Source: a virus. Taken from it: a DNA stretch of 64,000 bases. The notes beneath the pieces were generated by a model, which had not been told where the DNA came from, did not search any database, and saw only the letters and a program-made list of their open reading frames with translations. Position numbers and translations under genes: made by a program. This document shows, one piece after another, positions 1-64,000 of the stretch. Numbering within the stretch: the stretch's first letter is position 1; the number at the start of each line of letters is the position of its first letter. Location: the IMG/VR virus record IMGVR_UViG_3300030616_000002, positions 1 through 64,000 of that record. One strand, 5' to 3'.

Positions 1-264
1 CCGCTCCACCGCGGACACGCCGCAGTGCAGCGCGTGATTCCGCACGGCGCGATCCGCGATCTGGCCCAACACCGGCTTGAACTGCGAGCCGAGCACCTCC
101 GGGCGCAGCAGCGCCCACAGGCGATCCTCGACCGGCACCGCGTCGAGCCGCGCGATCTCCAGCGGGGTCAGCGACCCCGAAGGCATCAGGAAATAGAGTT
201 GCTCCTCGTCGTAATCCTCGCATGGCTCCCACGCGATGACCTGCTCGACCGTGATGCGTTTCAC
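1..264 (-). CDS. hypothetical protein, N-terminal part (gene continues beyond window start)
   Basis: Own translation of the minus strand. GTG at 264-262 is preceded by GAGGAGGG (276-269), and the frame stays open to position 1 (VKRITVEQVIAWEPCEDYDEEQLYF...). The plus-strand ORF 25..291 is an Arg-rich shadow. Confidence 0.4.
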   Translation of the reverse strand, partial: MKRITVEQVIAWEPCEDYDEEQLYFLMPSGSLTPLEIARLDAVPVEDRLWALLRPEVLGSQFKPVLGQIADRAVRNHALHCGVSAVER

Positions 265-287
265 GCTACCCTCCTCGCCCCGTGGGG

Positions 288-491
288 CTAGTCCTGCTCG
301 ACGATTTCCCGCACCGCGCGGAGCTTCTCTACGGCGTCGCTATCGACGAGCAGGGGGCGGCCGTCTATGAATAGGCGCAGCACGCCAAACGGGATCCGGA
401 TCGCACCGCCGCTTGGCGCAGAGATACACAGATCCCCGCTCGCGTCAGAGTTGAAGTGGAAGCGGTAACCCTCGATCGTTCGCGTGTGCAT
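288..491 (-). CDS. hypothetical protein
   Basis: ORF track, 67 aa. Packed head-to-tail with neighbouring minus-strand ORFs (1-2 nt gaps). Confidence 0.5.
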   Translation of the reverse strand: MHTRTIEGYRFHFNSDASGDLCISAPSGGAIRIPFGVLRLFIDGRPLLVDSDAVEKLRAVREIVEQD

Positions 492-492
492 G

Positions 493-846
493 CTACACTC
501 TCCTATCTATCCCGCCGAGTTCAGCGCAGCGGTTACAGTGCCAGCGATGGCCGCGCTCTGCATTGAGACTGTCGGCATAGAACTCCTGGGCGATAGGGCT
601 GTGTTCCGTAATGTTGGGATTGCCCTCGTCGTCTTCCCCGTCGCAGTGAAAAATATACGTCTCATACAGCGAATCAGGATCGCCGTGAAGCGGGTAGGCC
701 GCTTCGCCAGTGTGTTGAATATAGTAGCCGATTGTGCTTATGAGATAGCCGCCGATCCGCGTGCATAGATGATAAGCGCACTGGTCACGGCAGACGAAGT
801 GCCCGCCGAATCCGTACCAGACCCACTCTGACTCGGGGATCCGCAT
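493..846 (-). CDS. hypothetical Cys/His-rich protein
   Basis: ORF track, 117 aa with balanced composition. Abuts 288..491 and 848..1183. Confidence 0.55.
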   Translation of the reverse strand: MRIPESEWVWYGFGGHFVCRDQCAYHLCTRIGGYLISTIGYYIQHTGEAAYPLHGDPDSLYETYIFHCDGEDDEGNPNITEHSPIAQEFYADSLNAERGHRWHCNRCAELGGIDRRV

Positions 847-847
847 G

Positions 848-1183
848 CTACTCCCTACTCGCCCGGTCCTGTAGTGCCCCGATCTTGATCGGAGTAGCTA
901 CAGCACAGAGAGAGACTAGGCGCCTCGGGTGCCTCCCGCCCGGGCTCCGGGTATCGTCCTGCTCTATCGCTCTCGCGATTCGGGAAGAGCCCCCGGCCCA
1001 CCACATATAGCCAGGTTTGGGTGGGGATGCCCTATCCCGTCCTGCCATATGGGCTGAAGTGCTCGCCGTACCGGTATCGCGGCAAGGTGATCTTACGGCT
1101 GGCGCGATCCCTCCCGACAGGATCAACGCAACCAGCAGATCAGCCGCAATAGCGATAGCGAGCAGGAAAATCCGAAGCATCAT
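848..1183 (-). CDS. hypothetical protein with N-terminal hydrophobic segment
   Basis: ORF track, 111 aa. The N-terminus MMLRIFLLAIAIAADLLVALIL looks transmembrane; the rest is low complexity, so the extent is uncertain. Confidence 0.3.
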   Translation of the reverse strand: MMLRIFLLAIAIAADLLVALILSGGIAPAVRSPCRDTGTASTSAHMAGRDRASPPKPGYMWWAGGSSRIARAIEQDDTRSPGGRHPRRLVSLCAVATPIKIGALQDRASRE

Positions 1184-1188
1184 ACCTC

Positions 1189-1431
1189 CTACAAGCTCCG
1201 TACTGGATCGTCGAGCAGGGCCCGCTTGACCCGCTCCTGCTCCGCGTCTCGACCCTCTGCGCTCCGCACGCAGAGCATGAAAAAATCAGAGTCCCGTGGA
1301 TCGCCGACCAGCGCAGCCGAGTAGGCCTTGATTCGGCAGCGGCGTATATACGCCAAGTCTCGCTTGCCTAGCTTGCCTACCGCGCGCACTGCGGCCGAGT
1401 AAGCCCTATCGTCTCCGCCCTGATCGCTCAT
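1189..1431 (-). CDS. hypothetical protein
   Basis: ORF track, 80 aa, in the minus-strand block. Confidence 0.45.
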   Translation of the reverse strand: MSDQGGDDRAYSAAVRAVGKLGKRDLAYIRRCRIKAYSAALVGDPRDSDFFMLCVRSAEGRDAEQERVKRALLDDPVRSL

Positions 1432-1443
1432 ACCGCGCCCTCC

Positions 1444-1797
1444 CTACAGCACTCGTAGATCGTAGTGCGTTTCCAAGCGCAGGAAGTTGGGCCGCTGCTC
1501 GGCCGGCTCCTCCCACCACACCTCGCCGCCGAAGCGCTCCTCTAGTCTGCCGCCGAGCCCCTGGATCAACTCCCGCAGATCGTCGCGGTGCATCAGACAC
1601 GAGACTCCCGCCGGCCACGGGCCGACCGCTACGTGCAGTAGATCGGGTCCTCGCGTGAGTCCCCGGCGGATCATCTCGGCAGCTCCCCCCGCCGCCTCCG
1701 ACAGTGGGCCCCCCGAGGCAGACTCTAGGATCTGCAGATCAGCGAGCACCCGGATCAGTGATACCTGGATCGATTGTTTTTCGCGGCAGCAGTGCAT
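1444..1797 (-). CDS. hypothetical protein (first gene of leftward block)
   Basis: ORF track, 117 aa. Start faces the divergent intergenic region 1800-2090. Confidence 0.5.
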   Translation of the reverse strand: MHCCREKQSIQVSLIRVLADLQILESASGGPLSEAAGGAAEMIRRGLTRGPDLLHVAVGPWPAGVSCLMHRDDLRELIQGLGGRLEERFGGEVWWEEPAEQRPNFLRLETHYDLRVL

Positions 1798-1923
1798 CTG
1801 TCGCCCCCCCTAGCCCAGCAAGCCTTGCAAGCCCTGTGCGAAAAAAAGATAGCACCGCTCCGGGAATTCCGTCAAGCTCCGTTGCAATTCCGCCATATGC
1901 CCGCCCTCCGTTGCTAGATAGAC

Positions 1924-1952
1924 TAGTTACTATAGCTAGGATCGGTTGTCAA
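1924..1952 (-). promoter_or_regulatory. candidate leftward sigma70-like promoter
   Basis: Minus strand reads TTGACA (1952-1947), 17 nt spacer, TAACTA (1929-1924). It lies upstream of the minus-strand gene block. Confidence 0.35.
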
Positions 1953-1983
1953 GCAAAAAGTTTTTGCCGCTTTTTACGGGCGC

Positions 1984-1993
1984 GCAAATTTGC
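1984..1993. promoter_or_regulatory. palindromic operator-like site, 10-bp core GCAAATTTGC (copy 1 of 5)
   Basis: Read directly. Lies between the divergent promoter candidates. Confidence 0.6.
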
Positions 1994-2030
1994 ACGACGG
2001 CAAAAACGGTACACGCGCGCGCGAGGAAAA

Positions 2031-2066
2031 TAAAACCTTGACACCGCTTGGCAAGCCCTTTATCTT
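2031..2066 (+). promoter_or_regulatory. candidate rightward promoter A (A-rich tract, -35 TTGACA, -10 TATCTT)
   Basis: TAAAACC TTGACA (2038-2043), 17 nt spacer, TATCTT (2061-2066). The spacer end CCCTTTATC is shared with promoter E at 34421-34449. Confidence 0.5.
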
Positions 2067-2089
2067 GCTCGTGGTTGGAGGGCCTCGAT

Positions 2090-2317
2090 ATGGGCGGCAA
2101 GGTTAACAGGACCAATAAACCCACGGCGTTAGTGACGCCGTACGCGAAAAAGCTCCTGCAGATCTACCGGGGTTACGAGGGGTGCCGGGATGCCGAGGTG
2201 GTATCTCCGCTGGTGATCGAGTACGTGCAGCGCTGGGCAGAGGAGCGGGGGATCCCGATCCCGACCGAGGCCGAGTACGAGGCCGAGTTCCGGGCCAGCA
2301 ATCCAGAGACCGACTAG
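2090..2317 (+). CDS. hypothetical protein
   Basis: In frame with ORF 2048..2317. I prefer ATG 2090 because GGAGGG (2077-2082) sits 7 nt upstream and 2048 lies upstream of the predicted -10. Confidence 0.5.
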   Translation: MGGKVNRTNKPTALVTPYAKKLLQIYRGYEGCRDAEVVSPLVIEYVQRWAEERGIPIPTEAEYEAEFRASNPETD

Positions 2318-2368
2318 ATTGAGACCCTCGGCGGAGCCCTGCTTACGAGCGGCAGTGTCTGTGGTCGT

Positions 2369-2399
2369 GCGGGCTAGCTAGGGTAGCGAGGCAAGCATG
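2369..2399 (+). promoter_or_regulatory. conserved leader GCGGGCTAGC..GAGGCAAGCATG (also at 39016-39038)
   Basis: Read directly. The same leader precedes the start codon of 2397..3377 and the 5' end of the tRNA-Ser gene at 39037. Confidence 0.5.
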
Positions 2400-3377
2400 C
2401 CGTATCGCATCCGTGACTGGGACAATAATTTTGAGAACGCGAGATCTAGAGCTATAGAAAAATGCAAATGGGTACCGATGCCGAACAAGCAAGACGGAAT
2501 GGGATTTACTCGCGTCATAGCAGAGCCGGACGGGGCCGCGATCTACGGCATCTGGTGCCTGATCGTCGGCGCGTGCTCAAGGCAAAAGGCAGAGCGCGAT
2601 GGCTGGCTAACAGACGACGGCTTGGAGACCGGAGCCCCGTGGACCGCGAGTGATCTTGCCCTACGCTGGCGGCGACCACTGGAGGAGGTTGAGCGGGCCC
2701 TGGCGTTCCTGTCGAGCGATAAAATCGGATGGATCGAGGCTATCGGCGAAAGTCACCAAAACGATACCCGGGCGATACCTGGTACCGCTCAAAGCGACAC
2801 CCGGGCGATACCCAGTACCTCTCGGGCGGCACCGGATGGATCCTGCCTATCCAGATCAGGAATAGAAGGGAAGGAAGGGAATAAGTACTCTGTCAAAGCG
2901 CAAGCCGTCTTTGAGTGCTGGAAAAACGAAATGGGCAAGGCCCCCAATACGAAGTTCAAGCCGAAATCCAAGAGATACAAAAATGTAGTCGCTAGAATCA
3001 AAGACGGGTTTTCAGTAGAAGACCTCTGCTTGGCCGTACTAGGTTGCAAGAACACGCCGCACAACATGGGCCAGAACGACCGCAGCGAGAAGTACAACGA
3101 CCTGGAGCTTATCTGCAGGGACGTTGAGCACGTAGAGCGCTTCATAGAAAAAGCTACGGGCCAGGACGGCGAGGATCAGGATGATTGCTGGACCGCAGCA
3201 ACAAAAGAATTGATAGCTCTCTGCGAGTCCCGGGAACTGAAAGCGAAGATCGGAACGGCATCGAAAGAAGCGCAGCAAGTCTGTAGCAAGATCGGACTCT
3301 CGAAACTAGAGGGCCTAGACATGGCATCGGCACGAGGGGCGATCTACTCGGTCGCAGATCGGCTAGCCGGCAAATGA
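2397..3377 (+). CDS. replication initiation / replisome-organizer-like protein
   Basis: 326 aa, immediately upstream of dnaB and overlapping it by ATGA. The C-terminal segment VFECWKNEMGKAPNTKFKPKSKRYKNVVARIKDGFSVEDLCLAVLGC resembles the conserved C-terminal domain of phage DnaD-like/replisome organizer proteins (recalled, not searched). Confidence 0.5.
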   Translation: MPYRIRDWDNNFENARSRAIEKCKWVPMPNKQDGMGFTRVIAEPDGAAIYGIWCLIVGACSRQKAERDGWLTDDGLETGAPWTASDLALRWRRPLEEVERALAFLSSDKIGWIEAIGESHQNDTRAIPGTAQSDTRAIPSTSRAAPDGSCLSRSGIEGKEGNKYSVKAQAVFECWKNEMGKAPNTKFKPKSKRYKNVVARIKDGFSVEDLCLAVLGCKNTPHNMGQNDRSEKYNDLELICRDVEHVERFIEKATGQDGEDQDDCWTAATKELIALCESRELKAKIGTASKEAQQVCSKIGLSKLEGLDMASARGAIYSVADRLAGK

Positions 3378-4693
3378 ACGATAGGATACCGCGTAGCGAA
3401 ACCGAGGAGCGAGCAATACTCGGGATCCTACTGTACAACCCGCAGATAATGGATGATTGTATCGAGCTTGCACCGGAGGATTTTTACGTCGCAGCGCACG
3501 GCCGCATTTACAGGAGCATGCAGAAACTCTGGCGCGATGGAGTCCATTTCGATCTCCCTGCCTTGTGGGAGTCGATCAAGGATGATCAGGGCGTTGTTAG
3601 TCTGGGCGGGGCGAAGTACGTTGCGCGGCTCCTTAACGACTGCGTCGCAGAGGTCACAGCACCGAAACACGTAGAGACGATAAAAACGTTATCCAGGGAT
3701 CGGACGCTACTAGAAGCGGTAGATATTTTTAGGTCGGATATCTTGAACGGAAACGCAGAGCAGGCGGTCTCCGGGATGCAAGCGGCCCTCGCCGATTCTA
3801 TGCGGGCTAGTAGGGTTACGTGGTCGACCGTAGGCGAGATGGCATCGAAGCGGGCGCAGGAAATCGAGGATCTGCTTACAGGGGAGGCTCAGGGAACATC
3901 GTTTTTGCCGACCGGGATCCCGGGGCTAGATGCGAAGATCGCCGGATGGGCTGCCGGGGATCTGATCTATATTGCAGCGAGGCCAAGCGTTGGAAAGACC
4001 GCAGCGGCGATCCAGTCTGCTGTAGAGGTCGCGCAGCGAGGACACCCCGTAGCCTTCGGCTCCGCCGAGATGTCACGGGATGCGATCATGAATCGCATCC
4101 TTGCCTACAAGACCAGGTTTGAGCACCGGAGTATCAGGCAGAACGATCTGCGGGTTCTCCGCGATGTACAGATACCAGCGCTGAAAACGGCAGAGGAGCT
4201 GTATGATGTCCCGATGTATGTTGACGATCGCTCGGCCCTGAGGCCCGCCGACTTATGGTGGCTGGCCAGGAAATGCGAGCGGCGGTGGGGATCGTGTGCT
4301 GCTATTTTTTGCGACTATATCCAGCTCATGCGGCCGAACAAGGGCAATGAAAGCAAAGAGCGTGAGGTCTCATCTATCAGCGCTGACTTGAAGGCGATAG
4401 CGAAGGATCTCAATGTCCCGGTAATCGCACTCTCGCAGTTAGGGCGGGACGTAGAGAAGCGGGTAAAGAAGGGCCCGCCGATGCTCTCGGATCTCAAGTG
4501 GTCCGGCGATATCGAGCAGGACGCTGACGAGATCCTTTTTCTCTGGACGAAGGACGATACCGACCGCGACAACATCGAGGTCCGCCTAAAAGTAGGCAAG
4601 CAGCGTAACGGCCCGCTGGGTACCGTATATCTGCGATTCGACAAGCCTACGCAGACCTTTGCAGCAGAGGAGAGCCGTTATGAGATTGCGTGA
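3374..4693 (+). CDS. dnaB: replicative DNA helicase DnaB
   Basis: 439 aa. N-terminal ERAILGILLYNP..., Walker A ARPSVGKTAAAIQ, and DYIQLM, LSQLGRDVE, GDIEQDADEI motifs typical of DnaB. Confidence 0.9.
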   Translation: MNDRIPRSETEERAILGILLYNPQIMDDCIELAPEDFYVAAHGRIYRSMQKLWRDGVHFDLPALWESIKDDQGVVSLGGAKYVARLLNDCVAEVTAPKHVETIKTLSRDRTLLEAVDIFRSDILNGNAEQAVSGMQAALADSMRASRVTWSTVGEMASKRAQEIEDLLTGEAQGTSFLPTGIPGLDAKIAGWAAGDLIYIAARPSVGKTAAAIQSAVEVAQRGHPVAFGSAEMSRDAIMNRILAYKTRFEHRSIRQNDLRVLRDVQIPALKTAEELYDVPMYVDDRSALRPADLWWLARKCERRWGSCAAIFCDYIQLMRPNKGNESKEREVSSISADLKAIAKDLNVPVIALSQLGRDVEKRVKKGPPMLSDLKWSGDIEQDADEILFLWTKDDTDRDNIEVRLKVGKQRNGPLGTVYLRFDKPTQTFAAEESRYEIA

Positions 4694-4704
4694 CACAAAG
4701 TTTC

Positions 4705-4735
4705 TTGACTTTCCAGGCTAGCTAGGCTAGGCTGG
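4705..4735 (+). promoter_or_regulatory. candidate promoter B with CTAG-box
   Basis: TTGACT (4705-4710), 17 nt spacer, TAGGCT (4728-4733). Overlaps GGCTAGCTAGGCTAGGCTGG (4716-4735). Confidence 0.45.
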
Positions 4736-4746
4736 CTTGCGGGCTT

Positions 4747-4758
4747 TGCAAATTTGCA
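4747..4758. promoter_or_regulatory. perfect 12-bp palindrome TGCAAATTTGCA (copy 2 of 5)
   Basis: Read directly. Lies 14 nt after the promoter B -10 candidate and 12 nt before ATG 4770. Confidence 0.65.
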
Positions 4759-4769
4759 TGGGGGCTAAC

Positions 4770-4904
4770 ATGGCGGACGAAAAAGAGCGCGACAGGCAAG
4801 AGCCGAAACGCGAGCCCGCGACCGAGCGCGACTGGGAGTACCAGCGCGACCGGGCCGACCGAGACTACCCGGCAGACCCGCACGATCCGGAGGGCAACGG
4901 GTGA
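4770..4904 (+). CDS. small charged ORF (44 aa), hypothetical
   Basis: Own translation: MADEKERDRQEPKREPATERDWEYQRDRADRDYPADPHDPEGNG. Its stop overlaps GTG 4901 (GTGA). Too short for the ORF track. Confidence 0.3.
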   Translation: MADEKERDRQEPKREPATERDWEYQRDRADRDYPADPHDPEGNG

Positions 4905-5485
4905 GATACGAATCCATCCTGATCGACTGCCACTCGACAGCGAACGGTCTGAAGCGGGCGAGGACCAGAGGGGCAGCCGTAGTAGAACTACACAGGATCC
5001 TGGCCCTACTAGCCGGTCGCTATCTGGCGGGGGGCGGCCCGGGAATCGCGATCTACGGATCTGGGGATGGCCTACGCCGAGACGTAGCAGACACTGCCCA
5101 GCATTTAGGCCTGCCATTGGTGACGGGAAGGCTACAGGATCAGTTGCTGTTAGCGCTAGTATCGGACCATGCGAAGCGCGGTACAAGTTGCCTGATCGTG
5201 AGCGACGACCTCGGGGCTGCAGCGCACCTGGCAGATACCCCAGTACCGATCCACTGGCTAGAGGGCGTGACGGATACGCAGCGGCTCTGGACGCTGGCGG
5301 GGTTCATGCGACAGGGGCACGGCCGACCATTCGCCCAGAGCGACGGCAACGGCAGAGGGACGATCATAATCACAAGGCCGAGGGCAGATCTACAAGCACA
5401 TAGATGGTGGCTCGCCTCGTGCGGGGCGGAGGCGGCGTTGATGCCGGACTGCTGGCGGCGAATAGAAAGGCTGGCCCGTGACTAA
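4901..5485 (+). CDS. hypothetical protein (possible NYN/LabA-like fold)
   Basis: ORF track, 194 aa. The pattern ILIDCHSTANG ... CLIVSDDLGAAAHL is reminiscent of NYN-domain proteins; this is a weak call. Confidence 0.45.
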   Translation: MRYESILIDCHSTANGLKRARTRGAAVVELHRILALLAGRYLAGGGPGIAIYGSGDGLRRDVADTAQHLGLPLVTGRLQDQLLLALVSDHAKRGTSCLIVSDDLGAAAHLADTPVPIHWLEGVTDTQRLWTLAGFMRQGHGRPFAQSDGNGRGTIIITRPRADLQAHRWWLASCGAEAALMPDCWRRIERLARD

Positions 5486-6158
5486 CGAGCGATTGACCGG
5501 TCCGAGAACGCCCGAGGAAGACGGGCTGATTGTCTACGGGATCGACCCCGCGTCTCTGGGCGCGTGGCCCGATTTCGCCGACCGCGAGATCCGGGATCCT
5601 GCGCTGCCCCCAGACGTGATCCCGCGAGTAGAGGAGAGGCCGGATGGGACCGACTTGGACGCGCTGATCGACAAATATCTGGCCTACGAAGAGGATCGCT
5701 ACGTGATCCGATTCGCGTTACGGGGCAAAGGGCCGGCGGAGATCTCTGCTGCGTTCGATGCTATCGGCTGGCCGTGTCCAAAGGGTACGATAAAAGAGCG
5801 GCTCAACAAGTCAGTCGCGGTGTTATCCGCCGCCTACAAACTAGAGTGCGTAGACCGAGAGATCCGCGTATCGGCGTTGACCGAAAAGCAACATGCGATC
5901 TGGCGGTACTACCGGGCGGGCGAGACCTATCGGGGGATAGCCGAGGCGCTGGGATGCGGGACGCGCTTCGCCTTCGAGCAGATGGCTACGATAACCGAGA
6001 ATCTGCGAGCGGCCGGCTACGGCGAGATCGTTGACGCCGTAGACGCGCTAAGAAAAGCGATGGCCCCTGGGGGCCGAGGAAACATAAGCCGGATTAGTCC
6101 GGACGGAGGACACGATGGAGCCACATCCGATAGCGGGACTGTTCCCGCCGCTTCCTGA
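5478..6158 (+). CDS. HTH protein (LuxR / sigma-70 region-4-like C-terminal half)
   Basis: 226 aa. LTEKQHAIWRYYRAGETYRGIAEALGCGTRFAFEQM looks like a region-4 type helix-turn-helix. Confidence 0.4.
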   Translation: MTNERLTGPRTPEEDGLIVYGIDPASLGAWPDFADREIRDPALPPDVIPRVEERPDGTDLDALIDKYLAYEEDRYVIRFALRGKGPAEISAAFDAIGWPCPKGTIKERLNKSVAVLSAAYKLECVDREIRVSALTEKQHAIWRYYRAGETYRGIAEALGCGTRFAFEQMATITENLRAAGYGEIVDAVDALRKAMAPGGRGNISRISPDGGHDGATSDSGTVPAAS

Positions 6159-7158
6159 TGCCGAGTATCAGGAGCTAGTACAAGACATCCGAGATAACGG
6201 GCAGCGAGATCCGATCACGGTCTGGAAGGAAAACGGCAACGAGTGGATCGTTGATGGGTGCTCGCGGTTCAAGGCGTGCACCGAGATCGGGGCCGCGGTC
6301 AAGGTCGATTACGAGGAGTTCAGCGGCGACGGCGAGATCTTCGCGTTCGTTATGAGCCGGAATATGCGGCGGCGTCACATGGGTACGTCACAGAGATCGC
6401 TCCTCGCGGCCGAGCTAGCCCAGTACTACATGGACAATATCGCCCGGGACGATAGCGAGCAGAGCGCGAGCGCCGCGCTCAAGGAAACGGCGAAGGCACA
6501 GAGGGTATCCCCGCGCTCCGTTGCCTCGGGTAAGGCGCTAGAGATCGCTGGGGTAGATGAACTAGTCGCGCTGGTCAAGGGCGGAGACCTTGCGGTCAAC
6601 CCGGCCGAATTGGTAGCGAAGAGTTGTACTCCCGACGAGCAGCGGGCGCTAGTAGAGGCTGGGCCAAAGGCGGTCAGAAAGAAGGCAAAGGAGATCCGCG
6701 AGCAGAAGAAAAAGCAGCGGGCCGCGGAGAAGGCGTTGCGTGAGGCCGAGGCGCAGGCTGGTGTAAAGCCGGCGGAGGACGCTGCGCCAAGGCCTGATCC
6801 CGACAAGCCGCGAAAGAGCATAACGCTCGGCGCAGACAAGCCGCAGGGGCGCGACGCGATAGTTGAGTCGGAGCCGGAGCTAGAGCCCGAGGTTGAGCGC
6901 GACGACGCGATCTGCGGCGGTCCCGACTGCGGGCTGGTAGTCGACCCGGATCAGTGTATCCGGGCTGACGCCGATGGCTCGCGCGGGTATTTCTGCTCGC
7001 TAGCCTGCTTGCTCTCCGCAATGCTGGCGGGGATTGCGATCATAGATATCGAGATCATCGGCGGTAGCACGGCAGCGGAATTTCTCGCCGCCCTCGATAT
7101 CCCCGAGGCCAGGGCCGAGGCGGTGCGGGATGCCCTGAACAAGGCGCGCGTCGGATGA
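6115..7158 (+). CDS. ParB-like nuclease domain protein
   Basis: 347 aa. N-terminus HPIAGLFPPLPDAEYQELVQDIRDNGQRDPITVW...IVDGCSRFKAC is ParB/Srx-like. It has a Lys/Ala-rich linker and a Cys-rich C-terminus (CGGPDCG...FCSLAC). Confidence 0.7.
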   Translation: MEPHPIAGLFPPLPDAEYQELVQDIRDNGQRDPITVWKENGNEWIVDGCSRFKACTEIGAAVKVDYEEFSGDGEIFAFVMSRNMRRRHMGTSQRSLLAAELAQYYMDNIARDDSEQSASAALKETAKAQRVSPRSVASGKALEIAGVDELVALVKGGDLAVNPAELVAKSCTPDEQRALVEAGPKAVRKKAKEIREQKKKQRAAEKALREAEAQAGVKPAEDAAPRPDPDKPRKSITLGADKPQGRDAIVESEPELEPEVERDDAICGGPDCGLVVDPDQCIRADADGSRGYFCSLACLLSAMLAGIAIIDIEIIGGSTAAEFLAALDIPEARAEAVRDALNKARVG

Positions 7159-7571
7159 CTTGGCGGGACGCCAAGATCGGGATCGTTTGCGCGCTGATCG
7201 GGATGGCAGCCGGGGTTGTTGCGTACGCTATCGGAGCGCGCAGCGTTGAATCTGGGATCTCGGATCGCGTTGCTACCCTAGAAGCCTGCCTCTCTGCTGA
7301 CATGCTAGTGGAGGCGTCCCCTGATCCGTGTTTCCAGATCAGGGAGCGGATCCGTAACGAACGTACTGCCCTCTCCCTGGCCAAGGTATCGCTACGGTTG
7401 ACCCACAGGGTAGACGAGACAATGCGTACGCTCGACTCTACCTACTCTCAGCACGAGGCGGGTAGGCAGCGCGTGCCGTGGGTTAGGCGTGCGCTATGGC
7501 GGGCGGCGTATTGGATCAAGGGGGCCGGGGTAGGGGCACCAAGGCCAGAGGAGGTGGACCGTGGCGACTGA
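7155..7571 (+). CDS. membrane protein, hypothetical
   Basis: 138 aa with one N-terminal TM helix (IGIVCALIGMAAGVVAYAIG). ATGA overlap with the ParB-like gene. Ends in the EEVDRGD tail encoded by the junction motif. Confidence 0.5.
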   Translation: MTWRDAKIGIVCALIGMAAGVVAYAIGARSVESGISDRVATLEACLSADMLVEASPDPCFQIRERIRNERTALSLAKVSLRLTHRVDETMRTLDSTYSQHEAGRQRVPWVRRALWRAAYWIKGAGVGAPRPEEVDRGD

Positions 7572-7598
7572 CAACGAACAGGCTGACAGAGGGAGGGC

Positions 7599-7700
7599 AT
7601 GATGCGGGCAGAGATCCATCTTTGGTGTCTGTATTTGAGCTTTGTTCTGATGGCCGAGGCAGGGCTATTGCTTGCGTCGTTGAGGTTTTCCGGATGCTGA
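7599..7700 (+). CDS. hydrophobic micro-ORF (33 aa)
   Basis: Own translation: MMRAEIHLWCLYLSFVLMAEAGLLLASLRFSGC. GGGAGGG lies just upstream, and its stop overlaps ATG 7694 of the next gene. Confidence 0.3.
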   Translation: MMRAEIHLWCLYLSFVLMAEAGLLLASLRFSGC

Positions 7701-8548
7701 GTTCTACGCCTCGTCTGCCGACGATGGACTTCGCTGCGGATCTTGCAGAGTCGCTTGAGGTGCTGCGCGAGCACGAACCGGCAGAGGGCTACTACGGGCT
7801 ATTCTCCGGCGGCAAGGACTCGGTTGCGCTCAGGCACCTAGCCAAGATGGCGGGCGTCAAGGTGGCATGGCACTACAACGTCACCATAGACCCCCCGGAA
7901 CTTGTTCGCTTCATGCGTGAGCACTACCCGGACACCACCTGGCGTCGCTCGCCACACGGACCGTTCTTCAGGCGAGCAGCGGAGGTCAAGGGATTCCCGA
8001 TGGTGCGCCCGTGGCGAAACCGCTGGTGCTGTGATGAGTACAAGGAGCAGGGGAGCCCTCGGGGCGTGACGCTGCTGATGGGCGTGAGGGGCGAGGAGTC
8101 GGCATCGCGCGCCGCTGGCTGGGATGTCGTGGGGGAGTTTCGCAAGACCAAGACCAAGACGGTTGCGCCGCTCTATCGCTGGCCGAGCGATGACCTTTGG
8201 GACTTCATCCGTGGCGAGAGCGTGCCGTATTGCTCGCTCTATGATGAGGGATTCAAACGCCTAGGGTGCGTGGGCTGTCCCATGCCGGGTGCGGACGCAA
8301 GGCGCGCAGAGTTTGCACGTTGGCCACGGTTCGAGCAGCGATGGCAGTACGTTATTAAGCGCACATGGGAGCGCCGCAGCGGTACGACGCAGCGCGACGG
8401 GCAGCCGTGGTTCGGGTCGGCGTATTTCAAGGATTGGCGCGGGCTGTGGGAGTGGTGGCGTGACGGCTGTCGAGGCTTGCCTGCACCGAAAGACCCTTGC
8501 GGTATGAGCGCGGGGCCCTCGGAGCAGAACCAGGGAGGTGCGCGATGA
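7694..8548 (+). CDS. PAPS reductase-like PP-loop ATP pyrophosphatase family protein
   Basis: In frame with ORF 7496..8548. YYGLFSGGKDSVALRHLA is the SGGxDS PP-loop, and the C-terminal half is Cys-rich (WCC...CSLYDEGFKRLGCVGCP). Start chosen at ATG 7694, coupled to the upstream micro-ORF. Confidence 0.75.
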   Translation: MLSSTPRLPTMDFAADLAESLEVLREHEPAEGYYGLFSGGKDSVALRHLAKMAGVKVAWHYNVTIDPPELVRFMREHYPDTTWRRSPHGPFFRRAAEVKGFPMVRPWRNRWCCDEYKEQGSPRGVTLLMGVRGEESASRAAGWDVVGEFRKTKTKTVAPLYRWPSDDLWDFIRGESVPYCSLYDEGFKRLGCVGCPMPGADARRAEFARWPRFEQRWQYVIKRTWERRSGTTQRDGQPWFGSAYFKDWRGLWEWWRDGCRGLPAPKDPCGMSAGPSEQNQGGAR

Positions 8549-8569
8549 CCGCCATCGAGGAGGTGGACC

Positions 8570-8842
8570 GTGACTAGCCCTCACCTGACCCTGCTCCGCG
8601 TGGAGCAGATAGACGAGCAGTGCGCCGAGCGCGGCAACCAGTGGGCGCTGTGCCAGGACTGGCGGTGGTCTTTCGCCGCGCTGGCTGCGATGCCGTGTGA
8701 GCAGCGGCGTTATCTCGCGTGCGAGCACTGCGGAGAAACAGGGTGCGAGAATTGCAACGGCAGCGGCCTTGTTCCCGGCCCCGACTGCGGCTCCTGCCCT
8801 ACCTGCAAGGCGCGGAAGGCGCTTGAGGTGGACCGTGGGTAA
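8570..8842 (+). CDS. small Cys-rich zinc-finger protein (DnaJ-type CxxCxGxG-like repeats)
   Basis: 90 aa. CEHCGETGCENCNGSGLVPGPDCGSCPTC. The GTG start is defined by the junction motif at 8557-8572. Confidence 0.55.
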   Translation: MTSPHLTLLRVEQIDEQCAERGNQWALCQDWRWSFAALAAMPCEQRRYLACEHCGETGCENCNGSGLVPGPDCGSCPTCKARKALEVDRG

Positions 8843-9056
8843 GAGGACAGCATTCGACGACGAGCGCGCGGTCCCTCGTTGTTCTGCGGTCGGAGACTTG
8901 GAGTGGACGCTGCGCTACGGATATCCGACGCGGGACGACTTGTTGTTTGCGGCGTCGGTGTGCAATGTCTATACCACCATGTGCCTGGCCCGCAACGTAA
9001 AGCAGTTCAAGGCTATCGTTGATTTAGCCATGACGGAGGAGGTGGACCGTGGGTGA
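8835..9056 (+). CDS. hypothetical protein
   Basis: Tail of ORF 8697..9056. Start reassigned to the motif-defined GTG 8835 (MGKRTAFDDE...). Ends EEVDRG. Confidence 0.5.
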   Translation: MGKRTAFDDERAVPRCSAVGDLEWTLRYGYPTRDDLLFAASVCNVYTTMCLARNVKQFKAIVDLAMTEEVDRG

Positions 9057-9381
9057 CAAGGTGGTGCTCATTTCTGCTCACCCGCGATTCCAATACCAGA
9101 GAGGCAGGCGGCGCGGTGGCAATTACAATCAGGTGCTCGCCGCGCTGGGGGTCGTTGATGCGGACAAGGTGCCAGAATGCGTTTACGCTCGCGGTTGCGG
9201 CGCGAGGGCCGAGGTCTGGTTGCGGTTTATTGGAGGCCTTTCCGTAAACAAGTCACGGCTATCCGGAAAGCATTTCAAGGACAAGGCCGAAGCGAATGAG
9301 TGGGGCCGCATTCTGGCCAGCAACATGAAACTGCCGTTCTACAAGCGCGAACCGCGGCGAGAGGAGGTGGACCGTGGGTAA
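9049..9381 (+). CDS. hypothetical protein
   Basis: ORF track, 110 aa. Motif-defined GTG start; ends EEVDRG. Confidence 0.55.
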   Translation: MGDKVVLISAHPRFQYQRGRRRGGNYNQVLAALGVVDADKVPECVYARGCGARAEVWLRFIGGLSVNKSRLSGKHFKDKAEANEWGRILASNMKLPFYKREPRREEVDRG

Positions 9382-9745
9382 TCTGAGCAAGAACGCACAG
9401 CATATGTTGCTACATACCCTCGGCCTGACGAATAGCGACGAGATCTATCGAAACCATTTCGTTGCTGGCGATGTTCACTGCGACAAGCCGTATCTCGCAG
9501 AGCTAGTAGGTGCGGGATTGATGGTCGAGCGAACCGCGCCCGCGTTCTGTTCGGCCGACGACCGGCTATTCATGGCTACCGAGGAAGGGCGCGCTGCAGC
9601 ACTTCGAATCAAGCACGAGAACACGCCAAAGCTCACACGCTCACAGGAGCGCTATCAGCGGTATCTGCGCGTTGCAGATTGCTTCGAGAGCTTCCGCGAT
9701 TTTCTTAAATGGGACGGGGGCCGAAAGGAGGTGGACCGTGGGTGA
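9374..9745 (+). CDS. hypothetical protein
   Basis: ORF track, 123 aa. Motif-defined GTG start; ends KEVDRG. Confidence 0.55.
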   Translation: MGNLSKNAQHMLLHTLGLTNSDEIYRNHFVAGDVHCDKPYLAELVGAGLMVERTAPAFCSADDRLFMATEEGRAAALRIKHENTPKLTRSQERYQRYLRVADCFESFRDFLKWDGGRKEVDRG

Positions 9746-10127
9746 CGCGCGGGACCCGTTAGCTTCCGTGTTGGCCGAGGTTCGCCAAGAACGAGCGCTT
9801 CAAGATAGGCGCTGGGGCGAGCAGAATCACAGCCCCGCGCAGTATTTGGCAATCCTAGCTGAAGAGTTCGGCGAGGCTGCCAAAGAGGCGGTTGAAGCCG
9901 AGTTTGAGAAGCCCTGGGGAGATCCACGCGCCCGGTTGCGTGAAGAGTTAGTGCAGACGGCAGCCGTGGCAGTAGCATTTATCGAGTGCCTAGATCGAAA
10001 CGTGCCAGAGCGCATCGTGGCACGCAGGTTGTTCAATGCTGTTGCGGAGTGCGCAACGCAGAAATGGGCAGAAGAGGTATCCGAGAAATACCCCGGTCTT
10101 CTGTCCAGCGGGGAGTATCACCGATGA
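9738..10127 (+). CDS. MazG-like nucleotide pyrophosphohydrolase (candidate)
   Basis: Tail of ORF 9672..10127 from the motif-defined GTG 9738. RRWGEQNHSPAQYLAILAEEFGEAAKE...ELVQTAAVAVAFIE matches the EExGE / helical pattern of phage MazG-like proteins (recalled). Confidence 0.5.
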   Translation: MGDARDPLASVLAEVRQERALQDRRWGEQNHSPAQYLAILAEEFGEAAKEAVEAEFEKPWGDPRARLREELVQTAAVAVAFIECLDRNVPERIVARRLFNAVAECATQKWAEEVSEKYPGLLSSGEYHR

Positions 10128-10221
10128 GTGACGCGCGGGAGCTGCAGAAGCGATTGCGCGTCGAGGAGGTGGACCGTGGCGACTGACCTCGAACAGGCTG
10201 ACAGAGGGAGGGGGGAGCAGG

Positions 10222-10494
10222 ATGCTATCTGACGAAACGATTGAGGTGCTGCGGAATGGCGAGAGACTTCGCGGCTACATGCTGCGCTCTGGCGGGAAGT
10301 GGCTCGGCGCGGCGCGAACGTGGTTGCAGTGGAACCGCATCAACGGCGAGCGCGTAACGTGGGGCAGCGACGACGTGCTTGAACCACACTTCACTGCTCG
10401 CGATGTCGAGGAACTCGCCGCAGAGGTAGCGGCAGCAGCAATGACGGAGGCGGCGCGAATCCTCGCTGAGCCGGAGGAGGTGGACCGTGGGTGA
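10222..10494 (+). CDS. hypothetical protein
   Basis: ORF track, 90 aa. GGGAGGGGGGAG lies upstream. Ends EEVDRG. Confidence 0.5.
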   Translation: MLSDETIEVLRNGERLRGYMLRSGGKWLGAARTWLQWNRINGERVTWGSDDVLEPHFTARDVEELAAEVAAAAMTEAARILAEPEEVDRG

Positions 10495-10825
10495 CAGCAA
10501 GCCGTTGACCGAGGCCGAGGCGAAGCGACTCGTAGAGTGGTGGCGCGAGGAGATCGGGAATAGCGATGTCACCATCGAGACTGACTTCGCCGTAGATGTT
10601 GCTGATTGCTTGGCCGGATTGCTGGACGCCGCGCGGGCCGAGATCGAGCGGCTGCGGCGGAGGCGGGACGAGGCGGCGTGGACCTCGGATCAGGTGGAGG
10701 CGGCGCTTCGGGACTTTGTGAACGCGGCGAACCTGCTGACAGAAAAACGAGGCCTCATCCAACCGTTTCTCGCGCTGTTCGTGAGGCACGCTGAAATCAT
10801 CGCCGCGTTGGACGGAGGTGAGTGA
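10487..10825 (+). CDS. hypothetical protein (paralog of 10822..11145)
   Basis: 112 aa. Shares RDEAAWTSDQVE and the ALDGGE C-terminus with the next ORF. Confidence 0.55.
   Translation: MGDSKPLTEAEAKRLVEWWREEIGNSDVTIETDFAVDVADCLAGLLDAARAEIERLRRRRDEAAWTSDQVEAALRDFVNAANLLTEKRGLIQPFLALFVRHAEIIAALDGGE
10664..10700 (+). repeat. 37-nt perfect direct repeat, copy 1 (CGGGACGAGGCGGCGTGGACCTCGGATCAGGTGGAGG)
   Basis: Read directly; identical to 10984-11020. Confidence 0.9.
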
Positions 10826-11145
10826 TGCTGCGGCTGACAGATGAGGAGCGAAATCGTTGGCCCGATGTGCCTTATAGAAAATCAGAGGAGAATGAATTAC
10901 GCCGATGGCAAAAAAGCGGGGGGCGACAGCAGACCGTTGAGCAACGTCGCATCTGGGCCACGCTGGACGCCGCGCGGGCGGAGCGGGACGAGGCGGCGTG
11001 GACCTCGGATCAGGTGGAGGAGGCCGTCCGGGGCGCGTGCACCTGCGGGGGCGGCGGGCCTGGTGACTGCTGTCCTGCGTGCGAGGTGTGGCATCGGCTC
11101 GTGAGCGGTGCGCCGTGGGATGCGGCGCTGGACGGGGGTGAGTGA
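10822..11145 (+). CDS. hypothetical protein (paralog of 10487..10825)
   Basis: 107 aa; ATGA overlaps on both sides. Confidence 0.55.
   Translation: MMLRLTDEERNRWPDVPYRKSEENELRRWQKSGGRQQTVEQRRIWATLDAARAERDEAAWTSDQVEEAVRGACTCGGGGPGDCCPACEVWHRLVSGAPWDAALDGGE
10984..11020 (+). repeat. 37-nt perfect direct repeat, copy 2
   Basis: Read directly; identical to 10664-10700. Confidence 0.9.
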
Positions 11146-11408
11146 TGCTGACGCGCGTCCGAGTGGAGCAATGGCTAGTAGGTATGAGTAGCGGCGAAGC
11201 GGAGAAACTCTTTGTTGTGCAACTCGCACGCGACTGGCTCACCCTGAAGGCCGAGCGGGACTGGGCCGTCGAGGCGCTGGCGGGGATGCCGTGCCAAAAG
11301 CCCGTCGAGCCAGAACCCGGCACCGAGGGATGGCTCGACTGCGGGCAGGTGCGAGGCCGAGAACTCTGCCCTCCCTGCAAGGCGCGGGCGATGCGAGGTG
11401 AGCGATGA
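11142..11408 (+). CDS. hypothetical protein
   Basis: ORF track, 88 aa; ATGA overlaps. Confidence 0.5.
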   Translation: MMLTRVRVEQWLVGMSSGEAEKLFVVQLARDWLTLKAERDWAVEALAGMPCQKPVEPEPGTEGWLDCGQVRGRELCPPCKARAMRGER

Positions 11409-11848
11409 AGTTTAAAGTGCTGTGTAGGCGGCTTGGCGATCTTGACGGCCATACGTGGGAAGAAAATTACGAGAAAGACGCCGTGAAGACAATTGCCGAT
11501 GCGTGGCAGTGGGCCGAGGCAACGGTAAAGAGCTTCAACGATACCCTTCGAGCAGGAGAACATGCCCGCGAGGTTGTTGATGTGGAGGCAGATGAAAGCA
11601 CGGCCGCCTTCAAGAAGGAACACGACTGGGAGAAAACAAACAAGGTGACCATACTCAAGGGCGGCTTAATGTACGACACCTATGTTTGTACGGCATGCGG
11701 GATCACAGCGAAGCGCTATTCCTTGTCGTGGCCACCCACGATAGACAGCAAGTACAGAGCCAAAGTGTACAGAAGATGCGACACAGCGCAAAGGCATCTT
11801 GAAAAACGAGCCCGCGCATTAGAGGGCGATGAAGGAGGCCAGCGATGA
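11405..11848 (+). CDS. hypothetical protein
   Basis: ORF track, 147 aa. Visibly lower GC than neighbours. CxxC pair (YVCTACG). Confidence 0.55.
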   Translation: MKFKVLCRRLGDLDGHTWEENYEKDAVKTIADAWQWAEATVKSFNDTLRAGEHAREVVDVEADESTAAFKKEHDWEKTNKVTILKGGLMYDTYVCTACGITAKRYSLSWPPTIDSKYRAKVYRRCDTAQRHLEKRARALEGDEGGQR

Positions 11849-12078
11849 ATGAGCGGACCTGCGAGACCTGCGTGTGCAAACCGGTGTGCATTCTCACCGA
11901 CACGGATCAGATGGGGAGCGACAAGTTCTGCGAGCACTGGCGCGGCGACGACTCGGCTGTCGTGGAGGCGGCGAGGGAGGCTGTGGCACTTGGTCACAAC
12001 GACGACTGCATGTTCTGCGGCTTCAAAGATAAGGCGCTATTAGCCGCGCTCGACGCGCTGGAGGTGGACCGTGGGTAG
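11845..12078 (+). CDS. small Cys-rich protein (tandem paralog 1)
   Basis: 77 aa. The RTCETCVCKPVC...CEHWRGDDSAVV pattern is shared with the next ORF. Ends LEVDRG. Confidence 0.55.
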   Translation: MNERTCETCVCKPVCILTDTDQMGSDKFCEHWRGDDSAVVEAAREAVALGHNDDCMFCGFKDKALLAALDALEVDRG

Positions 12079-12295
12079 AACCTGCTCGACGTGCGCGCAC
12101 CTAGAGGTGTGTCGCTACACGCCGCTGTACGCTGGAGGCCGAGCTATCGGGTGCGGTGACGGCCTGCCGCACTGGCGCGGCGACCGCGAGGCTGTGGTGG
12201 GTCTGTTGCGAGAGACACTGGAGTGGGTGCCAGATATGGATATGAGGAACAGGATACGCGCCGCGCTCGCCGCGCTGGAGGTGGACCGTGGGTGA
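12071..12295 (+). CDS. small Cys-rich protein (tandem paralog 2)
   Basis: 74 aa. RTCSTCAHLEVC...HWRGDREAVV. Ends LEVDRG. Confidence 0.55.
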   Translation: MGRTCSTCAHLEVCRYTPLYAGGRAIGCGDGLPHWRGDREAVVGLLRETLEWVPDMDMRNRIRAALAALEVDRG

Positions 12296-12316
12296 AAAAC
12301 AAAAAGGAGAAGCGAG

Positions 12317-12523
12317 ATGAAGATCAGCAGGACAAGCACGATGGAACTCAGATACGAAATGAGTTTCAAGGAGTTCGTCAGGGCGATGTGGGGATCGGTT
12401 GATGGCGACAGTCTCCCGGAAGACGGAGAAGGAGTCGTGGTCGAGAATATAGTCATCGACGCAGATGCGGAATTTGTAACCATCGACCTCCGAGCCTCCG
12501 GCGAAACAGAAATCGAGAAGTGA
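12317..12523 (+). CDS. hypothetical acidic protein
   Basis: ORF track, 68 aa. AAGGAG lies upstream. The ATG overlaps the stop of a 10-codon mini-ORF opened by the motif GTG at 12288. Confidence 0.45.
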   Translation: MKISRTSTMELRYEMSFKEFVRAMWGSVDGDSLPEDGEGVVVENIVIDADAEFVTIDLRASGETEIEK

Positions 12524-12534
12524 AGAGGTGGACC

Positions 12535-12798
12535 GTGGCGACTGACCTGCGAGAAAAGATCCGTCAGCGAATCAAGACCATGTCACCGGCACAGCTAGGT
12601 CAGTGCTACGATGCGCTGTTCAGTCGTCGCTGCCTGTCCTGCGCACAGGTCGAGCAAGGCGATGGCGACCTGGCCGAGGGCAAGAACTTCATGGACGATG
12701 GAGGCGACGGGCTTGTCTATTGCCAGCGATACGAAATCTGGGTGTCGGGCTGGCACAACAAGAACCCGCACTGCTACGAGGAGGTGGACCGTGACTGA
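12535..12798 (+). CDS. hypothetical protein
   Basis: In frame with ORF 12520..12798. Start moved to the motif-defined GTG 12535 (MATDLREKIR...). Ends EEVDRD. Confidence 0.5.
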   Translation: MATDLREKIRQRIKTMSPAQLGQCYDALFSRRCLSCAQVEQGDGDLAEGKNFMDDGGDGLVYCQRYEIWVSGWHNKNPHCYEEVDRD

Positions 12799-14452
12799 TA
12801 GGACTTGCGATAGCTGCGAGCACCTCCGTGCCGAGCTGGCATCCGCGTACGACGACCTGCGGAGCAAGGGCGAGCGGATAGCGCGGCTGGTAGAGGCGGC
12901 GCAGGCGCGGCGGTGGACTACCGAGCCGCCGGCAGAACCGGGGTGGTACTGGTTTCGGTTGACCCCTCGCATAATTGAGGTTGTAGAAGTAGTGAGGCAC
13001 CCGCAGCGGGCCGGACTGCTATTCAAGACAAAAACGTCACAATGGATGAAGATCGAAGAAGGCGGCGAGTGGTGCGGCCCCATCCCCGCCCCCGACGCCG
13101 CGCAGCCGACAGGGGATCCCGCGGAGCCCTGCAGCCTCGCTGATGCGGCGATCTGCCCGCACAGCGATCCGGAGCGAGATGCGCTGGAGCCCTGCGCTAC
13201 GTGCGGAGGCGAGCGACGGCGGCTCGTGCGCGCCGAGGGGCACGAGGGCATGGTCTGGGTAGATTGCCCCGACTGCGCGCCCGCAGCGGAGAGCATCGAG
13301 GAAACCATCGAGCGTCGGGCAAAGGAGATGCCAGTGGAGCCCTGCGCTGAGCCGTGTGACAGAGCGCACGCAATCGGCTGTCCTGACCTGGATTCGGATC
13401 GCTGCGTGAAGCCACACGAGCGTTCTGCGGAAGCGGCCGAGCCCGCAGCGGAGAGTAATGGGTATCCCGACCGAGCAGATATCGCCCGCGAGCAGTTCGC
13501 GGAACTGGCTGACACCGCGCCCGCAGCGGAGAGCAATACCTGCGGGGAGTGCGCGGAGTGGCCGCTGGACGAGCGCGGCAAACCCGTCCTCTACTGGAAA
13601 CTGCCGACCTGTGGAGCCAAGCCAGAGAGCGGAGCGCTGAACCGTGACGCGATACCCTGCGAGCACTTCCGCCCCCGCACCGAGGACAGCGCAGAGGCGA
13701 TCACGTTCACGGTCAGCTATCACCCCGAGCCGCCCGGCGGATACGCTACCGTCCTGGAGTGCCCGGGCTGCATCTCGCAGGGCACCACGCGGGACAGGTG
13801 CATTGCCTCTACGCTAGAGGCCCTGGCTAACTGGTGGCGTGCGGATACCGACACCGACACGGACGGTGATACGGAATCACAAGAGAAATCCGATTCGGAT
13901 ACGGAAAACCCCAGTGATTCTGACACCGACTCCGACACGGACACGGACACCGACACGGAAGACAATTTAGGAGCCGTGGCCCTGCGCCGGGACCTCGACG
14001 CCCTGGCCGAGAAACTCGAACATGCTGACGCCGGGTTATCGGTACAGATCATGAAGCTGCGCTCCGACCTCGCGGCGCTGCGAATCGACATGGGGAAACA
14101 CTGCGCGACAGCGACGGACCTGGAGGAGCTGGCCGAGAAACTTTTTCTAGCAGAGGAGCACTGGCAGACGGACGTTGGTGTGCTACGGGGCACGCTAGAG
14201 GGCAAGTGGCCGCCGGATTCTGTAGCCAGGCTGGCCGAGAAGGTGGAGCGGCTGGAGCGTGGCGTCCACCCCCGCTCCACGCAGATAAAAGCACTATTCG
14301 GGCGCCTCGACGCGCTGGAGAACGCGGAGCCCTGTTGCCACGAGCGCGGCGCGAGCGGCAAGCCGGTGCCGTGCGATCTTCGCTCCCTAGAAGCCGACCT
14401 CACCGAGCGCATCGAAGCCTTGGAGCGCGCCCTAGAGCGCGAGGAGGAGTAG
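12791..14452 (+). CDS. large multidomain protein (Cys clusters, HicB-like segment, Asp-Thr/Asp-Ser repeat, C-terminal coiled coil)
   Basis: In frame with ORF 12611..14452, from the motif-defined GTG 12791. ITFTVSYHPEPPGGYATVLECPGCISQGTTRDRCIASTLEAL resembles the HicB/UPF0150 fold. DTDTDTDGDT...DSDTDSDTDTDTDT is an acidic repeat, and the C-terminus is rich in heptad-like LxxL/E. Confidence 0.6.
   Translation: MTDRTCDSCEHLRAELASAYDDLRSKGERIARLVEAAQARRWTTEPPAEPGWYWFRLTPRIIEVVEVVRHPQRAGLLFKTKTSQWMKIEEGGEWCGPIPAPDAAQPTGDPAEPCSLADAAICPHSDPERDALEPCATCGGERRRLVRAEGHEGMVWVDCPDCAPAAESIEETIERRAKEMPVEPCAEPCDRAHAIGCPDLDSDRCVKPHERSAEAAEPAAESNGYPDRADIAREQFAELADTAPAAESNTCGECAEWPLDERGKPVLYWKLPTCGAKPESGALNRDAIPCEHFRPRTEDSAEAITFTVSYHPEPPGGYATVLECPGCISQGTTRDRCIASTLEALANWWRADTDTDTDGDTESQEKSDSDTENPSDSDTDSDTDTDTDTEDNLGAVALRRDLDALAEKLEHADAGLSVQIMKLRSDLAALRIDMGKHCATATDLEELAEKLFLAEEHWQTDVGVLRGTLEGKWPPDSVARLAEKVERLERGVHPRSTQIKALFGRLDALENAEPCCHERGASGKPVPCDLRSLEADLTERIEALERALEREEE
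13844..13963 (+). repeat. imperfect GAC-ACN/GAT-TCN microsatellite-like repeat encoding (D-T/S)n
   Basis: Read directly: gataccgacaccgacacggacggtgatacg...gacaccgactccgacacggacacggacaccgacacggaagac. Confidence 0.85.
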
Positions 14453-14456
14453 GACG

Positions 14457-15296
14457 ATGAGGTGGCCCAAAGCCCCAACCCGCTGGATAGAAGGGCGAAC
14501 GCTGTTTGTATCGGTGCCATTCACCTGGGACCTGCCTGCGCTTCGGGACGAACTACAGCAGGGAGATCTAGCGTGGGATTCGGTTATAGTCGGTGGCCCC
14601 GCAGTGGACATGATGCCAGGATGGTTCAATGATCTGCCGCACGTTCACACCGGACACGGGATGCCGGGCGCGATGCAGCGGGTGAACCCAGAGGCTACCA
14701 AGACCAGCGTCGGATGTATCCGCCGCTGCGAGTTCTGTGCTGTGCCGCAGACAGAGGGCCGCCTGCGTGAGTTGGATGACTGGCCCGATTTGCCGATCAT
14801 CACAGATAACAATCTGCTTGCATGCTCGCGCCGCCACTTCGATCGCGTGATCGAGCGGCTGAAGGGGCACGGGTGGGCCGACTTTAACCAGGGCATCGAC
14901 GCGCGTCTGCTGACAGCCCATCACGCGCAAGCCATCGCGGAGATCGGCAAAGTGACGGTGCGGCTGGCCCTCGATTCAATGTCACATCGGGCAGCGTGGG
15001 AGAATGCCGTCGATACCCTGACAACCAACGGCGTCCCGAAGTCGCGCATCCGATCCTATGCGTTAATCGGCTTCGACAGCAGCCCCGAAGAAGCATGGAA
15101 CCGCTGCCAATATATCGAACAGCACGTCCGCATGGTGCTGCCGATGTGGTTTCACGAACTGAACGCCCTGGAGTTAAATTCTGTGACAAAGGAGCAGGGC
15201 AAGCTCGGGTGGTGCGACAAAGAACGGCTGCACATCATGCGCTATTACTACCAGCACCAGGGCGCAGCCCTGAAAGCCGAGCCGGAGCCCGAGTAG
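14457..15296 (+). CDS. radical SAM domain protein (candidate)
   Basis: 279 aa. VGCIRRCEFCAV carries the CxxxCxPhiC cluster motif; the preceding ~70 aa could be a cobalamin-binding-like domain. Confidence 0.6.
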   Translation: MRWPKAPTRWIEGRTLFVSVPFTWDLPALRDELQQGDLAWDSVIVGGPAVDMMPGWFNDLPHVHTGHGMPGAMQRVNPEATKTSVGCIRRCEFCAVPQTEGRLRELDDWPDLPIITDNNLLACSRRHFDRVIERLKGHGWADFNQGIDARLLTAHHAQAIAEIGKVTVRLALDSMSHRAAWENAVDTLTTNGVPKSRIRSYALIGFDSSPEEAWNRCQYIEQHVRMVLPMWFHELNALELNSVTKEQGKLGWCDKERLHIMRYYYQHQGAALKAEPEPE

Positions 15297-15317
15297 GAGC
15301 GGGAGAGGAGTAGGACG

Positions 15318-16265
15318 ATGGCTCGTGTACTGGTAACAGGCGGCGCTGGATTCATCGGATCGCACCTCTGCGATGCGCTGCTCATCCGCGGCGACGAGGT
15401 AGTCTGCCTTGATAACTTTTTCTCGGGTAGCCGGGACAACGTACAGCAGCATCGCGAGAATCCGCGCTTCGAGCTAATCCGCCACGATGTTGTTGAGCCT
15501 ATTTTGCTTGAGATCGATCAGATCTATCACCTGGCGTGCCCTGCCTCGCCGATCCACTACCAATACAACCCGGTCAAGACGACCAAGACTAACGTAATGG
15601 GAACGCTGAACATGCTCGGCTTGGCGAAGCGGGTAGGGGCGCGGCTGCTGCTAGCCTCTACCTCCGAGGTGTACGGCGATCCCGAGGTGCATCCACAGCC
15701 TGAGGATTACTGGGGACGGGTGAACCCTATCGGGCTGCGTTCCTGCTACGACGAGGGCAAGCGCGTAGCCGAGACGCTCTGCTTTGACTACCGCAGGCAG
15801 AACGGCGTGGACGCGCGCGTAGTGCGGATCTTCAATACCTACGGCCCGCGTATGGCTGCTGATGACGGCCGGGTAGTAAGCAACTTCTGTGTGGCGGCGC
15901 TCACCGGCAAGCCCCTGCTGGTATATGGGGACGGTAGCCAGACGCGGTCGTTCTGTTACGTACGCGACTTGGTCGACGGGCTGATCGCCGCGATGAATGG
16001 CGAGGCCGAGGGTATAGAGGGGCCGATCAATCTCGGCAACCCGGATGAGCGGACGGTACTAGAGCTGGCGCAGAAGATACTCTCCCTTACCCCGCCTGGG
16101 CCCGGCATCGAATACCGCGATCTGCCGGCAGACGATCCGGTCCGGCGGAAACCGGTAATAGATCGTGCTCGCAAGATCCTATGGTGGCGACCTACCGTCT
16201 CCCTAGATAGCGGCATAAGGACTACGTTAGAGAGCTTCCGCGAAAAAAACCTTGCTAAAGGCTAG
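15318..16265 (+). CDS. UDP-glucuronate decarboxylase (UDP-xylose synthase), SDR family
   Basis: 315 aa. [14 protein letters not shown] (Rossmann GxxGxxG), [15 protein letters not shown] (YxxxK) and [11 protein letters not shown] are characteristic of UXS-type enzymes. Confidence 0.88.
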
Positions 16266-16283
16266 CAAGGCTAGTAAGGCTAG
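16243..16283 (+). promoter_or_regulatory. candidate promoter C with CTAG-box
   Basis: AAAAAAACC TTGCTA (16252-16257), then GGCTAGCAAGGCTAGTAAGGCTAG (16260-16283). Overlaps the 3' end of the UXS gene. Confidence 0.4.
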
Positions 16284-16287
16284 TCAC

Positions 16288-16758
16288 GTGGCAACGCTTG
16301 GACGATCTGTGCCGAAGCCCGATCCGCCGTGGCGGTCGGAAGAGTACCGCGCGTACGTAGCAAGTCACAGGTGTTGTCTATGCCAGAAAAAACGGGGCCC
16401 ACAAGGGGGAGTCGTCGCGGCGCATATTGGATCGCGGGGAACCTCGCAGAAGCCGCCAGACTACCAGACAGTACCGCTCTGTTACGATTGCCACGCGAGA
16501 GAGCACGGGCGACCTGGATACGAGCCGCTATCAAGGGACGAGCGGGAGCACCTGGTCTGGGTCGCGTTGAAGCTAGCTGGTAAATTCATCGCAGCGATCC
16601 GATCCGAGACCCTAGATATCGAGCCTGGGGAAGCGCTGTCCTACCGAGAGCAGATAGAGGCGGGTAGGGAGCAGGTTCGCGCGCGCAGGAAAAAGAAAAC
16701 GAAGATCGGCCAGCGCAAGCCAGATAGCCGGCGGCCTAGAAACAAGGGGATCCGATGA
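16288..16758 (+). CDS. HNH/DUF968-like zinc-binding protein (candidate)
   Basis: In frame with ORF 16252..16758. I prefer GTG 16288 because it lies after the CTAG-box. CCLCQKK...AAHIG...PLCYDCHAREH resembles the DUF968-type motif. Confidence 0.4.
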   Translation: MATLGRSVPKPDPPWRSEEYRAYVASHRCCLCQKKRGPQGGVVAAHIGSRGTSQKPPDYQTVPLCYDCHAREHGRPGYEPLSRDEREHLVWVALKLAGKFIAAIRSETLDIEPGEALSYREQIEAGREQVRARRKKKTKIGQRKPDSRRPRNKGIR

Positions 16759-16985
16759 ACGCATGGGTTCGGTATCAGTATCTTGGATCCGACGAGGTCC
16801 AGTTTGACTTGTTGACGGAACGCGGCGAGAGGCAGGAGTCGCTAGGGTCCGTTGTGCTAGATGCCGATCGGTTTTTTGCCGACGATAAAACCGGCGTTGC
16901 AGAGGCGGCGGGCGCGCTCGGCGTTGACGCGCCAGTTGTACGCTATGCCATGCGGCACGGCCGCTCAAGGGATATCAGACTATGA
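16755..16985 (+). CDS. hypothetical protein
   Basis: ORF track, 76 aa; ATGA overlaps on both sides. Confidence 0.45.
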   Translation: MNAWVRYQYLGSDEVQFDLLTERGERQESLGSVVLDADRFFADDKTGVAEAAGALGVDAPVVRYAMRHGRSRDIRL

Positions 16986-17581
16986 GGCGCGGCGGGGCGA
17001 CCGAGGATCTACTGCTCGGGCCGAACGTAAAATACATACCAGAGGGCAAGGGCAGGATCGTCAAACGGGAACAGGCTACCAGGTGGTCTGCGAAGCGGGG
17101 TGGACTGATACCGACAGAGAAGGGCAGGCCAGATTATAGCGGATCGTGGAATGGGCTCGCTTTTGAAATAGAGGCAAAAGAGGTTACTAGCGGGACGAGC
17201 TTCAAATTTGCGGGCCCACACACGCGCGGGGCGCAGACGCTCATGGCTCAGATCAAAGATCTAGAGGAGAACGCAAGGGCGGGGGCCCTGTCGTTTTTCG
17301 TCGTGCATTTCGCTGTTTTCAAAAAGGGGATTCGCGAGGCGTACTTGTGGGAGATCGGTAAGTACCTCCGTGATCTGAACTGCCCGTTTCTGGCCTATGC
17401 CTTCGGTATTCCCGGAGCGGGGAAGCCGATTTCGTTACAGTGGTTTCGGGACAACGCGCTTCGAATCTACGAGAAGAACGGCGGGTTGGACTGGGGCACG
17501 GGGATACAGCGCGTAATTGAAGCCAAGGCAGCGCTCGCCGCGCAGAACGGCGGTCTATTGGCTGCGGGCAGGTTGGACTAA
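16982..17581 (+). CDS. RecU-like Holliday junction resolvase (candidate)
   Basis: 199 aa. RPDYSGSWNGLAFEIEAKEV...GAQTLM...GALSFFVVHF follows the D..G..FE.KE...Q...G..F pattern of RecU/PD-(D/E)xK resolvases. Confidence 0.5.
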   Translation: MRRGGATEDLLLGPNVKYIPEGKGRIVKREQATRWSAKRGGLIPTEKGRPDYSGSWNGLAFEIEAKEVTSGTSFKFAGPHTRGAQTLMAQIKDLEENARAGALSFFVVHFAVFKKGIREAYLWEIGKYLRDLNCPFLAYAFGIPGAGKPISLQWFRDNALRIYEKNGGLDWGTGIQRVIEAKAALAAQNGGLLAAGRLD

Positions 17582-17596
17582 CGGGGGCGAGTTGGG

Positions 17597-17989
17597 ATGT
17601 TCGGCGTGAGCGAGAATTGTTGCCGTTGCCGGGTGCGGAAAATCCGCACGATCGAGACTGAGGATACAAGCGGGCCAGCAGAGGACAGCCTGTGTATCGG
17701 GTGCTCTCTGTATGCGGGGAAGCACAAGCTGCGAGAGTTCGCCGAGACCTTACTGAAGATCGGCACGGCGCAGGGCCTGTCGGATATGATCCGGATCTTC
17801 GTGGCAACGATGTTCCCGACGCAAGAGGAACTAGCGCGAGCGATCGGGGGACGCTGCTACACGGCCGAGCACCATGCAAAGCTAGCGGCCGAGCACCTGA
17901 TAGCGTTGGCCGAGTTTATTCACGGCGACGGCTGGGTGCCTCCGACGCCGAAGCCGAAAAACAAACCGTGGGTGATGAACAGTGGATAG
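17597..17989 (+). CDS. hypothetical protein (N-terminal Cys4 cluster)
   Basis: ORF track, 130 aa. CCRCR...CIGC. Confidence 0.45.
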   Translation: MFGVSENCCRCRVRKIRTIETEDTSGPAEDSLCIGCSLYAGKHKLREFAETLLKIGTAQGLSDMIRIFVATMFPTQEELARAIGGRCYTAEHHAKLAAEHLIALAEFIHGDGWVPPTPKPKNKPWVMNSG

Positions 17990-18206
17990 CGACAACCTTT
18001 GTCCTGGCTCCGGTCTGCCGTTCTTCGGCAGCGTAATAGATAGCGACGGGCGGCGTCTTTGCGGCGTCGCTTGTCTCTGCGGGCGGTTTTTCAGGGCTAG
18101 CGATTGTCCGGGCGGTGTGATTCCAGATCACGAGGGCAAGCCGGAGCCTCTACCGGACTCGAACAAGATGACAACGGATCGGATCGTGGTGAAGCCGGAT
18201 GGCTGA
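17982..18206 (+). CDS. hypothetical protein
   Basis: ORF track, 74 aa; 8-nt overlaps on both sides. Confidence 0.4.
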   Translation: MDSDNLCPGSGLPFFGSVIDSDGRRLCGVACLCGRFFRASDCPGGVIPDHEGKPEPLPDSNKMTTDRIVVKPDG

Positions 18207-18453
18207 TCTGTGGAACATTGAGGAGATCCGTTTATTGCGGCACGCGCGTAGGCGTTTGATTGAGCAGTACGGCGATTATGAGCGCGAGTTTAGATCAGTA
18301 TTTGCCGATTCTAGATTCAAGGCATGGGCCAAGCCGCTGGTCAGGGCGATGCTGGAGCGCGAGCAGCAAGGGACAGACTGGTCCTGGCTTGCGCGGAAGG
18401 TTCAGTCCGAGGCGTGGGCGCGGGTCAAGGCGATAATAGCGGAGGGGGAGTGA
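18199..18453 (+). CDS. hypothetical protein
   Basis: ORF track, 84 aa. Confidence 0.45.
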   Translation: MADLWNIEEIRLLRHARRRLIEQYGDYEREFRSVFADSRFKAWAKPLVRAMLEREQQGTDWSWLARKVQSEAWARVKAIIAEGE

Positions 18454-19103
18454 GCGCCAATCGAGCGAGGCGTCGCGTATTGCATGCGGCTACGGCGCTA
18501 GATGCTGTTGAGCGATGGGCCGATGGCTGCATGCTGTTGCGTGAGATCGGTTTAGTAGAAAACGGACGGATAGACGGGGCGCTTGTGCCGCTGTCTATCG
18601 ACTCGCCAGGAGTCAAGAACAATCCCATGCGGAAGACTGGTCGCCCGTTCTGGGATCGCATGGGACTGCTCGGTGTTGAGGTAAAGCTGCACCGCTCCGA
18701 TTTTTTACGTGGGCTCAAGGAAAAGCAGTTTGAGCGCTATGCGCCGAGTTTCATCGGTCTATATATCTGCACGACGCTGGACGTATGCAAGCCGTCAGAG
18801 ATCCCGCGCGAGTACGGCCACCTAGTAGTAACGTGGAGTGATGAGACCGAGCGCGACTCGTATAAACGAATCCCGGTTTGCGTATGCAAGCGCCACCCGC
18901 AGTTCAAGGCGGTTGAGTTAGATCATGAAACCATGTGGCGGGTTCTTTGGCGTAGCGGCGAGGAAATGCGCAAGCGTGCAGCCGAGGCCGAGGCGAAGTA
19001 TGCAAGGGCTACGGCGCGCGTTGGGTCGCTTGCGTCTGAATATATTTTCGGCGCTGTCAAGGCACTTGAGAAAAGAGCCGAGCGCGAACTGGAGGGCGAA
19101 TGA
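18450..19103 (+). CDS. PD-(D/E)xK nuclease-like protein (MmcB-like, candidate)
   Basis: In frame with ORF 18324..19103. GTG 18450 overlaps the upstream stop (GTGA). GVEVKLHRSDFLRGLKEKQFERY...GLYICT resembles the MmcB-family core. Confidence 0.4.
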   Translation: MSANRARRRVLHAATALDAVERWADGCMLLREIGLVENGRIDGALVPLSIDSPGVKNNPMRKTGRPFWDRMGLLGVEVKLHRSDFLRGLKEKQFERYAPSFIGLYICTTLDVCKPSEIPREYGHLVVTWSDETERDSYKRIPVCVCKRHPQFKAVELDHETMWRVLWRSGEEMRKRAAEAEAKYARATARVGSLASEYIFGAVKALEKRAERELEGE

Positions 19104-19402
19104 GCGCCAAGAAATGCCCCCATGATCCGACGTTCCCGACGGGATCATTCGGCCTGTACGTTGATCACAAGGCCCAGTGCATCGGACCCGATTGCGCGCT
19201 GTGGGATCCCGAGACTAACCGCTGCGGAGAATTGCTGCGCGCGCAGTCTGGGAATAGGCGCGTATGTCCTGATTGCGGCGGCGCTGGGGATTGCCCGGTG
19301 CTCGGCGACGAGGGCGAGGTAGCCAGCGTAGAGCCCTGCGAGCGATGCGGCGGGTCGGGCATGCTCTTGATCATCACGAAGGAGGCCCCACATGATCGTT
19401 GA
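19100..19402 (+). CDS. small zinc-finger protein (CxxCGGxG repeats)
   Basis: 100 aa. CPDCGGAGDC and CERCGGSG. Confidence 0.5.
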   Translation: MSAKKCPHDPTFPTGSFGLYVDHKAQCIGPDCALWDPETNRCGELLRAQSGNRRVCPDCGGAGDCPVLGDEGEVASVEPCERCGGSGMLLIITKEAPHDR

Positions 19403-19832
19403 TATGAGCGCAGTAGCCCGATACTTCCGCGCGCGGGGCGAATTTGATCGGGCTCGGGCGGTCGAGGATTCTTACTTCCGTTACGCGCAGGAGATGACGA
19501 GGGGGGAGTCGGAGATAGTCTGCGAGTTGAAGCTGCCGAACGTCGAGGGGCAGAACGCAGGGCGCAAGCTGTTAGAGGAGGAGAGCCTACGGCGAGAGGT
19601 GCTGGCGCTGCGCGAGGACGTGGACGCGCTGAAGGCGGGTGGTAAAGCGGGGGCGTACGATAAACCAGTGTGGGTTAGCGAGCGGAGCGACTGGGATGCG
19701 GTACTAGATGCTGCAATAAAACGGTTGGGTGCGATGTCCGGAACGCCGCTGACGGTCAAGACGATATCGGGGCTGTGCGAGATCCGCGATTTCCTCCGTT
19801 CCAACGATATCCGAGGACCGGAGCACGCATGA
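19392..19832 (+). CDS. hypothetical protein
   Basis: ORF track, 146 aa. Confidence 0.5.
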   Translation: MIVDMSAVARYFRARGEFDRARAVEDSYFRYAQEMTRGESEIVCELKLPNVEGQNAGRKLLEEESLRREVLALREDVDALKAGGKAGAYDKPVWVSERSDWDAVLDAAIKRLGAMSGTPLTVKTISGLCEIRDFLRSNDIRGPEHA

Positions 19833-20122
19833 GGCAGGGAGTAATAATTTGTCCCGTAAAGGGTGAGCAGGCTTTGGCCAAGTGCGACTGGTGGCGGCGG
19901 CGTGGGTTGAAGGCTTGCTTGACTTGCAAGGTGCGGCCTTTGTACCTATCGAAGCACAATCACGGCGAGCGGCTACGGCCGGCAGAGACGTGCCCGCGGT
20001 GCGGTCGGTATAAGCACGCGGATTCGAAGTTCTGCGGCGAGTGCTCGAAGTCCATGTTTCATCTTGGGGGCGGCGAGCGGGTCTTTGATACCGAGATCGA
20101 AAGCGAGGCGAGCGATGAGTGA
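19829..20122 (+). CDS. hypothetical Cys-rich protein
   Basis: In frame with ORF 19775..20122. ATG 19829 overlaps the upstream stop (ATGA). Confidence 0.45.
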   Translation: MRQGVIICPVKGEQALAKCDWWRRRGLKACLTCKVRPLYLSKHNHGERLRPAETCPRCGRYKHADSKFCGECSKSMFHLGGGERVFDTEIESEASDE

Positions 20123-20546
20123 TGCCGATCTGGTTCTCCCTGGCAGCCACTACACCGAACTGGCGCGCGGAATCGTGAACGCAGCGGCCGATGGTCTCCC
20201 CTCTGTAGGCCAGCCGCGCGAGGATCAGTCTCATCCGCGGACGATCAAGATCCTCCCCGATATGTCGATCCTAGTCTGGCACTACGATTCAGTAGAGGCG
20301 CGGGGCGGTCTCTTGCGGCCGGACGGCGAGCCGCTAAAGAAGCTCGGGTTGGTTTGCGATCTACTGGATCCGGAGCAGGCGTTTGATTTCTTCCATCGCA
20401 ACGCGCTCAACTTTGCGGAGTTCTTGGTCGAGCGGGACAAGGCGATTGCGGCGGCGAAAGCGGGGCGCGATGAGAAGCCCAAGAAGCAACGCCTGCCAAA
20501 GAGCGAGCGGAAGGCGCGGCGAAAGAAGATGAGGGGGCGGCGATGA
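20115..20546 (+). CDS. hypothetical protein with basic tail KKMRGRR
   Basis: In frame with ORF 20064..20546, from ATG 20115. The C-terminus is encoded by the 33-nt repeat. Confidence 0.45.
   Translation: MSDADLVLPGSHYTELARGIVNAAADGLPSVGQPREDQSHPRTIKILPDMSILVWHYDSVEARGGLLRPDGEPLKKLGLVCDLLDPEQAFDFFHRNALNFAEFLVERDKAIAAAKAGRDEKPKKQRLPKSERKARRKKMRGRR
20514..20546 (+). repeat. 33-nt junction repeat, copy 1 (GCGCGGCGAAAGAAGATGAGGGGGCGGCGATGA)
   Basis: Read directly. Identical to 22128-22160; a 16-nt version (GAGGGGGCGGCGATGA) is at 21543-21558. Each copy ends in an ATGA stop-start overlap. Confidence 0.9.
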
Positions 20547-20893
20547 GCAAACAGCAGAAGCCGAACAAGGTGGGCTGGTGGAGATTTTGGCTGCCTAATA
20601 AGCGGCGGCCAGACATGGCGTTTGTCTCGGTGGCGCACGATGGGATGACGTTCTACGTTCACACGCACCGCTCTACTAGGAACGCGGCAACCCATCCAGC
20701 GAGACGGTGGGAGTTCGTTGATAATAAGCGCCGAGGAGTAGCGTGTTTAGAATGTGAACAGAAGCGACTCCGTAGGCCACGGTACAATCGCTGTCGATCT
20801 TGCTGTGATTCGCTTGAGGCCTGCCCTGATTATGTAAAGGGGCTCGGCGCAAATACGGGGATGGGGGATTTCGCCATGAAGGTCAGGAGATGA
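20543..20893 (+). CDS. hypothetical protein
   Basis: ORF track, 116 aa. Confidence 0.5.
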   Translation: MSKQQKPNKVGWWRFWLPNKRRPDMAFVSVAHDGMTFYVHTHRSTRNAATHPARRWEFVDNKRRGVACLECEQKRLRRPRYNRCRSCCDSLEACPDYVKGLGANTGMGDFAMKVRR

Positions 20894-21207
20894 GTGAAAT
20901 GAAGGTGACGAGATCACTCTTAGGGCGCGTTTTGTTCGCCCCGGCCATGAGCCCGCAGTCGGCAGTGTGGTTGTTTCTAGGGCTCGTGTTGATAACAGGC
21001 GCATGCGGCGCGGTGCTGGTTGCTCTTGGTTTCTACCCGGTCGCAATCGGCTGCTTTTTCGTCACCTATCTTTTAGAGCGTGCTCTTACGGATCAAATGC
21101 ACCGAGTCGATAGGCATCTCTGGAGCGAAGAAATCGAGCGGAGAAACGAAGTAGAAAAGGCGCTGCTTCAACGAATCAAAAAAGGGGGGGGGCGCAGCGA
21201 TGAGTGA
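20890..21207 (+). CDS. membrane protein (2 predicted TM segments)
   Basis: 105 aa. Hydrophobic stretches AVWLFLGLVLITGACGAVLVALGFYPVAIGCFFVTYLL. A G9 run at 21184-21192 lies near the 3' end. Confidence 0.5.
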   Translation: MSEMKVTRSLLGRVLFAPAMSPQSAVWLFLGLVLITGACGAVLVALGFYPVAIGCFFVTYLLERALTDQMHRVDRHLWSEEIERRNEVEKALLQRIKKGGGRSDE

Positions 21208-21219
21208 CGGAAAGGAACT

Positions 21220-21558
21220 GTGATGATCGAAGCGCTGATCGGATGCGGGATAGCATGGGCTGGCGGTTTCGCTATCGGTCTCTGTGTTGGACATCAGATA
21301 CGGTGTCGCTCTGTATCGAGCAAGCCCCAGCCGAGACCGGAGCGCCAGCACGATCCTTACCGCGCCACGTTGGCCGGGCACGCCGTCAGGGTCGGGTATG
21401 ATCACCCGGAGCGCTACCCGGGCCTATACGAAGCGGCCGGTGAGGTGTGCAGCGAAGAGTCCACGCTCAAGCAGACCGCCGACGTCGGCGGCTTCACGGA
21501 CCTGGACGAGATCGCAGAAGCGTTCTGGAAGTACGAGGAGAAGAGGGGGCGGCGATGA
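21220..21558 (+). CDS. hypothetical protein with N-terminal TM segment
   Basis: ORF track, 112 aa. MMIEALIGCGIAWAGGFAIGLCVG. Confidence 0.45.
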   Translation: MMIEALIGCGIAWAGGFAIGLCVGHQIRCRSVSSKPQPRPERQHDPYRATLAGHAVRVGYDHPERYPGLYEAAGEVCSEESTLKQTADVGGFTDLDEIAEAFWKYEEKRGRR

Positions 21559-22160
21559 CCTGCATCGTAGGGTTGCGCGCGCCAGATGGCGTGGTCATGG
21601 GCGGCGATAGCGCCGGCATCGGCAATATGGATCTACATGTGCGCGCAGACGAAAAGGTCTTTGCTCGGAGCGGGGGCGGTGCTGACTGGCTGTTCGGATT
21701 CACGTCTAGTTTCCGCATGGGCCAATTGATTCGCTACTCGCTGAAACTGCCGAAGGTGCCGGGCCGAGACGGCGATCTCTATCGCTACATGGTAACTAAG
21801 TTCGTTGATGCCTGCCGCGACTGCTTTAAGAGCGGGGGCTTTGCCCAGAAGCATAAAGAGGAGGAGTCTGCCGGGACGTTCCTTGTCGGTGTTCGCGGAT
21901 CGCTGTTCACCGTGTACGGAGATTACCAGGTGGCGCAGGAGGCGTGCGGCTTTGCCTCTGTTGGTTGTGGCGGTGAGATCGCGCGTGGGTCATTGCATGC
22001 AACAGCGGTTGCGGCGCGCGAGGCGCAGCCGTGGCGAATCGGTCCGCGCAGGCGAGTAGAGATGGCGTTGCAGGCGGCCGAGCAATGCAGCGCTGAGGTT
22101 CGCGGGCCGTTTGTAATCTTGGAGGGTGCGCGGCGAAAGAAGATGAGGGGGCGGCGATGA
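21555..22160 (+). CDS. proteasome/HslV-type Ntn-hydrolase peptidase (family T1-like)
   Basis: In frame with ORF 21447..22160, from ATG 21555 (ATGA overlap). MTCIVGLRAPDGVVMGGDSA puts Thr right after Met as the predicted nucleophile, and a later FASVGCGGEIARGSL (GxGxxxA-like) fits proteasome beta-type folds. Confidence 0.55.
   Translation: MTCIVGLRAPDGVVMGGDSAGIGNMDLHVRADEKVFARSGGGADWLFGFTSSFRMGQLIRYSLKLPKVPGRDGDLYRYMVTKFVDACRDCFKSGGFAQKHKEEESAGTFLVGVRGSLFTVYGDYQVAQEACGFASVGCGGEIARGSLHATAVAAREAQPWRIGPRRRVEMALQAAEQCSAEVRGPFVILEGARRKKMRGRR
22128..22160 (+). repeat. 33-nt junction repeat, copy 2
   Basis: Identical to 20514-20546. Confidence 0.9.
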
Positions 22161-22951
22161 CACTAGGCGAGTGGGTAGTATTGGTCGCAGGTGTCGTAAT
22201 CGCGGCCGGGTTCTTGAAGCGCCTACTGCCGCCGGCGGTCGATTACTCCGATAGGCTATTTGTCAAAACTGACTTCAATCCTGGCCCACCGAAACCGATA
22301 CCGGAGCCCGTCCCGGACTCCATGTTGTTGGTGGTGAGGGAAGCCGGTAAGGTGGACGCAAACGGAAATGTGTATACCGAGGAGGCGCTGCGCAAGGCCG
22401 TGGATAACTGGCATAAGAAGTACAGTAAGGACAAGCCGATGCCGGCCGGGGAGCCGTCCATATACGGTGGGTCCGAAGTCAGCGTGATGGGGATAACCCA
22501 TTTCGTGGAGGACGTGTTCATCGGGTATGCACCTAATAGAAAGGCGTTGGCGGCCAGTGTGAAGTTCTTCGACACCGAAACATCCCGTGCGGTGGCGCAT
22601 GGGCTGGCCAATGGATATTTCCGCCTGGGATTGTCCGTTAGGGGGAGTATGGAGCGCAAGGACGATCATTGGGAGGTGGTTCCCAACGACGACCTGGAAA
22701 TAACCAACATCCACGTCCTGCCGGCGGACGCTCCGGCACCACCAGAGCCAGGGCCACCGCCGCCGCGTACCGCCCGCCGCGCCGGCTACCAGCCAAGCCC
22801 TGGCGAGAAGCCGCTGACAGATGGGTATCAACCCTCGCACCGAGTTACGGGAGAGATCGTTTGCACTCCGTTGCCGCCGAAACGAAAGCGCGCTGGCATC
22901 GAGGCCAAGGTTCCAGCGACGCGCTGCCCCCACTGCGGGAGGGATCTGTGA
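22157..22951 (+). CDS. membrane-anchored hypothetical protein with Pro-rich linker and C-terminal CxxC
   Basis: 264 aa. N-terminal TM helix (WVVLVAGVVIAAGFL). The central part, DANGNVYTEEALRKAV..., loosely resembles the N-terminus of 51043..52515. Confidence 0.5.
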   Translation: MTLGEWVVLVAGVVIAAGFLKRLLPPAVDYSDRLFVKTDFNPGPPKPIPEPVPDSMLLVVREAGKVDANGNVYTEEALRKAVDNWHKKYSKDKPMPAGEPSIYGGSEVSVMGITHFVEDVFIGYAPNRKALAASVKFFDTETSRAVAHGLANGYFRLGLSVRGSMERKDDHWEVVPNDDLEITNIHVLPADAPAPPEPGPPPPRTARRAGYQPSPGEKPLTDGYQPSHRVTGEIVCTPLPPKRKRAGIEAKVPATRCPHCGRDL

Positions 22952-23412
22952 TGAACGGCGACGCCGTAATCATCCGCTGCCAGAACTTGCGCACGCTGTA
23001 TCACTCGGAGCAGTTCTGGATGAGCGATGCGGCGATCCATGACGAATCAATGCGCGAGCTATCGGACCAGGCATACGGGGATGTTATCTGCGGGGGCTAC
23101 GGTCTCGGCCTATTGCAGCGGCACTTGACGAACAATCCCCGCGTGACCTCGGTAACCACGGTGGAGATCAACCCGGACGTGATCCGTGTGGTGTTGCTAG
23201 ACGATCAGTGGATCTGGGGCTCGGTGGTAATCGCGGACTTCCTCTCCTATCGGCCTGGCCGAAAGTGGGATTGCGTGATTGGAGATCTTTGGGCCGACGT
23301 GCCTAGCGATACGGAGTCGCTAGACGCGGAACTTTATCGCGGGTTTTTGGCGCGTGCTTCGGATCTAGTGAAGCCGGACGGCCGGGTGCTCGCGTGGAAC
23401 GGGAGTTGGTAG
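22951..23412 (+). CDS. class I SAM-dependent methyltransferase-like protein (spermidine-synthase-like fold, candidate)
   Basis: In frame with ORF 22669..23412, from ATG 22951. DVICGGYGLGLLQRHL ... VTTVEINPDV ... DCVIGDLW. Confidence 0.45.
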   Translation: MNGDAVIIRCQNLRTLYHSEQFWMSDAAIHDESMRELSDQAYGDVICGGYGLGLLQRHLTNNPRVTSVTTVEINPDVIRVVLLDDQWIWGSVVIADFLSYRPGRKWDCVIGDLWADVPSDTESLDAELYRGFLARASDLVKPDGRVLAWNGSW

Positions 23413-23413
23413 G

Positions 23414-23704
23414 ATGAAAAAAATCATTTGGGTTCAGTGGGTTGATGCCGAGATCGAAGATGAAAAGGTGTTGACCTTGGCGCAGGCCAAGAAGTTGAAA
23501 TGCCCTATCATCGAAACGGTCGGCTGGTTGGTTGACGACAACGGCGAGCGGACGATTCTCTGTGCCGATATAGACAGGTCCGATGACTGGCACAGGGGCA
23601 CCGTGGTTATTCCCAATGTATGTATCGTCGACCACCAGATTATCTCAATAGGCAGGCAAAGAAAGAAGGTCAGTAAGAAGCCGAGGCGAAGGCGGAAGGG
23701 ATAG
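23414..23704 (+). CDS. hypothetical protein with basic tail
   Basis: ORF track, 96 aa. Confidence 0.5.
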   Translation: MKKIIWVQWVDAEIEDEKVLTLAQAKKLKCPIIETVGWLVDDNGERTILCADIDRSDDWHRGTVVIPNVCIVDHQIISIGRQRKKVSKKPRRRRKG

Positions 23705-23710
23705 GGCGGC

Positions 23711-23806
23711 GTGACCGACTTCGGCGCGATAGCATTCGGCTTTGCCTTGGGTGCTCTCGTGGGGTTTTGCTCTGGGATCTGTATTGCCGCCGCGGTGCTA
23801 TCGTGA
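23711..23806 (+). CDS. hydrophobic micro-ORF (31 aa)
   Basis: Own translation: VTDFGAIAFGFALGALVGFCSGICIAAAVLS. Its stop overlaps GTG 23803 (GTGA). Confidence 0.3.
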   Translation: MTDFGAIAFGFALGALVGFCSGICIAAAVLS

Positions 23807-24144
23807 GCGATTACGATCCGCTGTTAGAAGAGGACTTGGATCTGTGGGAGCGGGAGTTTTCCGTATTCGAAGGGGGCCTGGGGTATTCGCAGCGGCACTT
23901 TGTCGGTCGGCTGATAGCTACGGTGCGGTTGGGTTTTGCGATCGAGCGGTATCGGGGTCGAATGCGGTGCAAGAATTGTGGTGCGTGGGATCGGGATAGT
24001 GGCCCGGGGCCGCTGGGCGGGGAGTGGCGGGAGTGCCAGAAGCTATGGCGGTACTTTCCTCCTTATTTCGGTTGTCCGTATTTCGAGGAGCGGGACGAAA
24101 AAAACCTTGCTTCTCGGCGCGGTTCTGGTAGTGTGGCTAGCTAG
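23803..24144 (+). CDS. hypothetical protein
   Basis: In frame with ORF 23767..24144. Start uncertain; GTG 23803 is coupled to the micro-ORF. Confidence 0.4.
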   Translation: MSDYDPLLEEDLDLWEREFSVFEGGLGYSQRHFVGRLIATVRLGFAIERYRGRMRCKNCGAWDRDSGPGPLGGEWRECQKLWRYFPPYFGCPYFEERDEKNLASRRGSGSVAS

Positions 24145-24158
24145 GCTAGGCGGGCTAG
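24098..24158 (+). promoter_or_regulatory. candidate promoter D with CTAG-box
   Basis: AAAAAAACC TTGCTT (24107-24112), 16 nt spacer, TAGTGT (24129-24134), then GGCTAGCTAGGCTAGGCGGGCTAG (24135-24158). Confidence 0.4.
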
Positions 24159-24311
24159 ACGGGAGGCACGAGACGATTACGGATCTCGCTTGGCACGTGG
24201 CTTCTCTCTTTAGAGCCGAGCCCATGTGCTGGTCTTTAGTGAGTCCGGATCTTAAGACGCGAATCGGGTACGAGTGGATCGGAGAGAAGAGAGGGAGCAA
24301 GGGGAGCAATC

Positions 24312-24461
24312 ATGGCTACAGGTAGCAAGGATGGATCGGGCAAGGGCAAGGGGCGTCCTGGCGGCGGCGGTCGGAACCGGAACAAGGGTCCGGGGACTCG
24401 CGGCGGCCCCGGTTACGGGAAGGGCGGTGGTCGCGGGAAGGGCCAGGGGCGGGGCAAGTAG
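24312..24461 (+). CDS. Gly/Arg/Lys-rich small basic protein (49 aa)
   Basis: Own translation: MATGSKDGSGKGKGRPGGGGRNRNKGPGTRGGPGYGKGGGRGKGQGRGK. AGGGGAG lies upstream. It is the first ORF after promoter D and is too short for the ORF track. Confidence 0.4.
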   Translation: MATGSKDGSGKGKGRPGGGGRNRNKGPGTRGGPGYGKGGGRGKGQGRGK

Positions 24462-24510
24462 CCCTGTTCTCCCCTAGAGAGCGTGCGCTAGAAGGGGCGA
24501 GGAGGCGAAG

Positions 24511-24795
24511 GTGATAAGGGCGAAGCTGTTTGATTTGATCGCATCGCCCCTGCTGAGCCTTGGGCAAGTTGTAATCTTGGCTGGGCACGAGGCGCCCTCT
24601 GCTTGGATAATGCGGTGTCAACCATTGCCCGGATTGCCGCCGCCCCCGCCGAGGAAGCCAGAGCCCGGACCGATTGTCTGCACGCTGCGCGGCGACGATG
24701 GAAAAGAAGTTGAGATTCGTGCGGGCGACATCGTGTGCGTTCACCCGGATCACTTGGATGCGATACAGCGAATGATCGAGGAGGAGGCCCCATGA
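24511..24795 (+). CDS. hypothetical protein
   Basis: ORF track, 94 aa. GGAGGCGAAG precedes the GTG. Confidence 0.45.
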   Translation: MIRAKLFDLIASPLLSLGQVVILAGHEAPSAWIMRCQPLPGLPPPPPRKPEPGPIVCTLRGDDGKEVEIRAGDIVCVHPDHLDAIQRMIEEEAP

Positions 24796-25034
24796 ACCGC
24801 CGTGACTTCGTACGAGCGCTAGGGGTCGGCGCTGCTGCTGCCCTTCTCCCCTGTAAGCCGAGCGAACAGAGCGGCGGGTGGGTCGCGCTGATATCTGACA
24901 ACCATATGGGGCGAGTTGCGGGGTCGAGCCACAACTGCCGATTTGACTACAGCCGCTATGTCTATTTGCGTTTTACCTCTCGCTGTGAGGTGTTCAGGAC
25001 TCGGCGGGACGGGACGTGGGAGAGGGTGCAATGA
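24792..25034 (+). CDS. small predicted Tat-signal lipoprotein
   Basis: In frame with ORF 24735..25034, from ATG 24792 (ATGA overlap). MNRRDFVRALGVGAAAALLPC has a twin-Arg motif plus a lipobox-like LLPC. Confidence 0.45.
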   Translation: MNRRDFVRALGVGAAAALLPCKPSEQSGGWVALISDNHMGRVAGSSHNCRFDYSRYVYLRFTSRCEVFRTRRDGTWERVQ

Positions 25035-25140
25035 ACAAGGTCACGGGTCAAGTTGGAGCCGGTGCGATGAGTGTGCGGGGCTCGCAGGCACAGGGAGAGC
25101 CTTGTGGTAGGCGTTCGAGATCATGCGGAGCAGACCCCGA

Positions 25141-25152
25141 TGCAAATTTGCA
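25141..25152. promoter_or_regulatory. perfect 12-bp palindrome TGCAAATTTGCA (copy 3 of 5)
   Basis: Read directly; 28 nt upstream of GTG 25180. Confidence 0.65.
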
Positions 25153-25179
25153 TAGCGGTAAAAAGCAAGGTGGTGGTGA

Positions 25180-25692
25180 GTGAAGTTCAAGCCCGGCGAC
25201 ATCGTCAAGGCGCTGCGAGATAGCGAGCGCTATTTGCACTTAATGGTTACTCCCGCGGGCAGCCTGGGGTTAATCACTGGCGCTTTTGTGGACTCATGGA
25301 GCGGGAGGCAGAAGTATTGGATTGACTTCGACCACGTGCGCGTAAACATGATTGAGAGCAATCTTGTAGCTGCTACGCCGGCCGAGGCATTAGCGTTTCG
25401 AGAGCGTGGGTCGTTTGCTCTGAACGGGCATGTAGAGAAGCGCGCCTATACGCTAGAGAATACGTATTGTGATTACGGCCACATGAGCAATCCTAGCGAG
25501 CACTACGGCGAGAGGGAGAACCCGCACGTTCGGCTTGCGCGGATGATGGGCCAGCCGACCTGGGGAAATGTGCACGACGCGCTCAATGCGGGGCGTCCGA
25601 GTCCGGATAAGCGCGACTGGTCAAAGAGCAACCGCGAGGTCATGGTTGCGTATCTTCGCCAGCGGGCTAGCAAGGCAAGGGAGGGAGCATGA
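25180..25692 (+). CDS. hypothetical protein
   Basis: ORF track, 170 aa. Confidence 0.55.
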   Translation: MKFKPGDIVKALRDSERYLHLMVTPAGSLGLITGAFVDSWSGRQKYWIDFDHVRVNMIESNLVAATPAEALAFRERGSFALNGHVEKRAYTLENTYCDYGHMSNPSEHYGERENPHVRLARMMGQPTWGNVHDALNAGRPSPDKRDWSKSNREVMVAYLRQRASKAREGA

Positions 25693-26348
25693 GGTACTCC
25701 AAGGAGATACCTGACAAGGACGGAATCTACCCTGTCCGGTACGCGGCAGGAGAGGGTGAATTCATCTATGCCGTGGCAACTAGACCTCGTTCTGGGATAG
25801 TGACGCTGCTCCACCTGGACGGCGTGCGCCAGACGCTCAACGAATGGGCGGTTGAGTGGGGGCCGGCGATAGAGTTCAGGGAGACGCAGCATATATGCCT
25901 AGAGTGCGTAGAGCCGTGGCGGGTAGATATGGGCGGAGAGAATCCGTGTCGTTACTGGACCGACGACGATGTGGACGGAGATAGTCCTGCCTGCGAGAGG
26001 TTCAGACAGAATGGAGCAGCGGTGGGATCTTGCGTTACTCCCGATGGAGACGACTTCGCCACCCGCGAGTATGTGGACGAGGGTACGAAGGCGCTAGAGC
26101 AGCGTATGATCCGCGAGCGCGTGCACAAGGAAGTCTGCGGCGATACGCGGCTTGAGGTAGCGCAGCGGCTAGAGAAGTTAGAGCAGATTGTCGGGAGGTT
26201 GTCTGGCCATACGCACCCGGCGAGTGTGAGTGTCGGCGCTATCCCGGATCAGATCAGGCTTGTATCGGTAGGGCCGCCGAGGGCTGCAGACGAGGGCCTC
26301 ACGCCAGCCCGGGGTGCGGGGTGGTTTCTAATCACCCCAGATTTCTGA
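25689..26348 (+). CDS. hypothetical protein
   Basis: ORF track, 219 aa; ATGA overlap. Confidence 0.55.
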   Translation: MRYSKEIPDKDGIYPVRYAAGEGEFIYAVATRPRSGIVTLLHLDGVRQTLNEWAVEWGPAIEFRETQHICLECVEPWRVDMGGENPCRYWTDDDVDGDSPACERFRQNGAAVGSCVTPDGDDFATREYVDEGTKALEQRMIRERVHKEVCGDTRLEVAQRLEKLEQIVGRLSGHTHPASVSVGAIPDQIRLVSVGPPRAADEGLTPARGAGWFLITPDF

Positions 26349-26485
26349 TGAGCGTTGCTGCCCTCGTCGGCTCGCCATGTTCTTCGTGCCCTTGTGGTAT
26401 GGGCTCGTCGGGCGTAGTGGTAGCGCAAAAAGCCGGCCGCATGCCTACGAGGGAGACTATCAGAATTGAAGGGGTGGGCGCATGA
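26348..26485 (+). CDS. micro-ORF (45 aa, Cys-rich)
   Basis: Own translation: MSVAALVGSPCSSCPCGMGSSGVVVAQKAGRMPTRETIRIEGVGA. Stop-start overlaps at both ends. Confidence 0.3.
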   Translation: MSVAALVGSPCSSCPCGMGSSGVVVAQKAGRMPTRETIRIEGVGA

Positions 26486-26637
26486 GCGAGTATTGCAGTG
26501 GCTGCAAGGAGCGGCGGGAAGAGGTTGAGCGGCTGCGAGCGGAGCGGCCTTCGTCCGGGCCCGAAGTGCAGAGAGAGCCTTGCGGTATGAGTTCGGACGG
26601 CAACGAGGCACCGCAAAAATCCGGCCGGGAGGACTAG
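26482..26637 (+). CDS. micro-ORF (51 aa)
   Basis: Own translation: MSEYCSGCKERREEVERLRAERPSSGPEVQREPCGMSSDGNEAPQKSGRED. ATGA overlap with the preceding micro-ORF. Confidence 0.35.
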   Translation: MSEYCSGCKERREEVERLRAERPSSGPEVQREPCGMSSDGNEAPQKSGRED

Positions 26638-26641
26638 CATC

Positions 26642-26995
26642 ATGAGCACAGAGATCCGGTCTCCCAATTTGCATGGAGATATCAAGTCTCGGCTGGCTGC
26701 CTCGTTCGGCCCGATAGGTCTCCGCTGGGACCGGGAGCGGTTCGCGTTGATGGTAGAGGTGGGGCGGACGGTTGGCCGTTTTGACTGGCAAGCGCTGTCT
26801 GATATGGCGCGGTACTGGCCGGGCGAGTTTGAAACCATCATAGCCGTAACAGTAGATCACGAGAACCGGATTCGCGGGGAGGCAGAGGAGCTACACTTGC
26901 GGGTTGACGGTGAACGTATCACGGCGGCCGCAGAGTGGATCAGGGGGGAAGTGTTGCCAGTAGCTAGACGACCACTGGCCCAAAGCGGACAATAA
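26642..26995 (+). CDS. hypothetical protein
   Basis: ORF track, 117 aa. Confidence 0.5.
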   Translation: MSTEIRSPNLHGDIKSRLAASFGPIGLRWDRERFALMVEVGRTVGRFDWQALSDMARYWPGEFETIIAVTVDHENRIRGEAEELHLRVDGERITAAAEWIRGEVLPVARRPLAQSGQ

Positions 26996-27032
26996 CCGGA
27001 CGGAAAGCGGACACAGAGAGAAGGAGCATGAG

Positions 27033-27473
27033 ATGAAAGAAAATTCCACACTGCTATTAATTGAAGTCAGTTCAGAATATGGTGGCACATACGTAGATGA
27101 GTCGGAGATCGATGATGTGATTCGAGTAATTAGTTGTATTCGCGGAGTGGGAGACGTCTCCCGCGTCGGCATAGATATTACCGCAGAGGTCGAAAGAAGG
27201 CTATCTGCTGCCGGACTGTTTGACCTTTTGCCAGGAGAACCGCCAGTTATGAGTAGGTATGATGAGGGAACGCCCAGGCAGTTCATCTTGTCGCTACAAG
27301 CGCTGTCTTTGGTGGGGCTTCTCTGCTCGGATTTGAATTTGTCTGATCCATTGAGCGAAGATAATAGGGGGGCAGTAAGCGAAGTATTTTGTAGGTGTAG
27401 GGAGTGGTATGTTGCGGCGAAAAGCAAACAGCGCAAGCGAGCGGAGGAGGGCGTCGGCAATGGCAAGCATTGA
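27033..27473 (+). CDS. hypothetical protein (AT-richer island)
   Basis: ORF track, 146 aa. Visibly lower GC than the flanks. Confidence 0.5.
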   Translation: MKENSTLLLIEVSSEYGGTYVDESEIDDVIRVISCIRGVGDVSRVGIDITAEVERRLSAAGLFDLLPGEPPVMSRYDEGTPRQFILSLQALSLVGLLCSDLNLSDPLSEDNRGAVSEVFCRCREWYVAAKSKQRKRAEEGVGNGKH

Positions 27474-27642
27474 CATGGTGCCCAAGAGTTTCCAGGACAC
27501 ACACAAGCGGGCGATGTGGGGGCGCAGCCGCAAGATGGCGATCTTCGCGTTCTGTGCCGAGTGTATGGGGTGGGAGACCAACGCACAGCGCGGCAAGGGA
27601 AACACGAAAGGAAACGCAAGGGAAACATGGCTCGAAAGGTAA
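27460..27642 (+). CDS. small hypothetical protein (CxxC)
   Basis: In frame with ORF 27409..27642, from ATG 27460. KMAIFAFCAECMGW. Confidence 0.35.
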   Translation: MASIDMVPKSFQDTHKRAMWGRSRKMAIFAFCAECMGWETNAQRGKGNTKGNARETWLER

Positions 27643-28448
27643 CAACAACGCCGGAAACGGAAACAGAGATCAGGCGGCTAGCCGCCGGCGGCAAGACATA
27701 CCGAGAACTGTCAAAGATGTTTGGCGTCTCGACCAAGGTGATCGGACGCGTGCTCAAAGCCAAAGAGCCCCACGCGCGCGCGCACGAGGGGGGTATGCAC
27801 GTGCGTAAGAACACAACCCCGCCAGCGCGGGGCACGGCGGCGGGGATTATCAAAACGTGGGCGGAGGTCGGGAGCCAAACACGAACGGCAGAACTGCATG
27901 ATGTCTCGCGGTGGGTGGTGCGCAGGGTATTATCCGATCCAAAGAACAAGAGTGCAGTTGAGAGCGCCAAGCGCAGCGCGGAAGAGCAGGTCGCAGAGAT
28001 TATTGATGATGCGTTGGATCGGGCCGAGGTCGAGCATGTAAAAGAAAACATTGCACCTGTTTTGCAGATTAACCGCAAGGATGAATTAGACAAGAGTTTG
28101 GATGCGATTCGGATTGTAGAGGGATGCAATCTCATGGCGCTCAAGGCGCTATACCGGGAGGCGATAGATCCGGATACGGGAAAGATTGCTGATAGGGATG
28201 CCCTGGCTCTTATGTGGGGAAAGAATAGCGGGAAGGTAGTTCTTGATGCGGTTAGCGCTCGTGACAGGGTGGTCAACAGAAGATCTGTTCCGACGATGCA
28301 TTTCAATACATTCGTAGCGCGGGTTGCAAACGGGCTTGCTGAAAGAATCAAGGACCCGGATGTCAAGGTTTCGGTTCTTACTATGCTTAACGCGCAGTTA
28401 GCAGAAATGAAGATGGCAATCAGGCAGGGGCGAGAAGCAGAGCAATAG
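27627..28448 (+). CDS. terminase small subunit (candidate; two HTH-like segments)
   Basis: In frame with ORF 27516..28448, from ATG 27627. TYRELSKMFGVSTKVIGRVL and TAELHDVSRWVVRRVL are HTH-like. Sits immediately upstream of the large terminase. Confidence 0.55.
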   Translation: MARKVTTTPETETEIRRLAAGGKTYRELSKMFGVSTKVIGRVLKAKEPHARAHEGGMHVRKNTTPPARGTAAGIIKTWAEVGSQTRTAELHDVSRWVVRRVLSDPKNKSAVESAKRSAEEQVAEIIDDALDRAEVEHVKENIAPVLQINRKDELDKSLDAIRIVEGCNLMALKALYREAIDPDTGKIADRDALALMWGKNSGKVVLDAVSARDRVVNRRSVPTMHFNTFVARVANGLAERIKDPDVKVSVLTMLNAQLAEMKMAIRQGREAEQ

Positions 28449-28451
28449 GGC

Positions 28452-30722
28452 ATGTCACAGAAAACGGCGGATGAGGCCATAAGCGCTGCGGAAGCGCTGG
28501 TGCGAGACATGATAGCTGGCGTTGAGCGCACTCGCGGCGGCGGGGAGTTGGGCGAGGAGCGTCGCAAGAACTTTGATTCAATCCTTCGATTTGCAAAAAA
28601 AGCGTTCCCGCACTGGGTGCCGGCGAGCTTCTCTGATTTGCATCGGCATCTAGACTTTGTCGGGCGCATGATCGCGCTCGGCGGGGGCGGTGCGAAGCGT
28701 GTTACCCTGGCCCCTCGCGGCAACGCGAAGTCAACTATCGTCTCCAAGATCTATACGATGTGGGCGATTGCTCACCAGGAGGAGATTTTCAACGAGTCGG
28801 GTCGACGGATCGATTGTATTATTCTGTTGAGCTATGCCCTCGCGCTGCCCGTTAGCTTCATGCTCGATATCAGGCGCGAACTAGAGAGCAATGATTATTT
28901 GCAGGAGTACTATCCCGAGATCTGCGGGCAGGGGGACCGCTGGACGGAGCGGCACATACGCACGCGCAACGGCGTGCACGTGGGCGCGGGCTCGACGGGC
29001 GGCAGTATCCGCGGATTCATCAAAGAGGCGTCTAGGCCGAAGCTGGTTATCTGTGACGATCTAGAGTCAATGGAGCATGCGCAAACTATCGGGCAGAGAG
29101 ACAAGGCCGAGAAGTGGTTGGATGAGGACGTGATACACGCGTCCGCTGCCGATGCGGACGTATGGGTTGTCGGGACGTTGGTGCACAGGGATTCGCTGCT
29201 CGCGCGGTTGGCCAAGGGCAACTGGGACGAGTCTCGATTCGAGGCGGTAATTCGGTGGGCAGACAACCAGGATATCTGGGACGAGTGGCGCGAGATCTAC
29301 CTTGATAAAGAGGGGGAGTTAGCGGACTCGCAGATCTACGCGGATACGCTGTGGAAGGCTACGGGCACCTGGCTCCGGGCCGAGGCGGCGAAGGGCGGAG
29401 AGATCGAGCAGATCGCATGGCCCCTGCTGCCCCGGTTCGAGGAAGACTGGGGCCGGGTTGTTGGCGAAAAGCCGAAGCGGCGGATGGCGCTTCGCAATTC
29501 TTTGATCAGTGCTTTGAACTTCTGCCGCAACTTTAGCGTTGAGATAGAGCGGGGCGATTTCTCGGAGGTCGTTGACTTCTGGGAGCGCTGCGTGTTCGAG
29601 CCGATCCGAGAGATCAAGGGCCGCAAGTCAAAGGCGTGGGAGTTCTTTCAAGAGCACAAGAGGGAGATGCTGGCCGGAACAATGGTGCTCTGGCCGGAGG
29701 TCGAGCCCTACTACAAGCTCATGTGCCAGAAGGCGGACACCCGGCGGGTAGCCTCGTGGTTCCAGGAGAAGCAGAACAAGATTCTCGCATCCGAGGACGC
29801 GGTATTCGGAAAGAACGTATGGACGTTCTGGGAGGCACCGAAGAACCCGGGGCCCCGCAATATGCTAGACACCATCATGGCGGACGCTGCGCAGCAGCGA
29901 TCGCAGGGGCACAAGTTAGACCTCGTTCTATTCATGGCCCTTGATCCGAGCATGGGCAAGGAATCCAAAAAGCATGACCCTGCGGCGATCGGGATCGTAG
30001 CCCGCATGCCTAACGGCCGCTGGCGGATCGTATGGGCTTTTATCCGTAGGGACAAGCCCAGCGCTATGTTTACGAGGCTATTGGATTACCAGCGGATCTA
30101 CAAGTGCAAGGTCGTTGTTATCGAGGCCAACCAGTTTCAGGAGTTATACGCAGACCAGATCGGCGATGCCGCGAGGGTTCTCGGCGAGCCGCTGCCGTAC
30201 AAGAAAAAGAAGAACCTAGAGAAGAAAGAGCTTCGGATCATGGGCCTTGAGCCCCACGTGGCGGCTGGTAATATTGAGTATCCGGCGCGCATAGTAGGAG
30301 ACGGAGAGCGGCAGGAGGCGATACCCGCGCTCCCCACCCTCTGGGAGCACTTCTCCTGCTTCGGCGAGACCGATGTACACGACGACGGGCCAGACGTAAT
30401 CGAGATGGCGTTTAGCGGCGGCATGAAGTGGCTTGAGGGCGTGCCCCTGCTGGCCGAGACCGAGTACGTGGGCGACGGGGTACTGGATGACATGGAGGCC
30501 GTTGTATTCGAGGATCCCAAAGACGCCGAGTGCCCGCATTGCGGGGCGCGCTTGATCGAGGGCTCGTATGTCTGCACTGAGTGCGAGCTGGAGATCGAGG
30601 GCGGGGCGAAGATTCCCGGGCCTTACCGGGATCCGGCCGAGGAAGAACGGCAAAAAGCAAGACAGGCTAGAGCGCGCAAGATGAGCATGATACAAAAAGC
30701 ACTCCTGGGTAAGTTCCGGTAA
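28452..30722 (+). CDS. terminase large subunit
   Basis: 756 aa. LAPRGNAKST (Walker A-like), LVICDDLES (Walker B-like), and a C-terminal RNaseH-like nuclease part (ALDPSMGK...VVVIEANQFQ...DDGPD). Confidence 0.85.
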   Translation: MSQKTADEAISAAEALVRDMIAGVERTRGGGELGEERRKNFDSILRFAKKAFPHWVPASFSDLHRHLDFVGRMIALGGGGAKRVTLAPRGNAKSTIVSKIYTMWAIAHQEEIFNESGRRIDCIILLSYALALPVSFMLDIRRELESNDYLQEYYPEICGQGDRWTERHIRTRNGVHVGAGSTGGSIRGFIKEASRPKLVICDDLESMEHAQTIGQRDKAEKWLDEDVIHASAADADVWVVGTLVHRDSLLARLAKGNWDESRFEAVIRWADNQDIWDEWREIYLDKEGELADSQIYADTLWKATGTWLRAEAAKGGEIEQIAWPLLPRFEEDWGRVVGEKPKRRMALRNSLISALNFCRNFSVEIERGDFSEVVDFWERCVFEPIREIKGRKSKAWEFFQEHKREMLAGTMVLWPEVEPYYKLMCQKADTRRVASWFQEKQNKILASEDAVFGKNVWTFWEAPKNPGPRNMLDTIMADAAQQRSQGHKLDLVLFMALDPSMGKESKKHDPAAIGIVARMPNGRWRIVWAFIRRDKPSAMFTRLLDYQRIYKCKVVVIEANQFQELYADQIGDAARVLGEPLPYKKKKNLEKKELRIMGLEPHVAAGNIEYPARIVGDGERQEAIPALPTLWEHFSCFGETDVHDDGPDVIEMAFSGGMKWLEGVPLLAETEYVGDGVLDDMEAVVFEDPKDAECPHCGARLIEGSYVCTECELEIEGGAKIPGPYRDPAEEERQKARQARARKMSMIQKALLGKFR

Positions 30723-30774
30723 CGTAAAAACGGCGATACGGAAACAACCCGCACCCTGGCGCGGTAATAGGTGC
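30719..30774 (+). promoter_or_regulatory. repeated intergenic element, copy 1 (GTAACGTAAAAAC..CGGAAACAACCCGCA..GCGGTA)
   Basis: About 80 percent identical by eye to 50658-50715. Follows the terminase stop and precedes the portal gene. Confidence 0.6.
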
Positions 30775-30811
30775 AAGGGTCGCGCGTGTCGCCCGCATCC
30801 ACCGTGGCCCC

Positions 30812-30860
30812 GCGGGTCGCGGTTGGATCGTCCTCCCCGGCCGCGACCCGCTCCTTTTAT
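30812..30860 (+). terminator. candidate hairpin terminator/attenuator
   Basis: GCGGGTCGCGG (30812-30822) pairs perfectly with CCGCGACCCGC (30841-30851), with an 18-nt loop, followed by TCCTTTTAT. Confidence 0.4.
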
Positions 30861-30941
30861 CCTCTACTAATAGTAAGGGGACCCACAAAGGCTTCGGACG
30901 CTGAGCCAGATCAGCGTCTGATCTACTGTACGGGAGAACAC

Positions 30942-32591
30942 TTGCCTGACCTCCGCTCTCGCCTATCCGACCTTGCCGAAGGCTTCGCCGACGCGGCGAA
31001 CCAGACGCTAGCCAACCTCGGACTAACCCTCTACAACTTCGGTACCAAAGATATGAGCGCCGCAAACGCGGTAGCTCAAGCCGTCGCGCCAAAGGCCGAG
31101 CCCAAGAACTCCGAGGATTACCCGCCGGACCAAACCAGCCGACGCGGGCTCTCGATCGATGATGGCCGTATAGGCGGTAGCGCGTACGACTGGTACGATA
31201 AACACACCAAGACCTCGAAGAGCCGCAAGGCGGTTTATGCCGACTGCAGGCAGATGGATTCCGAGAGCCCGGAGCTTCACTCTGCGGCTAACGTAATCTC
31301 CCGTAACCTGTTCAGTTCCGAGGAAGGCGACGAGGTTACCTACAAGGTTGAGGCAGAAGACAAAAACGTAAAGCGGATCCTCGACGACCTAGACCACCGT
31401 ACGCGGCTACCACGCAGGGCCCCGGTAATCGCCCGAGAGCATATCTGTATGGGCGACGCGTTTACCGAGATCGTTGTAGGCGAAGAGCGCAAGCCGCTGA
31501 TCTGGGCAATCAACGAACTCCCGCCGACAACGATGCTCCGCAACGAGGACCACGGGCACCTGGAAAGCTTCCAGCAGGTCGACTCGGCGGGCAATCCGGT
31601 TGTGACCTGGGATCCGTGGGCCATCATGCACCTGCGGTACAACCGGCCCTTTACATCCAAGTATGGCCAGTCGATCTTCTACCCGATCCGCAAGGACTGG
31701 CGGCGGATATCCGCGCTAGAGGACAGCACCGTAGTCATGGTGTTAGAGCGCGCGTCACAGGTCCGCGTCCACAAGGTACCGGTACCGGGCGACCGCTCGC
31801 AGCAGGGCTCCGCGATGAATGACTACAAGGCGCGGAACCGGCGTAAGCGTTCGTGGAACGCGAACAATTCGACCCTGGTAGCTACCTACAATCCGATGGA
31901 TACGGCCGAGATCTACATACCCGTACCGATGGGTATGGAGAACTACCCGAAGGATCTCGGGATCGACACGCTAGACGGGCAAGCGAACTTCCGAGAAGTG
32001 ATCACGGTCGACGAGTACTTCCAGCGCAAGTGTCTGATCCCGCTTGGCGTGCCTCCTAGCTACATGGGGATCGAAAAAGAAACGCACAGCCGCGCGATCA
32101 ACATGGCGCAAGAGGTCGAGTTCGGGCGTATGCTCCGGCACATCCAATACACCCTGGCGACCGATCTAAAAGAATGCGTTTACAAGCTACAGCTACGCTT
32201 CGCCTACGGGAAAGACATCCCGGATGAGGACTATTGGCTTGAGTTCCCTCGCCCGTCAAAGATCGACGATAAGGTCAAGGCGGAGATCATAGAGATCCAG
32301 GCGAAAGCCGCAGCCCTGATCGGCAATACGTTCGGGGTGCCTCTAGATCTAATCCTGATCCACTTCTTTGGCTGGGGCGAAGAGAAGGCGGCAGAGGTCG
32401 CCGCTACCCCCGGCATTTCATCGCAGGAGACCGAGGGGCTGTCAAAGCAGGAGGCCAAGAGCCTGCTCGGCGATGTGCAGCGGGCCGTATCTGAGGACTC
32501 CGAGCGGGCGCGGGAACTCGGGGGACTGCTAGAGAGCATGGCCGACGCAGCAGACTACCTACTGGAAACCAAGGACCCCGTGCGAGTCTAA
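30942..32591 (+). CDS. portal protein
   Basis: In frame with ORF 30771..32591. Size and position after the terminase fit a portal. Start is ambiguous: TTG 30942 follows GGGAG, and ATG 31053 is an alternative. The stretch 30771-30940 covers the repeat element and hairpins. Confidence 0.65.
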   Translation: MPDLRSRLSDLAEGFADAANQTLANLGLTLYNFGTKDMSAANAVAQAVAPKAEPKNSEDYPPDQTSRRGLSIDDGRIGGSAYDWYDKHTKTSKSRKAVYADCRQMDSESPELHSAANVISRNLFSSEEGDEVTYKVEAEDKNVKRILDDLDHRTRLPRRAPVIAREHICMGDAFTEIVVGEERKPLIWAINELPPTTMLRNEDHGHLESFQQVDSAGNPVVTWDPWAIMHLRYNRPFTSKYGQSIFYPIRKDWRRISALEDSTVVMVLERASQVRVHKVPVPGDRSQQGSAMNDYKARNRRKRSWNANNSTLVATYNPMDTAEIYIPVPMGMENYPKDLGIDTLDGQANFREVITVDEYFQRKCLIPLGVPPSYMGIEKETHSRAINMAQEVEFGRMLRHIQYTLATDLKECVYKLQLRFAYGKDIPDEDYWLEFPRPSKIDDKVKAEIIEIQAKAAALIGNTFGVPLDLILIHFFGWGEEKAAEVAATPGISSQETEGLSKQEAKSLLGDVQRAVSEDSERARELGGLLESMADAADYLLETKDPVRV

Positions 32592-32622
32592 CCCATCCCA
32601 ACCCAATGAACGGAAAAGAACC

Positions 32623-33213
32623 ATGACGCAGCAGCGATCAACGGCAGAGGTACGCGCGCTTCTCGGCGATGAGTTCTTCGAGCAAGACGGCTTTGAGGAC
32701 TGGCCGGTCGAGCGGACCAAGCTCTCCGACTACAAGCCTGCGGACTATAACCCGCGGACGATCAGCGATGCCGGCCTGAAGAAGCTCGCCCGCTCCCTAA
32801 AGGCCAACGGGCGTCTCGATACGGTCGTCGTGAATCGGAGAACGGGCAACGTCGTATCGGGGCATCAGCGGTTCTCTGTCCTACTTGCTGCCGGCCTGAC
32901 CGAGACGTGGGCAACCGTGGTTGACGTCCCCGAGTATCGAGAGAAGGGGATGAACGTTGCTGCGAACAACCGGGATGCTCAGGGCGAGTTTGAGATGGAG
33001 GGGCTCGCGGAGCTACTGGGCGAACTGCAGGAGATAGACGCCCCGGATTTCAGCATCGAGGACACAGCGTTTGAGATCGGGGAGGTGGAGAGTATCGTCG
33101 CGACGGGCAACCTGCCTGCCACAGGACCGGAGCCCGATCCCGCGGAGCAGTCTGGCGGGGGCCGCACGGTCGAGTGCCCCAACTGCGGACACAGGTTCAA
33201 CCCGAATGACTAG
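32623..33213 (+). CDS. ParB-like nuclease domain protein (second copy)
   Basis: 196 aa. LSDYKPADYNPRTISDAGLKKLARSLKANGRLDTVVVNRRTGNVVSGHQR is a ParB N-terminal domain pattern. C-terminal CPNCGH zinc ribbon. Confidence 0.65.
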   Translation: MTQQRSTAEVRALLGDEFFEQDGFEDWPVERTKLSDYKPADYNPRTISDAGLKKLARSLKANGRLDTVVVNRRTGNVVSGHQRFSVLLAAGLTETWATVVDVPEYREKGMNVAANNRDAQGEFEMEGLAELLGELQEIDAPDFSIEDTAFEIGEVESIVATGNLPATGPEPDPAEQSGGGRTVECPNCGHRFNPND

Positions 33214-34384
33214 CTTCGCCGACAAGCTCCGCGCCGCAGCCCGCTTCGCTCGCCTGGTAGAGCGGCACCCAGACCTACTGGTAGAGGGCAAGAGCTTCGT
33301 GGACGCGGGCAACGGCTACGCCGACGTAGCGACGCAGAAGTTCAAGGATCTGTCAAAGGCCACGGCAACGAAAGTCGGAGATACGATCGCGGATCTCGGC
33401 GCAGGCAAGCTGACAGGGGATCAGGCGTTCAACCAGGCACACGCGGACCTGATCAAGGCGCACAAGCGAGCATACACGCTGGGCAAGGGCTCGATGTTCG
33501 GGAAGGCAGCGGCGCTCAACGCGGATGATCTGTTCTACCTGCGGCGGGCAATGGAGGTCGAGGCACAGTTCCTCAAGGGCTTCATAGACGACGTGGTGAG
33601 CGGGCGGATAGATCTCGCGGGGAAGATGGGGGCGGGGAGTCGTGCCGACCTCTACTCGCGGAGCCTGCGGGGATCCTGGTGGAACGCGAAGACCGAATGG
33701 GCGGGGGGCGGCGACGACGGGGATGGGTATGAGGTGATCTGCTTTTGGGAGATGTCGCCGGCCGAGCATTGCGAGGATTGCGTAGCACTTGCGTCAATGT
33801 CTCCCTGGCCCCGCGATGCGCTCGCCACCGTGCCCGGTGCTGGTGACACGGCGTGTCAGGCACGCTGCAAATGCAGCCTCCGCTACGAGCGCCGCCGCAT
33901 CCCCAAGTCAAGGGCCAAGGGCAAGCTGATCCCCATGCGGCCGAAGGCGGTTAGGGACGTGTTCAGGCTGCCGCCCGCGCCCGGCAACCTCATGCACCCA
34001 GCGCCGCTAGAGAGAGCAGCGGTCGAGGAGCTACGGCAGAAGGTCAACTACTGGCGGCGGGTCGCAGCGGACGAACTCGCAGCCGGTAACGAGGAAGCCT
34101 ACAGGCAAGCGCTCTCGGCGCGGCGAGTAGCCAACGGGAAGCTCAACGAGTTTCTGAAGGACAACAAGTTGTACAGCCCGCCAGCGTTCGGCGTTGACGA
34201 CGTGCTCTCGGGGCGCGTGCTCGACGAGCGGCTGGTCGATGCCCTGATGAGCCTTGGTTTAGACGGCGCGTCGATCGCGTCAATGCCGAAGGCCCAGTAT
34301 CGTGAGATCATAGATGCGATCATAGATGAAGCTGGTTTATTGGATGCGGAGATCAAGCAGGTCTTGGTCCGCGCCGGCAAGTAG
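33206..34384 (+). CDS. head morphogenesis protein (SPP1 gp7 / Mu F-like minor head protein)
   Basis: In frame with ORF 33071..34384, from ATG 33206. EHCEDCVALASMSPWP...ACQARCKCSL resembles the conserved Cys/His core of this family. Position is right after the portal region. Confidence 0.6.
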   Translation: MTSFADKLRAAARFARLVERHPDLLVEGKSFVDAGNGYADVATQKFKDLSKATATKVGDTIADLGAGKLTGDQAFNQAHADLIKAHKRAYTLGKGSMFGKAAALNADDLFYLRRAMEVEAQFLKGFIDDVVSGRIDLAGKMGAGSRADLYSRSLRGSWWNAKTEWAGGGDDGDGYEVICFWEMSPAEHCEDCVALASMSPWPRDALATVPGAGDTACQARCKCSLRYERRRIPKSRAKGKLIPMRPKAVRDVFRLPPAPGNLMHPAPLERAAVEELRQKVNYWRRVAADELAAGNEEAYRQALSARRVANGKLNEFLKDNKLYSPPAFGVDDVLSGRVLDERLVDALMSLGLDGASIASMPKAQYREIIDAIIDEAGLLDAEIKQVLVRAGK

Positions 34385-34411
34385 AAATCTGAAAAACGGA
34401 CAGGGGCGGCG

Positions 34412-34475
34412 AAAAAAACCTTGACTGGGATCCCCGGTCCCTTTATCAATGGCAAGCAAGGCTAGCTAGGCTAGC
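34412..34475 (+). promoter_or_regulatory. candidate promoter E with CTAG-box (best match to sigma70 consensus)
   Basis: AAAAAAACC TTGACT (34421-34426), 17 nt spacer, TATCAA (34444-34449), then GGCAAGCAA GGCTAGCTAGGCTAGC (34460-34475). Confidence 0.55.
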
Positions 34476-34492
34476 GAAGGCGAGGGCGGAAG

Positions 34493-34792
34493 ATGGAACT
34501 CACGGCACACGATCTTTTCCTCTGTGGGATCTTGGGCGGCATAACGGCTGCAGCGATGTTTGGCGTCGTTGAGATCGCGGCGCGCTACTTCCGGCGATGG
34601 TTCAAGCGTGCGCCCGTGGACTACCTCACCATCGAGGTCTCGACGGTCGGCGTCGACGAGGCAGTAGCCGAGCTAGAGCGCGCCCGCGCCGCAATGGAGA
34701 AGACGGCCGAGTCCGCAGACTACCTCACGGGAGCGCTGGAGCGGCAGGATCGCCCTCTCCCTGAAAGCCAGTCCGAGGGCGGTAGCGAGTGA
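34493..34792 (+). CDS. membrane protein, hypothetical
   Basis: 99 aa with an N-terminal TM helix (LFLCGILGGITAAAMFGVVEIAA). Confidence 0.5.
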   Translation: MELTAHDLFLCGILGGITAAAMFGVVEIAARYFRRWFKRAPVDYLTIEVSTVGVDEAVAELERARAAMEKTAESADYLTGALERQDRPLPESQSEGGSE

Positions 34793-34968
34793 GCGAAAAG
34801 AGACAACAGCAATTAGAACTGGCATGGGAGCGCTGCTCTAGATGCGGGCGGCTAGCGCCGCGCTTGGTGGGCGGCGTGCTGGTGCGTGACTGTGAGTGCG
34901 ACGCGGAGCCGTGCTTTGATGATCTTGGGCGCTACCTTGAGCCGCCACCTGCAGGGGTAACGCTGTGA
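34789..34968 (+). CDS. small Cys-rich ORF (59 aa)
   Basis: Own translation from GTG 34789 (GTGA overlap): VSEKRQQQLELAWERCSRCGRLAPRLVGGVLVRDCECDAEPCF... Confidence 0.35.
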   Translation: MSEKRQQQLELAWERCSRCGRLAPRLVGGVLVRDCECDAEPCFDDLGRYLEPPPAGVTL

Positions 34969-35288
34969 TGTGGAATAGCTACAGGGAGCTTACAGGGGAA
35001 GAGCAGGCGCGAGTTATCGCCGGGGAGTGGAACGGAGATCCCATCCCTACTGGCCGGTTCGTAGCGACGATCCAGTTGCTCTTGTCGCGACTAGCTGCCG
35101 CCGAGGGCCGGGCCGACTTCAATGAGACGCGAGCCCTAGAGGCAGAACAGCGCTTAAAGGATAGGGAGGATCGCCGCTGCCGCTCCTGCCACTACTGGCG
35201 CGACGAGGTGTGTACGCACGACGGGATTCTCTGTGCGGAGTTTACCCCGCCTGGCTTCGGGTGCACGGACTGGAGGGAGAGCGAGTAA
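34968..35288 (+). CDS. hypothetical protein
   Basis: ORF 34965..35288; ATG 34968 overlaps the upstream stop. Confidence 0.5.
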   Translation: MWNSYRELTGEEQARVIAGEWNGDPIPTGRFVATIQLLLSRLAAAEGRADFNETRALEAEQRLKDREDRRCRSCHYWRDEVCTHDGILCAEFTPPGFGCTDWRESE

Positions 35289-35452
35289 TGGCCAAGGGTA
35301 CGAAGAAAGAAGCCCACGCGCCGCCGTGCCGGAAGATCCGCTATCCGGCAGACCTGCGCGCCCTGAATCGTGGGCGGATCTGGGTCCCCTGGCCGAACCC
35401 GAGGGCTGGCTGCAACCCGAATCTGATCAAAGGAAAGGGGCAGAGCAAATGA
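35288..35452 (+). CDS. small basic ORF (54 aa)
   Basis: In frame with ORF 35210..35452, from ATG 35288 (TAATG overlap). Confidence 0.35.
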   Translation: MAKGTKKEAHAPPCRKIRYPADLRALNRGRIWVPWPNPRAGCNPNLIKGKGQSK

Positions 35453-35814
35453 ACGAGCAACTAGAGGTAAAGAGATCCGTCATTCACGCGAGCCGAGAGA
35501 AACCAGACTGCGTTGCGGATCTTGACGAGCGCGGCGTCTGGCACTTCACGAATACCAAGACGGGCGAGTCGGTAGCGTGTCCTTTCTGCATCGTGCTTTG
35601 CGATGTAGTTCACGACTGGGTCTATCACGATACAGTCGGCTATACCGATCCTCTCACATACCTTCGGATCTGCCGGAAGTGCGGAGCCGGCGGGTTCACG
35701 GAAGAGAAGCCAACCGGGGTAGTCAAGCCCGGTGAGTTCCAAAGCGTGCGCGAGGATCTCGCAAAGACAATGGAGCATGTAAGGCTCAACAGCACGCTAC
35801 GGATTTGGGGTTGA
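35449..35814 (+). CDS. hypothetical Cys-rich protein
   Basis: In frame with ORF 35233..35814, from ATG 35449 (ATGA overlap). Confidence 0.5.
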   Translation: MNEQLEVKRSVIHASREKPDCVADLDERGVWHFTNTKTGESVACPFCIVLCDVVHDWVYHDTVGYTDPLTYLRICRKCGAGGFTEEKPTGVVKPGEFQSVREDLAKTMEHVRLNSTLRIWG

Positions 35815-35816
35815 GC

Positions 35817-36242
35817 ATGACCATCGCCGATTTGGTCCAGTGGTTTGCGCAGCGGGATAAGCGTGGACCGCTACTCTTGGAACTCAAGCACAAGATCTGG
35901 CGGTTGCGAGATTGGGCGTGGCGCGGATCGCTCTGCCCTATCTGCGGTTCTCGTGAAATCGCCCGAGTGCGGATGTGCTCGCGGGTCTCTCGGTCCGGGG
36001 CAGGCGGCATATTCCCCCGCTGCAAGGCGTGCGGGTGGGATAGCGATAGGAGAGAGGAGTCGAGGTCACTCCGCAGAACGCTGATTCAGCGCGCTGTGTA
36101 TCGGCTGCTGATGGGCATGTGCTACCCGGGGAACAAGGGATTGCCGGGACTGCGCGGCTTCGAGTTTGAGCACATACACGAAGTCAAGACAGAGCCAATC
36201 AAGATAGAGGGCGTCAAGATTGAACCGATGAGGTTGCCATGA
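35817..36242 (+). CDS. hypothetical protein (N-terminal paralog pair, MTIADLVQWFAQR)
   Basis: In frame with ORF 35805..36242, from ATG 35817. The first 13 codons are nearly identical to those of 36239..36616. Confidence 0.5.
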   Translation: MTIADLVQWFAQRDKRGPLLLELKHKIWRLRDWAWRGSLCPICGSREIARVRMCSRVSRSGAGGIFPRCKACGWDSDRREESRSLRRTLIQRAVYRLLMGMCYPGNKGLPGLRGFEFEHIHEVKTEPIKIEGVKIEPMRLP

Positions 36243-36616
36243 CCATCGCTGATCTAGTCCAGTGGTTCGCGCAGCGAGGGGTAGCGCTGCTGTGCGACTC
36301 GGCGCGGCGGTACGAGAGCGAGCCAGCGCCAGCAGATAGGAAAAATCTGTGGAGCGGTAATCTCTATTCGCTTGAAACGGAGATCGCAAGCATTAAAAAC
36401 ACAGCGCATCAAAACTTGCTAGAGTGCTTGTGGTGCGTGAATCGTAGCGACGGCAAGATCGACGTCGAGGGGATCAAGAACACGATAGACGAGCACAGGC
36501 AGCGAGTGGCGGATCTCGCGATGAACGCACTCGCGATGCTCAAGTCATTGGACGACGCCGATCCCGAGCGCGTGCCCGGCGCCCCCCCCGAAAGCCAGTC
36601 CGGAGACGATGCTTGA
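36239..36616 (+). CDS. hypothetical protein (N-terminal paralog pair)
   Basis: ORF track, 125 aa; ATGA overlap. Confidence 0.5.
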   Translation: MTIADLVQWFAQRGVALLCDSARRYESEPAPADRKNLWSGNLYSLETEIASIKNTAHQNLLECLWCVNRSDGKIDVEGIKNTIDEHRQRVADLAMNALAMLKSLDDADPERVPGAPPESQSGDDA

Positions 36617-36870
36617 CTACCCATCACTACTTCTTTGAGTCCAACGAGGCCCGGATCTCCGGTCTGGTCTGCATCCTAGACGAGATGCGCTCTGGAGACT
36701 GGAACGAGATCCAGGTAGGGGCGATAGACACAGAGCTTGCTAGCATGCTCGGGTTCTTGATCCGGGCTCGCTCTCCGGATCAGCTACAGGCATTCAGGGA
36801 TAAGGCAGAGGGACGGATGCGGGATTCCGGGGTTGAGTTCGCCGGCAAGCCGTGGACGGCGCAGAGGTGA
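36613..36870 (+). CDS. hypothetical protein
   Basis: ORF track, 85 aa. Confidence 0.45.
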   Translation: MTTHHYFFESNEARISGLVCILDEMRSGDWNEIQVGAIDTELASMLGFLIRARSPDQLQAFRDKAEGRMRDSGVEFAGKPWTAQR

Positions 36871-36872
36871 GC

Positions 36873-37145
36873 ATGTTCAAGCGAATCCTGGGGCAGCTTG
36901 GTTTCTGGGTCGGGCTTGCGCTTGCTGCGTGGCCGCTACTATTTGCTGCGTGGTGTGCAATCAGGGGCGAGAATGGTGCACTAGAGGCCGCCACTCTTTT
37001 CCTATCCTCCGCGCTCGGCGGCTGGCTCATTCGCTCCGCCTACGGCAACTGCCGCAACATCGAGATCCGGACGCCAGAGGGCTTTACCGGGTTCAAGCAT
37101 GTTGACGGGACGGGCGACGTGCTTGTGACCTTTGTTCGGGACTAG
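36873..37145 (+). CDS. membrane protein, hypothetical
   Basis: In frame with ORF 36852..37145. ATG 36873 follows GAGGTGAG. Two hydrophobic segments. Confidence 0.45.
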   Translation: MFKRILGQLGFWVGLALAAWPLLFAAWCAIRGENGALEAATLFLSSALGGWLIRSAYGNCRNIEIRTPEGFTGFKHVDGTGDVLVTFVRD

Positions 37146-37157
37146 GGCGGAGAAGGT

Positions 37158-37376
37158 GTGGGCGTGAGCAAAACACTCTACGAGACGATCGAGGAAATGG
37201 AGACGGCGGTGCGCGAGCGGCGCGAGCGGCGCGAGTGGACCGGCCCGATCTGGATCGCAGACTCGCTTTGGAATCGGCTTGTTCGTATGGAGCAGATCCG
37301 CTCCGAGGCCTGGGTCGGCTACGTCGCTGCTGTGTTCTTCCCTCTACTCGCTGCGCTGGGATGGTGGGCGGCATGA
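37158..37376 (+). CDS. hypothetical protein with C-terminal TM segment
   Basis: ORF track, 72 aa. Confidence 0.4.
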   Translation: MGVSKTLYETIEEMETAVRERRERREWTGPIWIADSLWNRLVRMEQIRSEAWVGYVAAVFFPLLAALGWWAA

Positions 37377-37627
37377 AGATCGATCTTAATGATCCCGAAG
37401 CGCGTCTAAATCTGATCAGCAAGATACTAGACGAGAAGGCACGATGGGCCGTCGCATGTGCTGGCGGGAACTTCGCTCCACAGATCAACGATTGTGATTT
37501 TCCCCTGTTAGTTGCTGGCCACTGGGGGCCTGGTATTGACGGTTACGATCTAGATCCCGCAATGACTTACTGGGAGCGGCTGCGAGCGCGAAGCAGTTGT
37601 CCCTATTCTGGCAGGTGTGGGGCATGA
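37373..37627 (+). CDS. hypothetical protein
   Basis: In frame with ORF 37235..37627, from ATG 37373 (ATGA overlap). Confidence 0.45.
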   Translation: MKIDLNDPEARLNLISKILDEKARWAVACAGGNFAPQINDCDFPLLVAGHWGPGIDGYDLDPAMTYWERLRARSSCPYSGRCGA

Positions 37628-37794
37628 GGACGTTCAAATATTTGTCACTCGTTGCGGGCAGTATCTTTTATGGCGTTCTAATGGGGCTTGTCGTGGCGCT
37701 CTGTCAGGAAGCCGGTCTTGAACTTCCTCCGCATACTTGGGTTACGCTCACAGCAACGGGGACGGCGTTCACATTCTGGGGGTTCGACCTATGA
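37624..37794 (+). CDS. small membrane protein (56 aa)
   Basis: In frame with ORF 37597..37794, from ATG 37624 (ATGA overlap). Two hydrophobic segments. Confidence 0.4.
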   Translation: MRTFKYLSLVAGSIFYGVLMGLVVALCQEAGLELPPHTWVTLTATGTAFTFWGFDL

Positions 37795-37847
37795 GCTACG
37801 GGATCTCAAGGTGGAACGCATGAGAACAGGCTTTTAAGGAGGGCGGC

Positions 37848-38405
37848 ATGAGCCTTAACTATAGCAGTCCGAGTCGTTGGTATGGCGGCCAGGAGAAAAA
37901 GAAGCGCAGCAAGCGCAAAGCAAAGAAGCCCGAGCGCAATTTTCTAAAGGTCGGCGATGTATTTACGTCGCGACGTTTGGAGTGGATGAAGCGAGAGGGA
38001 GGCTGTCTCTACCCGCTATATGAGGGCCAGACAAGCGAACCTGTGACCTATTGCGAGACGGTTACGGCGAAGGATGCTGATGGCAACGAATACGAGGTGA
38101 TGAAAGAAGACGAGCGCGACGATGCGAGGCACAGTCCGGCGCGCGGAAAGGCCCGCTTTGTGGTGCTGCGCGTAGACATGTGCGGCGGTGGTTACGCGCA
38201 CGGACCCGGCGATTACTTTTCAGACGGCCTGCACGTCACCGCGCGCAAGCTAAAGAAAGACGGCTCATTCAACCCACGCGGCGAGAAGGTGCGGTTCTAC
38301 ATGAGCGGAGATTTTATCGGAATGATTGAGCCCGAGGAAGTCGAGATCGTCGGCAGGATGAAGATGAACTTCAAGCCAGATACTACACAGGGAACGCCGG
38401 CATGA
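37848..38405 (+). CDS. hypothetical protein
   Basis: ORF track, 185 aa. AAGGAGGG lies upstream. Confidence 0.55.
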   Translation: MSLNYSSPSRWYGGQEKKKRSKRKAKKPERNFLKVGDVFTSRRLEWMKREGGCLYPLYEGQTSEPVTYCETVTAKDADGNEYEVMKEDERDDARHSPARGKARFVVLRVDMCGGGYAHGPGDYFSDGLHVTARKLKKDGSFNPRGEKVRFYMSGDFIGMIEPEEVEIVGRMKMNFKPDTTQGTPA

Positions 38406-38605
38406 GCGTCAAGCCCAACCCTTTTCGCCAGCGCGACGGCGGGCGGGACGAATACGAGCCGGGATGCTACGGGCGGTCTCCGCTATTTGCTTCATTCAAG
38501 CCGTTCAAGAAATACGAACTGTTGTGTAAGGCGTTCGCTGTGTGGCGTATGGAAGAGGCTCGGTTAGCCTGCGAGCGTTTGGGAATCAAGACAGAGGGGC
38601 GATAA
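38402..38605 (+). CDS. hypothetical protein
   Basis: ORF track, 67 aa. Confidence 0.45.
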   Translation: MSVKPNPFRQRDGGRDEYEPGCYGRSPLFASFKPFKKYELLCKAFAVWRMEEARLACERLGIKTEGR

Positions 38606-39015
38606 TGGGAACCAACTTCTATTTATATGACCAGCCGCCGTGCGAAAAGTGCGGAAGACCGTTCAAGCCCAAGCATATCGGCAAGTCAAGCGCGGGGTGG
38701 TGCTTTACTCTGCACGTCGAGCCGGACGAGGGTATCCACGACCTCGGCGACTGGCGAGAGCGATGGGCCAAGCCCGCGGCCTACATCGAGAACGAATATG
38801 GGGATCGGATCTCTCCCGAGGAGATGGATTCTATCATTACCAAGCGCGGACCCGGGCGGCATACGCCGGACGAGCCCGATCCGTGGTCGCCTCGGGACTA
38901 TGAGCAGAACTACGCCGTACCTGGACCCAATGGCCTCGTCCGCCACAGGATCGGACGCTTCTGCGTGGGCCACGGCGAGGGCACTTGGGATCTTGTGGTG
39001 GGTGAGTTCTGTTGA
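38605..39015 (+). CDS. hypothetical protein (CxxC, HIGKSSAGW motif)
   Basis: In frame with ORF 38542..39015, from ATG 38605 (TAATG overlap). Confidence 0.5.
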   Translation: MGTNFYLYDQPPCEKCGRPFKPKHIGKSSAGWCFTLHVEPDEGIHDLGDWRERWAKPAAYIENEYGDRISPEEMDSIITKRGPGRHTPDEPDPWSPRDYEQNYAVPGPNGLVRHRIGRFCVGHGEGTWDLVVGEFC

Positions 39016-39036
39016 GCGGGCTAGCGAGGCAAGCAT

Positions 39037-39122
39037 GGATGGTTGGCCGAATGGACTATGGCGCTGGTCTTGAAAACCAGTGGTCGAAAGACCTGGGGGT
39101 TCGAATCCCTCACCATCCTCCA
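39037..39122 (+). tRNA. tRNA-Ser (anticodon UGA), encoded CCA
   Basis: Hand-folded. Acceptor GGATGGT/ACCATCC; 3-bp D stem GCC/GGC; anticodon stem CTGGT/ACCAG with loop CTTGAAA; long variable arm GGTC-GAAA-GACC; T arm GGGGG-TTCGAAT-CCCTC; then T-CCA. Confidence 0.85.
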
Positions 39123-39124
39123 GG

Positions 39125-39210
39125 GGAGCGGTGCAGGAATGGCAACTGACCGGAGTGCTAATCCGAGGTCACCGGAAGGTGTGGAGGTTCGAGTCCTCCC
39201 CGCTCCGCCA
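39125..39210 (+). tRNA. tRNA-Ser (anticodon GCU), encoded CCA
   Basis: Hand-folded. Acceptor GGAGCGG/CCGCTCC; D stem CAG/CTG; anticodon stem CCGGA/TCCGA (one C-A mismatch) with loop GTGCTAA; long variable arm CACC-GGAA-GGTG; T arm GGAGG-TTCGAGT-CCTCC; then G-CCA. Confidence 0.7.
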
Positions 39211-39323
39211 GAAGAGAACAGTTTACGCGCTCGGTGCGGGTTGACCTCGGACGGCGGCGGCACCGCAACAGGGGGGAGAGGCCTAGCCAGCCCACCGCAC
39301 CGGGCGCAACAGGAGGGGTTGGT

Positions 39324-39542
39324 ATGAGATGCCAGGTTTGCGGGGCGCGGTTAGAGTTCTCGATGTGGGATCCTGACCTCTGCGAGATGGCGGCGTATTG
39401 CTGCGGTCACTGGTATCACGCGGCAGAGGACTGCAACTGCTGTCCGGTAGATAGTACGGCCTACGTGTTCAGCGGACCAGAGACTAGCGAATTACAGCAG
39501 CGCCTTGAGCGCGAACGGGCATTTAATAGGAGGACACGATGA
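39324..39542 (+). CDS. small Cys-rich protein
   Basis: In frame with ORF 39234..39542. ATG 39324 follows AGGAGGGG. Confidence 0.5.
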   Translation: MRCQVCGARLEFSMWDPDLCEMAAYCCGHWYHAAEDCNCCPVDSTAYVFSGPETSELQQRLERERAFNRRTR

Positions 39543-39802
39543 ACCGCAGAGATCGAGGGCCGGCGCTTCTCCGGTGTGAGCGCTGCCGAGCGTGGACCAA
39601 GCACCAGTTCGCCGCGGAGAAGAGCACGAGAGAGAAAGCCTTTGTCAAGGAGATCTACCGTTGCGGTGTCTGCGACGAGGAGCGCGTCTGGGGGCTCGGC
39701 ATGAGGCCGCGTGAGTATGCCGCGCTGATGAGGCAGATAGGGGGGCCGGTGGCGTTCGTCGATACCGGCACCGTGGACGCTGCTGTTTCGGCCGAGGGGT
39801 AG
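39539..39802 (+). CDS. small zinc-ribbon-like protein
   Basis: 87 aa. CERC...CGVC. ATGA overlap. Confidence 0.5.
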   Translation: MNRRDRGPALLRCERCRAWTKHQFAAEKSTREKAFVKEIYRCGVCDEERVWGLGMRPREYAALMRQIGGPVAFVDTGTVDAAVSAEG

Positions 39803-39806
39803 CCTG

Positions 39807-40190
39807 ATGAATGCAGATGCGCAGGTTGCGAACGTCGAGATCACGCAATACAAGAAGTGGCACCCCGTGATAGATCGCTTCATTCCTGTCGTCGAGGCGG
39901 AGCTTTGGTATCCGCCATACGAGGACGCTGATATCGCAGAGGACAAGGTAAAGCACGTAGAGATCGCCCTGATGCATACGCGCGCCGCAGACAGCATCCG
40001 CGTGAGTTATGATCTGCATAGGGACGGCTGGGTAATAGAGCAGGCGTCCCGTTTCGTGTGGGCGCCTGGCGATGAGGAGATGGACGAGGACTGGCAAGAG
40101 GTCGCATACGTTCCGGCATGGGGGCGCGAGGAGAGCAAGGAAGAATCGATCAAGCGGCTCGGCTTTGATCCGAATCCGGGCGACCAGTAG
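39807..40190 (+). CDS. hypothetical acidic protein
   Basis: ORF track, 127 aa. Confidence 0.55.
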   Translation: MNADAQVANVEITQYKKWHPVIDRFIPVVEAELWYPPYEDADIAEDKVKHVEIALMHTRAADSIRVSYDLHRDGWVIEQASRFVWAPGDEEMDEDWQEVAYVPAWGREESKEESIKRLGFDPNPGDQ

Positions 40191-40194
40191 CCAG

Positions 40195-40206
40195 TGCAAA
40201 TTTGCA
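40195..40206. promoter_or_regulatory. perfect 12-bp palindrome TGCAAATTTGCA (copy 4 of 5)
   Basis: Read directly; 39 nt upstream of the -35 of promoter F. Confidence 0.65.
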
Positions 40207-40237
40207 AAGGAACATAAAAACGGATCGCGAGGACCAG

Positions 40238-40286
40238 AAAAAACTTGCCGCTAGAGCACAGGGCTAGTAAGGGTAGCTAGGCTAGG
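40238..40286 (+). promoter_or_regulatory. candidate promoter F with CTAG-box
   Basis: AAAAAAC TTGCCG (40245-40250), 17 nt spacer, TAAGGG, within GGGCTAGTAAGGGTAGCTAGGCTAGG (40261-40286). AGGAGGA and GTG 40297 follow. Confidence 0.4.
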
Positions 40287-40296
40287 AGGACGCGTA

Positions 40297-40755
40297 GTGC
40301 TAAAGAACTTCCTACTGCAGGCCAAGCACGGAGTCGACGCGGCGATGCGCAAGCTGCAAGCGGGCCCGCTGTCTGCCTACACGGGGAAGACGGTAATGCG
40401 GCACGGGAAGATCCTGCACGTGCTCTCGGCCTCGCGGCGTAAGGGAGTCAAGGTGCTCAACCAGGCGGGCGAGACCAACACGCTATCGCGGGACTCGTTT
40501 CTCTCGCGGAAGATCGTAATCGTGCCTACCCCGCCGGAGATGAGAAAGAAGCTCGCGCCGAGGTCGGTCCCCGACCAGGCCCACGATATCGCGATCAGCA
40601 CGGAGATCCCGGGGCCGACCAAGATCCGCCGCCTCTATGCGCTACGCAAGCAAGCGGACGAGGACGGGGATACCGCGGGCGTGAAGGCGTGCACTCATTA
40701 TATCGGCTTGCTCAAGCGGGGCGAGCCGATCAAGCGATGGAAGCCAGACCAGTAA
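40297..40755 (+). CDS. hypothetical protein
   Basis: ORF track, 152 aa. Confidence 0.55.
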   Translation: MLKNFLLQAKHGVDAAMRKLQAGPLSAYTGKTVMRHGKILHVLSASRRKGVKVLNQAGETNTLSRDSFLSRKIVIVPTPPEMRKKLAPRSVPDQAHDIAISTEIPGPTKIRRLYALRKQADEDGDTAGVKACTHYIGLLKRGEPIKRWKPDQ

Positions 40756-40767
40756 GGAGGGCGGGCG

Positions 40768-41184
40768 GTGAAAACAACAGACGCCCACGCCGGGACCGTC
40801 TATTACCCTAACTGTTTCTACTGCCCGGATCGCTACAGTGGCAAGTGTGGCGACGGGACGGAGGTCGCGCCCGATCCCCCCGGACCGTTCGATTTCGTAG
40901 CCGATCCTACGCAATACGTTACCTGTGGCCAGAAGTGGGAGCATTGCAAGGAATGTCTGGCCGGGGGCCACGGGACAGTGCTACGAATGCTCGCACCTCC
41001 CGACGTGATCTGTTTCCGGATACTCGCATTCATGCGCTCGCTAGACGGCTTGGCCGAGCAGTATCCGGGTAAGTTCGTTGAATTCGACTGGGAGAAAAAC
41101 GAGATCGTCAAGATCTGGGATAGCAATCCTCACGATAGGCGCTTGTCGATCAAGAACAGACTCGTCAGGCTTCGTGGCGACTAG
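40768..41184 (+). CDS. hypothetical Cys-rich protein
   Basis: ORF track, 138 aa. Confidence 0.55.
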   Translation: MKTTDAHAGTVYYPNCFYCPDRYSGKCGDGTEVAPDPPGPFDFVADPTQYVTCGQKWEHCKECLAGGHGTVLRMLAPPDVICFRILAFMRSLDGLAEQYPGKFVEFDWEKNEIVKIWDSNPHDRRLSIKNRLVRLRGD

Positions 41185-41192
41185 GAGGACAC

Positions 41193-42299
41193 GTGAACGC
41201 AACAGCAAACAGGAAAGACCTTGCCGACACCGTGGGCGCGGTGCTCGGCTTCGCAACCCGAACGGGCTCCATGCCGATCCTATCGACCGTCCTGCTCTCG
41301 GCAGACGAAAGCACGGGGATCCTTGTCTCCGCTACGGACCTGGAGATCGGAGCGACGGCAGACTGCGAGGCGGTGGTATCGCAGCCGGGCAAAGTAGCGG
41401 TAACGGCCAAGATGCTGTACGCCGTGCTCAAGTCGCTACCAGACGAGACCGTAGAGCTAGCAGACGAAGGGGCAACGCTCGTGCTCAAGAGCGGGGCGTC
41501 GGAATTCAAGTTGGCGACGCAGAACGCTGATGACTTCCCGGGGCTGCCGAGCGCGGCAGAGGTTGCGTTCTCGGATATATCCGCGCCGCTGCTCGCCGAT
41601 ATGCTGGGGCGGGTAGGGTTCGCGGTGTCCACCGACGAGTCGCGCTACATGCTCAACGGCGTACACTTGGAGACGCGGCCGGGTCGTCTATTCGCAGCGG
41701 CGACGGACGGACACCGGCTAGCGCAGGTAGAGCGCGAGGGCGAGTTCCCCGCCGAGCTGCCGGCGAACGGGATCACGATCCCGCGGAGGGCCGCGGCCGA
41801 GCTGCTGAAGGTCATGGAGCGGGTAGAGGGAGAGGTCGGGATCGGCCTGCACAAGAACTCTCTCTACCTGCGGGCACCGGGCCTTACGATGTCGGCGCGA
41901 CTGATCGACGGCGAGTTCCCGGATCCCAATGCGGTGATCCCCGAGTCCACAACGCGAGAGGCGATCATCGACACAGAGTTTCTGGTAGCAGCGCTCAAGA
42001 GGGCGTCCGTGCTCTCGCAGGACAAGGCGTGGGGGATCCGTTTTGATCTCAAGGGCGACGGCCTGGAGATCAACTCTAGCAACCCCAACGTTGGGGACGC
42101 GCACGACAAGCTGGACCTCGCCGAGTATCGGGGCGAGCCTCTGAACATCGGTTTCAACCCCCGCTACGTACTAGATGCGCTATCCGTGATCGACTGCGAG
42201 CACGTGCGGGTACGGTTCGATGATGAGCTGCGCCCCTGCATTGTCCAGGCAGCCGAGGACGACGGCTACCTCTGCGTCGTGATGCCGATGAGGATCTAG
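41193..42299 (+). CDS. dnaN: DNA polymerase III beta subunit (sliding clamp)
   Basis: 368 aa. PILSTVLLSADESTGILVSATDLEIG, ...DESRYMLNGVHLE...FAAATDGHRLA..., ...LIDGEFPD..., ...EPLNIGFNPRYVLDAL...PMRI are typical DnaN landmarks across three domains. Confidence 0.9.
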   Translation: MNATANRKDLADTVGAVLGFATRTGSMPILSTVLLSADESTGILVSATDLEIGATADCEAVVSQPGKVAVTAKMLYAVLKSLPDETVELADEGATLVLKSGASEFKLATQNADDFPGLPSAAEVAFSDISAPLLADMLGRVGFAVSTDESRYMLNGVHLETRPGRLFAAATDGHRLAQVEREGEFPAELPANGITIPRRAAAELLKVMERVEGEVGIGLHKNSLYLRAPGLTMSARLIDGEFPDPNAVIPESTTREAIIDTEFLVAALKRASVLSQDKAWGIRFDLKGDGLEINSSNPNVGDAHDKLDLAEYRGEPLNIGFNPRYVLDALSVIDCEHVRVRFDDELRPCIVQAAEDDGYLCVVMPMRI

Positions 42300-42312
42300 G
42301 GAGAGGCGAGCA

Positions 42313-42876
42313 ATGAGCGCACCCGAGATCGCCGCCGTTGTCATCGCCTGCGTTGCCGGCGCTGCTATCATCGCATACGGGATCTACCAGATCGTCCGGG
42401 CGATTAGAGCGAGGCCAGCTTACAGGACAGCGAGAGGGCTAGAGGTCCACGAGAACGGCGTAACCGATCCGCCGAGCCGGGCCGAGGCCGAGCGCTACCT
42501 AGATCGGGTCGACGTTGATCTCGCGCAGTGGCGTATCAGCATGGGCCAGTTACCGCCGACGCCAAACTTCTTTGCGGGGCTGATCTTGTTTTGGATGCCC
42601 GCTACTCGCTGCGCACTTAGGCCCAGCGGCGTGATAGAGCCGGACCCGAACGGCTCACTATACATGTTCAGGGATCCCGAGGACCGGAGGCCCGGTCGCA
42701 AGCACGACTGGTACGCGGGTCGCCGCAAGGGCAACGTGCTGTGCGTGGCCTGGCCCTACTCCCTAAAAAGCTCTGCTCTGGCCCACGAGGTCGGGCACGT
42801 CATAGCGGAGATCGTTACCGGGAATCCAGATACGGCTCATATCCTCTACCCGGAGTTGTGGGAGGTGGTGGGATGA
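42313..42876 (+). CDS. membrane-anchored protein with HExxH zinc-metallopeptidase motif
   Basis: 187 aa. N-terminal TM helix, with ALAHEVGHVIAE near the C-terminus. Confidence 0.4.
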   Translation: MSAPEIAAVVIACVAGAAIIAYGIYQIVRAIRARPAYRTARGLEVHENGVTDPPSRAEAERYLDRVDVDLAQWRISMGQLPPTPNFFAGLILFWMPATRCALRPSGVIEPDPNGSLYMFRDPEDRRPGRKHDWYAGRRKGNVLCVAWPYSLKSSALAHEVGHVIAEIVTGNPDTAHILYPELWEVVG

Positions 42877-43208
42877 TACCGGACAAGCCGGGCTGGTGGT
42901 GGATTGCGCGCGACCATCATGTGCCGCGTGTTATTCCGCTTCTGGTGTGGGTCGATCCGACGCTGGTCGAACTGCGGTGTATCGATCCAGATTACTCGTA
43001 TGGTGCGGTTAGCGTGAGCAGGGCCGCTGGCCAATGGCTTGCCCCTGTGCTCAGACGCGAACAAGCCGACGAACTCCAGCGCCACGCAGCCGCGCTAGAG
43101 GCGCAGATCGAGGACTTGGAACAACGGCTTTTTTTAGACCACGAATTCATGGACGATGAAGGATATCGAGGGTCGCACAAAATCGCAGAGGCTATGCGCG
43201 ATGAGTAG
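42873..43208 (+). CDS. hypothetical protein (tandem paralog 1, PGWWWI...RDE)
   Basis: In frame with ORF 42741..43208, from ATG 42873 (ATGA overlap). Confidence 0.5.
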   Translation: MIPDKPGWWWIARDHHVPRVIPLLVWVDPTLVELRCIDPDYSYGAVSVSRAAGQWLAPVLRREQADELQRHAAALEAQIEDLEQRLFLDHEFMDDEGYRGSHKIAEAMRDE

Positions 43209-43518
43209 CAACACTATCCCCGTCGAGCCCGGCCTGTGGTGGATTCGGCGAGGCGACTCGGTTCGGATTGCGGCGTTCGCGCACATCCCGCGGGTTATCG
43301 GCGAGACGCTTACCGAACTTTGCTGCGCAATAGAGCTTTACATCGCAGATGATGGGTACGCCGTGAATTTGGAATTTCCAACCGACAGAAAAGAGCGGCC
43401 TATGGCTCCGATGGAATGCGATATAACCGTACGCAAGACGCCGAGGGATATGTTCCGCGAGGGCGTTCGGTTTATCAGGCCGGCTGAGCCGTACGCGGAG
43501 GCCCTGCGCGATGAATGA
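43201..43518 (+). CDS. hypothetical protein (tandem paralog 2, PGLWWI...RDE)
   Basis: In frame with ORF 43156..43518, from ATG 43201. Shares the junction sequence GAGGC.(A/C)TGCGCGATGA with the previous gene. Confidence 0.5.
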   Translation: MSSNTIPVEPGLWWIRRGDSVRIAAFAHIPRVIGETLTELCCAIELYIADDGYAVNLEFPTDRKERPMAPMECDITVRKTPRDMFREGVRFIRPAEPYAEALRDE

Positions 43519-43615
43519 CGCCCCGGCAATCGCAGACACGTTCGGGCTGCTGGCGCTCGTTATCGCTATCGTCCTGATCTATATGTACAACAAGTACCCA
43601 CCGGAGAGCCCATGA
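43511..43615 (+). CDS. hydrophobic micro-ORF (34 aa)
   Basis: Own translation: MNDAPAIADTFGLLALVIAIVLIYMYNKYPPESP. The start lies in the repeated junction, and the stop overlaps ATG 43612. Confidence 0.35.
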   Translation: MNDAPAIADTFGLLALVIAIVLIYMYNKYPPESP

Positions 43616-43794
43616 AACGAAGAGAATCCGAATTCTGCGGACTGATCAACATGAGGGTCCGATTCAACGGCGAGGGGCATCCGCTCTGCCACTGGTACGA
43701 GGACGGTAGGTGCAAGCGGCAAAGCGGGCGCTGCGTACTGGAGCGGTTCGTGGAGCCCCTAGAGAGGGACAGCAAGAGGAGGCTTTTAGGGTGA
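43612..43794 (+). CDS. small Cys-containing basic protein
   Basis: ORF track, 60 aa. Confidence 0.4.
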   Translation: MKRRESEFCGLINMRVRFNGEGHPLCHWYEDGRCKRQSGRCVLERFVEPLERDSKRRLLG

Positions 43795-44522
43795 GCTACA
43801 TCGAGAATCCCAAGACCGCGGGCTCCGGTGTTATCGGCGCGATCCCGCACGCGGGCCTATGCCCTAACGGCTGTAAGGACTGCTTCTTTAACCGGGCCGA
43901 TGGATACCTGCACCCGCTCTCCGAGAACCTGCCCAACATGCCGACGCCAGATCAGGCAGAGGGTAGGGTAGTGCGCGTCAACGACGGCCACGATTCCAAT
44001 ATTGACCGCGAGATGGTCATGGAGGCGTGCAGGCCCTACGCGCAGAAGTTCTACAACACCAGTATCCCGCGAGACCTCGGCGGATTCGACGCCCCGGTCG
44101 TGCTTACGGTCAACCCGGGGGCCAAGACGGACAAGGGCTGGCACCGGATAGATCCGATCCCGCCGAACCTGATGTTTGTCAGGGTCCGCACGAATATGTG
44201 GAACCTCTGGCTTGTTGACGAGGTGGTGGACTACTACACGGAGCGCGGCGTATCTGTAGTGCTTACTTTTATGGCCTACTTTGAGCAGCCGATCCCGGTT
44301 GAGCACAAGCTAAACTATATCTCTAGGACGCGAACGATCAATCGCTACATGGCGATAACGACCGATGCGTGGCGTTGGGTAATGAAGCGCTACGAAGACA
44401 ATGTTTTGGTTTACTCCTGCGGCAAGATCGAGGGCGAGCGCGGGACTACGAAGTGTAGGTATTGCGGAAACTGTGTCCGGGAGTTCCACTCCGCGCAGGA
44501 GAGGCTAGCTAGGCTAGTATGA
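43791..44522 (+). CDS. Cys-motif protein, possible radical-SAM-like/Fe-S enzyme
   Basis: In frame with ORF 43710..44522, from GTG 43791 (GTGA overlap). GLCPNGCKDCFF is CxxxCxxC but lacks the aromatic residue before the third Cys. C-terminal CRYCGNC. Confidence 0.35.
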   Translation: MSYIENPKTAGSGVIGAIPHAGLCPNGCKDCFFNRADGYLHPLSENLPNMPTPDQAEGRVVRVNDGHDSNIDREMVMEACRPYAQKFYNTSIPRDLGGFDAPVVLTVNPGAKTDKGWHRIDPIPPNLMFVRVRTNMWNLWLVDEVVDYYTERGVSVVLTFMAYFEQPIPVEHKLNYISRTRTINRYMAITTDAWRWVMKRYEDNVLVYSCGKIEGERGTTKCRYCGNCVREFHSAQERLARLV

Positions 44523-44731
44523 GAAGCGAGATCATCACGGGCGACGTAACGGAGGTGCTAGCCGGTATGGCTGCGAAGTCGGTACACCTGTGTATCACGT
44601 CTCCACCGTACTGGGGGCTGCGGCAATACTTAGTTGACAACGCGGTTTGTTTGCGCCACGATTTGACGGAAGATGAGGTAGCGTTCGTCACAAAGGAGCT
44701 TGAAAAACATGGCGTCAAACCGAAACTCTGA
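44519..44731 (+). CDS. DNA N4/N6-methyltransferase, N-terminal fragment (motif IV SPPY)
   Basis: 70 aa. CITSPPYWGLRQY (to 44629), then an unrelated tail and a stop. The conserved enzyme sequence resumes at about 45298. Confidence 0.65.
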   Translation: MRSEIITGDVTEVLAGMAAKSVHLCITSPPYWGLRQYLVDNAVCLRHDLTEDEVAFVTKELEKHGVKPKL

Positions 44732-45297
44732 TGGTACGTTCAAAAAGGGCAGTCATTGGCGAAAGCCGAAGCTATACTGGAATAAGAAGTGGCTTCTACG
44801 CGAGTACGTCACCAAGCAGCAAAGCGCCAAGGAAATTGCAGATCACGCCGGATGTTCCGAGAACAGCATTTTTAACTGGTTAACAAAACACGGCATTAGG
44901 CGACGTTCTATTTCCGAAGCGCGTTCAATTAAGTATTGGGGAGCACAAGGATCAGCCAATCCAATGTTCGGTCGTTGCGATAAGGCTAATCCAAATTGGC
45001 GCGGTGGTGTCTCGCCGGAACGGCAGAAGTTGTATGCACGCTCAATGTGGAAGGCGATCAGAAAGGCAGTGTTCTCTCGGGACAATTTCTCTTGCCGCCG
45101 ATGCGGAGAAAAACCAGTCGGGCACAAGCAACTTCACACTCACCACCTAAGAGCATGGGCTAGAGACCCCGCGTTACGATTCGACGTGGACAATATCATT
45201 ACTCTGTGCCGGGGATGTCACGAGTGGATTCACAGCAAGGAGAACAAAAACCGTGAATTTCTGGAGTAAGGACGAAATACCGATCCACCTTCAGGAG
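44630..45297 (+). mobile_element. HNH endonuclease insertion 1 splitting the methyltransferase gene
   Basis: Bounded by a duplicated TACTT (44627-44631 and 45298-45302). Visibly lower GC. Contains the HNH ORF with its own SD. Confidence 0.55.
44709..45269 (+). CDS. HNH homing endonuclease
   Basis: In frame with ORF 44700..45269. ATG 44709 follows AAAGGAG. CRRCGEKPVGHKQLHTHHL...NIITLCRGCHEWIH is an HNH motif, and the N-terminal part has an HTH-like segment (SAKEIADHAGCSENSIFNWL). Confidence 0.8.
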   Translation: MASNRNSDGTFKKGSHWRKPKLYWNKKWLLREYVTKQQSAKEIADHAGCSENSIFNWLTKHGIRRRSISEARSIKYWGAQGSANPMFGRCDKANPNWRGGVSPERQKLYARSMWKAIRKAVFSRDNFSCRRCGEKPVGHKQLHTHHLRAWARDPALRFDVDNIITLCRGCHEWIHSKENKNREFLE

Positions 45298-47235
45298 TAC
45301 TTTAGGCCGGCACCGCAACTCGGCCTTGAGCCGGTCCACGACTGCCTCGGCTGGGCAACCGGCAACCGCTGCGGCGAGTGCTACGTGTGCAGGATGGTCG
45401 AGGTGTTCAGGGGCGTGTGGCGAGTGCTGCGGGACGACGGCCTGTGTTTCGTCAATTTGGGTTCGTCCTACGCTTCGCGTGATATGCCTGCCAGCCAGTC
45501 TCGCCGCGCTTGGAGTGGATTCTCATGTGGCAGCGATGACACAGAACGATCAGATTCTGGAGACTCTGATCGCGCTTGTCCCCATTGCGATGGTGAACGT
45601 CAAGCCGACTCTCCGATCCATCGTGACCGCACTCCTCGCACTGGCCAACAGCATGGCGCAGACGAGCCGCCCCCTTCGCTGACAGTCCATGATAACGCGC
45701 AAGAGGATTCAGTTTCAGCATCTCCTGGCGCTTCTCCTCCCTGCGCTCCGGGGTCCAGAACTCCTGTTTCATGTACTGCGAGTGCTTCGGACGCTTCCGA
45801 CCCCGCATGTGCGGTCGAGGTTTTCCTTTTAAGCGCTCAGACATCTTCTTCCGCCACGCGCCAGTGCGCTCATACGGTTGAACGCAATTCCGGCAAACCT
45901 TCGCTTCAGCCGATTTCGGCTGACCACACTGCGGGCACGGCACCTTCTTCCTTGGCATGTCATTCTCCTTTTGGTAGCGCTTCCAAAACATGCCCATATT
46001 ATAGCACCACGCCCCCTGGACTCAAGCAAAAAGACCTGAGCCTGATCCCCGCCCGCGTAGCCCTCGCCCTACAGGCCGACGGGTGGGTTCTGCGATCCGG
46101 CATCACGTGGGCCAAGGGCGTCTCGTTCTGCGAGCACTACTCGGGATCGGTCATGCCCGAGTCAACCCGCGACCGGCCTACCAGCGCATCGGAAATGATC
46201 TGGATGCTGGCCAAGTCGAACACGGCCCAGTACTGGACGCACCGCGACCTGCCCGGCACGAGAACGAAGCCGAAGCCGGATTATCGGTACGTGCACGCGA
46301 CAGGAGCAGAGCAGGTCGAGGAACCGGACAACTGGAAGACGAGCAAGGTGCTCTGCCCGGCGTGCGGCGGATCGCGCAAGGTCACGGTGCAACTTGAGGG
46401 AGACCTGATCGGCGAGACCGTGATCCCCTGCGAGCTGTGCAAGGGCAAGAAGGGCTCGATGGTTCCGGAGTGGAAGCGGATCAATCTCTGGCAGGGGCAC
46501 GATTACTACTACGATGGTGAGGCGGTGCGGGAAGCATACAAGATGTCATCTTGGACCGCGAAAACAGACAGCGAAGGGTCAACCAAGCGCGGGAAAGACG
46601 GCATTAGAAGCGGAGGAAAAGGAGCGGCACGAGCAGAAGGCGCGGCAGACGGATCGACCTACGGATCAACGTCGATGCAAAAGGCATACAGCCACGGCGG
46701 CCGCAACCTCCGCAACGTGTGGACACTGAACCCGCAGCCCTTCGCGGAGGCGCACTTCGCGACCTTCCCTGAAAGCCTCGTACGACCTTGTATCCAGGCG
46801 GGGAGCAGCGAGCGGGGCGTGTGCCCGGAGTGCGGGGCTCCGTGGTCCAGAGTGGTCGAGCGCGGCGAGCCAGACGACGAACAGCGCAGCGCTTGCGGGG
46901 CGGACTCGACCGGAGGCTATTCGGGGCAGGCAACCAAGAACTACGCAGCGGGTAGGGCTGAAGATCCGAGCGCAGTCAAGGCGCGGATTCTGGAAGGCAT
47001 GCGCGAGCGCCGCACGGTGGAATGGAGACCGACCTGCGGGTGCGAGGCAGGGGCCGTCGTGCCTGCGACTGTGCTAGATATGTTCGCCGGCAGCGGGACC
47101 ACGCTGCTGGTAGCCGAGAAGCTCGGGCGTGACAGCATCGGCATCGAACTCAATCCAGAGTACGCGGACATGGCACGGAAGCGGATAGAAGAGGGAACAA
47201 AGCAGGGAGACCTGCTGCTAGGGAGGGCGCAATGA
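45253..47235 (+). CDS. DNA N4/N6-methyltransferase, main part, containing a ~178-codon in-frame insert antisense to a second HNH gene
   Basis: 660 aa. VFRGVWRVLRDDGLCFVNLGSSYAS, then a low-complexity insert, then KDLSLIPARVALALQADGWVLRSGITWAK...PESTRDRPTSASEMIWMLAKS...NVWTL...HFATFPESL...VLDMFAGSGTTLLVAEKLGRDSIGIELNPEY. AAGGAG (45237-45242) precedes GTG 45253. Confidence 0.7.
   Translation: MNFWSKDEIPIHLQEYFRPAPQLGLEPVHDCLGWATGNRCGECYVCRMVEVFRGVWRVLRDDGLCFVNLGSSYASRDMPASQSRRAWSGFSCGSDDTERSDSGDSDRACPHCDGERQADSPIHRDRTPRTGQQHGADEPPPSLTVHDNAQEDSVSASPGASPPCAPGSRTPVSCTASASDASDPACAVEVFLLSAQTSSSATRQCAHTVERNSGKPSLQPISADHTAGTAPSSLACHSPFGSASKTCPYYSTTPPGLKQKDLSLIPARVALALQADGWVLRSGITWAKGVSFCEHYSGSVMPESTRDRPTSASEMIWMLAKSNTAQYWTHRDLPGTRTKPKPDYRYVHATGAEQVEEPDNWKTSKVLCPACGGSRKVTVQLEGDLIGETVIPCELCKGKKGSMVPEWKRINLWQGHDYYYDGEAVREAYKMSSWTAKTDSEGSTKRGKDGIRSGGKGAARAEGAADGSTYGSTSMQKAYSHGGRNLRNVWTLNPQPFAEAHFATFPESLVRPCIQAGSSERGVCPECGAPWSRVVERGEPDDEQRSACGADSTGGYSGQATKNYAAGRAEDPSAVKARILEGMRERRTVEWRPTCGCEAGAVVPATVLDMFAGSGTTLLVAEKLGRDSIGIELNPEYADMARKRIEEGTKQGDLLLGRAQ
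45452..45997 (-). CDS. HNH endonuclease nested antisense within the methyltransferase ORF
   Basis: 181 aa. CPQCGQP...CRNC zinc ribbon plus CEECGHDGSESRLDVHHRNGDKRDQSLQNLIVLCHRCHMRIH (HNH). On the minus strand, TTGAGT, 16 nt spacer and TATAAT (46003-45998) abut the ATG. Confidence 0.75.
   Translation of the reverse strand: MGMFWKRYQKENDMPRKKVPCPQCGQPKSAEAKVCRNCVQPYERTGAWRKKMSERLKGKPRPHMRGRKRPKHSQYMKQEFWTPERREEKRQEMLKLNPLARYHGLSAKGAARLRHAVGQCEECGHDGSESRLDVHHRNGDKRDQSLQNLIVLCHRCHMRIHSKRGETGWQAYHAKRRTNPN
45478..46011 (-). mobile_element. HNH endonuclease insertion 2 (antisense, keeps host ORF in frame)
   Basis: Lies between the conserved methyltransferase blocks NLGSSYAS (ends 45477) and PPGLKQKDL (starts 46012). 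Confidence 0.5.
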
Positions 47236-47483
47236 GCGAAGGATCAAGCACGTCGATCTCCGAAGATCGGCCTACGGTCTATACGTTCTCGACCACGGAT
47301 ATAGGCGAGGCCAAGCGGGCGCTCAACGCAGTCGCGCTAGAGGGTATCCTTTGGGATCTAGTAAACGAAACCCGCACCTGGCTCAAGCACGGGCACAGCT
47401 TCGAGGACGCGGACAGCGCAATAGAGGCGATCCGCCAACGTATCTTTGACGAACTCGCGGAAGCGGGGATCGTCCTTGGCTGA
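47232..47483 (+). CDS. hypothetical protein
   Basis: ORF track, 83 aa; ATGA overlap. Confidence 0.5.
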   Translation: MSEGSSTSISEDRPTVYTFSTTDIGEAKRALNAVALEGILWDLVNETRTWLKHGHSFEDADSAIEAIRQRIFDELAEAGIVLG

Positions 47484-47696
47484 CCAGAATAGGGCGCGCG
47501 GAGACGCATTTCCGAGCCCTGGCGCACTCGCCGCAGAGTGGGCCGCGCGCCACACCTCTCACCGCTCTGCGGACCTCCGAGGGAATGGGCAGCCGGTCCG
47601 CCAGCCCGAAACAATGCGCCAGACACCGGCACGCTGGGCCGCGTCAACGAGGGCGCGGCCTAGCTCTACAAAAGAGGGGCTAGAGAGAGAGAAGCT

Positions 47697-48647
47697 ATGA
47701 AGCGCAATGTTGAGATAGCAGCAGAAATGGCGCAACGCTTGATCGAATACGCCGAGAGCGACAAGAACAAGCCGATCAGAAAGTACAAGCCGCCCAAGCG
47801 AGACCGTAGCAAATCGGCAGACGAGGAAACCCTGGTTCTACTTCATTCGGACAGCCAGATCGCACACCTTACGCCAACCTACAATTTCGAGATCTTCAAA
47901 CAGCGCAACACAAGGCTGGTAGAGAGAACCCTGCGGGTCGCGGACCTTGACCGCAAGGGCCGACCGATCAACCACGTCGAGCTGTTCTTGCTCGGTGATA
48001 TCATACATGGAGAGCGGGTAGGTAGGACCGTCGACCTTGATGAGCTAGAGGATACGGTTGCCGTTGCCATGTTCGACGTGGCGCTGCCGGGCCTCGAATA
48101 CGTAATAAACAACCTCGCACAGAATTTCAATTCTGTTGGAGTTCGTTGCGTCCGCGGCAACCACGGGATCGTGAGCAGGGACAACGCCCTTACGACCAAC
48201 TGGGACTATATAATCTGCAAGATCTTGGAGCGCGAGTATCGCAACAACCCGCACGTCAAGTTCTCTGTACCGAGTACGTTCTACCATATTCAGGACGTGA
48301 TGGGCTGGCGGTTCTTCCTTGCGCACGGGGACAAGATCAACATGTGGATGAACGTCCCGATCTACGGGATCGTCCAGAAGCTCATGCGCTGGGCCGGCAG
48401 TATCGGCGCGTTCGATTACGCCACGTTCGGCCACTTCCACAACCACGCGGACATGGACTGGAACGACAAGCGCTTTTTCATCAACGGCAACTTCACAACA
48501 GATGACCAGTGGGCGATCAAGACGCTCGGGCTCAAGGGCTCGTGCTCGCAGATGTTGCTTAACGTGCACCGGAAACTCGGGGTCGTCAATCAGCGGAAGA
48601 TCCACCTTGAGCAGTTCGAGCGTAGGACAAAGCAGGAGGCGTCATGA
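47697..48647 (+). CDS. calcineurin-like metallophosphoesterase
   Basis: 316 aa. LLHSDSQIAH, LLGDIIHGE, VRGNHG, LAHGDK and GHFH are the metallophosphoesterase signature blocks. Confidence 0.75.
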   Translation: MKRNVEIAAEMAQRLIEYAESDKNKPIRKYKPPKRDRSKSADEETLVLLHSDSQIAHLTPTYNFEIFKQRNTRLVERTLRVADLDRKGRPINHVELFLLGDIIHGERVGRTVDLDELEDTVAVAMFDVALPGLEYVINNLAQNFNSVGVRCVRGNHGIVSRDNALTTNWDYIICKILEREYRNNPHVKFSVPSTFYHIQDVMGWRFFLAHGDKINMWMNVPIYGIVQKLMRWAGSIGAFDYATFGHFHNHADMDWNDKRFFINGNFTTDDQWAIKTLGLKGSCSQMLLNVHRKLGVVNQRKIHLEQFERRTKQEAS

Positions 48648-49267
48648 TGCAGTTAACCGAGGGGCAGGAGGCGGCGCTAGAGGTACTGCGGGCCAGCGAA
48701 CAGCCCATGACCACGGCATCCGTATTCGAGGGGTCTGGCGGGCTCGTATGCAAGAGCAGGAGCAATACGCGGCGGGTCCTTGTGGGCTTGGTCAAGCGGG
48801 GGCTTGTCGCTCGCGTAGGGACTGGCGAGTGGGCGGCGGTAGAGAACGGAGCGGCTAGCCCCGAAAAAGGGTCTATTTTTGTGACAGACGGCGAGGCAAA
48901 GCAGATCATCGGCGCTGCTCTGGCGTTCTACTTTGAATCCCTGCTCAAGACGGATCCCGAGGGGGCAGCGCGGGTAGCCTATACGGCAGGGCTACACAAG
49001 GTCGGGATGCCGCGGAGGACGCAGAAGAAAGCGGATGAACCGAAGCCGGAGCCGAAGCGTAAGGCGCTCCCTAAAAAGCTGACGCTTCAGAAGTTCTGCG
49101 GGAAGGCGGAGGCCGCATATCGGGCTGGCCGTTTTTCGTTAGACGAGTTGAGCGACGCGACGGGGCTCGGCCGCGACTACCTGCGGAAGATCATCCAGGG
49201 CAAGGCGCACCCGAGAGACGAGACCCTGGAGAAGATCTACGCGGCGGTAGAGGAGCACTTGTCATGA
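48644..49267 (+). CDS. DNA-binding protein (winged-helix N-terminus, HTH C-terminus; candidate)
   Basis: 207 aa. RRVLVGLVKRGLVARVGTGEW and LSDATGLGRDYLRKIIQG. Confidence 0.4.
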   Translation: MMQLTEGQEAALEVLRASEQPMTTASVFEGSGGLVCKSRSNTRRVLVGLVKRGLVARVGTGEWAAVENGAASPEKGSIFVTDGEAKQIIGAALAFYFESLLKTDPEGAARVAYTAGLHKVGMPRRTQKKADEPKPEPKRKALPKKLTLQKFCGKAEAAYRAGRFSLDELSDATGLGRDYLRKIIQGKAHPRDETLEKIYAAVEEHLS

Positions 49268-49674
49268 AGATCATCCGCCCCCCTCGCAGGATCAGCGTCG
49301 AGAGGCTAAAGCAGATCCACTACCACATTGACGTGTGCCACGGGCCCTACGGATCGCAGTGCGCCAACGGACACCGCTACGAGCCACAGGTCAGGACCAG
49401 CGATCAGGGAGAGCAGACGGTAGAAAAGCCTCCGCCTGTAGGTGTCCCGTGCCCGAAGTGCGGGGAGACCCTGGAGCGCGGACCCGAACGGTTCGTCGCG
49501 TTCCTGTATCGCGGCGGGCTGGACCTAGAGGCTCATGAGGCGCTGGGCGAGTGCTTGGACGTAGGCCCGGCCCGCAGCACGCAGGCAGAAGCGGCGGCAG
49601 ACGCCCGCGACATGGAGGACAGGCACGTGGGCAAGGGCAAGCGGCGGCACTTCCTGGTTACGGGGATCGCGTGA
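49264..49674 (+). CDS. hypothetical protein (zinc-ribbon CPKCG)
   Basis: ORF track, 136 aa. Confidence 0.5.
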   Translation: MKIIRPPRRISVERLKQIHYHIDVCHGPYGSQCANGHRYEPQVRTSDQGEQTVEKPPPVGVPCPKCGETLERGPERFVAFLYRGGLDLEAHEALGECLDVGPARSTQAEAAADARDMEDRHVGKGKRRHFLVTGIA

Positions 49675-50382
49675 GCTGGGAGATCATCACCGGCGACTGC
49701 CTCGACTGGCTGCGGGAGCGCGAGGCGGGGAGCGTCGATGCGGTGGTGACGGATCCGCCGTACGGCACAGGGGCATGGAAAAGACAGACTAGCGGTGCGG
49801 GAAGCGATCCAACGGCGAAACTAATCCGCGAAAAGTGGGACGTGTGGACAGAGGACTGGATCGAGCAAGCGCGGCGAGTAGCGAGGTGCGCCTTTGGTTT
49901 TTTTATCCCGTGGTCAGTCCGCCTAAAGAAACCCACGGGGGGGGGGGCGACTGTTCGTTTGGATTAAACCAGATCCTAGACCGCGGGCTGGCGGACAGCC
50001 GGCGTATGGCTTTGAGCCGTTCTATCTCGCAGGAAAGGTTCAGAACATCGGCGGGAATGATTGGTTTGAACACACGGCGCCTCGGCTCAATCGCGATCCA
50101 GAGGCGACAGGACACCCGCATCAGAAGCCCGTTGCTGTCATGGAGTGGCTATTGAGGTTAGCATGTCCTGTCGGCGGGTCTGTTCTTGATCCGTACTGCG
50201 GCAGCGGTAGCACGGGCGAAGCCGCTGTGAGGCTTGGGCTTGATTTTATCGGCATCGAGATCAACCCCGAGTATGCCGACATCGCCCGCGAGCGGTGCGC
50301 GAAGGCAGAGAGACAGCCTGACCTGTTCGTCAAGCCCCCGAAGCCCGAGCAGCTAGAGATAGGGACATATCCTACCCCTTAA
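49671..50382 (+). pseudogene. DNA N6-adenine/N4-cytosine methyltransferase interrupted by a +1 frameshift at a G11 tract (possibly phase-variable)
   Basis: Frame 1 (GTG 49671): VVTDPPYGTG... stops at 49965-49967. Own translation of the next frame from 49948: RLFVWIKPDP...GHPHQKPVAVMEWLL...VLDPYCGSGSTGEAAVRLGLDFIGIEINPEY, running to 50382. Removing one G would fuse them. Confidence 0.7.
49937..49947 (+). repeat. G11 homopolymer at the frameshift point
   Basis: Counted directly in acccac-ggggggggggg-cgactg. Confidence 0.9.
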
Positions 50383-50462
50383 CGGCGATACGGGGCAATA
50401 AACCGCCCATAGATCGATCAAAACCGCAAAAAGCAACCCGCCACATAAGATCGGAGAACGCC

Positions 50463-50666
50463 ATGACCCGCCCCGAGGCGCTCCGCGCTGGAGCGTGCGC
50501 ACTACGCGAGAGCAAGCACGAGTTCGCCGCGCAGGCGCTAGAGCTAGCGGCCCACGCCGCAGAGATCGTTGTCGATACGAGCCAGAGCAACGAGGAATAT
50601 ACGGAGAGCCTACACCAGGCGCTCAACGCGCTCTGGACCCACGTGAGGCGAGGGACCGTAACGTAA
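50463..50666 (+). CDS. hypothetical protein
   Basis: ORF track, 67 aa. Confidence 0.4.
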   Translation: MTRPEALRAGACALRESKHEFAAQALELAAHAAEIVVDTSQSNEEYTESLHQALNALWTHVRRGTVT

Positions 50667-50715
50667 AAACTGCAAACCGGAAACAACCCGCAACCGCTCG
50701 CGGTATATGGCGTGG
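50658..50715 (+). promoter_or_regulatory. repeated intergenic element, copy 2
   Basis: GTAACGTAAAAACTGCAAACCGGAAACAACCCGCAACCGCTCGCGGTATATGGCG aligns with 30719-30774. Precedes GTG 50712. Confidence 0.6.
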
Positions 50716-51050
50716 AGCCACCGCGCAAAAAAACCAAGCAGCACTATCGCACCGTACAGCAAGCGATCCGAGACGGCTGGCCTGACACCCTGCAAGGGAT
50801 CGATCTAACCGTCTCGAATTACAACCTGCTTGGCGATCTAGCGGCAGAGCTTTTCCGGGCGAATCCGGGCCGAGACGCAGCCGAAGTTCGCAAGGTAGCA
50901 ATCAACGCCTTTGTCAAGCGGTTGTGTGTCCCCCGCAAGGGCAAGTGGGTTGTAAGCACTACCTACACGCTAGCCAGCGGGCTTCAGTTTCCCAACCCGA
51001 GAGCGCCGCAACCGAACCTAGAGAAAGCCAACAGAGGGCAGCATGGATAA
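50712..51050 (+). CDS. hypothetical protein
   Basis: ORF track, 112 aa. Confidence 0.5.
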   Translation: MEPPRKKTKQHYRTVQQAIRDGWPDTLQGIDLTVSNYNLLGDLAAELFRANPGRDAAEVRKVAINAFVKRLCVPRKGKWVVSTTYTLASGLQFPNPRAPQPNLEKANRGQHG

Positions 51051-52515
51051 AAAGCGCCTGCAAGAATTCTGCGCCATTCGGGTAGAGATCCTCGAAGGCG
51101 AAGAGAACGAAAAGAAGGCGCAGGAGAACGGCTTTCTAATGATGGTGCGCGGCGTCGGTATGAACGCCGGGCGCGTAACTCTCAATAAGACCCTGTACCC
51201 GCGCGAGATAGTTTATCGAGAGGTCAGGAATATCCGACCCCGCATGGATGCCGGGCGCGTAGTTGGGCTCGCCGATCATCCTAGCATGTTCGGCGGTAAC
51301 GAGGTTCGGGACTCGGCCATCCGCTGGACCTCGGCCAAGATCAACGAGGACAACGACGTCGTCCTAGAGGGCGGCGTGCTCGATACCGAGGCTGGCAATG
51401 TGATTGCCGGCGCGTATCGGGGCGGCGTTCGTTATGGCATCTCGTCTCGCGGCTACGGCTCTGTCCGAGAAGTCGAGATGGACGAAGAGCATCCCGAGTG
51501 GGAACTGAACAAGGATCGCAAGGGCGAAGTCGTTTTGGAGATCCAAGACGATTACGAGCTTGAGTCCTGGGATATGGTCCTGAAGCCGTCCAACGAAGAC
51601 GCGTGGACGGAATCGGAAATCAAGCAAGCGCTAGCGCGGCTGGAGGCCGCAACAAACACCCATCAGGAGGAAACGATGGATATCAAGGATCTGAAGACTC
51701 TCCGTGAGTCGGTCTCCGCCGAGGTCGTGGACAAGATCGTGGCCGAGATGACCGAAGGCATGGTCAAGGCAGAGGACGCCGACAAGGCGAAGGCCGACGC
51801 CGTGACCGAGGCGCTCGCCGACAACGAAAAGGTCTGCGAGGCGCTGGGCATTTCGCCCAAGCTCGCCGCCTACGCGAAGGACAACAGCGACAAGCTGGAG
51901 CCCTGCGCAGAGGCCAACTATCCGCTCGACGCCCTCGACCCGACCAAGGTCGACGAAGAGAAGACCGAGCTAGAGAAGCAGGTCGAGGCGCAGACCAAGC
52001 AGATCACCGCGCTCACCGAGAAGGTCGCCGAGATGACCGACAAGGCGACGAGCGCAGAGAAGACCCTGCGAGACCGCGAGCGCGCCGAGGCGCTCTCCGG
52101 GATCGTAGAGGCGCAGACGGTCGGCGGCCGGTGGGCCGAGAAGCTCGCCGAGTGCGCCAATGACGATCTAGAGCTGCCCGAGGACTACGACGGCAGCGAC
52201 GCTGCCAATCAGGCAGCGGAGAAGATGGTCGAGACCTACCTTGGCGACAAGCGCGCCGAGTTCGAGGGCATCGCAGGTGCTGTAGAGCCGAAGCCTGGTA
52301 AGGGAACGAACGAAGGCGGCGGCGAGAAGCCTGAGGCCGATATGGTCAAGGCGGCTCGCGAGGACTTCGCGAAGGACTACCCGGCGCTGGTGCCGAACAA
52401 GTACAACTACGAGAACGCCAAGGGCGCTGCGGCCCGCGCAGGATACGGCGCGGAGTTCATGGCGTGCTACGGCCCGGCAGCGCAGGAAATCCTGCCCCTC
52501 GACGAGGTCGACTAG
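51043..52515 (+). CDS. prohead protease / scaffolding protein fusion (candidate)
   Basis: 490 aa directly upstream of the major capsid gene. The N-terminal ~170 aa are globular (NKTLYPREIV...GLADHP...GISSRGYG), and the C-terminal ~300 aa are Ala/Glu/Lys/Asp-rich and predicted helical, like scaffolds. Confidence 0.5.
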   Translation: MDKKRLQEFCAIRVEILEGEENEKKAQENGFLMMVRGVGMNAGRVTLNKTLYPREIVYREVRNIRPRMDAGRVVGLADHPSMFGGNEVRDSAIRWTSAKINEDNDVVLEGGVLDTEAGNVIAGAYRGGVRYGISSRGYGSVREVEMDEEHPEWELNKDRKGEVVLEIQDDYELESWDMVLKPSNEDAWTESEIKQALARLEAATNTHQEETMDIKDLKTLRESVSAEVVDKIVAEMTEGMVKAEDADKAKADAVTEALADNEKVCEALGISPKLAAYAKDNSDKLEPCAEANYPLDALDPTKVDEEKTELEKQVEAQTKQITALTEKVAEMTDKATSAEKTLRDRERAEALSGIVEAQTVGGRWAEKLAECANDDLELPEDYDGSDAANQAAEKMVETYLGDKRAEFEGIAGAVEPKPGKGTNEGGGEKPEADMVKAAREDFAKDYPALVPNKYNYENAKGAAARAGYGAEFMACYGPAAQEILPLDEVD

Positions 52516-52530
52516 CCCTCTTCCGTTTCT

Positions 52531-52542
52531 GTTTCCGGAAAC
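52531..52542. promoter_or_regulatory. 12-bp palindrome GTTTCCGGAAAC upstream of the capsid gene
   Basis: Read directly; 27 nt before ATG 52569. Shares CCGGAAAC..ACAACC with the 30719 and 50658 elements. Confidence 0.45.
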
Positions 52543-52568
52543 CAAGACAACCGAAAGGAAGGCACACT

Positions 52569-53858
52569 ATGGGTGCTACCCCCGCATACGCGAAGCTCCT
52601 AGAGCAGGCCAACGGGTCGGACCAAGACCGCCAGGGCCTCCACGAGCAGCTCAACCGCCATGCCTTCCAGCGCGCCCGCCACGAGCGCTGGAAGCCCGTG
52701 ATCGACGGCACCAAGCCCGGCAAGTTCGACGAGGACTGCAAGCGGCAGGGTGGCCTCAGTGATCGCGGCGTCTCGGCTCTCCGCGCCATCGCAGAGAACT
52801 GCATGGACAAGATGGACAAAGAGTTCGACGACCCGCGGAACCGCAGCTATCTGAAGGCGTTTGCCGAGAAGGTCGGCGCGGGTCCGAACGGCCGCGCGAT
52901 CTACGAGTCGACGGACGTGGGCGACATCGCCGCGTTCCGTGACTTCTCGTTCGGCATCGTCAAGGAGATCTGGCCCAAGTTGGCACCGCTCGCCCGTATG
53001 ATCGGCCTGTTCTCCATGCCGGGCCCCTCGGAGCGGATCTTCTACCTGAAGACCTACGGCACCGATGCTAGCGGCAGCTTCTACAGCGCTGACTGGCGGC
53101 TCCGCAACCAGAACGACCCGGCCTACATCGACTACACCTGTGGCACCGAGGCCAACGAGGTCGAACTGGAGATCACCGGGGCCAACGTGACCGCGAGTGC
53201 ATACGCGCTGCTCGCCCGCTGGGATCTCTGCGCCGAGCAGGATGCCATGTCGCAGCACGGCGAGTCCCTGCAGTCCAACCTGCAGAACATCATGGCCGCG
53301 TATATCGCCCGCGCCACCGTGGGCAAGGTGCGCAACATGATCTCTGGCGGTGCTTCGGGTGGCAACAGCTCGTGGACCGCGACCGCGGCTTCGCCCTACA
53401 CTCTCGATTCGTTCGGGCCGCGTGCACACCTCCGCACGCTGGGCGACGCGATCATCGACATGGAGGGCCTCGTGCGAGCCAAGCGGTACGCTCCGCTCGG
53501 TTGGCTCTGGTGCTCGCCCGACGTGTCCCGCCGGTTCCAGAAGTTCGAGGACATGAAGTTCCGTCCCGCCGAGGACTTCTACGACGGCGAGATGGAGGGC
53601 CAGACGAGCTTTGCCGGCACCATGGGTCGCTGGGCCGTCTTCAACGACGACGACGCTCCGAGCGGCACTCTGCTCGGCGGCACGTCCCCGGTCGGCGGGA
53701 TCTCGAACATCGGCCTCATGCTGGCGATGTACATCCCGCTCATGTTCACCGGCCGGTTCATGGACCCCGCGGAAAACATCCCCCGCGAGGCCGCGCTGAC
53801 CCGCTACGCCCTCCACATGGTCGACTCCGGGCGGTTCGGCAAGGTGCTGATCAGCTAG
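52569..53858 (+). CDS. major capsid protein
   Basis: In frame with ORF 52464..53858. ATG 52569 follows AAAGGAAGG. 429 aa, positioned after the scaffold-like gene. The function call rests mainly on synteny and size. Confidence 0.7.
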   Translation: MGATPAYAKLLEQANGSDQDRQGLHEQLNRHAFQRARHERWKPVIDGTKPGKFDEDCKRQGGLSDRGVSALRAIAENCMDKMDKEFDDPRNRSYLKAFAEKVGAGPNGRAIYESTDVGDIAAFRDFSFGIVKEIWPKLAPLARMIGLFSMPGPSERIFYLKTYGTDASGSFYSADWRLRNQNDPAYIDYTCGTEANEVELEITGANVTASAYALLARWDLCAEQDAMSQHGESLQSNLQNIMAAYIARATVGKVRNMISGGASGGNSSWTATAASPYTLDSFGPRAHLRTLGDAIIDMEGLVRAKRYAPLGWLWCSPDVSRRFQKFEDMKFRPAEDFYDGEMEGQTSFAGTMGRWAVFNDDDAPSGTLLGGTSPVGGISNIGLMLAMYIPLMFTGRFMDPAENIPREAALTRYALHMVDSGRFGKVLIS

Positions 53859-53963
53859 TCGCGAATCCGGGGAGCCCCGGTAGCCCGCCAGCAACCGCCC
53901 CCGCTGTTCTGACTGCCGGGCTCCCCTGGTTCTTTCTCACCCTTTCCTGGGAGGACACCCCAA

Positions 53964-54554
53964 ATGGCAAGCAAGAAAACTGACGCGGGCAAAAAGGCCG
54001 CAACCGAGACCCCTGTTCCCGCAGAAAACATCCCGAAGGATACTGGCGGCAATCCGATCTTCATCGAAGAGAAGGTCGGAGACAAGATCGTCCGTAGGCC
54101 GAACCCGAAGTACATGGCCACTGCCGAAGAGGAGCAGGGCAAGTATAACCCCCGCGAGATCTACGAGTTCGTCTATATCGGCCCCTCGGATCACAAGCTC
54201 CCGAAGATCGAGAAGGTCGAGAAGGACGGCAAAGACCACTGGATCCAGACCGGCGGCGAACTTTGGCTAGGACCCGGCCAGCGAGTCAAGTATCTCGGCT
54301 GGATCGGCAACCACCGAGAATCTGATTTCGTGCTCGCAGACGATAAGGCCGTTACCGACGACTGGCTCTACCCCTGGTCCGAAGACACGATCATCGAACG
54401 GTTCAAGCGAGTACCGCCGGAGCTGTTCGATAGCTTCGTGCGGGCCTACCTGAAACTTTTTGGCGATCGTCGGCTCAAGGTGCAGGACTTCTACATGACA
54501 ACCTCCATAAAGCATCGCCAGGAAATCGAGGCTCGCCAGACCGGCGCTTTCTAG
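53964..54554 (+). CDS. head-associated hypothetical protein
   Basis: ORF track, 196 aa, immediately after the capsid gene. Confidence 0.5.
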   Translation: MASKKTDAGKKAATETPVPAENIPKDTGGNPIFIEEKVGDKIVRRPNPKYMATAEEEQGKYNPREIYEFVYIGPSDHKLPKIEKVEKDGKDHWIQTGGELWLGPGQRVKYLGWIGNHRESDFVLADDKAVTDDWLYPWSEDTIIERFKRVPPELFDSFVRAYLKLFGDRRLKVQDFYMTTSIKHRQEIEARQTGAF

Positions 54555-54563
54555 GAGTAGCAC

Positions 54564-54923
54564 ATGCTTCTGACTAAGACCCCGCACTGGCCGCACGCGC
54601 GTACGGCAAACCGAGTAGCTAACGACACCGTAGAGCGGCATACGTTTAACTCTGCGGCCGAGATCGTGGGGTTCTACGCAGAGGCAGAGACGTTCATCCG
54701 GATCGGAGACGGCGCGGTCGATATCCCAGCTTACAACGCCAACGATGTTGTTAGGATCCCCGCTGGACACTGGACCGTCTTATCTCTCGTCGGTTGGGCC
54801 GAGCGCGGCCCGGCCAAGACCAGAACCACCGTTGCGTTCCGAGCACCCGTCAACAACCGCCTGCAGATCATGGAATGGGACAACCCGGAGATCGACGTGG
54901 GCGCTACCGGCGGCAGCTACTAG
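54564..54923 (+). CDS. hypothetical structural-module protein
   Basis: ORF track, 119 aa. Confidence 0.5.
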   Translation: MLLTKTPHWPHARTANRVANDTVERHTFNSAAEIVGFYAEAETFIRIGDGAVDIPAYNANDVVRIPAGHWTVLSLVGWAERGPAKTRTTVAFRAPVNNRLQIMEWDNPEIDVGATGGSY

Positions 54924-54926
54924 CAG

Positions 54927-55652
54927 ATGGGTGCGATCGCTTCAGAGACGGTCCTAAAGGCGATTATCCGCAAGCGCTGCGATGGTGCCGATACGGATCT
55001 ACTGTCCGACGCTACCCTCGACAACTACCTAGACGACGCAGTCAACCGGGTTAACGAGTTGAACCCGCGCCTCATACTCTCGCAGCTAACCACGGTCGCG
55101 AATACCCAGGACTACCAGTTGACGGGCGGCGGCGCGAATCTCTCGAACTTCCTCGGCCTAGAAGCCGTATTTTATGATCAGACGAACACCGGGTTTCTCG
55201 CCGACGAGTTTCCTACCCTCTGGAGCCGCGGGCTCTACTCTCCGATCGCAGAAGGTATCTCGGTCTTCGACAACCCGTCGCTGGTCGAGATCTACTACCG
55301 CAAAGACGCCGCGTACGCCAAGGCCTTCGATGGTTCGTGGACCTACGTAGAGAAGGCGAGCGAGGCATACATCCGCCTTGAGCCAGCACCCGGCGTCGGC
55401 GATTCCATTGTCCCATACCTGTGGTGGCAGAAGCGAACACTAGACGATATGGAATCGTGGTTTCAGCAGAAGCTAGTTGATCTAGCCGCCGCCTATTGCC
55501 TGCAGTCAATCGGTAGTCGCCTTGAGATGCACCCCGAAGTTTCAATGGGGGGCTTCAAGGGCAAATCTACCGGCGCTCACCTTATCAGGCGCGGCGAGAA
55601 GTTAGAGCAGAAGGCCGAAGGGCGACTCATCCTACCACCTCTATTGGGGTAA
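54927..55652 (+). CDS. head-tail connector/adaptor-like protein (weak)
   Basis: 241 aa. The call rests on position and on an N-terminal helical segment like gp6-type connectors. Confidence 0.4.
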   Translation: MGAIASETVLKAIIRKRCDGADTDLLSDATLDNYLDDAVNRVNELNPRLILSQLTTVANTQDYQLTGGGANLSNFLGLEAVFYDQTNTGFLADEFPTLWSRGLYSPIAEGISVFDNPSLVEIYYRKDAAYAKAFDGSWTYVEKASEAYIRLEPAPGVGDSIVPYLWWQKRTLDDMESWFQQKLVDLAAAYCLQSIGSRLEMHPEVSMGGFKGKSTGAHLIRRGEKLEQKAEGRLILPPLLG

Positions 55653-55663
55653 TCAAGGGCAAC

Positions 55664-58273
55664 ATGGCCAAAGAAAAGCTAACGCTGGTTAGACGCCAGA
55701 ATGGGCCAGATCTCGTCTTCTACGATGACGCGTGGGAACCCCGCGTAATCAAGATCGGCGAGTGGATCTCCGCCGTCGATCCGGTAGCCAAACTACCAGA
55801 GTTAGGCAGGCCGGAGCCGTTGCCTGGCGACGCAGAGCCAGCGGGACCGGTGTTCGTAAAGGGCGGCGTCAGGGTTCAGATCTTCCGCTCGCAGAAGAGT
55901 AGGGAAGCGCAGCAGGCAGCAGATGATAGTCCGGGGATCGATCGGCCAGAACGACACGGAGAACTCGCCAAGATCCGCGGGGGCAAGGAAGACTTCACGG
56001 CGACAACCGCGATTCTAATTCCCGAGGGCGGCCCGCGATCCGCTGACGCTGAGGGCTCTTGCGTAAGAGCGAAGGCTATAAGGATAGGGGAAGATGGGAT
56101 CCCCGCCGCGCTAAAGGACTTATCGCCGGATATCTACTGGGTGCTCGTACTCAACGGGCCAGAGCCGCCGCAGCAGGGGCAGCTTTTAGCAGCAGTTGAG
56201 AAACTAGACAGGAGTAGCGCGGCCCTCATCCAGATCTCGTGTGGCGTGGTGTGCTCGGCCCAGACGCTCAAGAGCCTACCTACAGACGCAACGACCAAGG
56301 CAAGCGATTTACCGAAAATAGCAGCGGCAAAGGGCGCTGCTACGATCAACGGCAAAGAGATCGTGATCAAGCTGCCTGGTATTACTGTGCCCAAGGGTCG
56401 GCCGAAAAAGTCGGCGGTCGGCGTAGTGGTCACGGTCCACAACGCGCTGCGGGCTACGTCGTACTGCCTCGAATCCCTGAAGCGCTTTGACTTCGGCGGC
56501 GGACTGAACCCCCGCGTGATCGTGGTCGACGACGAATCAGCGCCACACGTCGAAAAGAAACTCCGCGCTATCTGCGGGGAGAACAAGTGGATCTACAAGC
56601 GCAACATAACCCGGCAGGGATATACGCGCACGGTTACCTCCGGGCTAGATCACGCAGTTAAGCTCGGCTGCAAGTGGATCTGTATTCTCAACTCGGATAC
56701 ACTGGTTACTCCGGGCTGGCTCTACAAGCTGGTAAGGGCCGGTGAAACGGATCCAAAGATCGGCATGGTCGGGCCCTACTCTAATGCAGCGGTCCACTTG
56801 TCTCTGCCGCAGTGGCTACTAAAGGGAGAGGACCCGGTATCTATTGCGGGCAAGCTCGCGCTCACCTCGAAGCGCTGCTATCCCGATGCCCTGACCCCTA
56901 CCGGCTTCTGTCTGCTCCTTTCAAGCGAGGCGTGGAAAAAGCACAGGCCATTCCGGGACGATATCTACGGAGAGGCGTACGGCGAGGAAACCGAGTTCTG
57001 GGCGCAACTGGTCAAGGGCGGGGGGCGCGCGATCTTGGCCGACGACGCCTTTGTCTGGCACCAGGGCCACGCGTCCTACGGGCAGGAGCAAGGCCACGTT
57101 GCCGAGGGATTCGCTGTTGCAAAGTTCAAGGCACGGCACGGCGCATTGCTCCAGCAGAAGGCCCACGACTTCAACGCCACGGCGCACGAGCGGATACTAT
57201 ATCAGGCCAATAGGTTCCCGCAGGGGACGATGAGCAGGCGTCCGCGGATCGCGTTCTTCGCTCACGAATATGGGTTGTACGGCGGCGTCCTGGCTATCGC
57301 CAATATCGTTAACCGCCTGATCGTGCTCGGCTGGGATGCACGGATCGCGGTTCGGGTTATCCGCAACAAAGCGATCGACGCGTTGCCCCTGCTTACCCAC
57401 CCGGTACCGTTCGGCTCCAAGGCCAACTTCATGAATCACTTTGCGTCGGAGATGTTCGATAGCGGGATTCTCTGCGCTACGGTTTGGGATACGGCGTTCC
57501 CGGTTGCCGAGGTAGCGAAGATCAACAAGGGGATCAAGCCCTGCTACTTCATCCAAGACGATGAAACCACTTTCACGGATCCCGATGGCGAACGGTTTGT
57601 TTCCGCAGGCCCGGTAATCGAGTCCTACTCCCACATCCGAAAGAAGATCGTTAACTCGAAGTGGGTCGTTGATCGGATCGCCGGAGAGCACAAGGTCGAC
57701 GGCTGTGTCTATATCCCGGTCGGAGTAGATACCAACCTATTCCACCCGCGGCATAGAGAGGACTCGACGCCAACGGTACTGTTCTTCTGCCGTCCAGAGA
57801 CACCGCGCCGCGGGGCAGATCTAGTACAGCGGGTATGCAGCGAGTTGACCGCGCGCTACCCGGATCTCCGCCTTGTAACCTACGGCGGGACACTGCCGAA
57901 TATGCCGGCGGCCGTCGAGCAACTAGGAACGATCCCGCAGGAAGAGGCCGCGCAGATCTACTCGCAGGCAGACGTATTCCTGGAGGCTTCGCACACGCAG
58001 GGATTCGGATTGCAGGGGCTAGAGGCGATGGCCTCAAGATGTGCGGTGGTATCAACGCGTAACCGCGGAATCGACAACTACGGGCGGGACCAGCAGAACT
58101 GCACGCTCATAGATATTGGCGATCAAGAAGCGGCCGTAGGCGCGATCGTAGAGCTGATCGAAGATCATAGCAAGCGCCAGCGCTACGTTGATGCCGGAAT
58201 GGAGACCGCTGCCGAGTTCGATTGGTGGCGGATTGCGGAGCAGTGGGACAAGGAATTGAGGAAGCTGTTGTGA
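55664..58273 (+). CDS. bifunctional glycosyltransferase (unknown N-domain + GT2 + GT4/GT1-type domain)
   Basis: 869 aa. GT2 part: VGVVVTVHNA...VIVVDDESAP...ILNSDTLV (DxD-like). C-terminal GT1 part: VLFFCRPETPRRGADL...ADVFLEASHTQGFGLQGLEAMASRCAVVST (E-x7-E type motif). Confidence 0.8.
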   Translation: MAKEKLTLVRRQNGPDLVFYDDAWEPRVIKIGEWISAVDPVAKLPELGRPEPLPGDAEPAGPVFVKGGVRVQIFRSQKSREAQQAADDSPGIDRPERHGELAKIRGGKEDFTATTAILIPEGGPRSADAEGSCVRAKAIRIGEDGIPAALKDLSPDIYWVLVLNGPEPPQQGQLLAAVEKLDRSSAALIQISCGVVCSAQTLKSLPTDATTKASDLPKIAAAKGAATINGKEIVIKLPGITVPKGRPKKSAVGVVVTVHNALRATSYCLESLKRFDFGGGLNPRVIVVDDESAPHVEKKLRAICGENKWIYKRNITRQGYTRTVTSGLDHAVKLGCKWICILNSDTLVTPGWLYKLVRAGETDPKIGMVGPYSNAAVHLSLPQWLLKGEDPVSIAGKLALTSKRCYPDALTPTGFCLLLSSEAWKKHRPFRDDIYGEAYGEETEFWAQLVKGGGRAILADDAFVWHQGHASYGQEQGHVAEGFAVAKFKARHGALLQQKAHDFNATAHERILYQANRFPQGTMSRRPRIAFFAHEYGLYGGVLAIANIVNRLIVLGWDARIAVRVIRNKAIDALPLLTHPVPFGSKANFMNHFASEMFDSGILCATVWDTAFPVAEVAKINKGIKPCYFIQDDETTFTDPDGERFVSAGPVIESYSHIRKKIVNSKWVVDRIAGEHKVDGCVYIPVGVDTNLFHPRHREDSTPTVLFFCRPETPRRGADLVQRVCSELTARYPDLRLVTYGGTLPNMPAAVEQLGTIPQEEAAQIYSQADVFLEASHTQGFGLQGLEAMASRCAVVSTRNRGIDNYGRDQQNCTLIDIGDQEAAVGAIVELIEDHSKRQRYVDAGMETAAEFDWWRIAEQWDKELRKLL

Positions 58274-59031
58274 ACTGGGACAAGCCAGACCGCAACTTCG
58301 TGATCATGGGCATGGCCCGGAGCGGGACTAGCCTTGCCTGTAAGCTGGTCAGTGAGCAGGTAAGAAACTCCTACTGCCTCAACGACGCAGAGATCAACTT
58401 CAACAAGGTGCCAGCACTGCTGGCCGAAACCCGTAGGTGCCTGGTCAATCGAGAGCCCGTCACTAACCGCTTCAGGGGCGATGAGCTTTCAAGCGATACG
58501 GTTCGGGTACTAGCTCCCTTGGAGCCGCGAGTAGCAACCGGAGACTTTAATAGCAACGCCGCAGTCGGCGTGAAAATGATCCCGGAGTACCGCAAGGCGA
58601 TTGCTGCTGGGTATCTCGTAATCGCTATGCTTCGAGATCCGGTCTATGCGATCGCTAGCTGGGGAAGCCACGATATCGCGTGGGCCCACGTTACCGACGA
58701 CGACATGGATCCGATCTGGCGATATAGGGGGATCAAGTTCAAGATGAGTTCGCAGGTCGAGCGGCAGTGCGAGATCTGGGAGTTCTTTGCAAAGCAGATC
58801 CTAGAGGCCAAGGCTAGCGGCAAGGTACAGGTTGATGTCTGGAAATACGAGGGCCTTGTAGCGTTGCCCGATCTTCATATCCGAGACTTTGCTAGCTACT
58901 TCGGGCTCGCGGCAAAGCGCGGAGTCCGCCTGGCCAACCTGAACGACCCATCGCGATTCTACGGAATAAGAACAATCCGTGACGCCGTCGCGGAGCTTTG
59001 CCCATCAAGGCTGGAGTTCGGTTATGCCTGA
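58270..59031 (+). CDS. sulfotransferase family protein (type B paralog 1)
   Basis: In frame with ORF 58222..59031, from GTG 58270 (GTGA overlap). MGMARSGTSLA is a 5'-PSB-like loop and AMLRDPVYAIAS is a 3'-PB-like motif. Confidence 0.7.
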   Translation: MNWDKPDRNFVIMGMARSGTSLACKLVSEQVRNSYCLNDAEINFNKVPALLAETRRCLVNREPVTNRFRGDELSSDTVRVLAPLEPRVATGDFNSNAAVGVKMIPEYRKAIAAGYLVIAMLRDPVYAIASWGSHDIAWAHVTDDDMDPIWRYRGIKFKMSSQVERQCEIWEFFAKQILEAKASGKVQVDVWKYEGLVALPDLHIRDFASYFGLAAKRGVRLANLNDPSRFYGIRTIRDAVAELCPSRLEFGYA

Positions 59032-59803
59032 CCTCGTAATTACTGGCCCGTGTCGCAGCGGTACGGCACTATTGCACACGCTGGTCAACGATTATGTGCC
59101 CAACGCGATCTGCACCAATGAGGTGGTGAACAAAGGAATCGCTGGGCTGAAGGCATACTTCGCTGCGACCCGCAAGGCAGTCAACGCGGGCAAGCCGATC
59201 GCCAATCGCTACGCGCGAGACGGGTCCTTATCTGATAACTCCTGGCGCAAGGGCGCGGAGATACAACGCCGCGTAGTCGAGAAGCCGCTAGAGGGTGACT
59301 GGCTTATGGCTACAAAGGTCATGCTTGGGTGCATGGATCATATTCCCGAGATCGTTGACCTCGGATTCCCCGTTGCCGTGATAGTCCGAGATCCTGTCTA
59401 TACTCTGGGCTCATGGGGGGACCCGAAGACCAGGGGACAGACGGTCGGGCGTATCACGGAAAACGACATGCACAAGTGGTGGGAGAAACACCCGTTCCCG
59501 TTCAACAGGATCGATGCAATCGGAAGACGAGCGGAATACTGGAACTACCTGGCCAGCACGATCTACGAGTCGATCTGTATTGCCCCTAAGGGCACGGTAC
59601 GATTGTTCCGTTACGAGGATCTCGTAACCGATACGATTGGCGAGTTGCAGAAGATTACCAAATGGTTTGATATGGACGATCCGATCGGTGCGCCAAAGCT
59701 CAAGAGCGCCAACAGAGACGATCGATACCCAGTGAGGATGGGTGAGATCAAAAAGGTTGTCGGGAGGCTTTGCCCGATACGGGATAAGTTTGGATACAAA
59801 TAG
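59024..59803 (+). CDS. sulfotransferase family protein (type B paralog 2)
   Basis: In frame with ORF 58979..59803, from ATG 59024. TGPCRSGTALL and VIVRDPVYTLGS. Confidence 0.7.
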   Translation: MPDLVITGPCRSGTALLHTLVNDYVPNAICTNEVVNKGIAGLKAYFAATRKAVNAGKPIANRYARDGSLSDNSWRKGAEIQRRVVEKPLEGDWLMATKVMLGCMDHIPEIVDLGFPVAVIVRDPVYTLGSWGDPKTRGQTVGRITENDMHKWWEKHPFPFNRIDAIGRRAEYWNYLASTIYESICIAPKGTVRLFRYEDLVTDTIGELQKITKWFDMDDPIGAPKLKSANRDDRYPVRMGEIKKVVGRLCPIRDKFGYK

Positions 59804-59812
59804 GAGGGACTG

Positions 59813-60922
59813 ATGCGCTTTCTGTTCATAGGCGCGCACTATCCAGCGCTGCGAAGGGAACTGCGGAAGCTCGGCCACGAGTGCAAGGACGTTGACCACT
59901 GGGCCCTCTTCTGCAGGCGCGGGGCGCTGGCTGCCGCGGAGTCTTGCCACCCAGAGGGTACCGAGGGCGGTACGCAGTCGGCAGTCAATGATCATGTTCG
60001 CCGCGTAGCGCTTGAGTACAAACCTGATGTTATCGTGCAGTGGAAAGGCTGGATCGACGGGGCTCGCTTTATTCTCCCCGATACGATCAGCTACCTGAAG
60101 GATGAGTTAGATTGCCTGACCGTTTACTGGAGCGTTGACGATCCCGATTTCGTCGGCTTCTGGCGGCAGCACATGAGCGGGATCGGCGTCTGGGATGTGG
60201 CCCTTACCTGCTGCGCTGCGAGCAAAGAGATCTACCGAAAGGCTGGAGTCAGATATCCTCACTATTTCCTGCCGGCCTTTGATACCGAGTGGCCGATCGA
60301 TACGCTCGAAGGCGAACGCGAAACCGCGGATCTCGTTGTCGCTGGTCACTCCTACGCCCCGATCCACGGGGCAGACATGGGGCGGGCAGCCTTCGCGCTA
60401 GCGGTCAAGCGGGCGGGCTACAAGGTGGAGATCTACGGGCCCAACCCGGAGATGTGGACGACTCCGGGCGGTATCTTGGTAACAGGGCACCCGGAGCTAA
60501 GGGAATGTTACCGGGGCTGGCTACAGCATGACGACGTGTGGAAGGCGTATATCCGCGGCAAGGTCGTGCTCAACAACCATCTGCGAAAGGGCGGGGGATA
60601 CGACAAGCGATACACGGGCTACTGCAACGACAAGATCTTTCAGATCGCCGGGGCCAACGGCGCAACGCAGCTCATGGATTACCAGCCGGGGATCTCTCCG
60701 GACGTATATACTGCGGGCCTAGAGTTCGTACAGTATCGCAAAAGCCTAGAGCCGCAGGAGTGCCTTGATTCGGCTTTTGAGATCTTCGAGGACCTAATCG
60801 CTAACGACGACGTTAGGTACGGCATGCGGGATGCTGCGCGCAAGCGCACGCTAGCCGAGCACACATGGAGACACCGAGCCGAGCAGCTTATGCAAATTTG
60901 CAAAACAGGAGGAAAGGGGTAG
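59813..60922 (+). CDS. CgeB-like glycosyltransferase (candidate)
   Basis: 369 aa. The overall layout and the C-terminal ...RKRTLAEHTWRHRAEQL resemble CgeB/DUF3880-type GT1-like proteins (recalled). Confidence 0.5.
   Translation: MRFLFIGAHYPALRRELRKLGHECKDVDHWALFCRRGALAAAESCHPEGTEGGTQSAVNDHVRRVALEYKPDVIVQWKGWIDGARFILPDTISYLKDELDCLTVYWSVDDPDFVGFWRQHMSGIGVWDVALTCCAASKEIYRKAGVRYPHYFLPAFDTEWPIDTLEGERETADLVVAGHSYAPIHGADMGRAAFALAVKRAGYKVEIYGPNPEMWTTPGGILVTGHPELRECYRGWLQHDDVWKAYIRGKVVLNNHLRKGGGYDKRYTGYCNDKIFQIAGANGATQLMDYQPGISPDVYTAGLEFVQYRKSLEPQECLDSAFEIFEDLIANDDVRYGMRDAARKRTLAEHTWRHRAEQLMQICKTGGKG
60891..60902. promoter_or_regulatory. perfect 12-bp palindrome TGCAAATTTGCA (copy 5 of 5)
   Basis: Read directly; 23 nt upstream of ATG 60925, inside the 3' end of the preceding gene. 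Confidence 0.65.
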
Positions 60923-60924
60923 AG

Positions 60925-61662
60925 ATGCCACGCCCTCTTCCCGCCTGCGCGCGGCTCGTTATGGCGAACAAGGAAAGAAACAAGATCGTTTCGTTTCCCC
61001 GGTCAGGCATTTCGTGGTTGTTCCTCCGGACCAATCGCTTTCTACTGCACCGGTTCGGCATTGAGGACACGAGCCCTACGGCCCGGTTCTTGTCGCACTC
61101 GCACTTGGGCTACTTGCCGCACAACGATAAAACAGTGATTCACCATTCTATGCGACACAAGTTGAACTATCCAGAAGGCACGAGGGTAACGGTACTGCTA
61201 CGAGACGCGCGCTCGATTCTCGCCTCTGTGTATCATTATAGACGGCGAAACGTAAACGGCTGCTGCGAGATTGCTAGTGAGTTTGTAGCTAGTAATACGG
61301 GCGCGTCCTGTTTGAGCGCTTTTCTGAACGACGTCGCTTTGCTTGCGAGCAGGGCAGAGAAAAACAAGTGGGACCTACGATTTATCTACTACGAGGATAT
61401 GCTAGATCCGCTTTTCCTTGATTGTATCCCAGACATTCTCGGGCTCGGGTGCGTGCTGACGGATATTGAGAGGGAAGCCCTAGCCGAGGACAGCAACTTC
61501 ATAGTGCATCCGTCAAGGTTATACGAAAGACTCAATGACGCCGATTCGAATTACCAGAAGAACAAGTACAAGGAAGCATTTGGCGAGAAAGACGTGCGCT
61601 TCATCGAAGATCACATGAAGCGGTTTTGCAAACTGCGGCAATACAGCGTGCGGTATTGCTAG
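60925..61662 (+). CDS. sulfotransferase family protein (type A paralog 1)
   Basis: In frame with ORF 60865..61662. ATG 60925 follows AGGAGGAAAGGGG. SFPRSGISWL, VLLRDARSILAS, IYYEDML. Confidence 0.65.
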   Translation: MPRPLPACARLVMANKERNKIVSFPRSGISWLFLRTNRFLLHRFGIEDTSPTARFLSHSHLGYLPHNDKTVIHHSMRHKLNYPEGTRVTVLLRDARSILASVYHYRRRNVNGCCEIASEFVASNTGASCLSAFLNDVALLASRAEKNKWDLRFIYYEDMLDPLFLDCIPDILGLGCVLTDIEREALAEDSNFIVHPSRLYERLNDADSNYQKNKYKEAFGEKDVRFIEDHMKRFCKLRQYSVRYC

Positions 61663-61671
61663 GGAGGAATT

Positions 61672-62202
61672 ATGGAACCGATGGTAGGGGCGGACGCTTG
61701 GGAGCGTTATTGGTCAACACCGAATCCTGATCGCAGAGACCGCAAGTGGCCGCTATATACGAGAATGGCGCTGCTGGTGGTTGACGTTGCGGAAGGCAGG
61801 CAGGTCAGTGTTGCCGAGGTCGGATGCGGGGTCGGCGGTTTTTTGGATCGCCTGCGTGGTTTGAAGGGGATCAACAAGATCGGCTTTGACATCGCGCCGA
61901 CTGCAGTAGAAGCGTGCAAGAACCGGGATCACAATGCGTTCATCGCGGATGCCGCTGATCTTCCGGTTGACGGCAGCTTTGATATTATCGTCGCGATCGA
62001 TCTGCTCGGCTACCTAGAGGATCCCCACGCTGCCCTACTACACTGGCGAGACCTAACGCCAGGGGGGGAGCTGATTGTCGCGGATCCCTACTACGATACT
62101 GACGTGCTAAAGCAGACAATAGAGGGCGCAGGGTTCAGCGTAACCGACGAGCGCATGGTGACGGCATCTAGCAAGGCGTTTCGGATTGTGGTAGCCAAGT
62201 GA
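61672..62202 (+). CDS. class I SAM-dependent methyltransferase
   Basis: 176 aa. VAEVGCGVGGFL (motif I), GFDIAP, IIVAIDLLGYLEDP. Confidence 0.8.
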   Translation: MEPMVGADAWERYWSTPNPDRRDRKWPLYTRMALLVVDVAEGRQVSVAEVGCGVGGFLDRLRGLKGINKIGFDIAPTAVEACKNRDHNAFIADAADLPVDGSFDIIVAIDLLGYLEDPHAALLHWRDLTPGGELIVADPYYDTDVLKQTIEGAGFSVTDERMVTASSKAFRIVVAK

Positions 62203-62915
62203 GGGCGAGGAGCTACTTTATCTCGTATCCGCGATCCGGTAGTCACTGGATCAAGCAGCGTATACGATTGCTGCTCGCCGGGATCAGCGGAGTCGATAGC
62301 GACCCGGACCAGCGATACAACTGGACCCACTACGGCTATGCGTTCAACCCGAGCCGCAATATACCAGGCCGAAAGGTAAAGCCGCCGAGAAAGTCAAACG
62401 TAGTGCTACTGCTGCGCGATGCTGTTCCGATCGTGGGATCAACGTATCACTTCATGCATACGCGCTTGGTTGAGTTAGGCCCGGAAGATCGCAACCTGCA
62501 GATAGAAAAGGATCATGACGCGTTCGTTAGGGGCGGCTGGGGCGTATCAAGATACTGCGCCTTTTTGAACGAGGTATCAGATCTCATGGAGAGCGCGCAG
62601 GAGCTACGCTGGCGGGTCAAGCCTGTTTTCTACGAGGACCTGTTCAGCGAGGAGTCGATTGCAGAGCTTCCGTGGATACTCGGCTTGAGCTTCTGGGTAT
62701 CGCCAGAAATCAGCAGAGATATCTTTGAGCAAACGAGGCAGCTAATCAACCCGTCCCTGAAAGCGCAGAAGGGCACGATAGCAACGGAGAGATACCAGGC
62801 CACGAAGCACAGCAATGTGATCAGTAAAGAATCCGAGCGATACATTCGGGGCTACATGGACAAGCACTGTAGGCTCGGGCTCTACCGAGAGCGCTACATA
62901 GATAGGGGCGAATGA
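62199..62915 (+). CDS. sulfotransferase family protein (type A paralog 2)
   Basis: 238 aa. SYPRSGSHWI, LLLRDAVPIVGS, VFYEDLF. Confidence 0.7.
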   Translation: MRARSYFISYPRSGSHWIKQRIRLLLAGISGVDSDPDQRYNWTHYGYAFNPSRNIPGRKVKPPRKSNVVLLLRDAVPIVGSTYHFMHTRLVELGPEDRNLQIEKDHDAFVRGGWGVSRYCAFLNEVSDLMESAQELRWRVKPVFYEDLFSEESIAELPWILGLSFWVSPEISRDIFEQTRQLINPSLKAQKGTIATERYQATKHSNVISKESERYIRGYMDKHCRLGLYRERYIDRGE

Positions 62916-63571
62916 AAATGAGAACTCAAAACTTTTTCATTTCGCACCCGAGATCGGGGACGCAGTGGACAAAAAGAAGAATTAAGGCCATTCAAGAATG
63001 GCGCGGCATTGTGCCCGGCAACAGGGTGACGTTCTCGCATTTTGGGTACAACCCCATGACCCCACGAAACCCAAACAAGCAGAGAAACGTCATTGGCCTT
63101 AATGTGACCGTTCTTATGAGGGATCCGTGTGCTTTGTTTGCTTCATATTATTGTTTTTACAACGGTCAGGCCAGGAAACACCGGGATCGCCCGGAGGCAC
63201 GGAGCCCCGTTGAATTTGTTTTGGGTGATTATGGAATTTCGAGACTGTGCTCGTTTTTGAATGATGTTGATCGTGTTGTCGTTCAAGACGCGGCAAGTAA
63301 AAACAACCGGATTAATTATTTGTTCTATGAGGATCTTTTTAATGTGGATCGGTTTGCCAAGATGATGTTGCCCATTATGGACACCGGGCGCGCGCTAGTG
63401 GGCAAAGAGATAGAAATTCTCAGCAAACATCACACGATGGACAGGAATGCGCAAATCAACAAATATCGTGAAACGCTAACGCGCGAAGCAATAGATATAG
63501 TACGCGATGGGATGCGTTCTGGTTGTAGGTTGGCTGCATATCGTAAGCGCTACCTAGAGAAGGGCGATTAG
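62912..63571 (+). CDS. sulfotransferase family protein (type A paralog 3; AT-richer)
   Basis: 219 aa. SHPRSGTQWT, VLMRDPCALFAS, LFYEDLF. Noticeably lower GC. Confidence 0.7.
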   Translation: MKMRTQNFFISHPRSGTQWTKRRIKAIQEWRGIVPGNRVTFSHFGYNPMTPRNPNKQRNVIGLNVTVLMRDPCALFASYYCFYNGQARKHRDRPEARSPVEFVLGDYGISRLCSFLNDVDRVVVQDAASKNNRINYLFYEDLFNVDRFAKMMLPIMDTGRALVGKEIEILSKHHTMDRNAQINKYRETLTREAIDIVRDGMRSGCRLAAYRKRYLEKGD

Positions 63572-63572
63572 C

Positions 63573-64000
63573 ATGGGCCCAGCAGAGCACAAGATGTTCC
63601 AAGCCCTAAACGGCACGTTCCCTGAAAAGATAGACTTGATCAACTCGCCGGTTGAGCGCAAGCTACACTTGGGCTCCGGCGTTGAGGTTGACCCGAAGTG
63701 GACCAACATTGATCGGTCGTACGCAAAGCCGCTGCCGAAACAGGGCAAGCAAGTACAGCTTGACATCTTGCGCCTGAATGAACACTACAAGCCGGGCTCC
63801 GCGGATTTGATCTTGAGCCATCATGTTGTCGAACACCTGAGTTACCGGGTTGTGCTAGACGCGATCAAGCAGTGGGCCGAAATTCTAGCCCCGGGCGGCT
63901 GTATGTATATCTGCGTGCCTGAGGTAGCATGGGCTATTGACTGCGCGCGCGGCGGGCCTCACTGGGCCCTACAGCCCGACTATAGGCGCGGCAAGTTCGA
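63573..64000 (+). CDS. class I SAM-dependent methyltransferase (partial, runs off window end)
   Basis: Own translation: MGPAEHKMFQALNG...LHLGSGVEVDPKWTNID...ADLILSHHVVEHL...LAPGGCMYI. Methyltransf_11-like pattern. Confidence 0.6.
   Translation, partial: MGPAEHKMFQALNGTFPEKIDLINSPVERKLHLGSGVEVDPKWTNIDRSYAKPLPKQGKQVQLDILRLNEHYKPGSADLILSHHVVEHLSYRVVLDAIKQWAEILAPGGCMYICVPEVAWAIDCARGGPHWALQPDYRRGKF

Follow-up and report, generated by a model that had tools for sequence, protein, structure and literature searches.

The genome of an uncultivated phage carries a perfect 12-bp palindrome, TGCAAATTTGCA, at several distant places, and the question arises whether these copies are operators of one DNA-binding protein, as was proposed in a preliminary description of the sequence, or elements of another kind. 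The window, i.e., the whole stretch of 64,000 nucleotides that was analysed, represents positions 15-64014 of a 94,112-bp metagenome contig (ENA ERZ27252234 k141_1547066). Replication genes for an O-like replication initiator and DnaB are coded on it, together with structural and packaging genes for the large terminase, T4-type portal, prohead protease, and Gp23-type capsid protein. Further genes code for the pol III beta clamp, an HNH protein, and an N6/N4 methylase, the HNH gene (44709-45269) adjoining the DNA methylase gene, and there is a long island of glycosyltransferases, sulfotransferases, and methyltransferases. No close relative of the phage was found among the sequenced phages of INPHARED or in IMG/VR.

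Copies of the palindrome

Five sites were recognised and are designated here as sites 1 to 5:

1983-1994, no strand, site 1: CGCAAATTTGCA, an 11/12 match within a 292-bp divergent intergenic region
4747-4758, no strand, site 2: perfect copy in a 76-bp gap 3' of dnaB, at about +7 to +18 of a predicted sigma70-like promoter
25141-25152, no strand, site 3: perfect copy, extended to the 14-bp palindrome ATGCAAATTTGCAT, in a 145-bp gap heading the packaging module
40195-40206, no strand, site 4: perfect copy in a 106-bp gap heading the beta-clamp module
60891-60902, no strand, site 5: perfect copy, encoding residues 360-363 of a 369-aa glycosyltransferase (gene 59813-60922)

The positions and the number of copies reported earlier, four perfect ones and the 10-bp core GCAAATTTGC at 1984-1993, were all verified. 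In 100 dinucleotide-preserving shuffles the expected number of copies per window was 0.01, in agreement with the value of about 0.01 estimated before, and none of the 100 shuffled sequences had four copies. When up to two mismatches were allowed, just two additional matches appeared, at 17201 and 26662, both intragenic, with 1.25 expected by chance. The family is sharply bounded, with four perfect members, one near-perfect member, and background below that. No other 12-bp palindrome recurs in the window, and five of the six AAATTT hexamers in the 64 kb are those of the palindrome sites. The sequence TTTGCAAA was considered as a related weak site and dropped; its three extra copies (28590, 58786, and 61625) are intragenic and probably coding coincidences. 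The preliminary description had suggested a search of the remaining genome, and the following 9.6 kb of the contig contained zero additional copies, so that the five sites come from 73.6 kb of contig DNA scanned out of 94,112 bp. They are few and are spaced 3-21 kb from each other.

According to the contig's own gene calls, non-coding DNA makes up 4.7% of the window and holds four of the five sites (binomial P = 2.3e-5). Taken with the shuffle expectation and the mismatch census, this enrichment rules out a chance origin of the copies; the motif is real and almost certainly functional.

Similarity among the flanks of the sites barely exceeds the null (p ~0.04), and conservation stops at the edges of the 12-mer. 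The bases at +/-7 across the sites are T, A, A, A, G, T, A, T, G, and G, without conservation outside the 12-mer. A weak A-tract is present 7-9 nt downstream of sites 1, 3, and 4, and sites 2, 4, and 5 have the 14-mer TGCAAATTTGCAAA in common; save for these two features the flanks are unrelated, which rules out a longer repeat or a duplicated segment. Because only the core is common, the copies are independently maintained, selected sites and not duplicated segments. With its strict two-fold symmetry, the 12-bp duplex points to recognition by a dimeric DNA-binding protein.

Position of the sites and predicted promoters

Three sigma70-like promoters were predicted near sites 1 and 2. They are consensus matches only, and the promoter counts of the prediction tool do not exceed those of shuffled sequences:

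1924-1952, minus strand, leftward promoter: TTGACA-N17-TAACTA, abutting the palindrome GCAAAAAGTTTTTGC (1953-1967)
2038-2066, plus strand, rightward promoter: TTGACA-N17-TATCTT, serving the replication module (75-aa gene, O-like initiator, DnaB)
4705-4733, plus strand, early promoter: TTGACT-N17-TAGGCT, with site 2 just 3' of it and the box TTGACTTTC kept in two relatives

Site 1 is flanked by the TTGACA -35 boxes of the two divergent promoters, at 1952-1947 (minus) and 2038-2043 (plus), and its centre lies at about -71.5 with respect to the leftward presumed start and at about -85 with respect to the rightward one. A longer imperfect dyad, T5-N7-site-N7-A5, is centred on it as well. Site 2 starts 13 nt past the -10 box TAGGCT (4728-4733) and ends 11 nt before ATG 4770, so it covers the predicted start of the early promoter, a consensus prediction whose -35 box two of the relatives have as well. 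Between the end of site 3 and GTG 25180 there are 27 nt, and no sigma70-like promoter was found near this site. Site 4 begins 5 nt past the stop codon 40188-40190, and its end is 39 nt 5' of TTGCCG (40245), which belongs to a weak downstream promoter candidate, TTGCCG-N17-TAAGGG. Site 5 is the sole site in coding DNA and occupies the last 10 codons of its gene, where it codes for a non-conserved C-terminal tail at the end of the glycosyltransferase Pfam domain. It is directly 5' of the Shine-Dalgarno sequence AGGAGG of the next gene, a sulfotransferase-like one, and its end is 22 nt before the start codon ATG 60925. The distance reported earlier for site 4 was verified, as were the place of site 1 between divergent promoters and that of site 2 just 3' of the -10 box; for sites 3 and 5 the measured values are 27 and 22 nt before the start codons. 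Three of the sites mark module boundaries: site 2 after dnaB, site 3 before the packaging genes, and site 4 before the clamp module.

The preliminary description placed every site in or next to a regulatory context, but a context of one kind for all five was not upheld. The centre of site 2 is at about +12 of its predicted promoter, that of site 1 at about -72/-85, and that of site 4 at about -80, and two of the five sites (3 and 5) have no recognisable promoter. The distances from the sites to the centres of the -35 boxes are 39, 52, and 47 bp and do not correspond to one helix face. The absence of a single geometry (+12, -72/-85, -80, none, none) is the weakness of the operator model.

Several known element types were compared with the sites and rejected. 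A sigma54 promoter (-24/-12) needs GG at a distance of 12 bp 5' of the GC in TTGCA, and it was ruled out here since the four bases preceding the sites are GGCG, GCTT, CCGA, CCAG, and CTTA, with no TGGC in register. The spacing to start codons and the lack of GG rule out a T4-late-type promoter or a class II activator site, and the motif is not a promoter core, as the ribosome-binding site and start codon follow too closely behind sites 2 and 5. Operators of LacI/PurR type have as consensus a 14-18-bp palindrome with a central CG step; they were ruled out because the half-sites TGCAAA and TTTGCA abut here and the centre is AT.

Candidate binding proteins

Three proteins coded in the window are candidate binders of the palindrome:

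5478-6158, plus strand: 226-aa protein with a C-terminal HTH (HTH_23, E = 1.8e-4, below the Pfam cut-off; GerE, E = 0.15)
6115-7158, plus strand: 347-aa ParB-like protein, beside a PAPS-reductase-like gene (phrog_4715, E = 3.5e-14)
48644-49267, plus strand: 207-aa protein with a C-terminal XRE-type HTH (HTH_3, 24.9-27.7 bits, cut-off 23)

The first and the third were named as candidate binders in the preliminary description, and the HTH matches proposed for them were found, albeit weak ones. The 226-aa protein gave zero matches in PDB, PHROG, and NCBIfam. The 207-aa protein has in addition a weak N-terminal winged-helix match (HTH_IclR, E = 0.004). The ParB-like protein was absent from the earlier list and is at least as good a candidate. 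It matches TIGR00180 parB with E = 2.8e-5, below the cut-off, and RepB and Noc models weakly, and it aligns weakly to H. pylori ParB 4umk. At the position of the nucleotide-binding box it has DGCSRFKA, while canonical ParB has GERRxRA there, in an N-terminal CTP-binding box, and an HTH in its centre. The AlphaFold model of the ParB-like protein has pLDDT 44 and is unusable, being too poor for a fold search and for recognising an HTH.

Two further small proteins were considered. The model of the 75-aa early protein (pLDDT 60) has no beta strand that would support a ribbon-helix-helix fold and is too poor for a fold search, and the 44-aa ORF after site 2 is unlikely to be a small repressor, being a highly charged, low-complexity sequence. 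No ParA or KorA-like partner was present among the roughly 50 proteins that were scanned. When three candidate binders were used as IMG/VR queries, none had a relative there in which co-occurrence with the motif could be looked for. On present evidence no candidate binder is preferred over the others.

Search in relatives and in host-lineage DNA

The nearest relatives were sought in 5.8 billion proteins. They are few and fragmentary, amounting to about 27 kb of DNA with 46-77% protein identity. Relatives by DnaB are L007 (7.2 kb) and L008 (1.7 kb), with 70-71% identity; by TerL, L011 (7.4 kb) and L012 (5.2 kb), with 77% and 46% identity, respectively; and by the clamp, L133 (5.4 kb), with 51% identity. 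In these five contigs the palindrome was not found with up to two mismatches (three for L007), nor was any other recurring palindrome. Two positions could be compared directly. At the position syntenic to site 2, 3' of dnaB, the relatives keep TTGACTTTC, followed by tRNA-Asn and other genes, and the palindrome is absent. At the position syntenic to site 4, 5' of the homologue of gene 40297-40755, the relative has a tRNA end and a different hairpin.

As the motif is absent from the relatives, including these two syntenic positions, it is lineage-specific and located in variable junctions. A search in relatives had been named in the preliminary description as a check of the operator, and in the about 27 kb available conservation gives no support for function. 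Pairs of operator and regulator diverge fast, so this absence is no proof for or against a function, although it takes away what would have been the strongest computational argument.

In an IMG/VR scan with ATGCAAATTTGCAA the matches listed were single chance matches, three of them high-G+C sequences without homology to the window, and metagenome scans with the tail protein and DnaB revealed no close relatives. The motif might also be a common repeat of the host genome unrelated to the phage, which the preliminary description gave as a refuting outcome. In the sample that yielded the phage, 21 kb of the best candidate contig of the host lineage contained no copy with up to two mismatches, an amount of DNA too small to settle the matter. 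In that sample the closest cellular dnaN is on contig k141_2746678. In the literature the motif sequence leads mostly to the model dodecamer d(CGCAAATTTGCG)2 and to the Xanthomonas luxXc box.

The palindrome as a probable operator

The best explanation of the motif is a site of a protein with two-fold symmetry, indicated by over-representation, palindromy, placement in gaps, and the location of site 2 on the start of a predicted, strong sigma70-like promoter. This general part of the operator proposal is supported; a single kind of context does not hold, neither of the proposed binders is singled out, and conservation lends no support. In its full form, the reading states that TGCAAATTTGCA is the operator at which a DNA-binding protein of two-fold symmetry, most likely coded by the phage itself, controls transcription at the heads of several modules, and it is estimated to have about an even chance of being correct. 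The kind of arrangement, a dispersed palindromic protein-binding site in a phage genome, is already known.

At site 2, a dimer bound over the start of the predicted early promoter would block initiation or promoter escape and so repress this promoter; if the promoter is real, the geometry leads directly to this step. At site 1, the same protein may bind the control region between the divergent early promoters and act from upstream, and in a similar way the protein could act from upstream on the putative promoter of the beta-clamp module at site 4. Sites 3 and 5 precede ribosome-binding sites inside transcription units, where by analogy with stoperators the bound protein might be a roadblock to elongating polymerase, if it does not have some effect that involves no promoter. 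The binder would be one of the HTH or ParB-like proteins of the window. That the early genes and the glycan island are linked in their regulation, as the preliminary description proposed, is speculation.

The most similar known system is that of mycobacteriophage BPs. Its repressor gp33 binds a 12-bp palindrome that has four identical copies in small intergenic regions, one of them at the early lytic promoter, and one degenerate copy (PMC4557955). A perfect palindrome of 12 bp and nearly the same census and placement are common to both phages, and site 2 would correspond to the copy at the early promoter if its predicted promoter is real. In BPs, however, the operator is bipartite: the palindrome makes up one half, and a degenerate partner lies at a distance of 5 or 8 bp. 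Here no second degenerate half-site was found within 45 bp of the sites, the best neighbours having 5-6 mismatches as in the null distribution, and a bipartite operator of BPs type was ruled out for want of this partner. The sequences show no relationship, and a homologue of gp33 was not detected. BPs is also temperate, with integration-dependent immunity, whereas no lysogeny genes were recognised in the phage studied; since neither an integrase nor a CI-type repressor was recognised among the ORFs scanned, a role as lysogeny repressor like that in BPs is unsupported.

Stoperators of Cluster A mycobacteriophages (L5 gp71 type) are asymmetric sites of 13-14 bp, bound by a monomer, orientation-dependent, and present in 20-30 copies per genome (PMC9283540, PMC6550527). 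They resemble the present sites in that one phage regulator acts on many short sites in intergenic gaps, blocking elongation and repressing a promoter as well, which would explain sites 3 and 5. The palindrome described here differs from them by its strict symmetry and by its five copies in 73.6 kb.

If the sites are an operator set, they would give a first insight into regulation in an uncultivated phage lineage that is otherwise unannotated, and the motif would mark co-controlled modules, namely the replication start, early genes, packaging, clamp, and part of the glycan/sulfotransferase island. Dispersed palindromic operators are well known and the finding will not surprise phage biologists; its value is as an entry point to a lineage without close sequenced relatives. 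The absence of the motif in relatives that keep the neighbouring promoter makes a small test case for the rate of operator/regulator turnover in phages. If true, a small binder and its very specific cognate operator of 12 bp would form a usable orthogonal switch.

Alternative explanations

Of the alternatives to an operator set, loading or binding sites of a ParB-like protein survive best, although this explanation is unlikely. The sites would then be parS- or OB-like, and the protein would use them to organise, partition, or silence the genome over long distances, in the manner of KorB or SopB. The gene for the ParB-like protein is only 1.4 kb downstream of site 2. Sites of the ParB family are short perfect palindromes at widely variable positions to promoters (PMC11790492, PMC7205306), which would explain the mixed geometry. 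The low number and the wide dispersal of the sites agree with a parS-like function, and a palindromic core of 12 bp, 14 bp at site 3, in five dispersed copies fits the class of about 13-16 bp that is present once or in few copies. All ParB matches are, however, below curated cut-offs, the nucleotide-binding box deviates, the HTH is unconfirmed in the poor model, and no ParA partner was present among the proteins scanned. Moreover, relative L007 codes for proteins of similar size in the same order (size and order were compared), yet it has no motif in 7.2 kb. To our knowledge, pairs of ParB-like and PAPS-reductase genes are common in phages without known parS.

Two systems may be compared with this explanation. 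Plasmid RK2 has the KorA operator OA, GTTTAGCTAAAC, and the KorB operator OB, TTTAGCGGCTAAA (PMC11790492). As in the phage, short perfect palindromes recur along a mobile genome and their distance from promoters varies; one of the RK2 binders is a ParB-family protein, and the phage has a ParB-like gene. RK2 is nevertheless a plasmid, KorB has a canonical CTP box and HTH, and no partner similar to KorA was identified in the window. N15, a linear plasmid prophage, has four dispersed palindromic sites, IR1-IR4, bound by the ParB-family protein SopB (PMC7205306), so dispersed palindromic sites in a phage genome are common to both. N15 has a sopAB partition operon and a plasmid prophage lifestyle, while among the proteins scanned in the window there was neither ParA nor a protelomerase, and its sites are not as long. 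By analogy with KorB, the ParB-like protein could load at the five palindromes, slide as a clamp, and silence or insulate modules at long range in a phage with T4-like capsid. Such sliding would explain the lack of a fixed position against promoters, but it is very unlikely that the protein acts in this way.

A host protein, either a global regulator or a nucleoid protein, recruited by the phage for timing or insulation of modules, ranks after the ParB-like protein and is unlikely too. The relatives keep candidate phage proteins in the same order but without the motif, which would fit a host-specific factor. The core also resembles the inner part of LuxR-type boxes, such as TraR traO, ATGTGCAGATCTGCACAT, and the XccR luxXc box, CCTGGCAAATTTGCCAGG. 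The inner 12 bp of traO, ATG[TGCAGATCTGCA]CAT, differ from the palindrome by one symmetric change (10/12), and the inner 10 bp of luxXc, CCTG[GCAAATTTGC]CAGG, are identical to the core. Boxes of this type are, however, 18-20 bp long and their outer arms give specificity, whereas here nothing is kept beyond +/-6 and the outer CTG/CAG arms are not kept at the five sites. The only GerE-like match in the window is that with E = 0.15. Judged from sequence resemblance, the LuxR boxes are a lead and not an indication of membership. The host-lineage contig described above, without a copy in 21 kb, also speaks against a host protein, small as this sample of the best host-lineage candidate is.

It is highly improbable that the sites are targets of a nuclease or recombinase, e.g., the HNH protein 44709-45269, or junctions of cassette exchange with no regulatory role. 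An exact 12-mer without a degenerate family is typical for such targets, the HNH gene is next to a DNA methylase gene, and the regions around sites 2 and 4 differ by indels from those of the relatives, which have tRNA and other small genes there. Against this, none of the sites has flanking repeats or an adjoining mobile gene, a homing endonuclease or recombinase usually has a site longer than 12 bp, and the HNH gene has no link to the motif. Sites cut by a phage's own nuclease are also expected to be lost from its genome, save where they are protected.

An RNA element, i.e., a hairpin or protein-binding leader element, a translational operator, or an RNase site, is hardly tenable: sites 2, 3, and 5 do lie 11-27 nt before start codons, just 5' of Shine-Dalgarno sequences, and all five flanks align best in gene direction, but a hairpin, an intrinsic terminator, or an Rfam family was ruled out by a 4-bp stem of -2 kcal/mol, folding z-scores of the five contexts from -1.4 to +0.6 (no better than shuffles), the lack of a U/T run after the motif, and zero Rfam matches at the sites, while site 1, flanked by divergent promoters, and site 4, which lies 5' of a promoter, would probably have no transcript except through read-through, and strict two-fold symmetry would be purposeless in a 4-bp stem.

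Repeats and control regions

The repeat (G)AGGAGGTGGACCGTG has 12 copies in the window, all of them on the + strand; it outnumbers the 12-bp palindrome, which is the candidate operator.

7553, 8562, 8827, 9041, 9366 and 9730, + strand: (G)AGGAGGTGGACCGTG, first six of the 12 copies
10168, 10479, 12063, 12280, 12527 and 12783, + strand: (G)AGGAGGTGGACCGTG, remaining six copies

In every copy a constant spacer of 4 nt separates a Shine-Dalgarno sequence from the GTG with which a small early gene begins; the repeat is a conserved translation-start cassette. The gene starts following the copies at 7553 and 10168 are almost identical even beyond the cassette. Its layout brings to mind the start-associated sequences described in Cluster K mycobacteriophages (PMC3203893). 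The cassette was not found in the related metagenome contig fragments examined (about 27 kb).

A second repeat, GCTAGCTAGG(CTAG), is likewise on the + strand in every case. Its copies fall within the spacers of promoters, in 5' leaders or at the ends of genes. The gaps of palindrome sites 2 (4747) and 4 (40195) hold both this repeat and the palindrome.

2373, 4717, 24136, 34461 and 44504, + strand: GCTAGCTAGG(CTAG)
40277, + strand: partial copy of GCTAGCTAGG(CTAG)

The genes of an O-like initiator and DnaB have a divergent control region (1947-2043) immediately upstream, and because of this position the region may also contain the replication origin. The sign of the GC skew switches there.

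within 1947-2043, divergent: two back-to-back TTGACA promoters
1953-1967: 15-bp palindrome GCAAAAAGTTTTTGC, abutting one of the two -35 boxes
within 1947-2043: T5...A5 dyad around site 1 of the 12-bp palindrome
within 1947-2043: (CG)5 run

Two ParB_N-like proteins are encoded in the window. The first, of 347 aa (within 6115-8548), is paired with a PAPS-reductase-like protein, and the second, of 196 aa (32623-33213), comes immediately after the portal gene. At the position equivalent to the latter, the related fragment L011 has a fusion of ParB_N and N6/N4-methylase.

Possible host lineage, virion genes and glycan island

Among cellular proteins, the one nearest to the beta clamp of the phage (45% identity) is coded on L132 (ENA ERZ27252234 k141_2746678), a contig of 134 kb from the same metagenome, where it sits in a bacterial dnaA-dnaN-gyrB origin region; the G+C content is 64.7%. 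The next-best named clamps are those of Geothermobacter, Anaeromyxobacter, and Myxococcota. These homologues may hint at the lineage to which the host of the phage belongs.

28452-30722: large terminase, 756 aa
39037-39122 and 39125-39210: tandem pair of tRNA-Ser genes, anticodons TGA and GCT
55664-64000, continuing to about 68,100 of the contig (to 15171 of L006, a stretch of that contig): glycan island of about 12 kb, immediately downstream of the capsid genes

The large terminase had no match in Pfam, and the nearest among cultured phages are terminases of transposable Mu/D3112-like Pseudomonas phages (about 31% identity). In contrast, the portal, protease, and capsid protein are of T4 type, which makes an unusual combination.

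The glycan island encodes glycosyltransferases, one of them an 869-aa GT2+GT4 fusion, as well as several SAM methyltransferases and four or more proteins resembling sulfotransferases. Combined with the PAPS-reductase-like, radical-SAM, and NAD epimerase genes of the early region, the island suggests that the phage makes a sulfated glycan.

Over the tandem tRNA-Ser genes, an 89-aa ORF was called by the gene caller of the contig. The tRNA genes of the relatives lie at other junctions, such as tRNA-Asn after dnaB in the related fragment L007.

Follow-up and report, generated by a model that had tools for sequence, protein, structure and literature searches.

Background

Start-associated sequences are known from the Cluster K mycobacteriophages, in which they are unexplained and for which a trans-acting factor was proposed. 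In phage T4, RegA is a repressor that binds initiation regions, and RegB is an RNase that cuts in Shine–Dalgarno (SD) sequences. The stoperators of the Cluster A phages are asymmetric sites of 13 bp, placed in one orientation to transcription and at gene boundaries (PMC3203893).

The motif considered here comes from an uncultivated T4-like phage, where 12 junctions of small early genes carry it. The motif resembles the start-associated sequences of Cluster K, and the comparison with them made in a preliminary description of this DNA is apt. Alternatively, it may resemble PeSL-like shuffling linkers. It is clustered in 5.3 kb and stands in register with start and stop.

Copies of the motif and their architecture

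The 12-mer AGGTGGACCGTG, described earlier as perfectly conserved 12 times within 5.3 kb, does have exactly 12 matches in the window, that is, the whole 64 kb stretch of DNA that was analysed. All are on the + strand in the range 7552–12793, starting at 7552, 8561, 8826, 9040, 9365, 9729, 10167, 10478, 12062, 12279, 12526, and 12782. The chance expectation is 0, and 0 of 100 shuffles yielded any match. When two mismatches were permitted, only five extra matches appeared, scattered and off the junctions. A position-weight scan of the window was bimodal, with 12 matches at 27–34 bits and none between 10 and 27, and it found no weaker or degenerate copies. No further copies were found in the rest of the window or in the adjoining 9.6 kb of the contig, which took the search to 73.6 kb of the contig's 94.1 kb. 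A second, independent assembly of this phage by JGI (94,084 bp) codes for identical proteins, which rules out an assembly artefact as the source of the motif.

The invariant core is 13 nt, GAGGTGGACCGTG, and conservation runs from −4 to +16 (about 21 nt). The longer extension that had been called usual fares less well, as only two copies match the full 21-mer GAGGAGGTGGACCGTGGGTGA exactly; GAGGAGGTGGACCGTG occurs in seven and GTGGGTGA in four. Each copy consists of a strong SD, (G)AGGAGGTG, followed by a fixed 4-nt spacer, GACC, a GTG, and a stop in the upstream frame. In all 12, the EVDR-frame stop begins 5 nt (nine copies) or 8 nt (three copies) past the G of the GTG. As had been claimed, every GTG opens a frame, in nine cases an ORF of 73–553 aa and in three a mini-ORF (13, 18, and 10 aa). 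Nine of these GTGs are taken as starts by two gene callers.

All of the features that follow are on the + strand. Copy 1 (7548–7568, GAGGAGGTGGACCGTGGCGAC) lies inside the 3′ end of gene 7155–7571, whose product has the tail EEVDRGD, and its GTG at 7561 opens a leader ORF of 13 aa (7561–7602, MATDNEQADRGRA). Within this leader lies a second SD, GAGGGAGGG. The leader's stop overlaps the start of a hydrophobic ORF of 32 aa (ATG(s) at 7599/7602), a layout that resembles a synthetic bicistronic design. Copy 2 (8557–8577, GAGGAGGTGGACCGTGACTAG; GTG 8570, 90-aa gene) is at the junction after the PAPS reductase, as in the relative L140, and is spanned by a possible relay mini-ORF of 10 codons (8545–8577, MTAIEEVDRD), which is preceded by an SD of its own, GGGAGGTG, and whose start overlaps the stop of the PAPS-reductase gene by ATGA. 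Copy 3 (8822–8842, CTTGAGGTGGACCGTGGGTAA; GTG 8835, 73-aa gene) follows a product with the tail LEVDRG. Copies 4 (9036–9056, GAGGAGGTGGACCGTGGGTGA), 5 (9361–9381, GAGGAGGTGGACCGTGGGTAA), and 6 (9725–9745, AAGGAGGTGGACCGTGGGTGA) open genes of 110, 123, and 129 aa at 9049, 9374, and 9738, respectively, and homologues of the 9374 protein start at the residue aligned with the GTG.

Gene 9738–10127 shares, at its stop, an ATGA overlap with a relay mini-ORF of 20 aa (10124–10186, MSDARELQKRLRVEEVDRGD), which may be a recombination scar since its initial 16 nt duplicate the 5′ end of gene 9738. Copy 7 (10163–10183, also GAGGAGGTGGACCGTGGCGAC) opens, at GTG 10176, an 18-aa leader ORF (10176–10232) that contains an internal SD and overlaps ATG 10222. 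The GTGs of copies 8 (10474–10494, also GAGGAGGTGGACCGTGGGTGA) and 9 (12058–12078, CTGGAGGTGGACCGTGGGTAG), at 10487 and 12071, open genes of 112 and 74 aa. From copy 10 (12275–12295, CTGGAGGTGGACCGTGGGTGA), GTG 12288 opens a 10-aa leader ORF (12288–12320), which contains the SD AAGGAGAA and overlaps the low-GC gene 12317–12523 by ATGA. At copy 11 (12522–12542, GAAGAGGTGGACCGTGGCGAC), the upstream stop (12521–12523) lies 12 nt before GTG 12535, which opens an 87-aa gene, and no ORF reads through the EVDR frame. Copy 12 (12778–12798, GAGGAGGTGGACCGTGACTGA) opens, at GTG 12791, a gene of 553 aa.

Each of the three leader mini-ORFs (10–18 codons) thus holds a second SD and overlaps the next ATG, and where upstream genes end early, the ATGA-overlapping relay ORFs (8545, 10124) read through the motif. 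Two copies, at 8557 and 12524, had been placed after the upstream stop; this stands for the latter (the 12522 copy), which is not read through, but the former lies inside the possible relay ORF. The further ~50 nt said to be common to some copies is a 50-nt extended repeat, the motif plus a leader with the second SD, found at 7548–7597 and, with 96% identity, at 10163–10212; the 12522 copy shares just its first ~26 nt.

With a generic 16S tail assumed, from which that of the host may differ, the SD can pair perfectly with the anti-SD over 7–9 nt and is optimally spaced, and the motif genes make up six of the eight strongest predicted SD/anti-SD duplexes among 111 genes. The GACC spacer has no possible pairing with the standard 16S tail. 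The other ~100 genes of the genome have varied SDs and spacers and mostly ATG starts, so the motif is indeed more uniform than an SD requires. On the + strand, prediction gave neither promoter-like nor terminator-like sites inside the cluster, whose genes would therefore depend on polycistronic translation; the nearest sigma-70-like promoter is at ~4703.

The EVDRG tail

Ten unrelated products had been said to end alike. The count of ten with an EVDR(G/D) tail holds only when the 20-aa mini-ORF 10124–10186 is included, and the proteins are mostly unrelated, except for the paralogue pairs 10487/10825, 8570/11145, and 11845/12071. The codons GTG-GAC-CGT show zero variation in the 10 in-frame copies, although CGT accounts for only 9% of the Arg codons in the genome, an invariance with P ~1e-17 under this genome's codon usage. 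Of 150 proteins representing the family of the 9374 protein, none ends in the tail, and among 120 PAPS-reductase homologues only 1 does; the tail sits after the end of the conserved domain. Because the codons are invariant and homologues elsewhere lack it, the tail follows from the nucleotide motif as a by-product. Selection, as first suggested, or copying acts on the nucleotides and not on the peptide; the suggestion of a C-terminal recognition tag finds no support in these comparisons.

Relatives and other contigs

No relative with >90% identity to this phage was found, and motif breakpoints are therefore seen only in contigs without any protein in common with the window. The two closest relatives, L201 and L204 (~70% aa identity), have no motif copies in their recovered parts and use other repeated junctions instead. 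At the corresponding region, L201 has seven small genes versus ~23 in the window, with a single gene in common with the window block, flanked in L201 by a different junction type.

Among relatives, the distribution is patchy. In the relative L140, the 21-mer stands unchanged behind a PAPS reductase of 62% identity, and the gene downstream of it is unrelated. L147 and L148, two metagenomic contigs unrelated to the phage, are 85% identical downstream; their homology begins precisely at the motif, upstream of which the gene has been replaced. At the next orthologous junction, L148 has the motif and L147 has CCGGAGGGCAGATGACTGAC, in near-identical flanks. L159 has an ATG variant of the motif in which the GACC spacer is kept, GGAGGCCGACCATGACTGA. 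The drifted variants of L133 retain only the SD, N6, GTG, and stop; between L133 and L159, the replaced segment ends within the flanking genes, not at the motif. The notion of a dedicated signal kept across relatives is weakened by these drifted variants and by L201 and L204, a picture close to the one named earlier as reducing the motif to an ordinary strong SD, with GGAGG kept in relatives and spacer and start varying. The 19-mer has 54 distinct occurrences in metagenomes and genomes from many phyla, 47 of them at the same kind of gene junction; its sporadic appearance at junctions across many taxa is about as frequent as chance predicts for such large databases.

Within this genome, the right-flank subfamilies of the motif (GGTRA, GCGACTGAC, ACTRR) pair with differing left flanks. 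Two other junction repeats, one of 33 nt and exact (20514 and 22128) and one of 16 nt (14444 and 15305), are sharply bounded and join unrelated genes. A 38-nt exact tract is common to two paralogues of 59% identity, and neighbouring genes range in GC from 0.52 to 0.67. Together with the absence of degenerate copies, these features would favour copying over convergence.

Interpretation

We lean, with moderate confidence, toward the motif being a standard termination–reinitiation adaptor that short-patch recombination has spread across a hypervariable block of early genes and that doubles as a cassette boundary. It most likely hands ribosomes from gene to gene and marks sites of cassette swapping. 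A ribosome ending the upstream small gene, or a relay or leader ORF, would terminate a few bases past the GTG, be retained by SD/anti-SD pairing, and reinitiate on the next gene. Given such a handover at each junction, the whole promoter-less block would be translated as a chain, whichever gene is plugged in. Ribosome selection alone would not suffice to hold 12 copies identical, and short-patch recombination or gene conversion in the hypervariable region may have copied the module. Since it is identical at many boundaries, crossing over at the module could exchange, insert, or remove small-gene cassettes, with the EVDRG tails and leader mini-ORFs as by-products or scars of the copying and swapping. 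We infer reinitiation from the stop–start geometry of 12/12 copies, and the relay and leader mini-ORFs lend indirect support to this role, which had been proposed before. The role as a recombination boundary is indirectly supported by the L147/L148 breakpoint and the hypervariable region, and recombination would be the copying process in this particular phage. However, identity tracts of 13–21 nt are short for classical homologous recombination.

The EVDRG C-terminus, common to ten products, might act as a peptide tag, read for instance by the HslV-like peptidase encoded at 21555–22160, or successive proteins might be fused by +1 frameshifting at GGG-TGA-C, which recalls the prfB frameshift site, CUU UGA C. 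Either is scarcely credible given the lack of synonymous variation, the homologues without the tail, its addition beyond the conserved domain, and the copy untranslated in the EVDR frame; moreover, a second junction family by the same logic yields another common tail, ARRKKMRGRR, and the GGG-TGA context is missing in five copies. The proteasome-like peptidase noted earlier does have an HslV-family PHROG match, but no connection to the tail. An ordinary strong ribosome-binding site, its likeness arising from independent selection on SD, spacing, and start, would fit the perfect SD and the near-chance rate of the 19-mer across taxa. Convergence, however, fails for 12 identical spacers, conserved +1 to +5, and absent intermediates, set against the varied starts of the remaining genes, and this reading is very improbable, being disfavoured unless the host 16S 3′ end is complementary to GGTGGACC. 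A stoperator-type DNA operator, at which a phage regulator blocks or modulates transcription through the early block, would suit an asymmetric 13-bp site of one orientation at gene boundaries, with HTH proteins encoded nearby. Yet exact register with the start codon and upstream stop in 12/12 copies is needless for a DNA site, the copies are not genome-wide, no repressor was identified, and the 19-mer is an ordinary gene junction in many bacterial genomes, all of which makes an operator rather improbable.

A possibility, if an unlikely one, is that a dedicated trans-acting factor, a phage or host protein or RNA, recognizes the 13-nt core and co-regulates early-gene translation. Identity of the core in 12/12 copies, including the unpaired spacer, the confinement of the copies to one 5.3 kb block of a single transcription unit, and the T4-like phage core, with RegA and RegB as precedents, all speak for it. 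A Pfam scan of the ~107 window proteins, most of them without annotation, found no RegA, RegB, or other RNA-binding domain, however, and families of binding sites normally include weaker sites, of which there are none here. The lack of the motif in the recovered parts of the ~70% relatives, the tolerance of spacer drift in L133, and the other multi-copy contigs having no protein in common with the window also speak against a factor. Still, the GACC identity in 12 copies, its retention in L140 despite 38% protein divergence, and its persistence in the ATG variant of L159 could equally reflect a sequence-specific reader.

Copy number and placement of the junction repeat

An exact search of the window agrees with the preliminary description, which had reported 12 perfect copies in 5.3 kb. 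AGGTGGACCGTG matches 12 times, on the + strand only, at 7552-12793, and it is absent from 100 of 100 dinucleotide-preserving shuffles. Allowing up to two mismatches adds just five matches, scattered and none of them at a gene junction. The invariant core of the motif is 13 nt long, GAGGTGGACCGTG, and partial conservation extends from -4 to +16, with the consensus GAGGAGGTGGACCGTGGGTGA. A position-weight scan of the window is bimodal, the 12 copies scoring 27-34 bits and nothing falling between 10 and 27. All copies are confined to 7.5-12.8 kb (5.3 kb), among small early-type genes. The window scan placed none near the portal, capsid or tail-region genes, and exact and two-mismatch searches of the window gave no reverse-complement copy able to act as an antisense partner. 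The upstream flanks are mutually unrelated, and the sole extension is a 37-nt downstream leader in two or three copies. An assembly artefact is ruled out: the k-mer used in assembly is much longer than the repeats, and the proteins encoded by an independent JGI assembly of this phage (94,084 bp) are identical.

Start codons, stops and transcription

A uniform module of Shine-Dalgarno sequence (SD), spacer, GTG and stop stands at 12 gene boundaries. Each copy reads GGAGGTG-GACC-GTG, its GGAGGTG being perfectly complementary to the generic anti-SD. The stop in the upstream frame, read through the motif as E-V-D-R, lies past the first G of the GTG in 12 of 12 cases, by 5 nt in nine copies and by 8 nt in the other three, and the stop-start overlaps are thus 8 or 11 nt. 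Each GTG opens a frame, as had been proposed: nine open ORFs of 73-553 aa, all of which are starts for both gene callers, and those at 7561, 10176 and 12288 open leader mini-ORFs of 13, 18 and 10 codons, respectively. Nine long ORFs among twelve GTGs correspond to P = 0.0035 at the empirical rate for + strand GTGs. For the protein of gene 9374 (123 aa), database homologues start at the residue aligned with the GTG, e.g., MIDLSQQAQH versus MGNLSKNAQH. When the SD duplexes of 111 genes are ranked by predicted strength, motif genes take six of the top eight places, for a generic 16S tail that may not be that of the host. No hairpin is predicted at the motif, where folding z-scores run from -1.3 to +1.3 and are no better than those of shuffled sequence, and an Rfam search returned two tRNAs and nothing else.

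Nearly all genes of the window are on the + strand. Sigma-70-like promoters are predicted in the few intergenic gaps, at about 2038, 4703, 34425 and 40243, and often have the repeats GCTAGCTAGGCTAG and TGCAAATTTGCA beside them. Inside the motif cluster, neither promoter-like nor terminator-like sites are predicted on the + strand; the cluster therefore lies within one long transcription unit, and its genes depend on polycistronic translation. As for the two repeats, GCTAGCTAGGCTAG occurs in intergenic gaps at 1913, 2373, 4717, 16261, 24136, 34461, 40272 and 44504, and TGCAAATTTGCA at 1983, 4747, 25141, 40195 and 60891. Both are over-represented, adjoin promoter-like TTGAC(A/T)-N17-TAnnnT sequences and differ from the start-associated motif; they probably act at the level of transcription, e.g., as a -10 region or an operator.

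Nucleotides and the common peptide tail

The ten in-frame copies all read GTG-GAC-CGT, even though CGT makes up only 9% of the Arg codons here; with the codon usage of this genome, the chance of nine further copies matching is about 1e-17. Constraint or copying acts on the nucleotides of the motif, not on the peptide. The family of the 9374 protein has 478 detectable members, and the EVDR(G/D) tail is present in none of the best 150 representatives; the conserved domain of this protein ends at FLKWD, and the tail comes after it. The tail also occurs in just one of 120 PAPS-reductase homologues, and another junction family gives unrelated proteins a different common tail, ARRKKMRGRR. It had been suggested that EVDRG could be a recognition tag, perhaps for a proteasome-like peptidase of the phage. 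The product of 21555-22160 does match an HslV-family PHROG, and it has no sequence match in PDB. Nevertheless, because the codons never vary, the homologues lack the tail and the other junction family has a tail of its own, the tag is not borne out and is unlikely. Frameshifting at the motif is unlikely as well; a prfB-like +1 frameshift was set aside because the required context is missing in five copies.

The flanking products had been called unrelated, and most of them are. Once the tails are trimmed, however, three paralogous pairs appear among them, 10487/10825, 8570/11145 and 11845/12071, and the N-terminus of the 12791 product resembles the last of these pairs. The junction types of paralogues differ, and the junction is thus portable with respect to the genes.

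Mini-ORFs and signs of short-patch exchange

All three leader ORFs hold a second SD and end on, or overlap, the ATG of the next gene. Two of these copies have a common 50-nt repeat (7548-7597 and 10163-10212, 96% identical). In two cases an early upstream stop is followed by a short ORF that begins at an ATGA overlap and reads through the motif in the E-V-D-R frame. One of these relay ORFs encodes MTAIEEVDRD at 8545-8577 and has its own SD; the other encodes MSDARELQKRLRVEEVDRGD at 10124-10186. The 10124 ORF opens with 16 nt that repeat the 5′ end of gene 9738; at least some of the mini-ORFs therefore resemble scars of recombination that by chance keep translation going. Copy 12526 alone has no reading frame through the motif, the upstream stop lying 12 nt before its GTG. 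Three genes of the cluster, 12317-12523, 7602-7700 and 11405-11848, have about 52% GC among neighbours at 60-67% GC; two of them are served by leader mini-ORFs, and their low GC suggests recent acquisition.

A bicistronic leader layout makes expression independent of the downstream sequence. Three copies resemble the synthetic bicistronic designs for reliable translation initiation that Mutalik et al. reportedly described in 2013, in that an SD-driven leader cistron contains a second SD and ends in a stop overlapping the real start. Here, however, the element is natural, and most copies couple directly, without a leader.

Other repeats of the window are further signs of short-patch exchange. 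A 33-nt exact repeat, GCGCGGCGAAAGAAGATGAGGGGGCGGCGATGA, joins unrelated genes at 20514-20546 and 22128-22160, and a 16-nt version is found at a third junction, 21544-21559; this family yields the common tail (A)RRKKMRGRR in unrelated proteins, the HslV-like peptidase included. The tandem paralogues 10487-10825 and 10825-11145, 59% identical overall, contain a 38-nt exact tract (10663-10700 and 10983-11020) and a near-identical GGAGGTGAGTGATG junction (10802-10830 and 11122-11150), a pattern that suggests recent gene conversion. The motif itself has three right-flank subtypes that combine with differing left flanks, and the GC of adjacent small genes spans 0.52 to 0.67.

Relatives of the phage and breakpoints at the motif

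No relative of the phage at >90% identity was found, and three metagenomic contigs carry more distant homologues. L201, from a sister sample, encodes a PAPS reductase 70% identical to that of the window and is syntenic but compact: its PAPS reductase-DUF968 interval holds 7 small genes versus about 23 in the window, with the 12317 gene alone in common. L204, whose DnaB is 71% identical, is syntenic from 2397 to the homologue of 7155. In the parts recovered, neither L201 nor L204 contains a copy of the motif. In L140, by comparison, the PAPS reductase is 62% identical, and an exact 21-mer of the motif is present at the same junction, followed by a gene unrelated to anything in the window. The motif, kept in L140 and absent from L201 and L204, is therefore patchy in the lineage, and the region is hypervariable. 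L201 has a repeated junction of another type, GCGCAGGAGAGGAGTAG-N3-4-ATG, which the window holds twice as GAGGAGTAGGACGATG, at 14444 and 15305. In these two copies (14444-14459 and 15305-15320) the SD overlaps a TAG stop, with the ATG 4 nt further on. Similar junctions, GAGGAGTAG followed by 3-5 nt and a start, are seen in L201 (1370-2925) and in L140 (reverse strand, first 20 nt).

A 19-mer of the motif was found at 57 loci in metagenomes. Among 185,579 species genomes (GTDB) it gave 12 single matches in scattered phyla, with no pointer to a host, and in IMG/VR a 21-mer, a 14-mer and two variants of the pattern found nothing beyond single, unrelated matches. By a rough estimate, the 19-mer counts are near chance for databases this large. 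The same gene-junction architecture is present in 47 of 54 distinct 19-mer occurrences; therefore, the sequence works as a junction in many bacteria without a phage factor. A few phage-like contigs have two or three copies (L133, L147, L148, L155 and L163), and none of the five has a protein in common with the window.

Two pairs of contigs, neither of them the window phage, allow junctions to be compared directly. L147 and L148 are 85% identical over 883 nt, and their homology starts exactly at the motif: the place of the small upstream gene is taken by an unrelated gene, its product again ending in EVDR(D/G), with the left breakpoint just past another SD-ATG junction. The next orthologous junction reads CAGGAGGTGGACCGTGGGTGAC in L148 and CCGGAGGGCAGATGACTGAC in L147 between almost identical flanks, a replacement of about 20 nt comprising the junction alone. 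These differences lie at 510-690 and 860-880 of L147 and 170-560 of L148 (reverse strand). Breakpoints at the motif are thus seen in contigs other than that of the window phage. L133 carries drifted versions of the motif, e.g., GAGGAGGCAGAACGTGACTAA and GAGGAGGCGGAACGTGGCTGA, that keep the geometry of SD, N6, GTG and stop. It is 99% identical to L159, and the same junction differs between them within a larger replaced segment whose two ends fall within the neighbouring genes; in L159 the junction has an ATG start and keeps GACC, GGAGGCCGACCATGACTGA.

Comparison with known repeats

The closest parallel is with the start-associated sequences (SAS) of Cluster K mycobacteriophages, a comparison the preliminary description had already drawn and which holds in most descriptive respects, the consensus and the clade being different. 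Each genome carries about 11-19 SAS, asymmetric 13-bp repeats that nearly all point the same way (Pope et al. 2011, PMC3203893; PMC12699233). They precede by 3-7 bp the mostly ATG starts of genes that belong to different families, in the non-structural region, and combine an SD core with conserved positions that have no 16S rRNA partner; in Cluster K genomes they fit the consensus GGGATAGGAGCCC with at most two mismatches, and about half of the copies are preceded by an extended form (ESAS), paired 17-bp imperfect inverted repeats (PMC3203893). Likewise, the motif described here has a 13-nt core, 12 copies in one orientation and a fixed register to the starts of mostly unrelated genes; it is confined to a non-structural region. 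Judged with a generic anti-SD, which may not be that of the host, conserved positions beside its SD core would have no pairing partner. There are differences too. The core is GAGGTGGACCGTG and not GGGATAGGAGCCC, it includes the GTG start and the overlapping upstream stop instead of lying 3-7 bp before a mostly ATG start, and it has a downstream leader-ORF extension in three copies in place of 17-bp inverted repeats of the ESAS type. Moreover, it belongs to an uncultivated T4-like phage of myovirus type and not to a Cluster K siphovirus. SAS are conserved across related phages of their group; the motif is present at the same junction in L140 and is not kept in the closest relatives found (L201 and L204, at about 70%). 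The motif is a clean second example of a start-associated repeat, with a differing sequence and in an unrelated phage lineage. SAS became known in 2011; their role is still called unverified in a survey of 188 genomes from 2025 (PMC12699233). With the start codon and the upstream stop inside the repeat, the present motif points more clearly to termination-reinitiation than SAS do.

Two other systems share part of this description. The promoter-early stem-loop cassettes (PeSLs) of T4-like genomes are short conserved repeats, each an early promoter combined with a stem-loop terminator, between small ORFs of unknown function in hyperplastic regions, and they serve as exchange points between otherwise unrelated sequences (Arbiol et al. 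2010, PMC2839356; Comeau et al. 2014, PMC4122927). The motif also lies between small novel ORFs, in a hypervariable region of a phage with T4-like core genes. However, PeSLs act on transcription, whereas the motif, with no promoter, terminator or hairpin, is a translation signal largely inside coding sequence; as for breakpoints, it coincides with them in L147/L148 and not in L133/L159, both pairs being other than the window phage. Cluster A stoperators are asymmetric, 13 bp long, numerous and placed near gene ends, with a single orientation relative to transcription; these DNA sites bind a repressor, are dispersed through both arms of the genome and stand at no set distance from start codons (PMC3203893). 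The motif shares the length, asymmetry, copy number, single orientation and position near gene ends, but it is clustered in 5.3 kb and in exact register to start and stop. These comparisons tie a translation signal to cassette shuffling, so far linked to transcription signals such as PeSLs.

Possible mechanisms

Termination-reinitiation is established for overlapping stop-start pairs with an upstream SD. We lean, by a modest degree, towards a composite explanation of the motif, combining a reinitiation module, short-patch copying and crossover points for cassette exchange. The module would mediate termination-reinitiation at each junction. Its copies may have been made uniform through short-patch recombination or conversion and not by selection from the ribosome alone, and cassettes could in turn be exchanged by crossover at the identical copies, much as at the PeSLs of T4-type phages. 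In annotation, the motif supports the calling of GTG starts and of very short ORFs of the relay and leader kind, and it shows that common tails can lack a function of their own; in engineering, it could be used as a compact natural adaptor to couple the genes of polycistronic designs.

The main alternative is a dedicated reader that recognizes the motif sequence specifically, as suggested for Cluster K SAS. The perfect spacer across the copies and its retention in L140 would fit such a reader, but weak sites are lacking, the motif is lost in relatives at about 70%, and Pfam and PHROG scans yielded no candidate factor, the Pfam families of RegA and RegB, which in T4 control early initiation regions, being absent among the roughly 107 window proteins; we regard it as rather unlikely. 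Similarly doubtful is the broader proposition that either the 13-nt core is read by a specific protein or RNA, making a translational regulon of 12 genes, or a templated copying process "writes" a standard adaptor of about 20 nt on junctions. The comparison of L148 with L147 looks like such copying. If true, a reader or templated copying would be the first mechanistic handle on SAS and the first outside actinophages. A plain SD is unlikely: outside the motif cluster 72 of 94 starts are ATG, with varied SDs and spacers. In the motif, GGAGGTG pairs with the generic anti-SD, and GACC and positions +1 to +5 do not (the generic sequence may not be the host's). A DNA operator, which a stoperator-like repeat might suggest, is unlikely too.

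Several further candidates were considered. Extended pairing with the 16S 3′ end was set aside; its perfect complement is GGAGGUGAUCC, and the motif has GA where this has AU. An ops-like or consensus pause element is not specific, because any SD with a start codon about 10 nt later fits the G-10/Y-1/G+1 pause consensus. A Chi-like site was also set aside. Integron attC sites are imperfect palindromic recombination sites of 57-141 bp at the 3′ end of each cassette, accompanied by an integrase; the motif is non-palindromic and 13-21 nt long, and no integrase was found among the window proteins.

Other features of the phage genome

The window corresponds to bases 15-64,014 of a 94,112-bp metagenomic contig (ENA ERZ27252234 k141_1547066). 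Domain matches identify a T4-type portal (30786-32591), an S77 prohead protease (51043-52515) and a Gp23-like capsid protein (52464-53858), and DnaB, a DnaN sliding clamp and a PAPS-reductase-like protein are also encoded. There is no near match to the phage among 50,697 phage records; the portal is only 24% identical to those of cultured jumbo phages of Pseudomonas and Bacillus, and a portal-based locus search gave no match. Two adjacent tRNA-Ser genes (anticodons TGA and GCT) occupy 39037-39210, and the ORF at 39058-39327 of a public gene caller, which overlaps them, is probably spurious.

Directly 3′ of the capsid module, a block of glycosyltransferase, methyltransferase and sulfotransferase-like genes extends over 55664-64000 and on to about 68 kb of the contig (L129). 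For a phage, a glycan-gene block of this size is unusual; it suggests that the virion or the host surface is modified with glycans. The window also has a gene for an NAD-dependent epimerase, at 15318-16265. The 6115-7158 protein appears ParB-like by eye, without a Pfam match, and is close to the PAPS-reductase-like 7694-8548, an IbrB/IbrA-type pairing that directly precedes the motif cluster; the sole weak ParB_N match is to another gene, at 32623. Finally, gene 12791-14452, which begins at the last motif copy, encodes a 553-aa protein containing a degenerate Asp/Thr/Ser-rich tandem repeat (TDTDTDGD...SDSDTDSDTDTDTDTED) at 13840-13970.

Follow-up and report, generated by a model that had tools for sequence, protein, structure and literature searches.

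Tandem 9-nt CTAG arrays at predicted promoters and gene starts of an uncultivated 94-kb phage: candidate operator sites

Introduction

In the genome of an uncultivated phage, a 9-nt unit, GG(C/G)(T/A)AG-NNN, is repeated in tandem in about 15 arrays of two to four units each, and we consider here what these arrays may be for. We will argue that the array is an element in its own right that is often, and in variable register, combined with a predicted sigma-70-like promoter. The reading that we tentatively prefer, at a little below even, is that the arrays are operator or stoperator-like boxes bound by a small phage repressor. Control of this kind is familiar, while the sequence and the layout are new.

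To our knowledge, almost nothing is known about gene timing in uncultivated phages. If the proposal is correct, one short and recognisable signal would label the whole early class, apart from the motif found at late genes, and this label would offer an experimental handle on the regulator of a 94-kb phage. The tandem-repeat version would also join the small set of genome-wide silencing sites in phages, of which stoperators are the known example, and relatives that have the same positions with a different box and period would constitute a natural experiment on the co-evolution of regulator and site. Should the arrays turn out to be plain operator sites, the result is a useful annotation and not new biology; the interest lies mainly in whether a dual reading at the DNA and RNA levels, or a co-evolving regulator, is borne out.

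Results

The record is 94,084 bp long, has direct terminal repeats and is rated complete; the window analyzed in the initial annotation is its first 64 kb (64,000 nt). The G+C content is 59.6%, and a rough gene call of our own yielded 149 genes, with 8.7% of the DNA non-coding. The encoded functions include a T4-type portal, a DnaB helicase, an O-like replication initiator, a bacterial-type sliding clamp, DNA methylases and two tRNA-Ser genes. The head genes are of T4 type, and a syntenic relative (L024) carries a gp23-type capsid gene. No near-identical or close relative was found in the phage collection, and a partial protein survey revealed no integrase. The largest proteins are, in a by-eye reading, a tape-measure protein with an intein and baseplate/fibre-like proteins, and we therefore assume that the phage uses the host RNA polymerase. 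No phage RNA polymerase was found among the proteins examined, and a phage-encoded polymerase and N4-type hairpin promoters were ruled out on the basis of the same by-eye reading.

The consensus of the array unit is GGCTAGCTA, with a spacer that is mostly CTA, CAA, CGA or TAA. The unit is strongly over-represented in its tandem form. The 11-mer GGCTAGCDAGG, i.e. the core GGCTAGC(A/G/T)AGG, was found 8 times in the window, where 0.20 copies would be expected, and 12 times in the whole genome, with all 12 copies located in gaps or at gene junctions. For GGCTAGNNNGGCTAG, allowing at most two mismatches, 40 matches were obtained compared to 6.7 expected, a number reached in none of 100 shuffles. 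Arrays of at least three units, with at most one mismatch per unit, number 10 (one of these being array D on the opposite strand), compared to 0.1 in Markov simulations, and a control of ca 950 kb of unrelated loci contained only one weak array. Single GGCTAG words, on the other hand, are frequent within genes (51 on the + strand, 15 non-coding), and the overall number of CTAG sites is near expectation (330 vs 314). It is thus only the tandem form that is special, and an avoidance or enrichment of restriction sites can be ruled out.

All six promoter-like sites (A-F) of the initial annotation, and the three additional CTAG boxes (2371, 39018 and 44503), were located where they had been reported. 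To these we add three arrays within the window (25665-25679, 1833-1810(-) and 1377-1363(-)) and four beyond it (87636-87613(-), 91470-91484, 91605-91628 and 91838-91815(-)). The proposal was to be abandoned if CTAG boxes proved equally frequent inside genes; what we find is that the tandem form is almost confined to junctions. Deep inside genes there is only one chance-like GGCAAG pair, at 77935, and the structural region at 44.5-87.6 kb is without arrays. The head and tail genes of that region are instead preceded by a different repeated motif, GGAAACAACCCGCA. A search of IMG/VR for the exact array returned 19 matches, all of them unrelated single copies except for phage G002. The features are collected in Table 1.

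Table 1. Predicted promoters and CTAG arrays in the window, with coordinates on the record.
Feature	Coordinates (strand)	Predicted promoter elements	Array	Context
Promoter A	2026..2066 (+)	A-rich tract, CC, TTGACA (2038-2043), 17 nt, TATCTT (2061-2066)	none after it; one GGCAAG in spacer	
Promoter B + array	4705..4739 (+)	TTGACT (4705-4710); -10 candidate TAGGCT (4728-4733), formed from array	GGCTAGCTA GGCTAGGCT GGCTTG (4716-4739)	
Promoter C + array	16243..16283 (+)	A7, CC, TTGCTA (16252-16257); TAGTAA 14 nt past -35	3 units (16260-16283)	first unit gives upstream gene its stop codon
Promoter D + array	24098..24158 (+)	A7, CC, TTGCTT (24107-24112), 16 nt, extended -10 TGGTAGTGT (24126-24134)	3 units (24135-24158)	
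Promoter E + array	34412..34474 (+)	A7, CC, TTGACT (34421-34426), 17 nt, TATCAA (34444-34449)	GGCAAGCAA GGCTAGCTA GGCTAG (34451-34474)	18 nt before ATG 34493
Promoter F + array	40238..40285 (+)	A6, C, TTGCCG (40245-40250), 14 nt, TAGTAA (40265-40270)	GGCTAGTAA GGGTAGCTA GGCTAG (40262-40285)	11 nt before GTG 40297
Array R1	1810..1833 (-)	leftward: TTGACG 1875-1870, ~17-18 nt, TATCTT	GGCTTGCAA GGCTTGCTG GGCTAG	within leader of this predicted promoter; 12 nt before ATG of gene 1797..1444
Two-unit array	1363..1377 (-)		GGCAAGCTA GGCAAG	inside or just before small leftward ORF, start codon uncertain
Array a2	2372..2395 (+)		3 units	1 nt before ATG of replication initiator gene 2397..3377
Array x1	25665..25679 (+)		GGCTAGCAA GGCAAG	9 nt before ATG 25689
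Array t	39019..39033 (+)		GGCTAGCGA GGCAAG	3 nt before tRNA-Ser (39037); a2 junction minus one 9-nt unit
Array m	44503..44517 (+)		GGCTAGCTA GGCTAG	1 nt before ATG of split methyltransferase gene

Of the 15 arrays, 12 have the same orientation as the gene that follows and end 1-18 nt from its start codon or 3 nt ahead of tRNA-Ser, for which the fraction expected by chance is 0.03; four of these 12 starts were set by hand, and the called starts together with the ARAGORN tRNA alone give about 10 arrays. Two arrays, at 91.4-91.9 kb, have the nearest gene behind them and face inward in a divergent control region; the call of their orientation is ambiguous. At 16260 and 24135 the stop codon of the upstream gene is part of the array, and the arrays at 25665 and 44503 overlap the last codons of the gene upstream of them in the sole frame that is free of stops. 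No promoter is visible at four arrays (2372, 25665, 39019 and 44503).

The leader that had been proposed to be common to the replication gene and tRNA-Ser is real. The two junctions are identical over 22 nt and differ by one whole 9-nt unit, given in the inner brackets of GCGGGCTAGC[TAGGGTAGC]GAGGCAAGCATG. It follows that arrays change by gain or loss of units, and that this junction has been copied.

We now consider the promoters. The motif AAAAAACCTTGAC, with at most three mismatches, is found 17 times compared to 5.9 expected, and an A-run followed by CTTG(A/C) occurs at 10 distinct sites compared to 2.9. Sites A, C, D, E and F have in common a run of five to seven A, then (C)C and TTGAC or TTGC, with the A-tract directly upstream of (C)CTTG, where the A/T-rich tract of an UP element would be expected (about -38 to -46). 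The sequence CTTGAC(T) is common to B and the leftward sites 87665, 84783, 1953 and 1876, and AAAAACGG(A/T) is found ca 20 nt further upstream at A, E and F. Reading from the sequence, acceptable -10 hexamers are located at 16-18 nt for A, B, D, E, 87665 (the 87.6-kb promoter) and 1876(-). For C, F and 1953(-), the choice is between TAGTAA after 14 nt, a spacer that is unusually short for sigma-70, and a poor -10 at 17 nt. A generic promoter scan requiring at least 9 of 12 matches listed none of these sites. A sigma-54 -24/-12 reading is ruled out by the spacing.

The promoter family with A-tract and -35 box put forward in the initial annotation thus appears to hold, judging from the sigma-70-like hexamers, the UP-element-like A-tract and the recurrence in two distant relatives (L111 and L027, see below). 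The -10 elements of A and E at 17-nt spacing from the -35 were confirmed, as was the sequence common to the two, CCCTTTATC. The family most likely represents host sigma-70-type promoters with an UP-element-like A-tract, which most likely drive the early and middle gene blocks by means of the host RNA polymerase.

The way in which array and promoter are joined varies. The array lies over the -10 or +1 region in 7 of the 10 predicted sigma-70-like promoters. At D, E and the 87.6-kb promoter (87665) it begins 0-1 nt after the -10 hexamer and would therefore be mostly inside the transcript, and at 1876(-) it begins ca 12 nt past the -10. At B, C and F the array overlaps the spacer and the -10, and itself supplies the best -10 candidate (TAGGCT, TAGTAA). 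A unit starts 0-1 nt after the -10 hexamer in six of the seven promoters compared (A-F and the 87.6-kb promoter), and the register of the array to the -35 ranges from 2 to 24 nt. The variable register, together with the four arrays that have no promoter, indicates that the array is a separate element and not a fixed part of promoter or leader. The same two observations rule out a fixed phage-specific promoter, and the earlier suggestion of a signal for a phage-modified RNA polymerase finds no support, the variable register counting against a fixed promoter element. The description of the array as a CTAG-repeat leader holds for D, E and the 87.6-kb promoter, where it would be mostly transcribed, but not for B, C and F, where it overlaps the -10, nor for the four arrays without promoter.

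Relatives, of which there are few, were gathered by means of the neighbouring 392-aa protein, the terminase, the clamp and the replication protein (rep). Among these, related elements were found in L027, L111 and L112 only, and they are absent from L028, L108, L109, L110 and L113-L119. A further sequence, L029, looks bacterial. The promoter architecture (GCGA, an A/T-rich run, CTTG(A/C)C) recurs in three copies in L111 and in one copy in L027; two of the L111 copies share the gene-order context of A and B, and the L027 copy is found at the place of E.

L027 is a 2-kb contig, with a neighbouring protein that is 63% identical. The place of array E is taken there by the degenerate units GGGTAG-GCT-TGCTAG-ATAA-GGGTAG, which overlap a predicted promoter (TTGCCC, 16 nt, TAGATA). 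In L111 the rep protein is 49% identical and the gene order is the same. This phage carries CTAGCACGCTAG three times in 7 kb, in all cases intergenic, with a period of 8 nt instead of 9. The copies before rep and after DnaB occupy the places of a2 and B, respectively. The rep site is aligned to the ATG in both phages, as arm-TAG-arm-GAGG-5/6 nt-ATG, and the copy after DnaB lies directly behind TTGCCG, 17 nt, TAGGCT, with three CTAG boxes at the 8-nt period. The third copy lies on a leftward predicted promoter. A search for the L111 motif in IMG/VR gave no matches.

L028, with protein identities of ca 52-58%, has neither promoter nor array at the place of F, and L114 and L115 have a promoter and a structured leader upstream of rep, without a CTAG array. 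Comparing L111 and L027 with the relatives that lack the array, the position is thus kept in part of the clade, and the sequence and the period are lineage-specific.

Discussion

In the reading that we prefer, a small repressor encoded by the phage, probably a ribbon-helix-helix (RHH) protein, would bind the array cooperatively as double-stranded DNA, each unit constituting one box. Initiation would be blocked where the array covers the -10/+1 region, i.e. at B, C, D, E, F and the promoters at 87.6 and 1.8 kb. At the arrays without promoter, which precede the replication gene, gene 25689, the tRNAs and the methylase, binding would be an obstacle to polymerase read-through, in the manner of mycobacteriophage stoperators. 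Protein binding, the identity of the binder and the repressive effect are all three inferred.

Several observations support this. At 7 of the 10 predicted promoters the array lies over the -10/+1 region, a position typical for a repressor and for action at the DNA level, and the arrays are confined to non-late regions. The two arrays that face inward in the divergent control region at 91.4-91.9 kb likewise speak for action on DNA. In L111, a counterpart of different sequence is kept at the same places as a2 and B, beside the gene of an RHH-like protein. The copy number changes by whole units, the difference between a2 and t being exactly 9 nt. At 1833 (GCTTGC twice) and 1377 (GCAAGC twice), the direct repeat and the 9-nt period are kept although a hairpin is impossible, and this conservation of unit identity without pairing favours the recognition of a direct repeat. 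Of the candidate roles given in the initial annotation, operator sites are therefore the best supported, considering the position over -10/+1, the variable register, the whole-unit changes in copy number and the precedents discussed below. Counting against it, the promoters and the start sites are only predicted, and L028, L114 and L115 are without the array. There are also three features that a role in RNA would explain equally well or better, namely the co-orientation of 12 of the 15 arrays, the proximity to starts and tRNA, and the conserved, strand-specific NAG spacer.

As to the binder, the first gene after promoter A (2090..2317 (+)) encodes a 75-aa orphan protein, P0174, which is the candidate array-binding regulator that we infer. 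Its positional counterpart in L111 is a 60-aa protein, P0173, encoded between the A-type promoter and the rep element. P0173 has a weak match to Pfam RHH_10 (E=0.0015) and an N-terminal ribbon, KLMSIKIP; its AF2 model has a pLDDT of 79, and the top Foldseek matches of the model are almost all RHH proteins (Arc, CopG, CopA_SO, VapB), with weak E-values. By this modelling, P0173 looks like an RHH protein. For P0174 itself we obtained no family match, a poor AF2 model (pLDDT 60) with no fold match, and only one homologue among 1.8 billion representatives. By pattern reading only, P0174 (KPTALVTP) and a 71-aa protein encoded at 93095-93310 (KRISVALP) have segments that look like RHH ribbons; for the latter protein, no family or fold support for RHH was found.

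Further candidate binders are a ParB-like protein (6115-7158) and an HTH protein (48644-49267). A search for regulator families among 88 concatenated small proteins and 16 individual ones gave nothing clear except for the HTH_3 domain of 48644-49267, the concatenation linker having produced artefactual 'Serglycin' matches. The proteins searched gave no match to an integrase family or to a repressor family such as that of L5 gp71.

The main alternative, which we regard as somewhat unlikely, is that the array acts in the RNA leader, once it is transcribed. Two variants can be distinguished. In the first, adjacent units would form a small hairpin of 5-6 bp closed by an NAG triloop (GCUAGC-UAG-GCUAGC), which would determine processing or stability at the 5' boundary of each early cistron and of the tRNA precursor. 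In the second, a row of UAG/AAG triplets would be recognised by an RNA-binding regulator that controls translation from the adjacent start codon, similarly to TRAP and HutP, whose targets, (G/U)AG and UAG repeats, respectively, are established RNA-leader precedents.

The location of the arrays speaks for this option, as 12 of the 15 end, co-oriented, shortly before a start codon or tRNA-Ser. The four arrays without promoter must be transcribed from upstream, and two of them extend into the coding sequence upstream, in the single frame that has no stops. For most neighbouring units, 5-6 of 6 positions can be paired around the NAG loop. In L111 the stems of the 5-6-bp inverted repeat are kept by two compensatory pair changes (GCACGC/GCGTGC vs GCGTGC/ACACGC), which suggests pairing and not a fixed half-site, and at each of the three sites, also that on the opposite strand, the loop reads UAG in the sense of transcription. 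The common arrangement of arms, GAGG and ATG at rep in both phages points in the same direction.

However, the calculated folding energies are no better than those of shuffled sequences, with z values between -2.8 and +0.8 that are mostly near 0. The hairpin is an automatic consequence of CTAG being self-complementary, and the stem therefore comes free. In arrays with GGCTTG or GGCAAG units the 9-nt repeat is preserved, yet pairing is impossible. The elements at B, C and F, in L027 and on the minus strand of L111 overlap the predicted -10 and would thus be absent from transcripts begun there. Finally, the two arrays at 91.4-91.9 kb are directed away from the gene closest to them, and an Rfam search matches the two tRNAs but none of the arrays.

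The two readings can also be combined. The array would then be one signal that is read twice, as DNA boxes over early promoters and as an RNA tag, either a UAG-loop hairpin or a UAG repeat, before each early cistron and the precursor of the tRNA. Transcription, and also translation or processing, of the whole early class would be shut off by a single small phage factor or by two, and the sequence and period of the box would co-evolve with the factor (GGCTAG at 9 nt here, CTAG at 8 nt in L111). We consider this scenario unlikely.

Another option is that the array is part of the core promoter, with TAGGCT, TAGTAA or TAGTGT as the -10 and GGCTAG as discriminator, and with the downstream copies causing sigma-dependent pausing or providing alternative starts. 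In B, C, D and F the first three bases of the best-placed -10 are indeed the TAG of a unit, and such hexamers are also found in L111 (TAGGCT, TAGCGT) and L027 (TAGATA). In addition, GGCTAGGCT resembles an extended -10 (G at -14, TA, T at -7), and a unit directly follows the -10 in six of the seven promoters compared. On the other hand, upstream of four arrays there is no -35 and nothing else that would belong to a promoter, most units have A as their last base, where T is required at -7 of a -10, the distance to the -35 differs by 22 nt among the sites, and A, as well as E for its own -10, has no array-derived hexamer. We therefore find a core-promoter role distinctly unlikely.

It is very unlikely, in our view, that the arrays are junction or linker patches serving mainly in recombination and cassette swapping (of promoter plus genes, or of the tRNA pair), with regulation being secondary. 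As short identical stretches at module borders, they would then resemble the PeSL (promoter-early stem-loop) cassettes of T4-type phages or the start-associated sequences (SAS) of Cluster K mycobacteriophages. This proposal does account for the duplication, before the tRNAs, of the 22-nt junction together with the start codon of the replication gene, an ATG that is useless there, and for arrays being present at the borders of blocks that differ among relatives. There is also a precedent in the PeSLs, which join an A/T-rich tract, a sigma-70 promoter and a stem-loop, and mediate shuffling (PMC2839356, PMC4122927). However, the identical stretches are only 11-24 nt long, which is below PeSL size, and the PeSL order is different, with the stem-loop upstream of the A/T tract and acting as terminator. 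The conservation of position in L111 with a different sequence argues for a co-evolving function and not for a mere homology patch.

Three further roles were ruled out: a Rho-independent terminator, as the array has no U-tract; an anti-Shine-Dalgarno function, as CTAG is not complementary to the 16S rRNA tail; and iterons for the O-like replication initiator, as the arrays are too dispersed.

Comparison with Known Systems

Two known kinds of element resemble the arrays at the level of the gene start. The SAS of Cluster K mycobacteriophages is likewise an asymmetric motif located a few nt before many starts and has SD-like purines, but it is a single 13-bp motif with no tie to promoters or tRNA genes, and it is not known to have a function. 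The targets of TRAP and HutP are, like the arrays, rows of UAG/AAG triplets in a leader, beside or over the ribosome-binding site, with the difference that the triplets are spaced 5-7 nt apart, compared to 9 here. No TRAP-like or HutP-like protein was found among 88 small and ca 29 other proteins; 26 small proteins, mostly from the structural region, lie outside this search.

The PeSLs of T4-type phages share with the arrays the repeated combination of an A/T-rich tract, a sigma-70-like promoter and a small inverted repeat, and also the setting, i.e. a T4-type genome and the borders of variable small genes. They differ in that a G/C-rich stem-loop is located upstream of the promoter and terminates transcription (PMC2839356, PMC4122927). 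The arrays lie at or after the -10, are primarily a direct repeat and occur also without a promoter, and no stem-loop is present upstream of the A-tracts.

The operators and stoperators of Cluster A mycobacteriophages are asymmetric sites for L5-type repressors; they are found at promoters or in short intergenic gaps, and they follow the direction of transcription (PMC9283540). In these phages as here, many copies of a short asymmetric site are spread across a phage genome, some over promoters and others in short gaps by start or stop codons, and the orientation follows transcription (12 of 15 arrays here, with the pair at 91.4-91.9 kb ambiguous). Stoperators are, however, single 13-bp sites recognised by a monomeric HTH repressor in a temperate phage (PMC9283540), whereas here 9-nt units are repeated in tandem, and the phage has T4-type head genes and, in the partial protein survey, no integrase.

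The RHH operators, finally, differ from the arrays in controlling one or a few promoters of a plasmid or operon, compared to ca 15 sites genome-wide, and the CTAG box with its conserved GG and NAG flanks is undescribed for ParG, MetJ and omega. What they have in common is the architecture. The ACTC boxes of ParG, the met-boxes of MetJ and the omega heptads are sets of two to eight short boxes with a sub-helical period (PMC3413123). The ParG operator consists of eight 4-bp boxes just downstream of the -10, a placement similar to that of the arrays at D and E, and it is the protein backbone that sets their spacing; the sites bound by MetJ are tandem 8-bp boxes (PMC3413123). A box spacing dictated by the protein would explain the period of 9 nt here and 8 nt in L111, and the presence of an RHH-like gene adjoining the element in L111 fits this likeness.

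We now turn to the signals that accompany the CTAG arrays (2-4 tandem 9-nt units) and the predicted promoters A-F; the positions of these signals are collected in the table.

Features near the arrays and promoters, and elsewhere on the contig
Feature	Coordinates	Remarks
Distal AAAAACGG(A/T)	window about 1999-2007, 34393-34401, 40217-40225	common to promoters A, E, F
Palindrome TGCAAATTTGCA	window 1983, 4747, 25141, 40195, 60891; genome about 74520	
-35, exactly 14 nt, TAGTAA	window 16252-16277, 40245-40270, 1952-1927 (-)	promoter-like, n=3
GGGAGG, 9 nt, ATT (24176)	window 24159-24325	3' of array D
Divergent control region, 459 bp	genome 91438-91896	outside window, same contig
GGAAACAACCCGCA, small hairpin, GGTA(A/T)(A/T)A	window 30740-30753, 50679-50692; genome about 68826	
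Tape-measure-like protein, 1389 aa	genome 75340-79509	outside window
GCTAGGCTAG-type repeats	L120:900-1100	IMGVR_UViG_3300045970_000141

A distal motif common to promoters A, E and F lies some 20 nt 5' of the A-tract; it could be either a distal UP subsite or the site of another factor. The palindrome lies close to promoters A, B and F, either 40 nt upstream or directly downstream, and probably belongs to a second regulator of these promoters. In the sites with TAGTAA, this hexamer follows the -35 element more closely than an ordinary sigma-70 promoter allows, which may point to a second class of promoter or to one that depends on an activator.

The divergent control region contains three CTAG arrays, at 91470 (+), 91605 (+) and 91838-91815 (-). 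The first and last of them point towards each other, and the minus-strand array has a TATAAT without mismatch directly downstream. The region may consist of face-to-face promoters with overlapping leaders. Array D, the three units following the -10 element of promoter D, is itself followed by a good match to a Shine-Dalgarno sequence. The ATT located 9 nt downstream of it is in frame with a 49-codon ORF and may serve as a non-canonical start.

Ahead of the portal, scaffold/capsid and tail blocks, GGAAACAACCCGCA occurs together with the hairpin and GGTA(A/T)(A/T)A. This element is likely a late-class signal, separate from the CTAG class. In the tape-measure-like protein, reading the translation by eye suggests an intein, itself with an insert resembling a homing endonuclease.

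Finally, CTAG tandem arrays also occur outside the lineage of the 94,084-bp phage, since L120, a complete but unrelated 40.5-kb phage, has a non-coding stretch of roughly 100 bp dense in GCTAGGCTAG-type repeats, and a second GGCTAG pair 9 kb distant from it.
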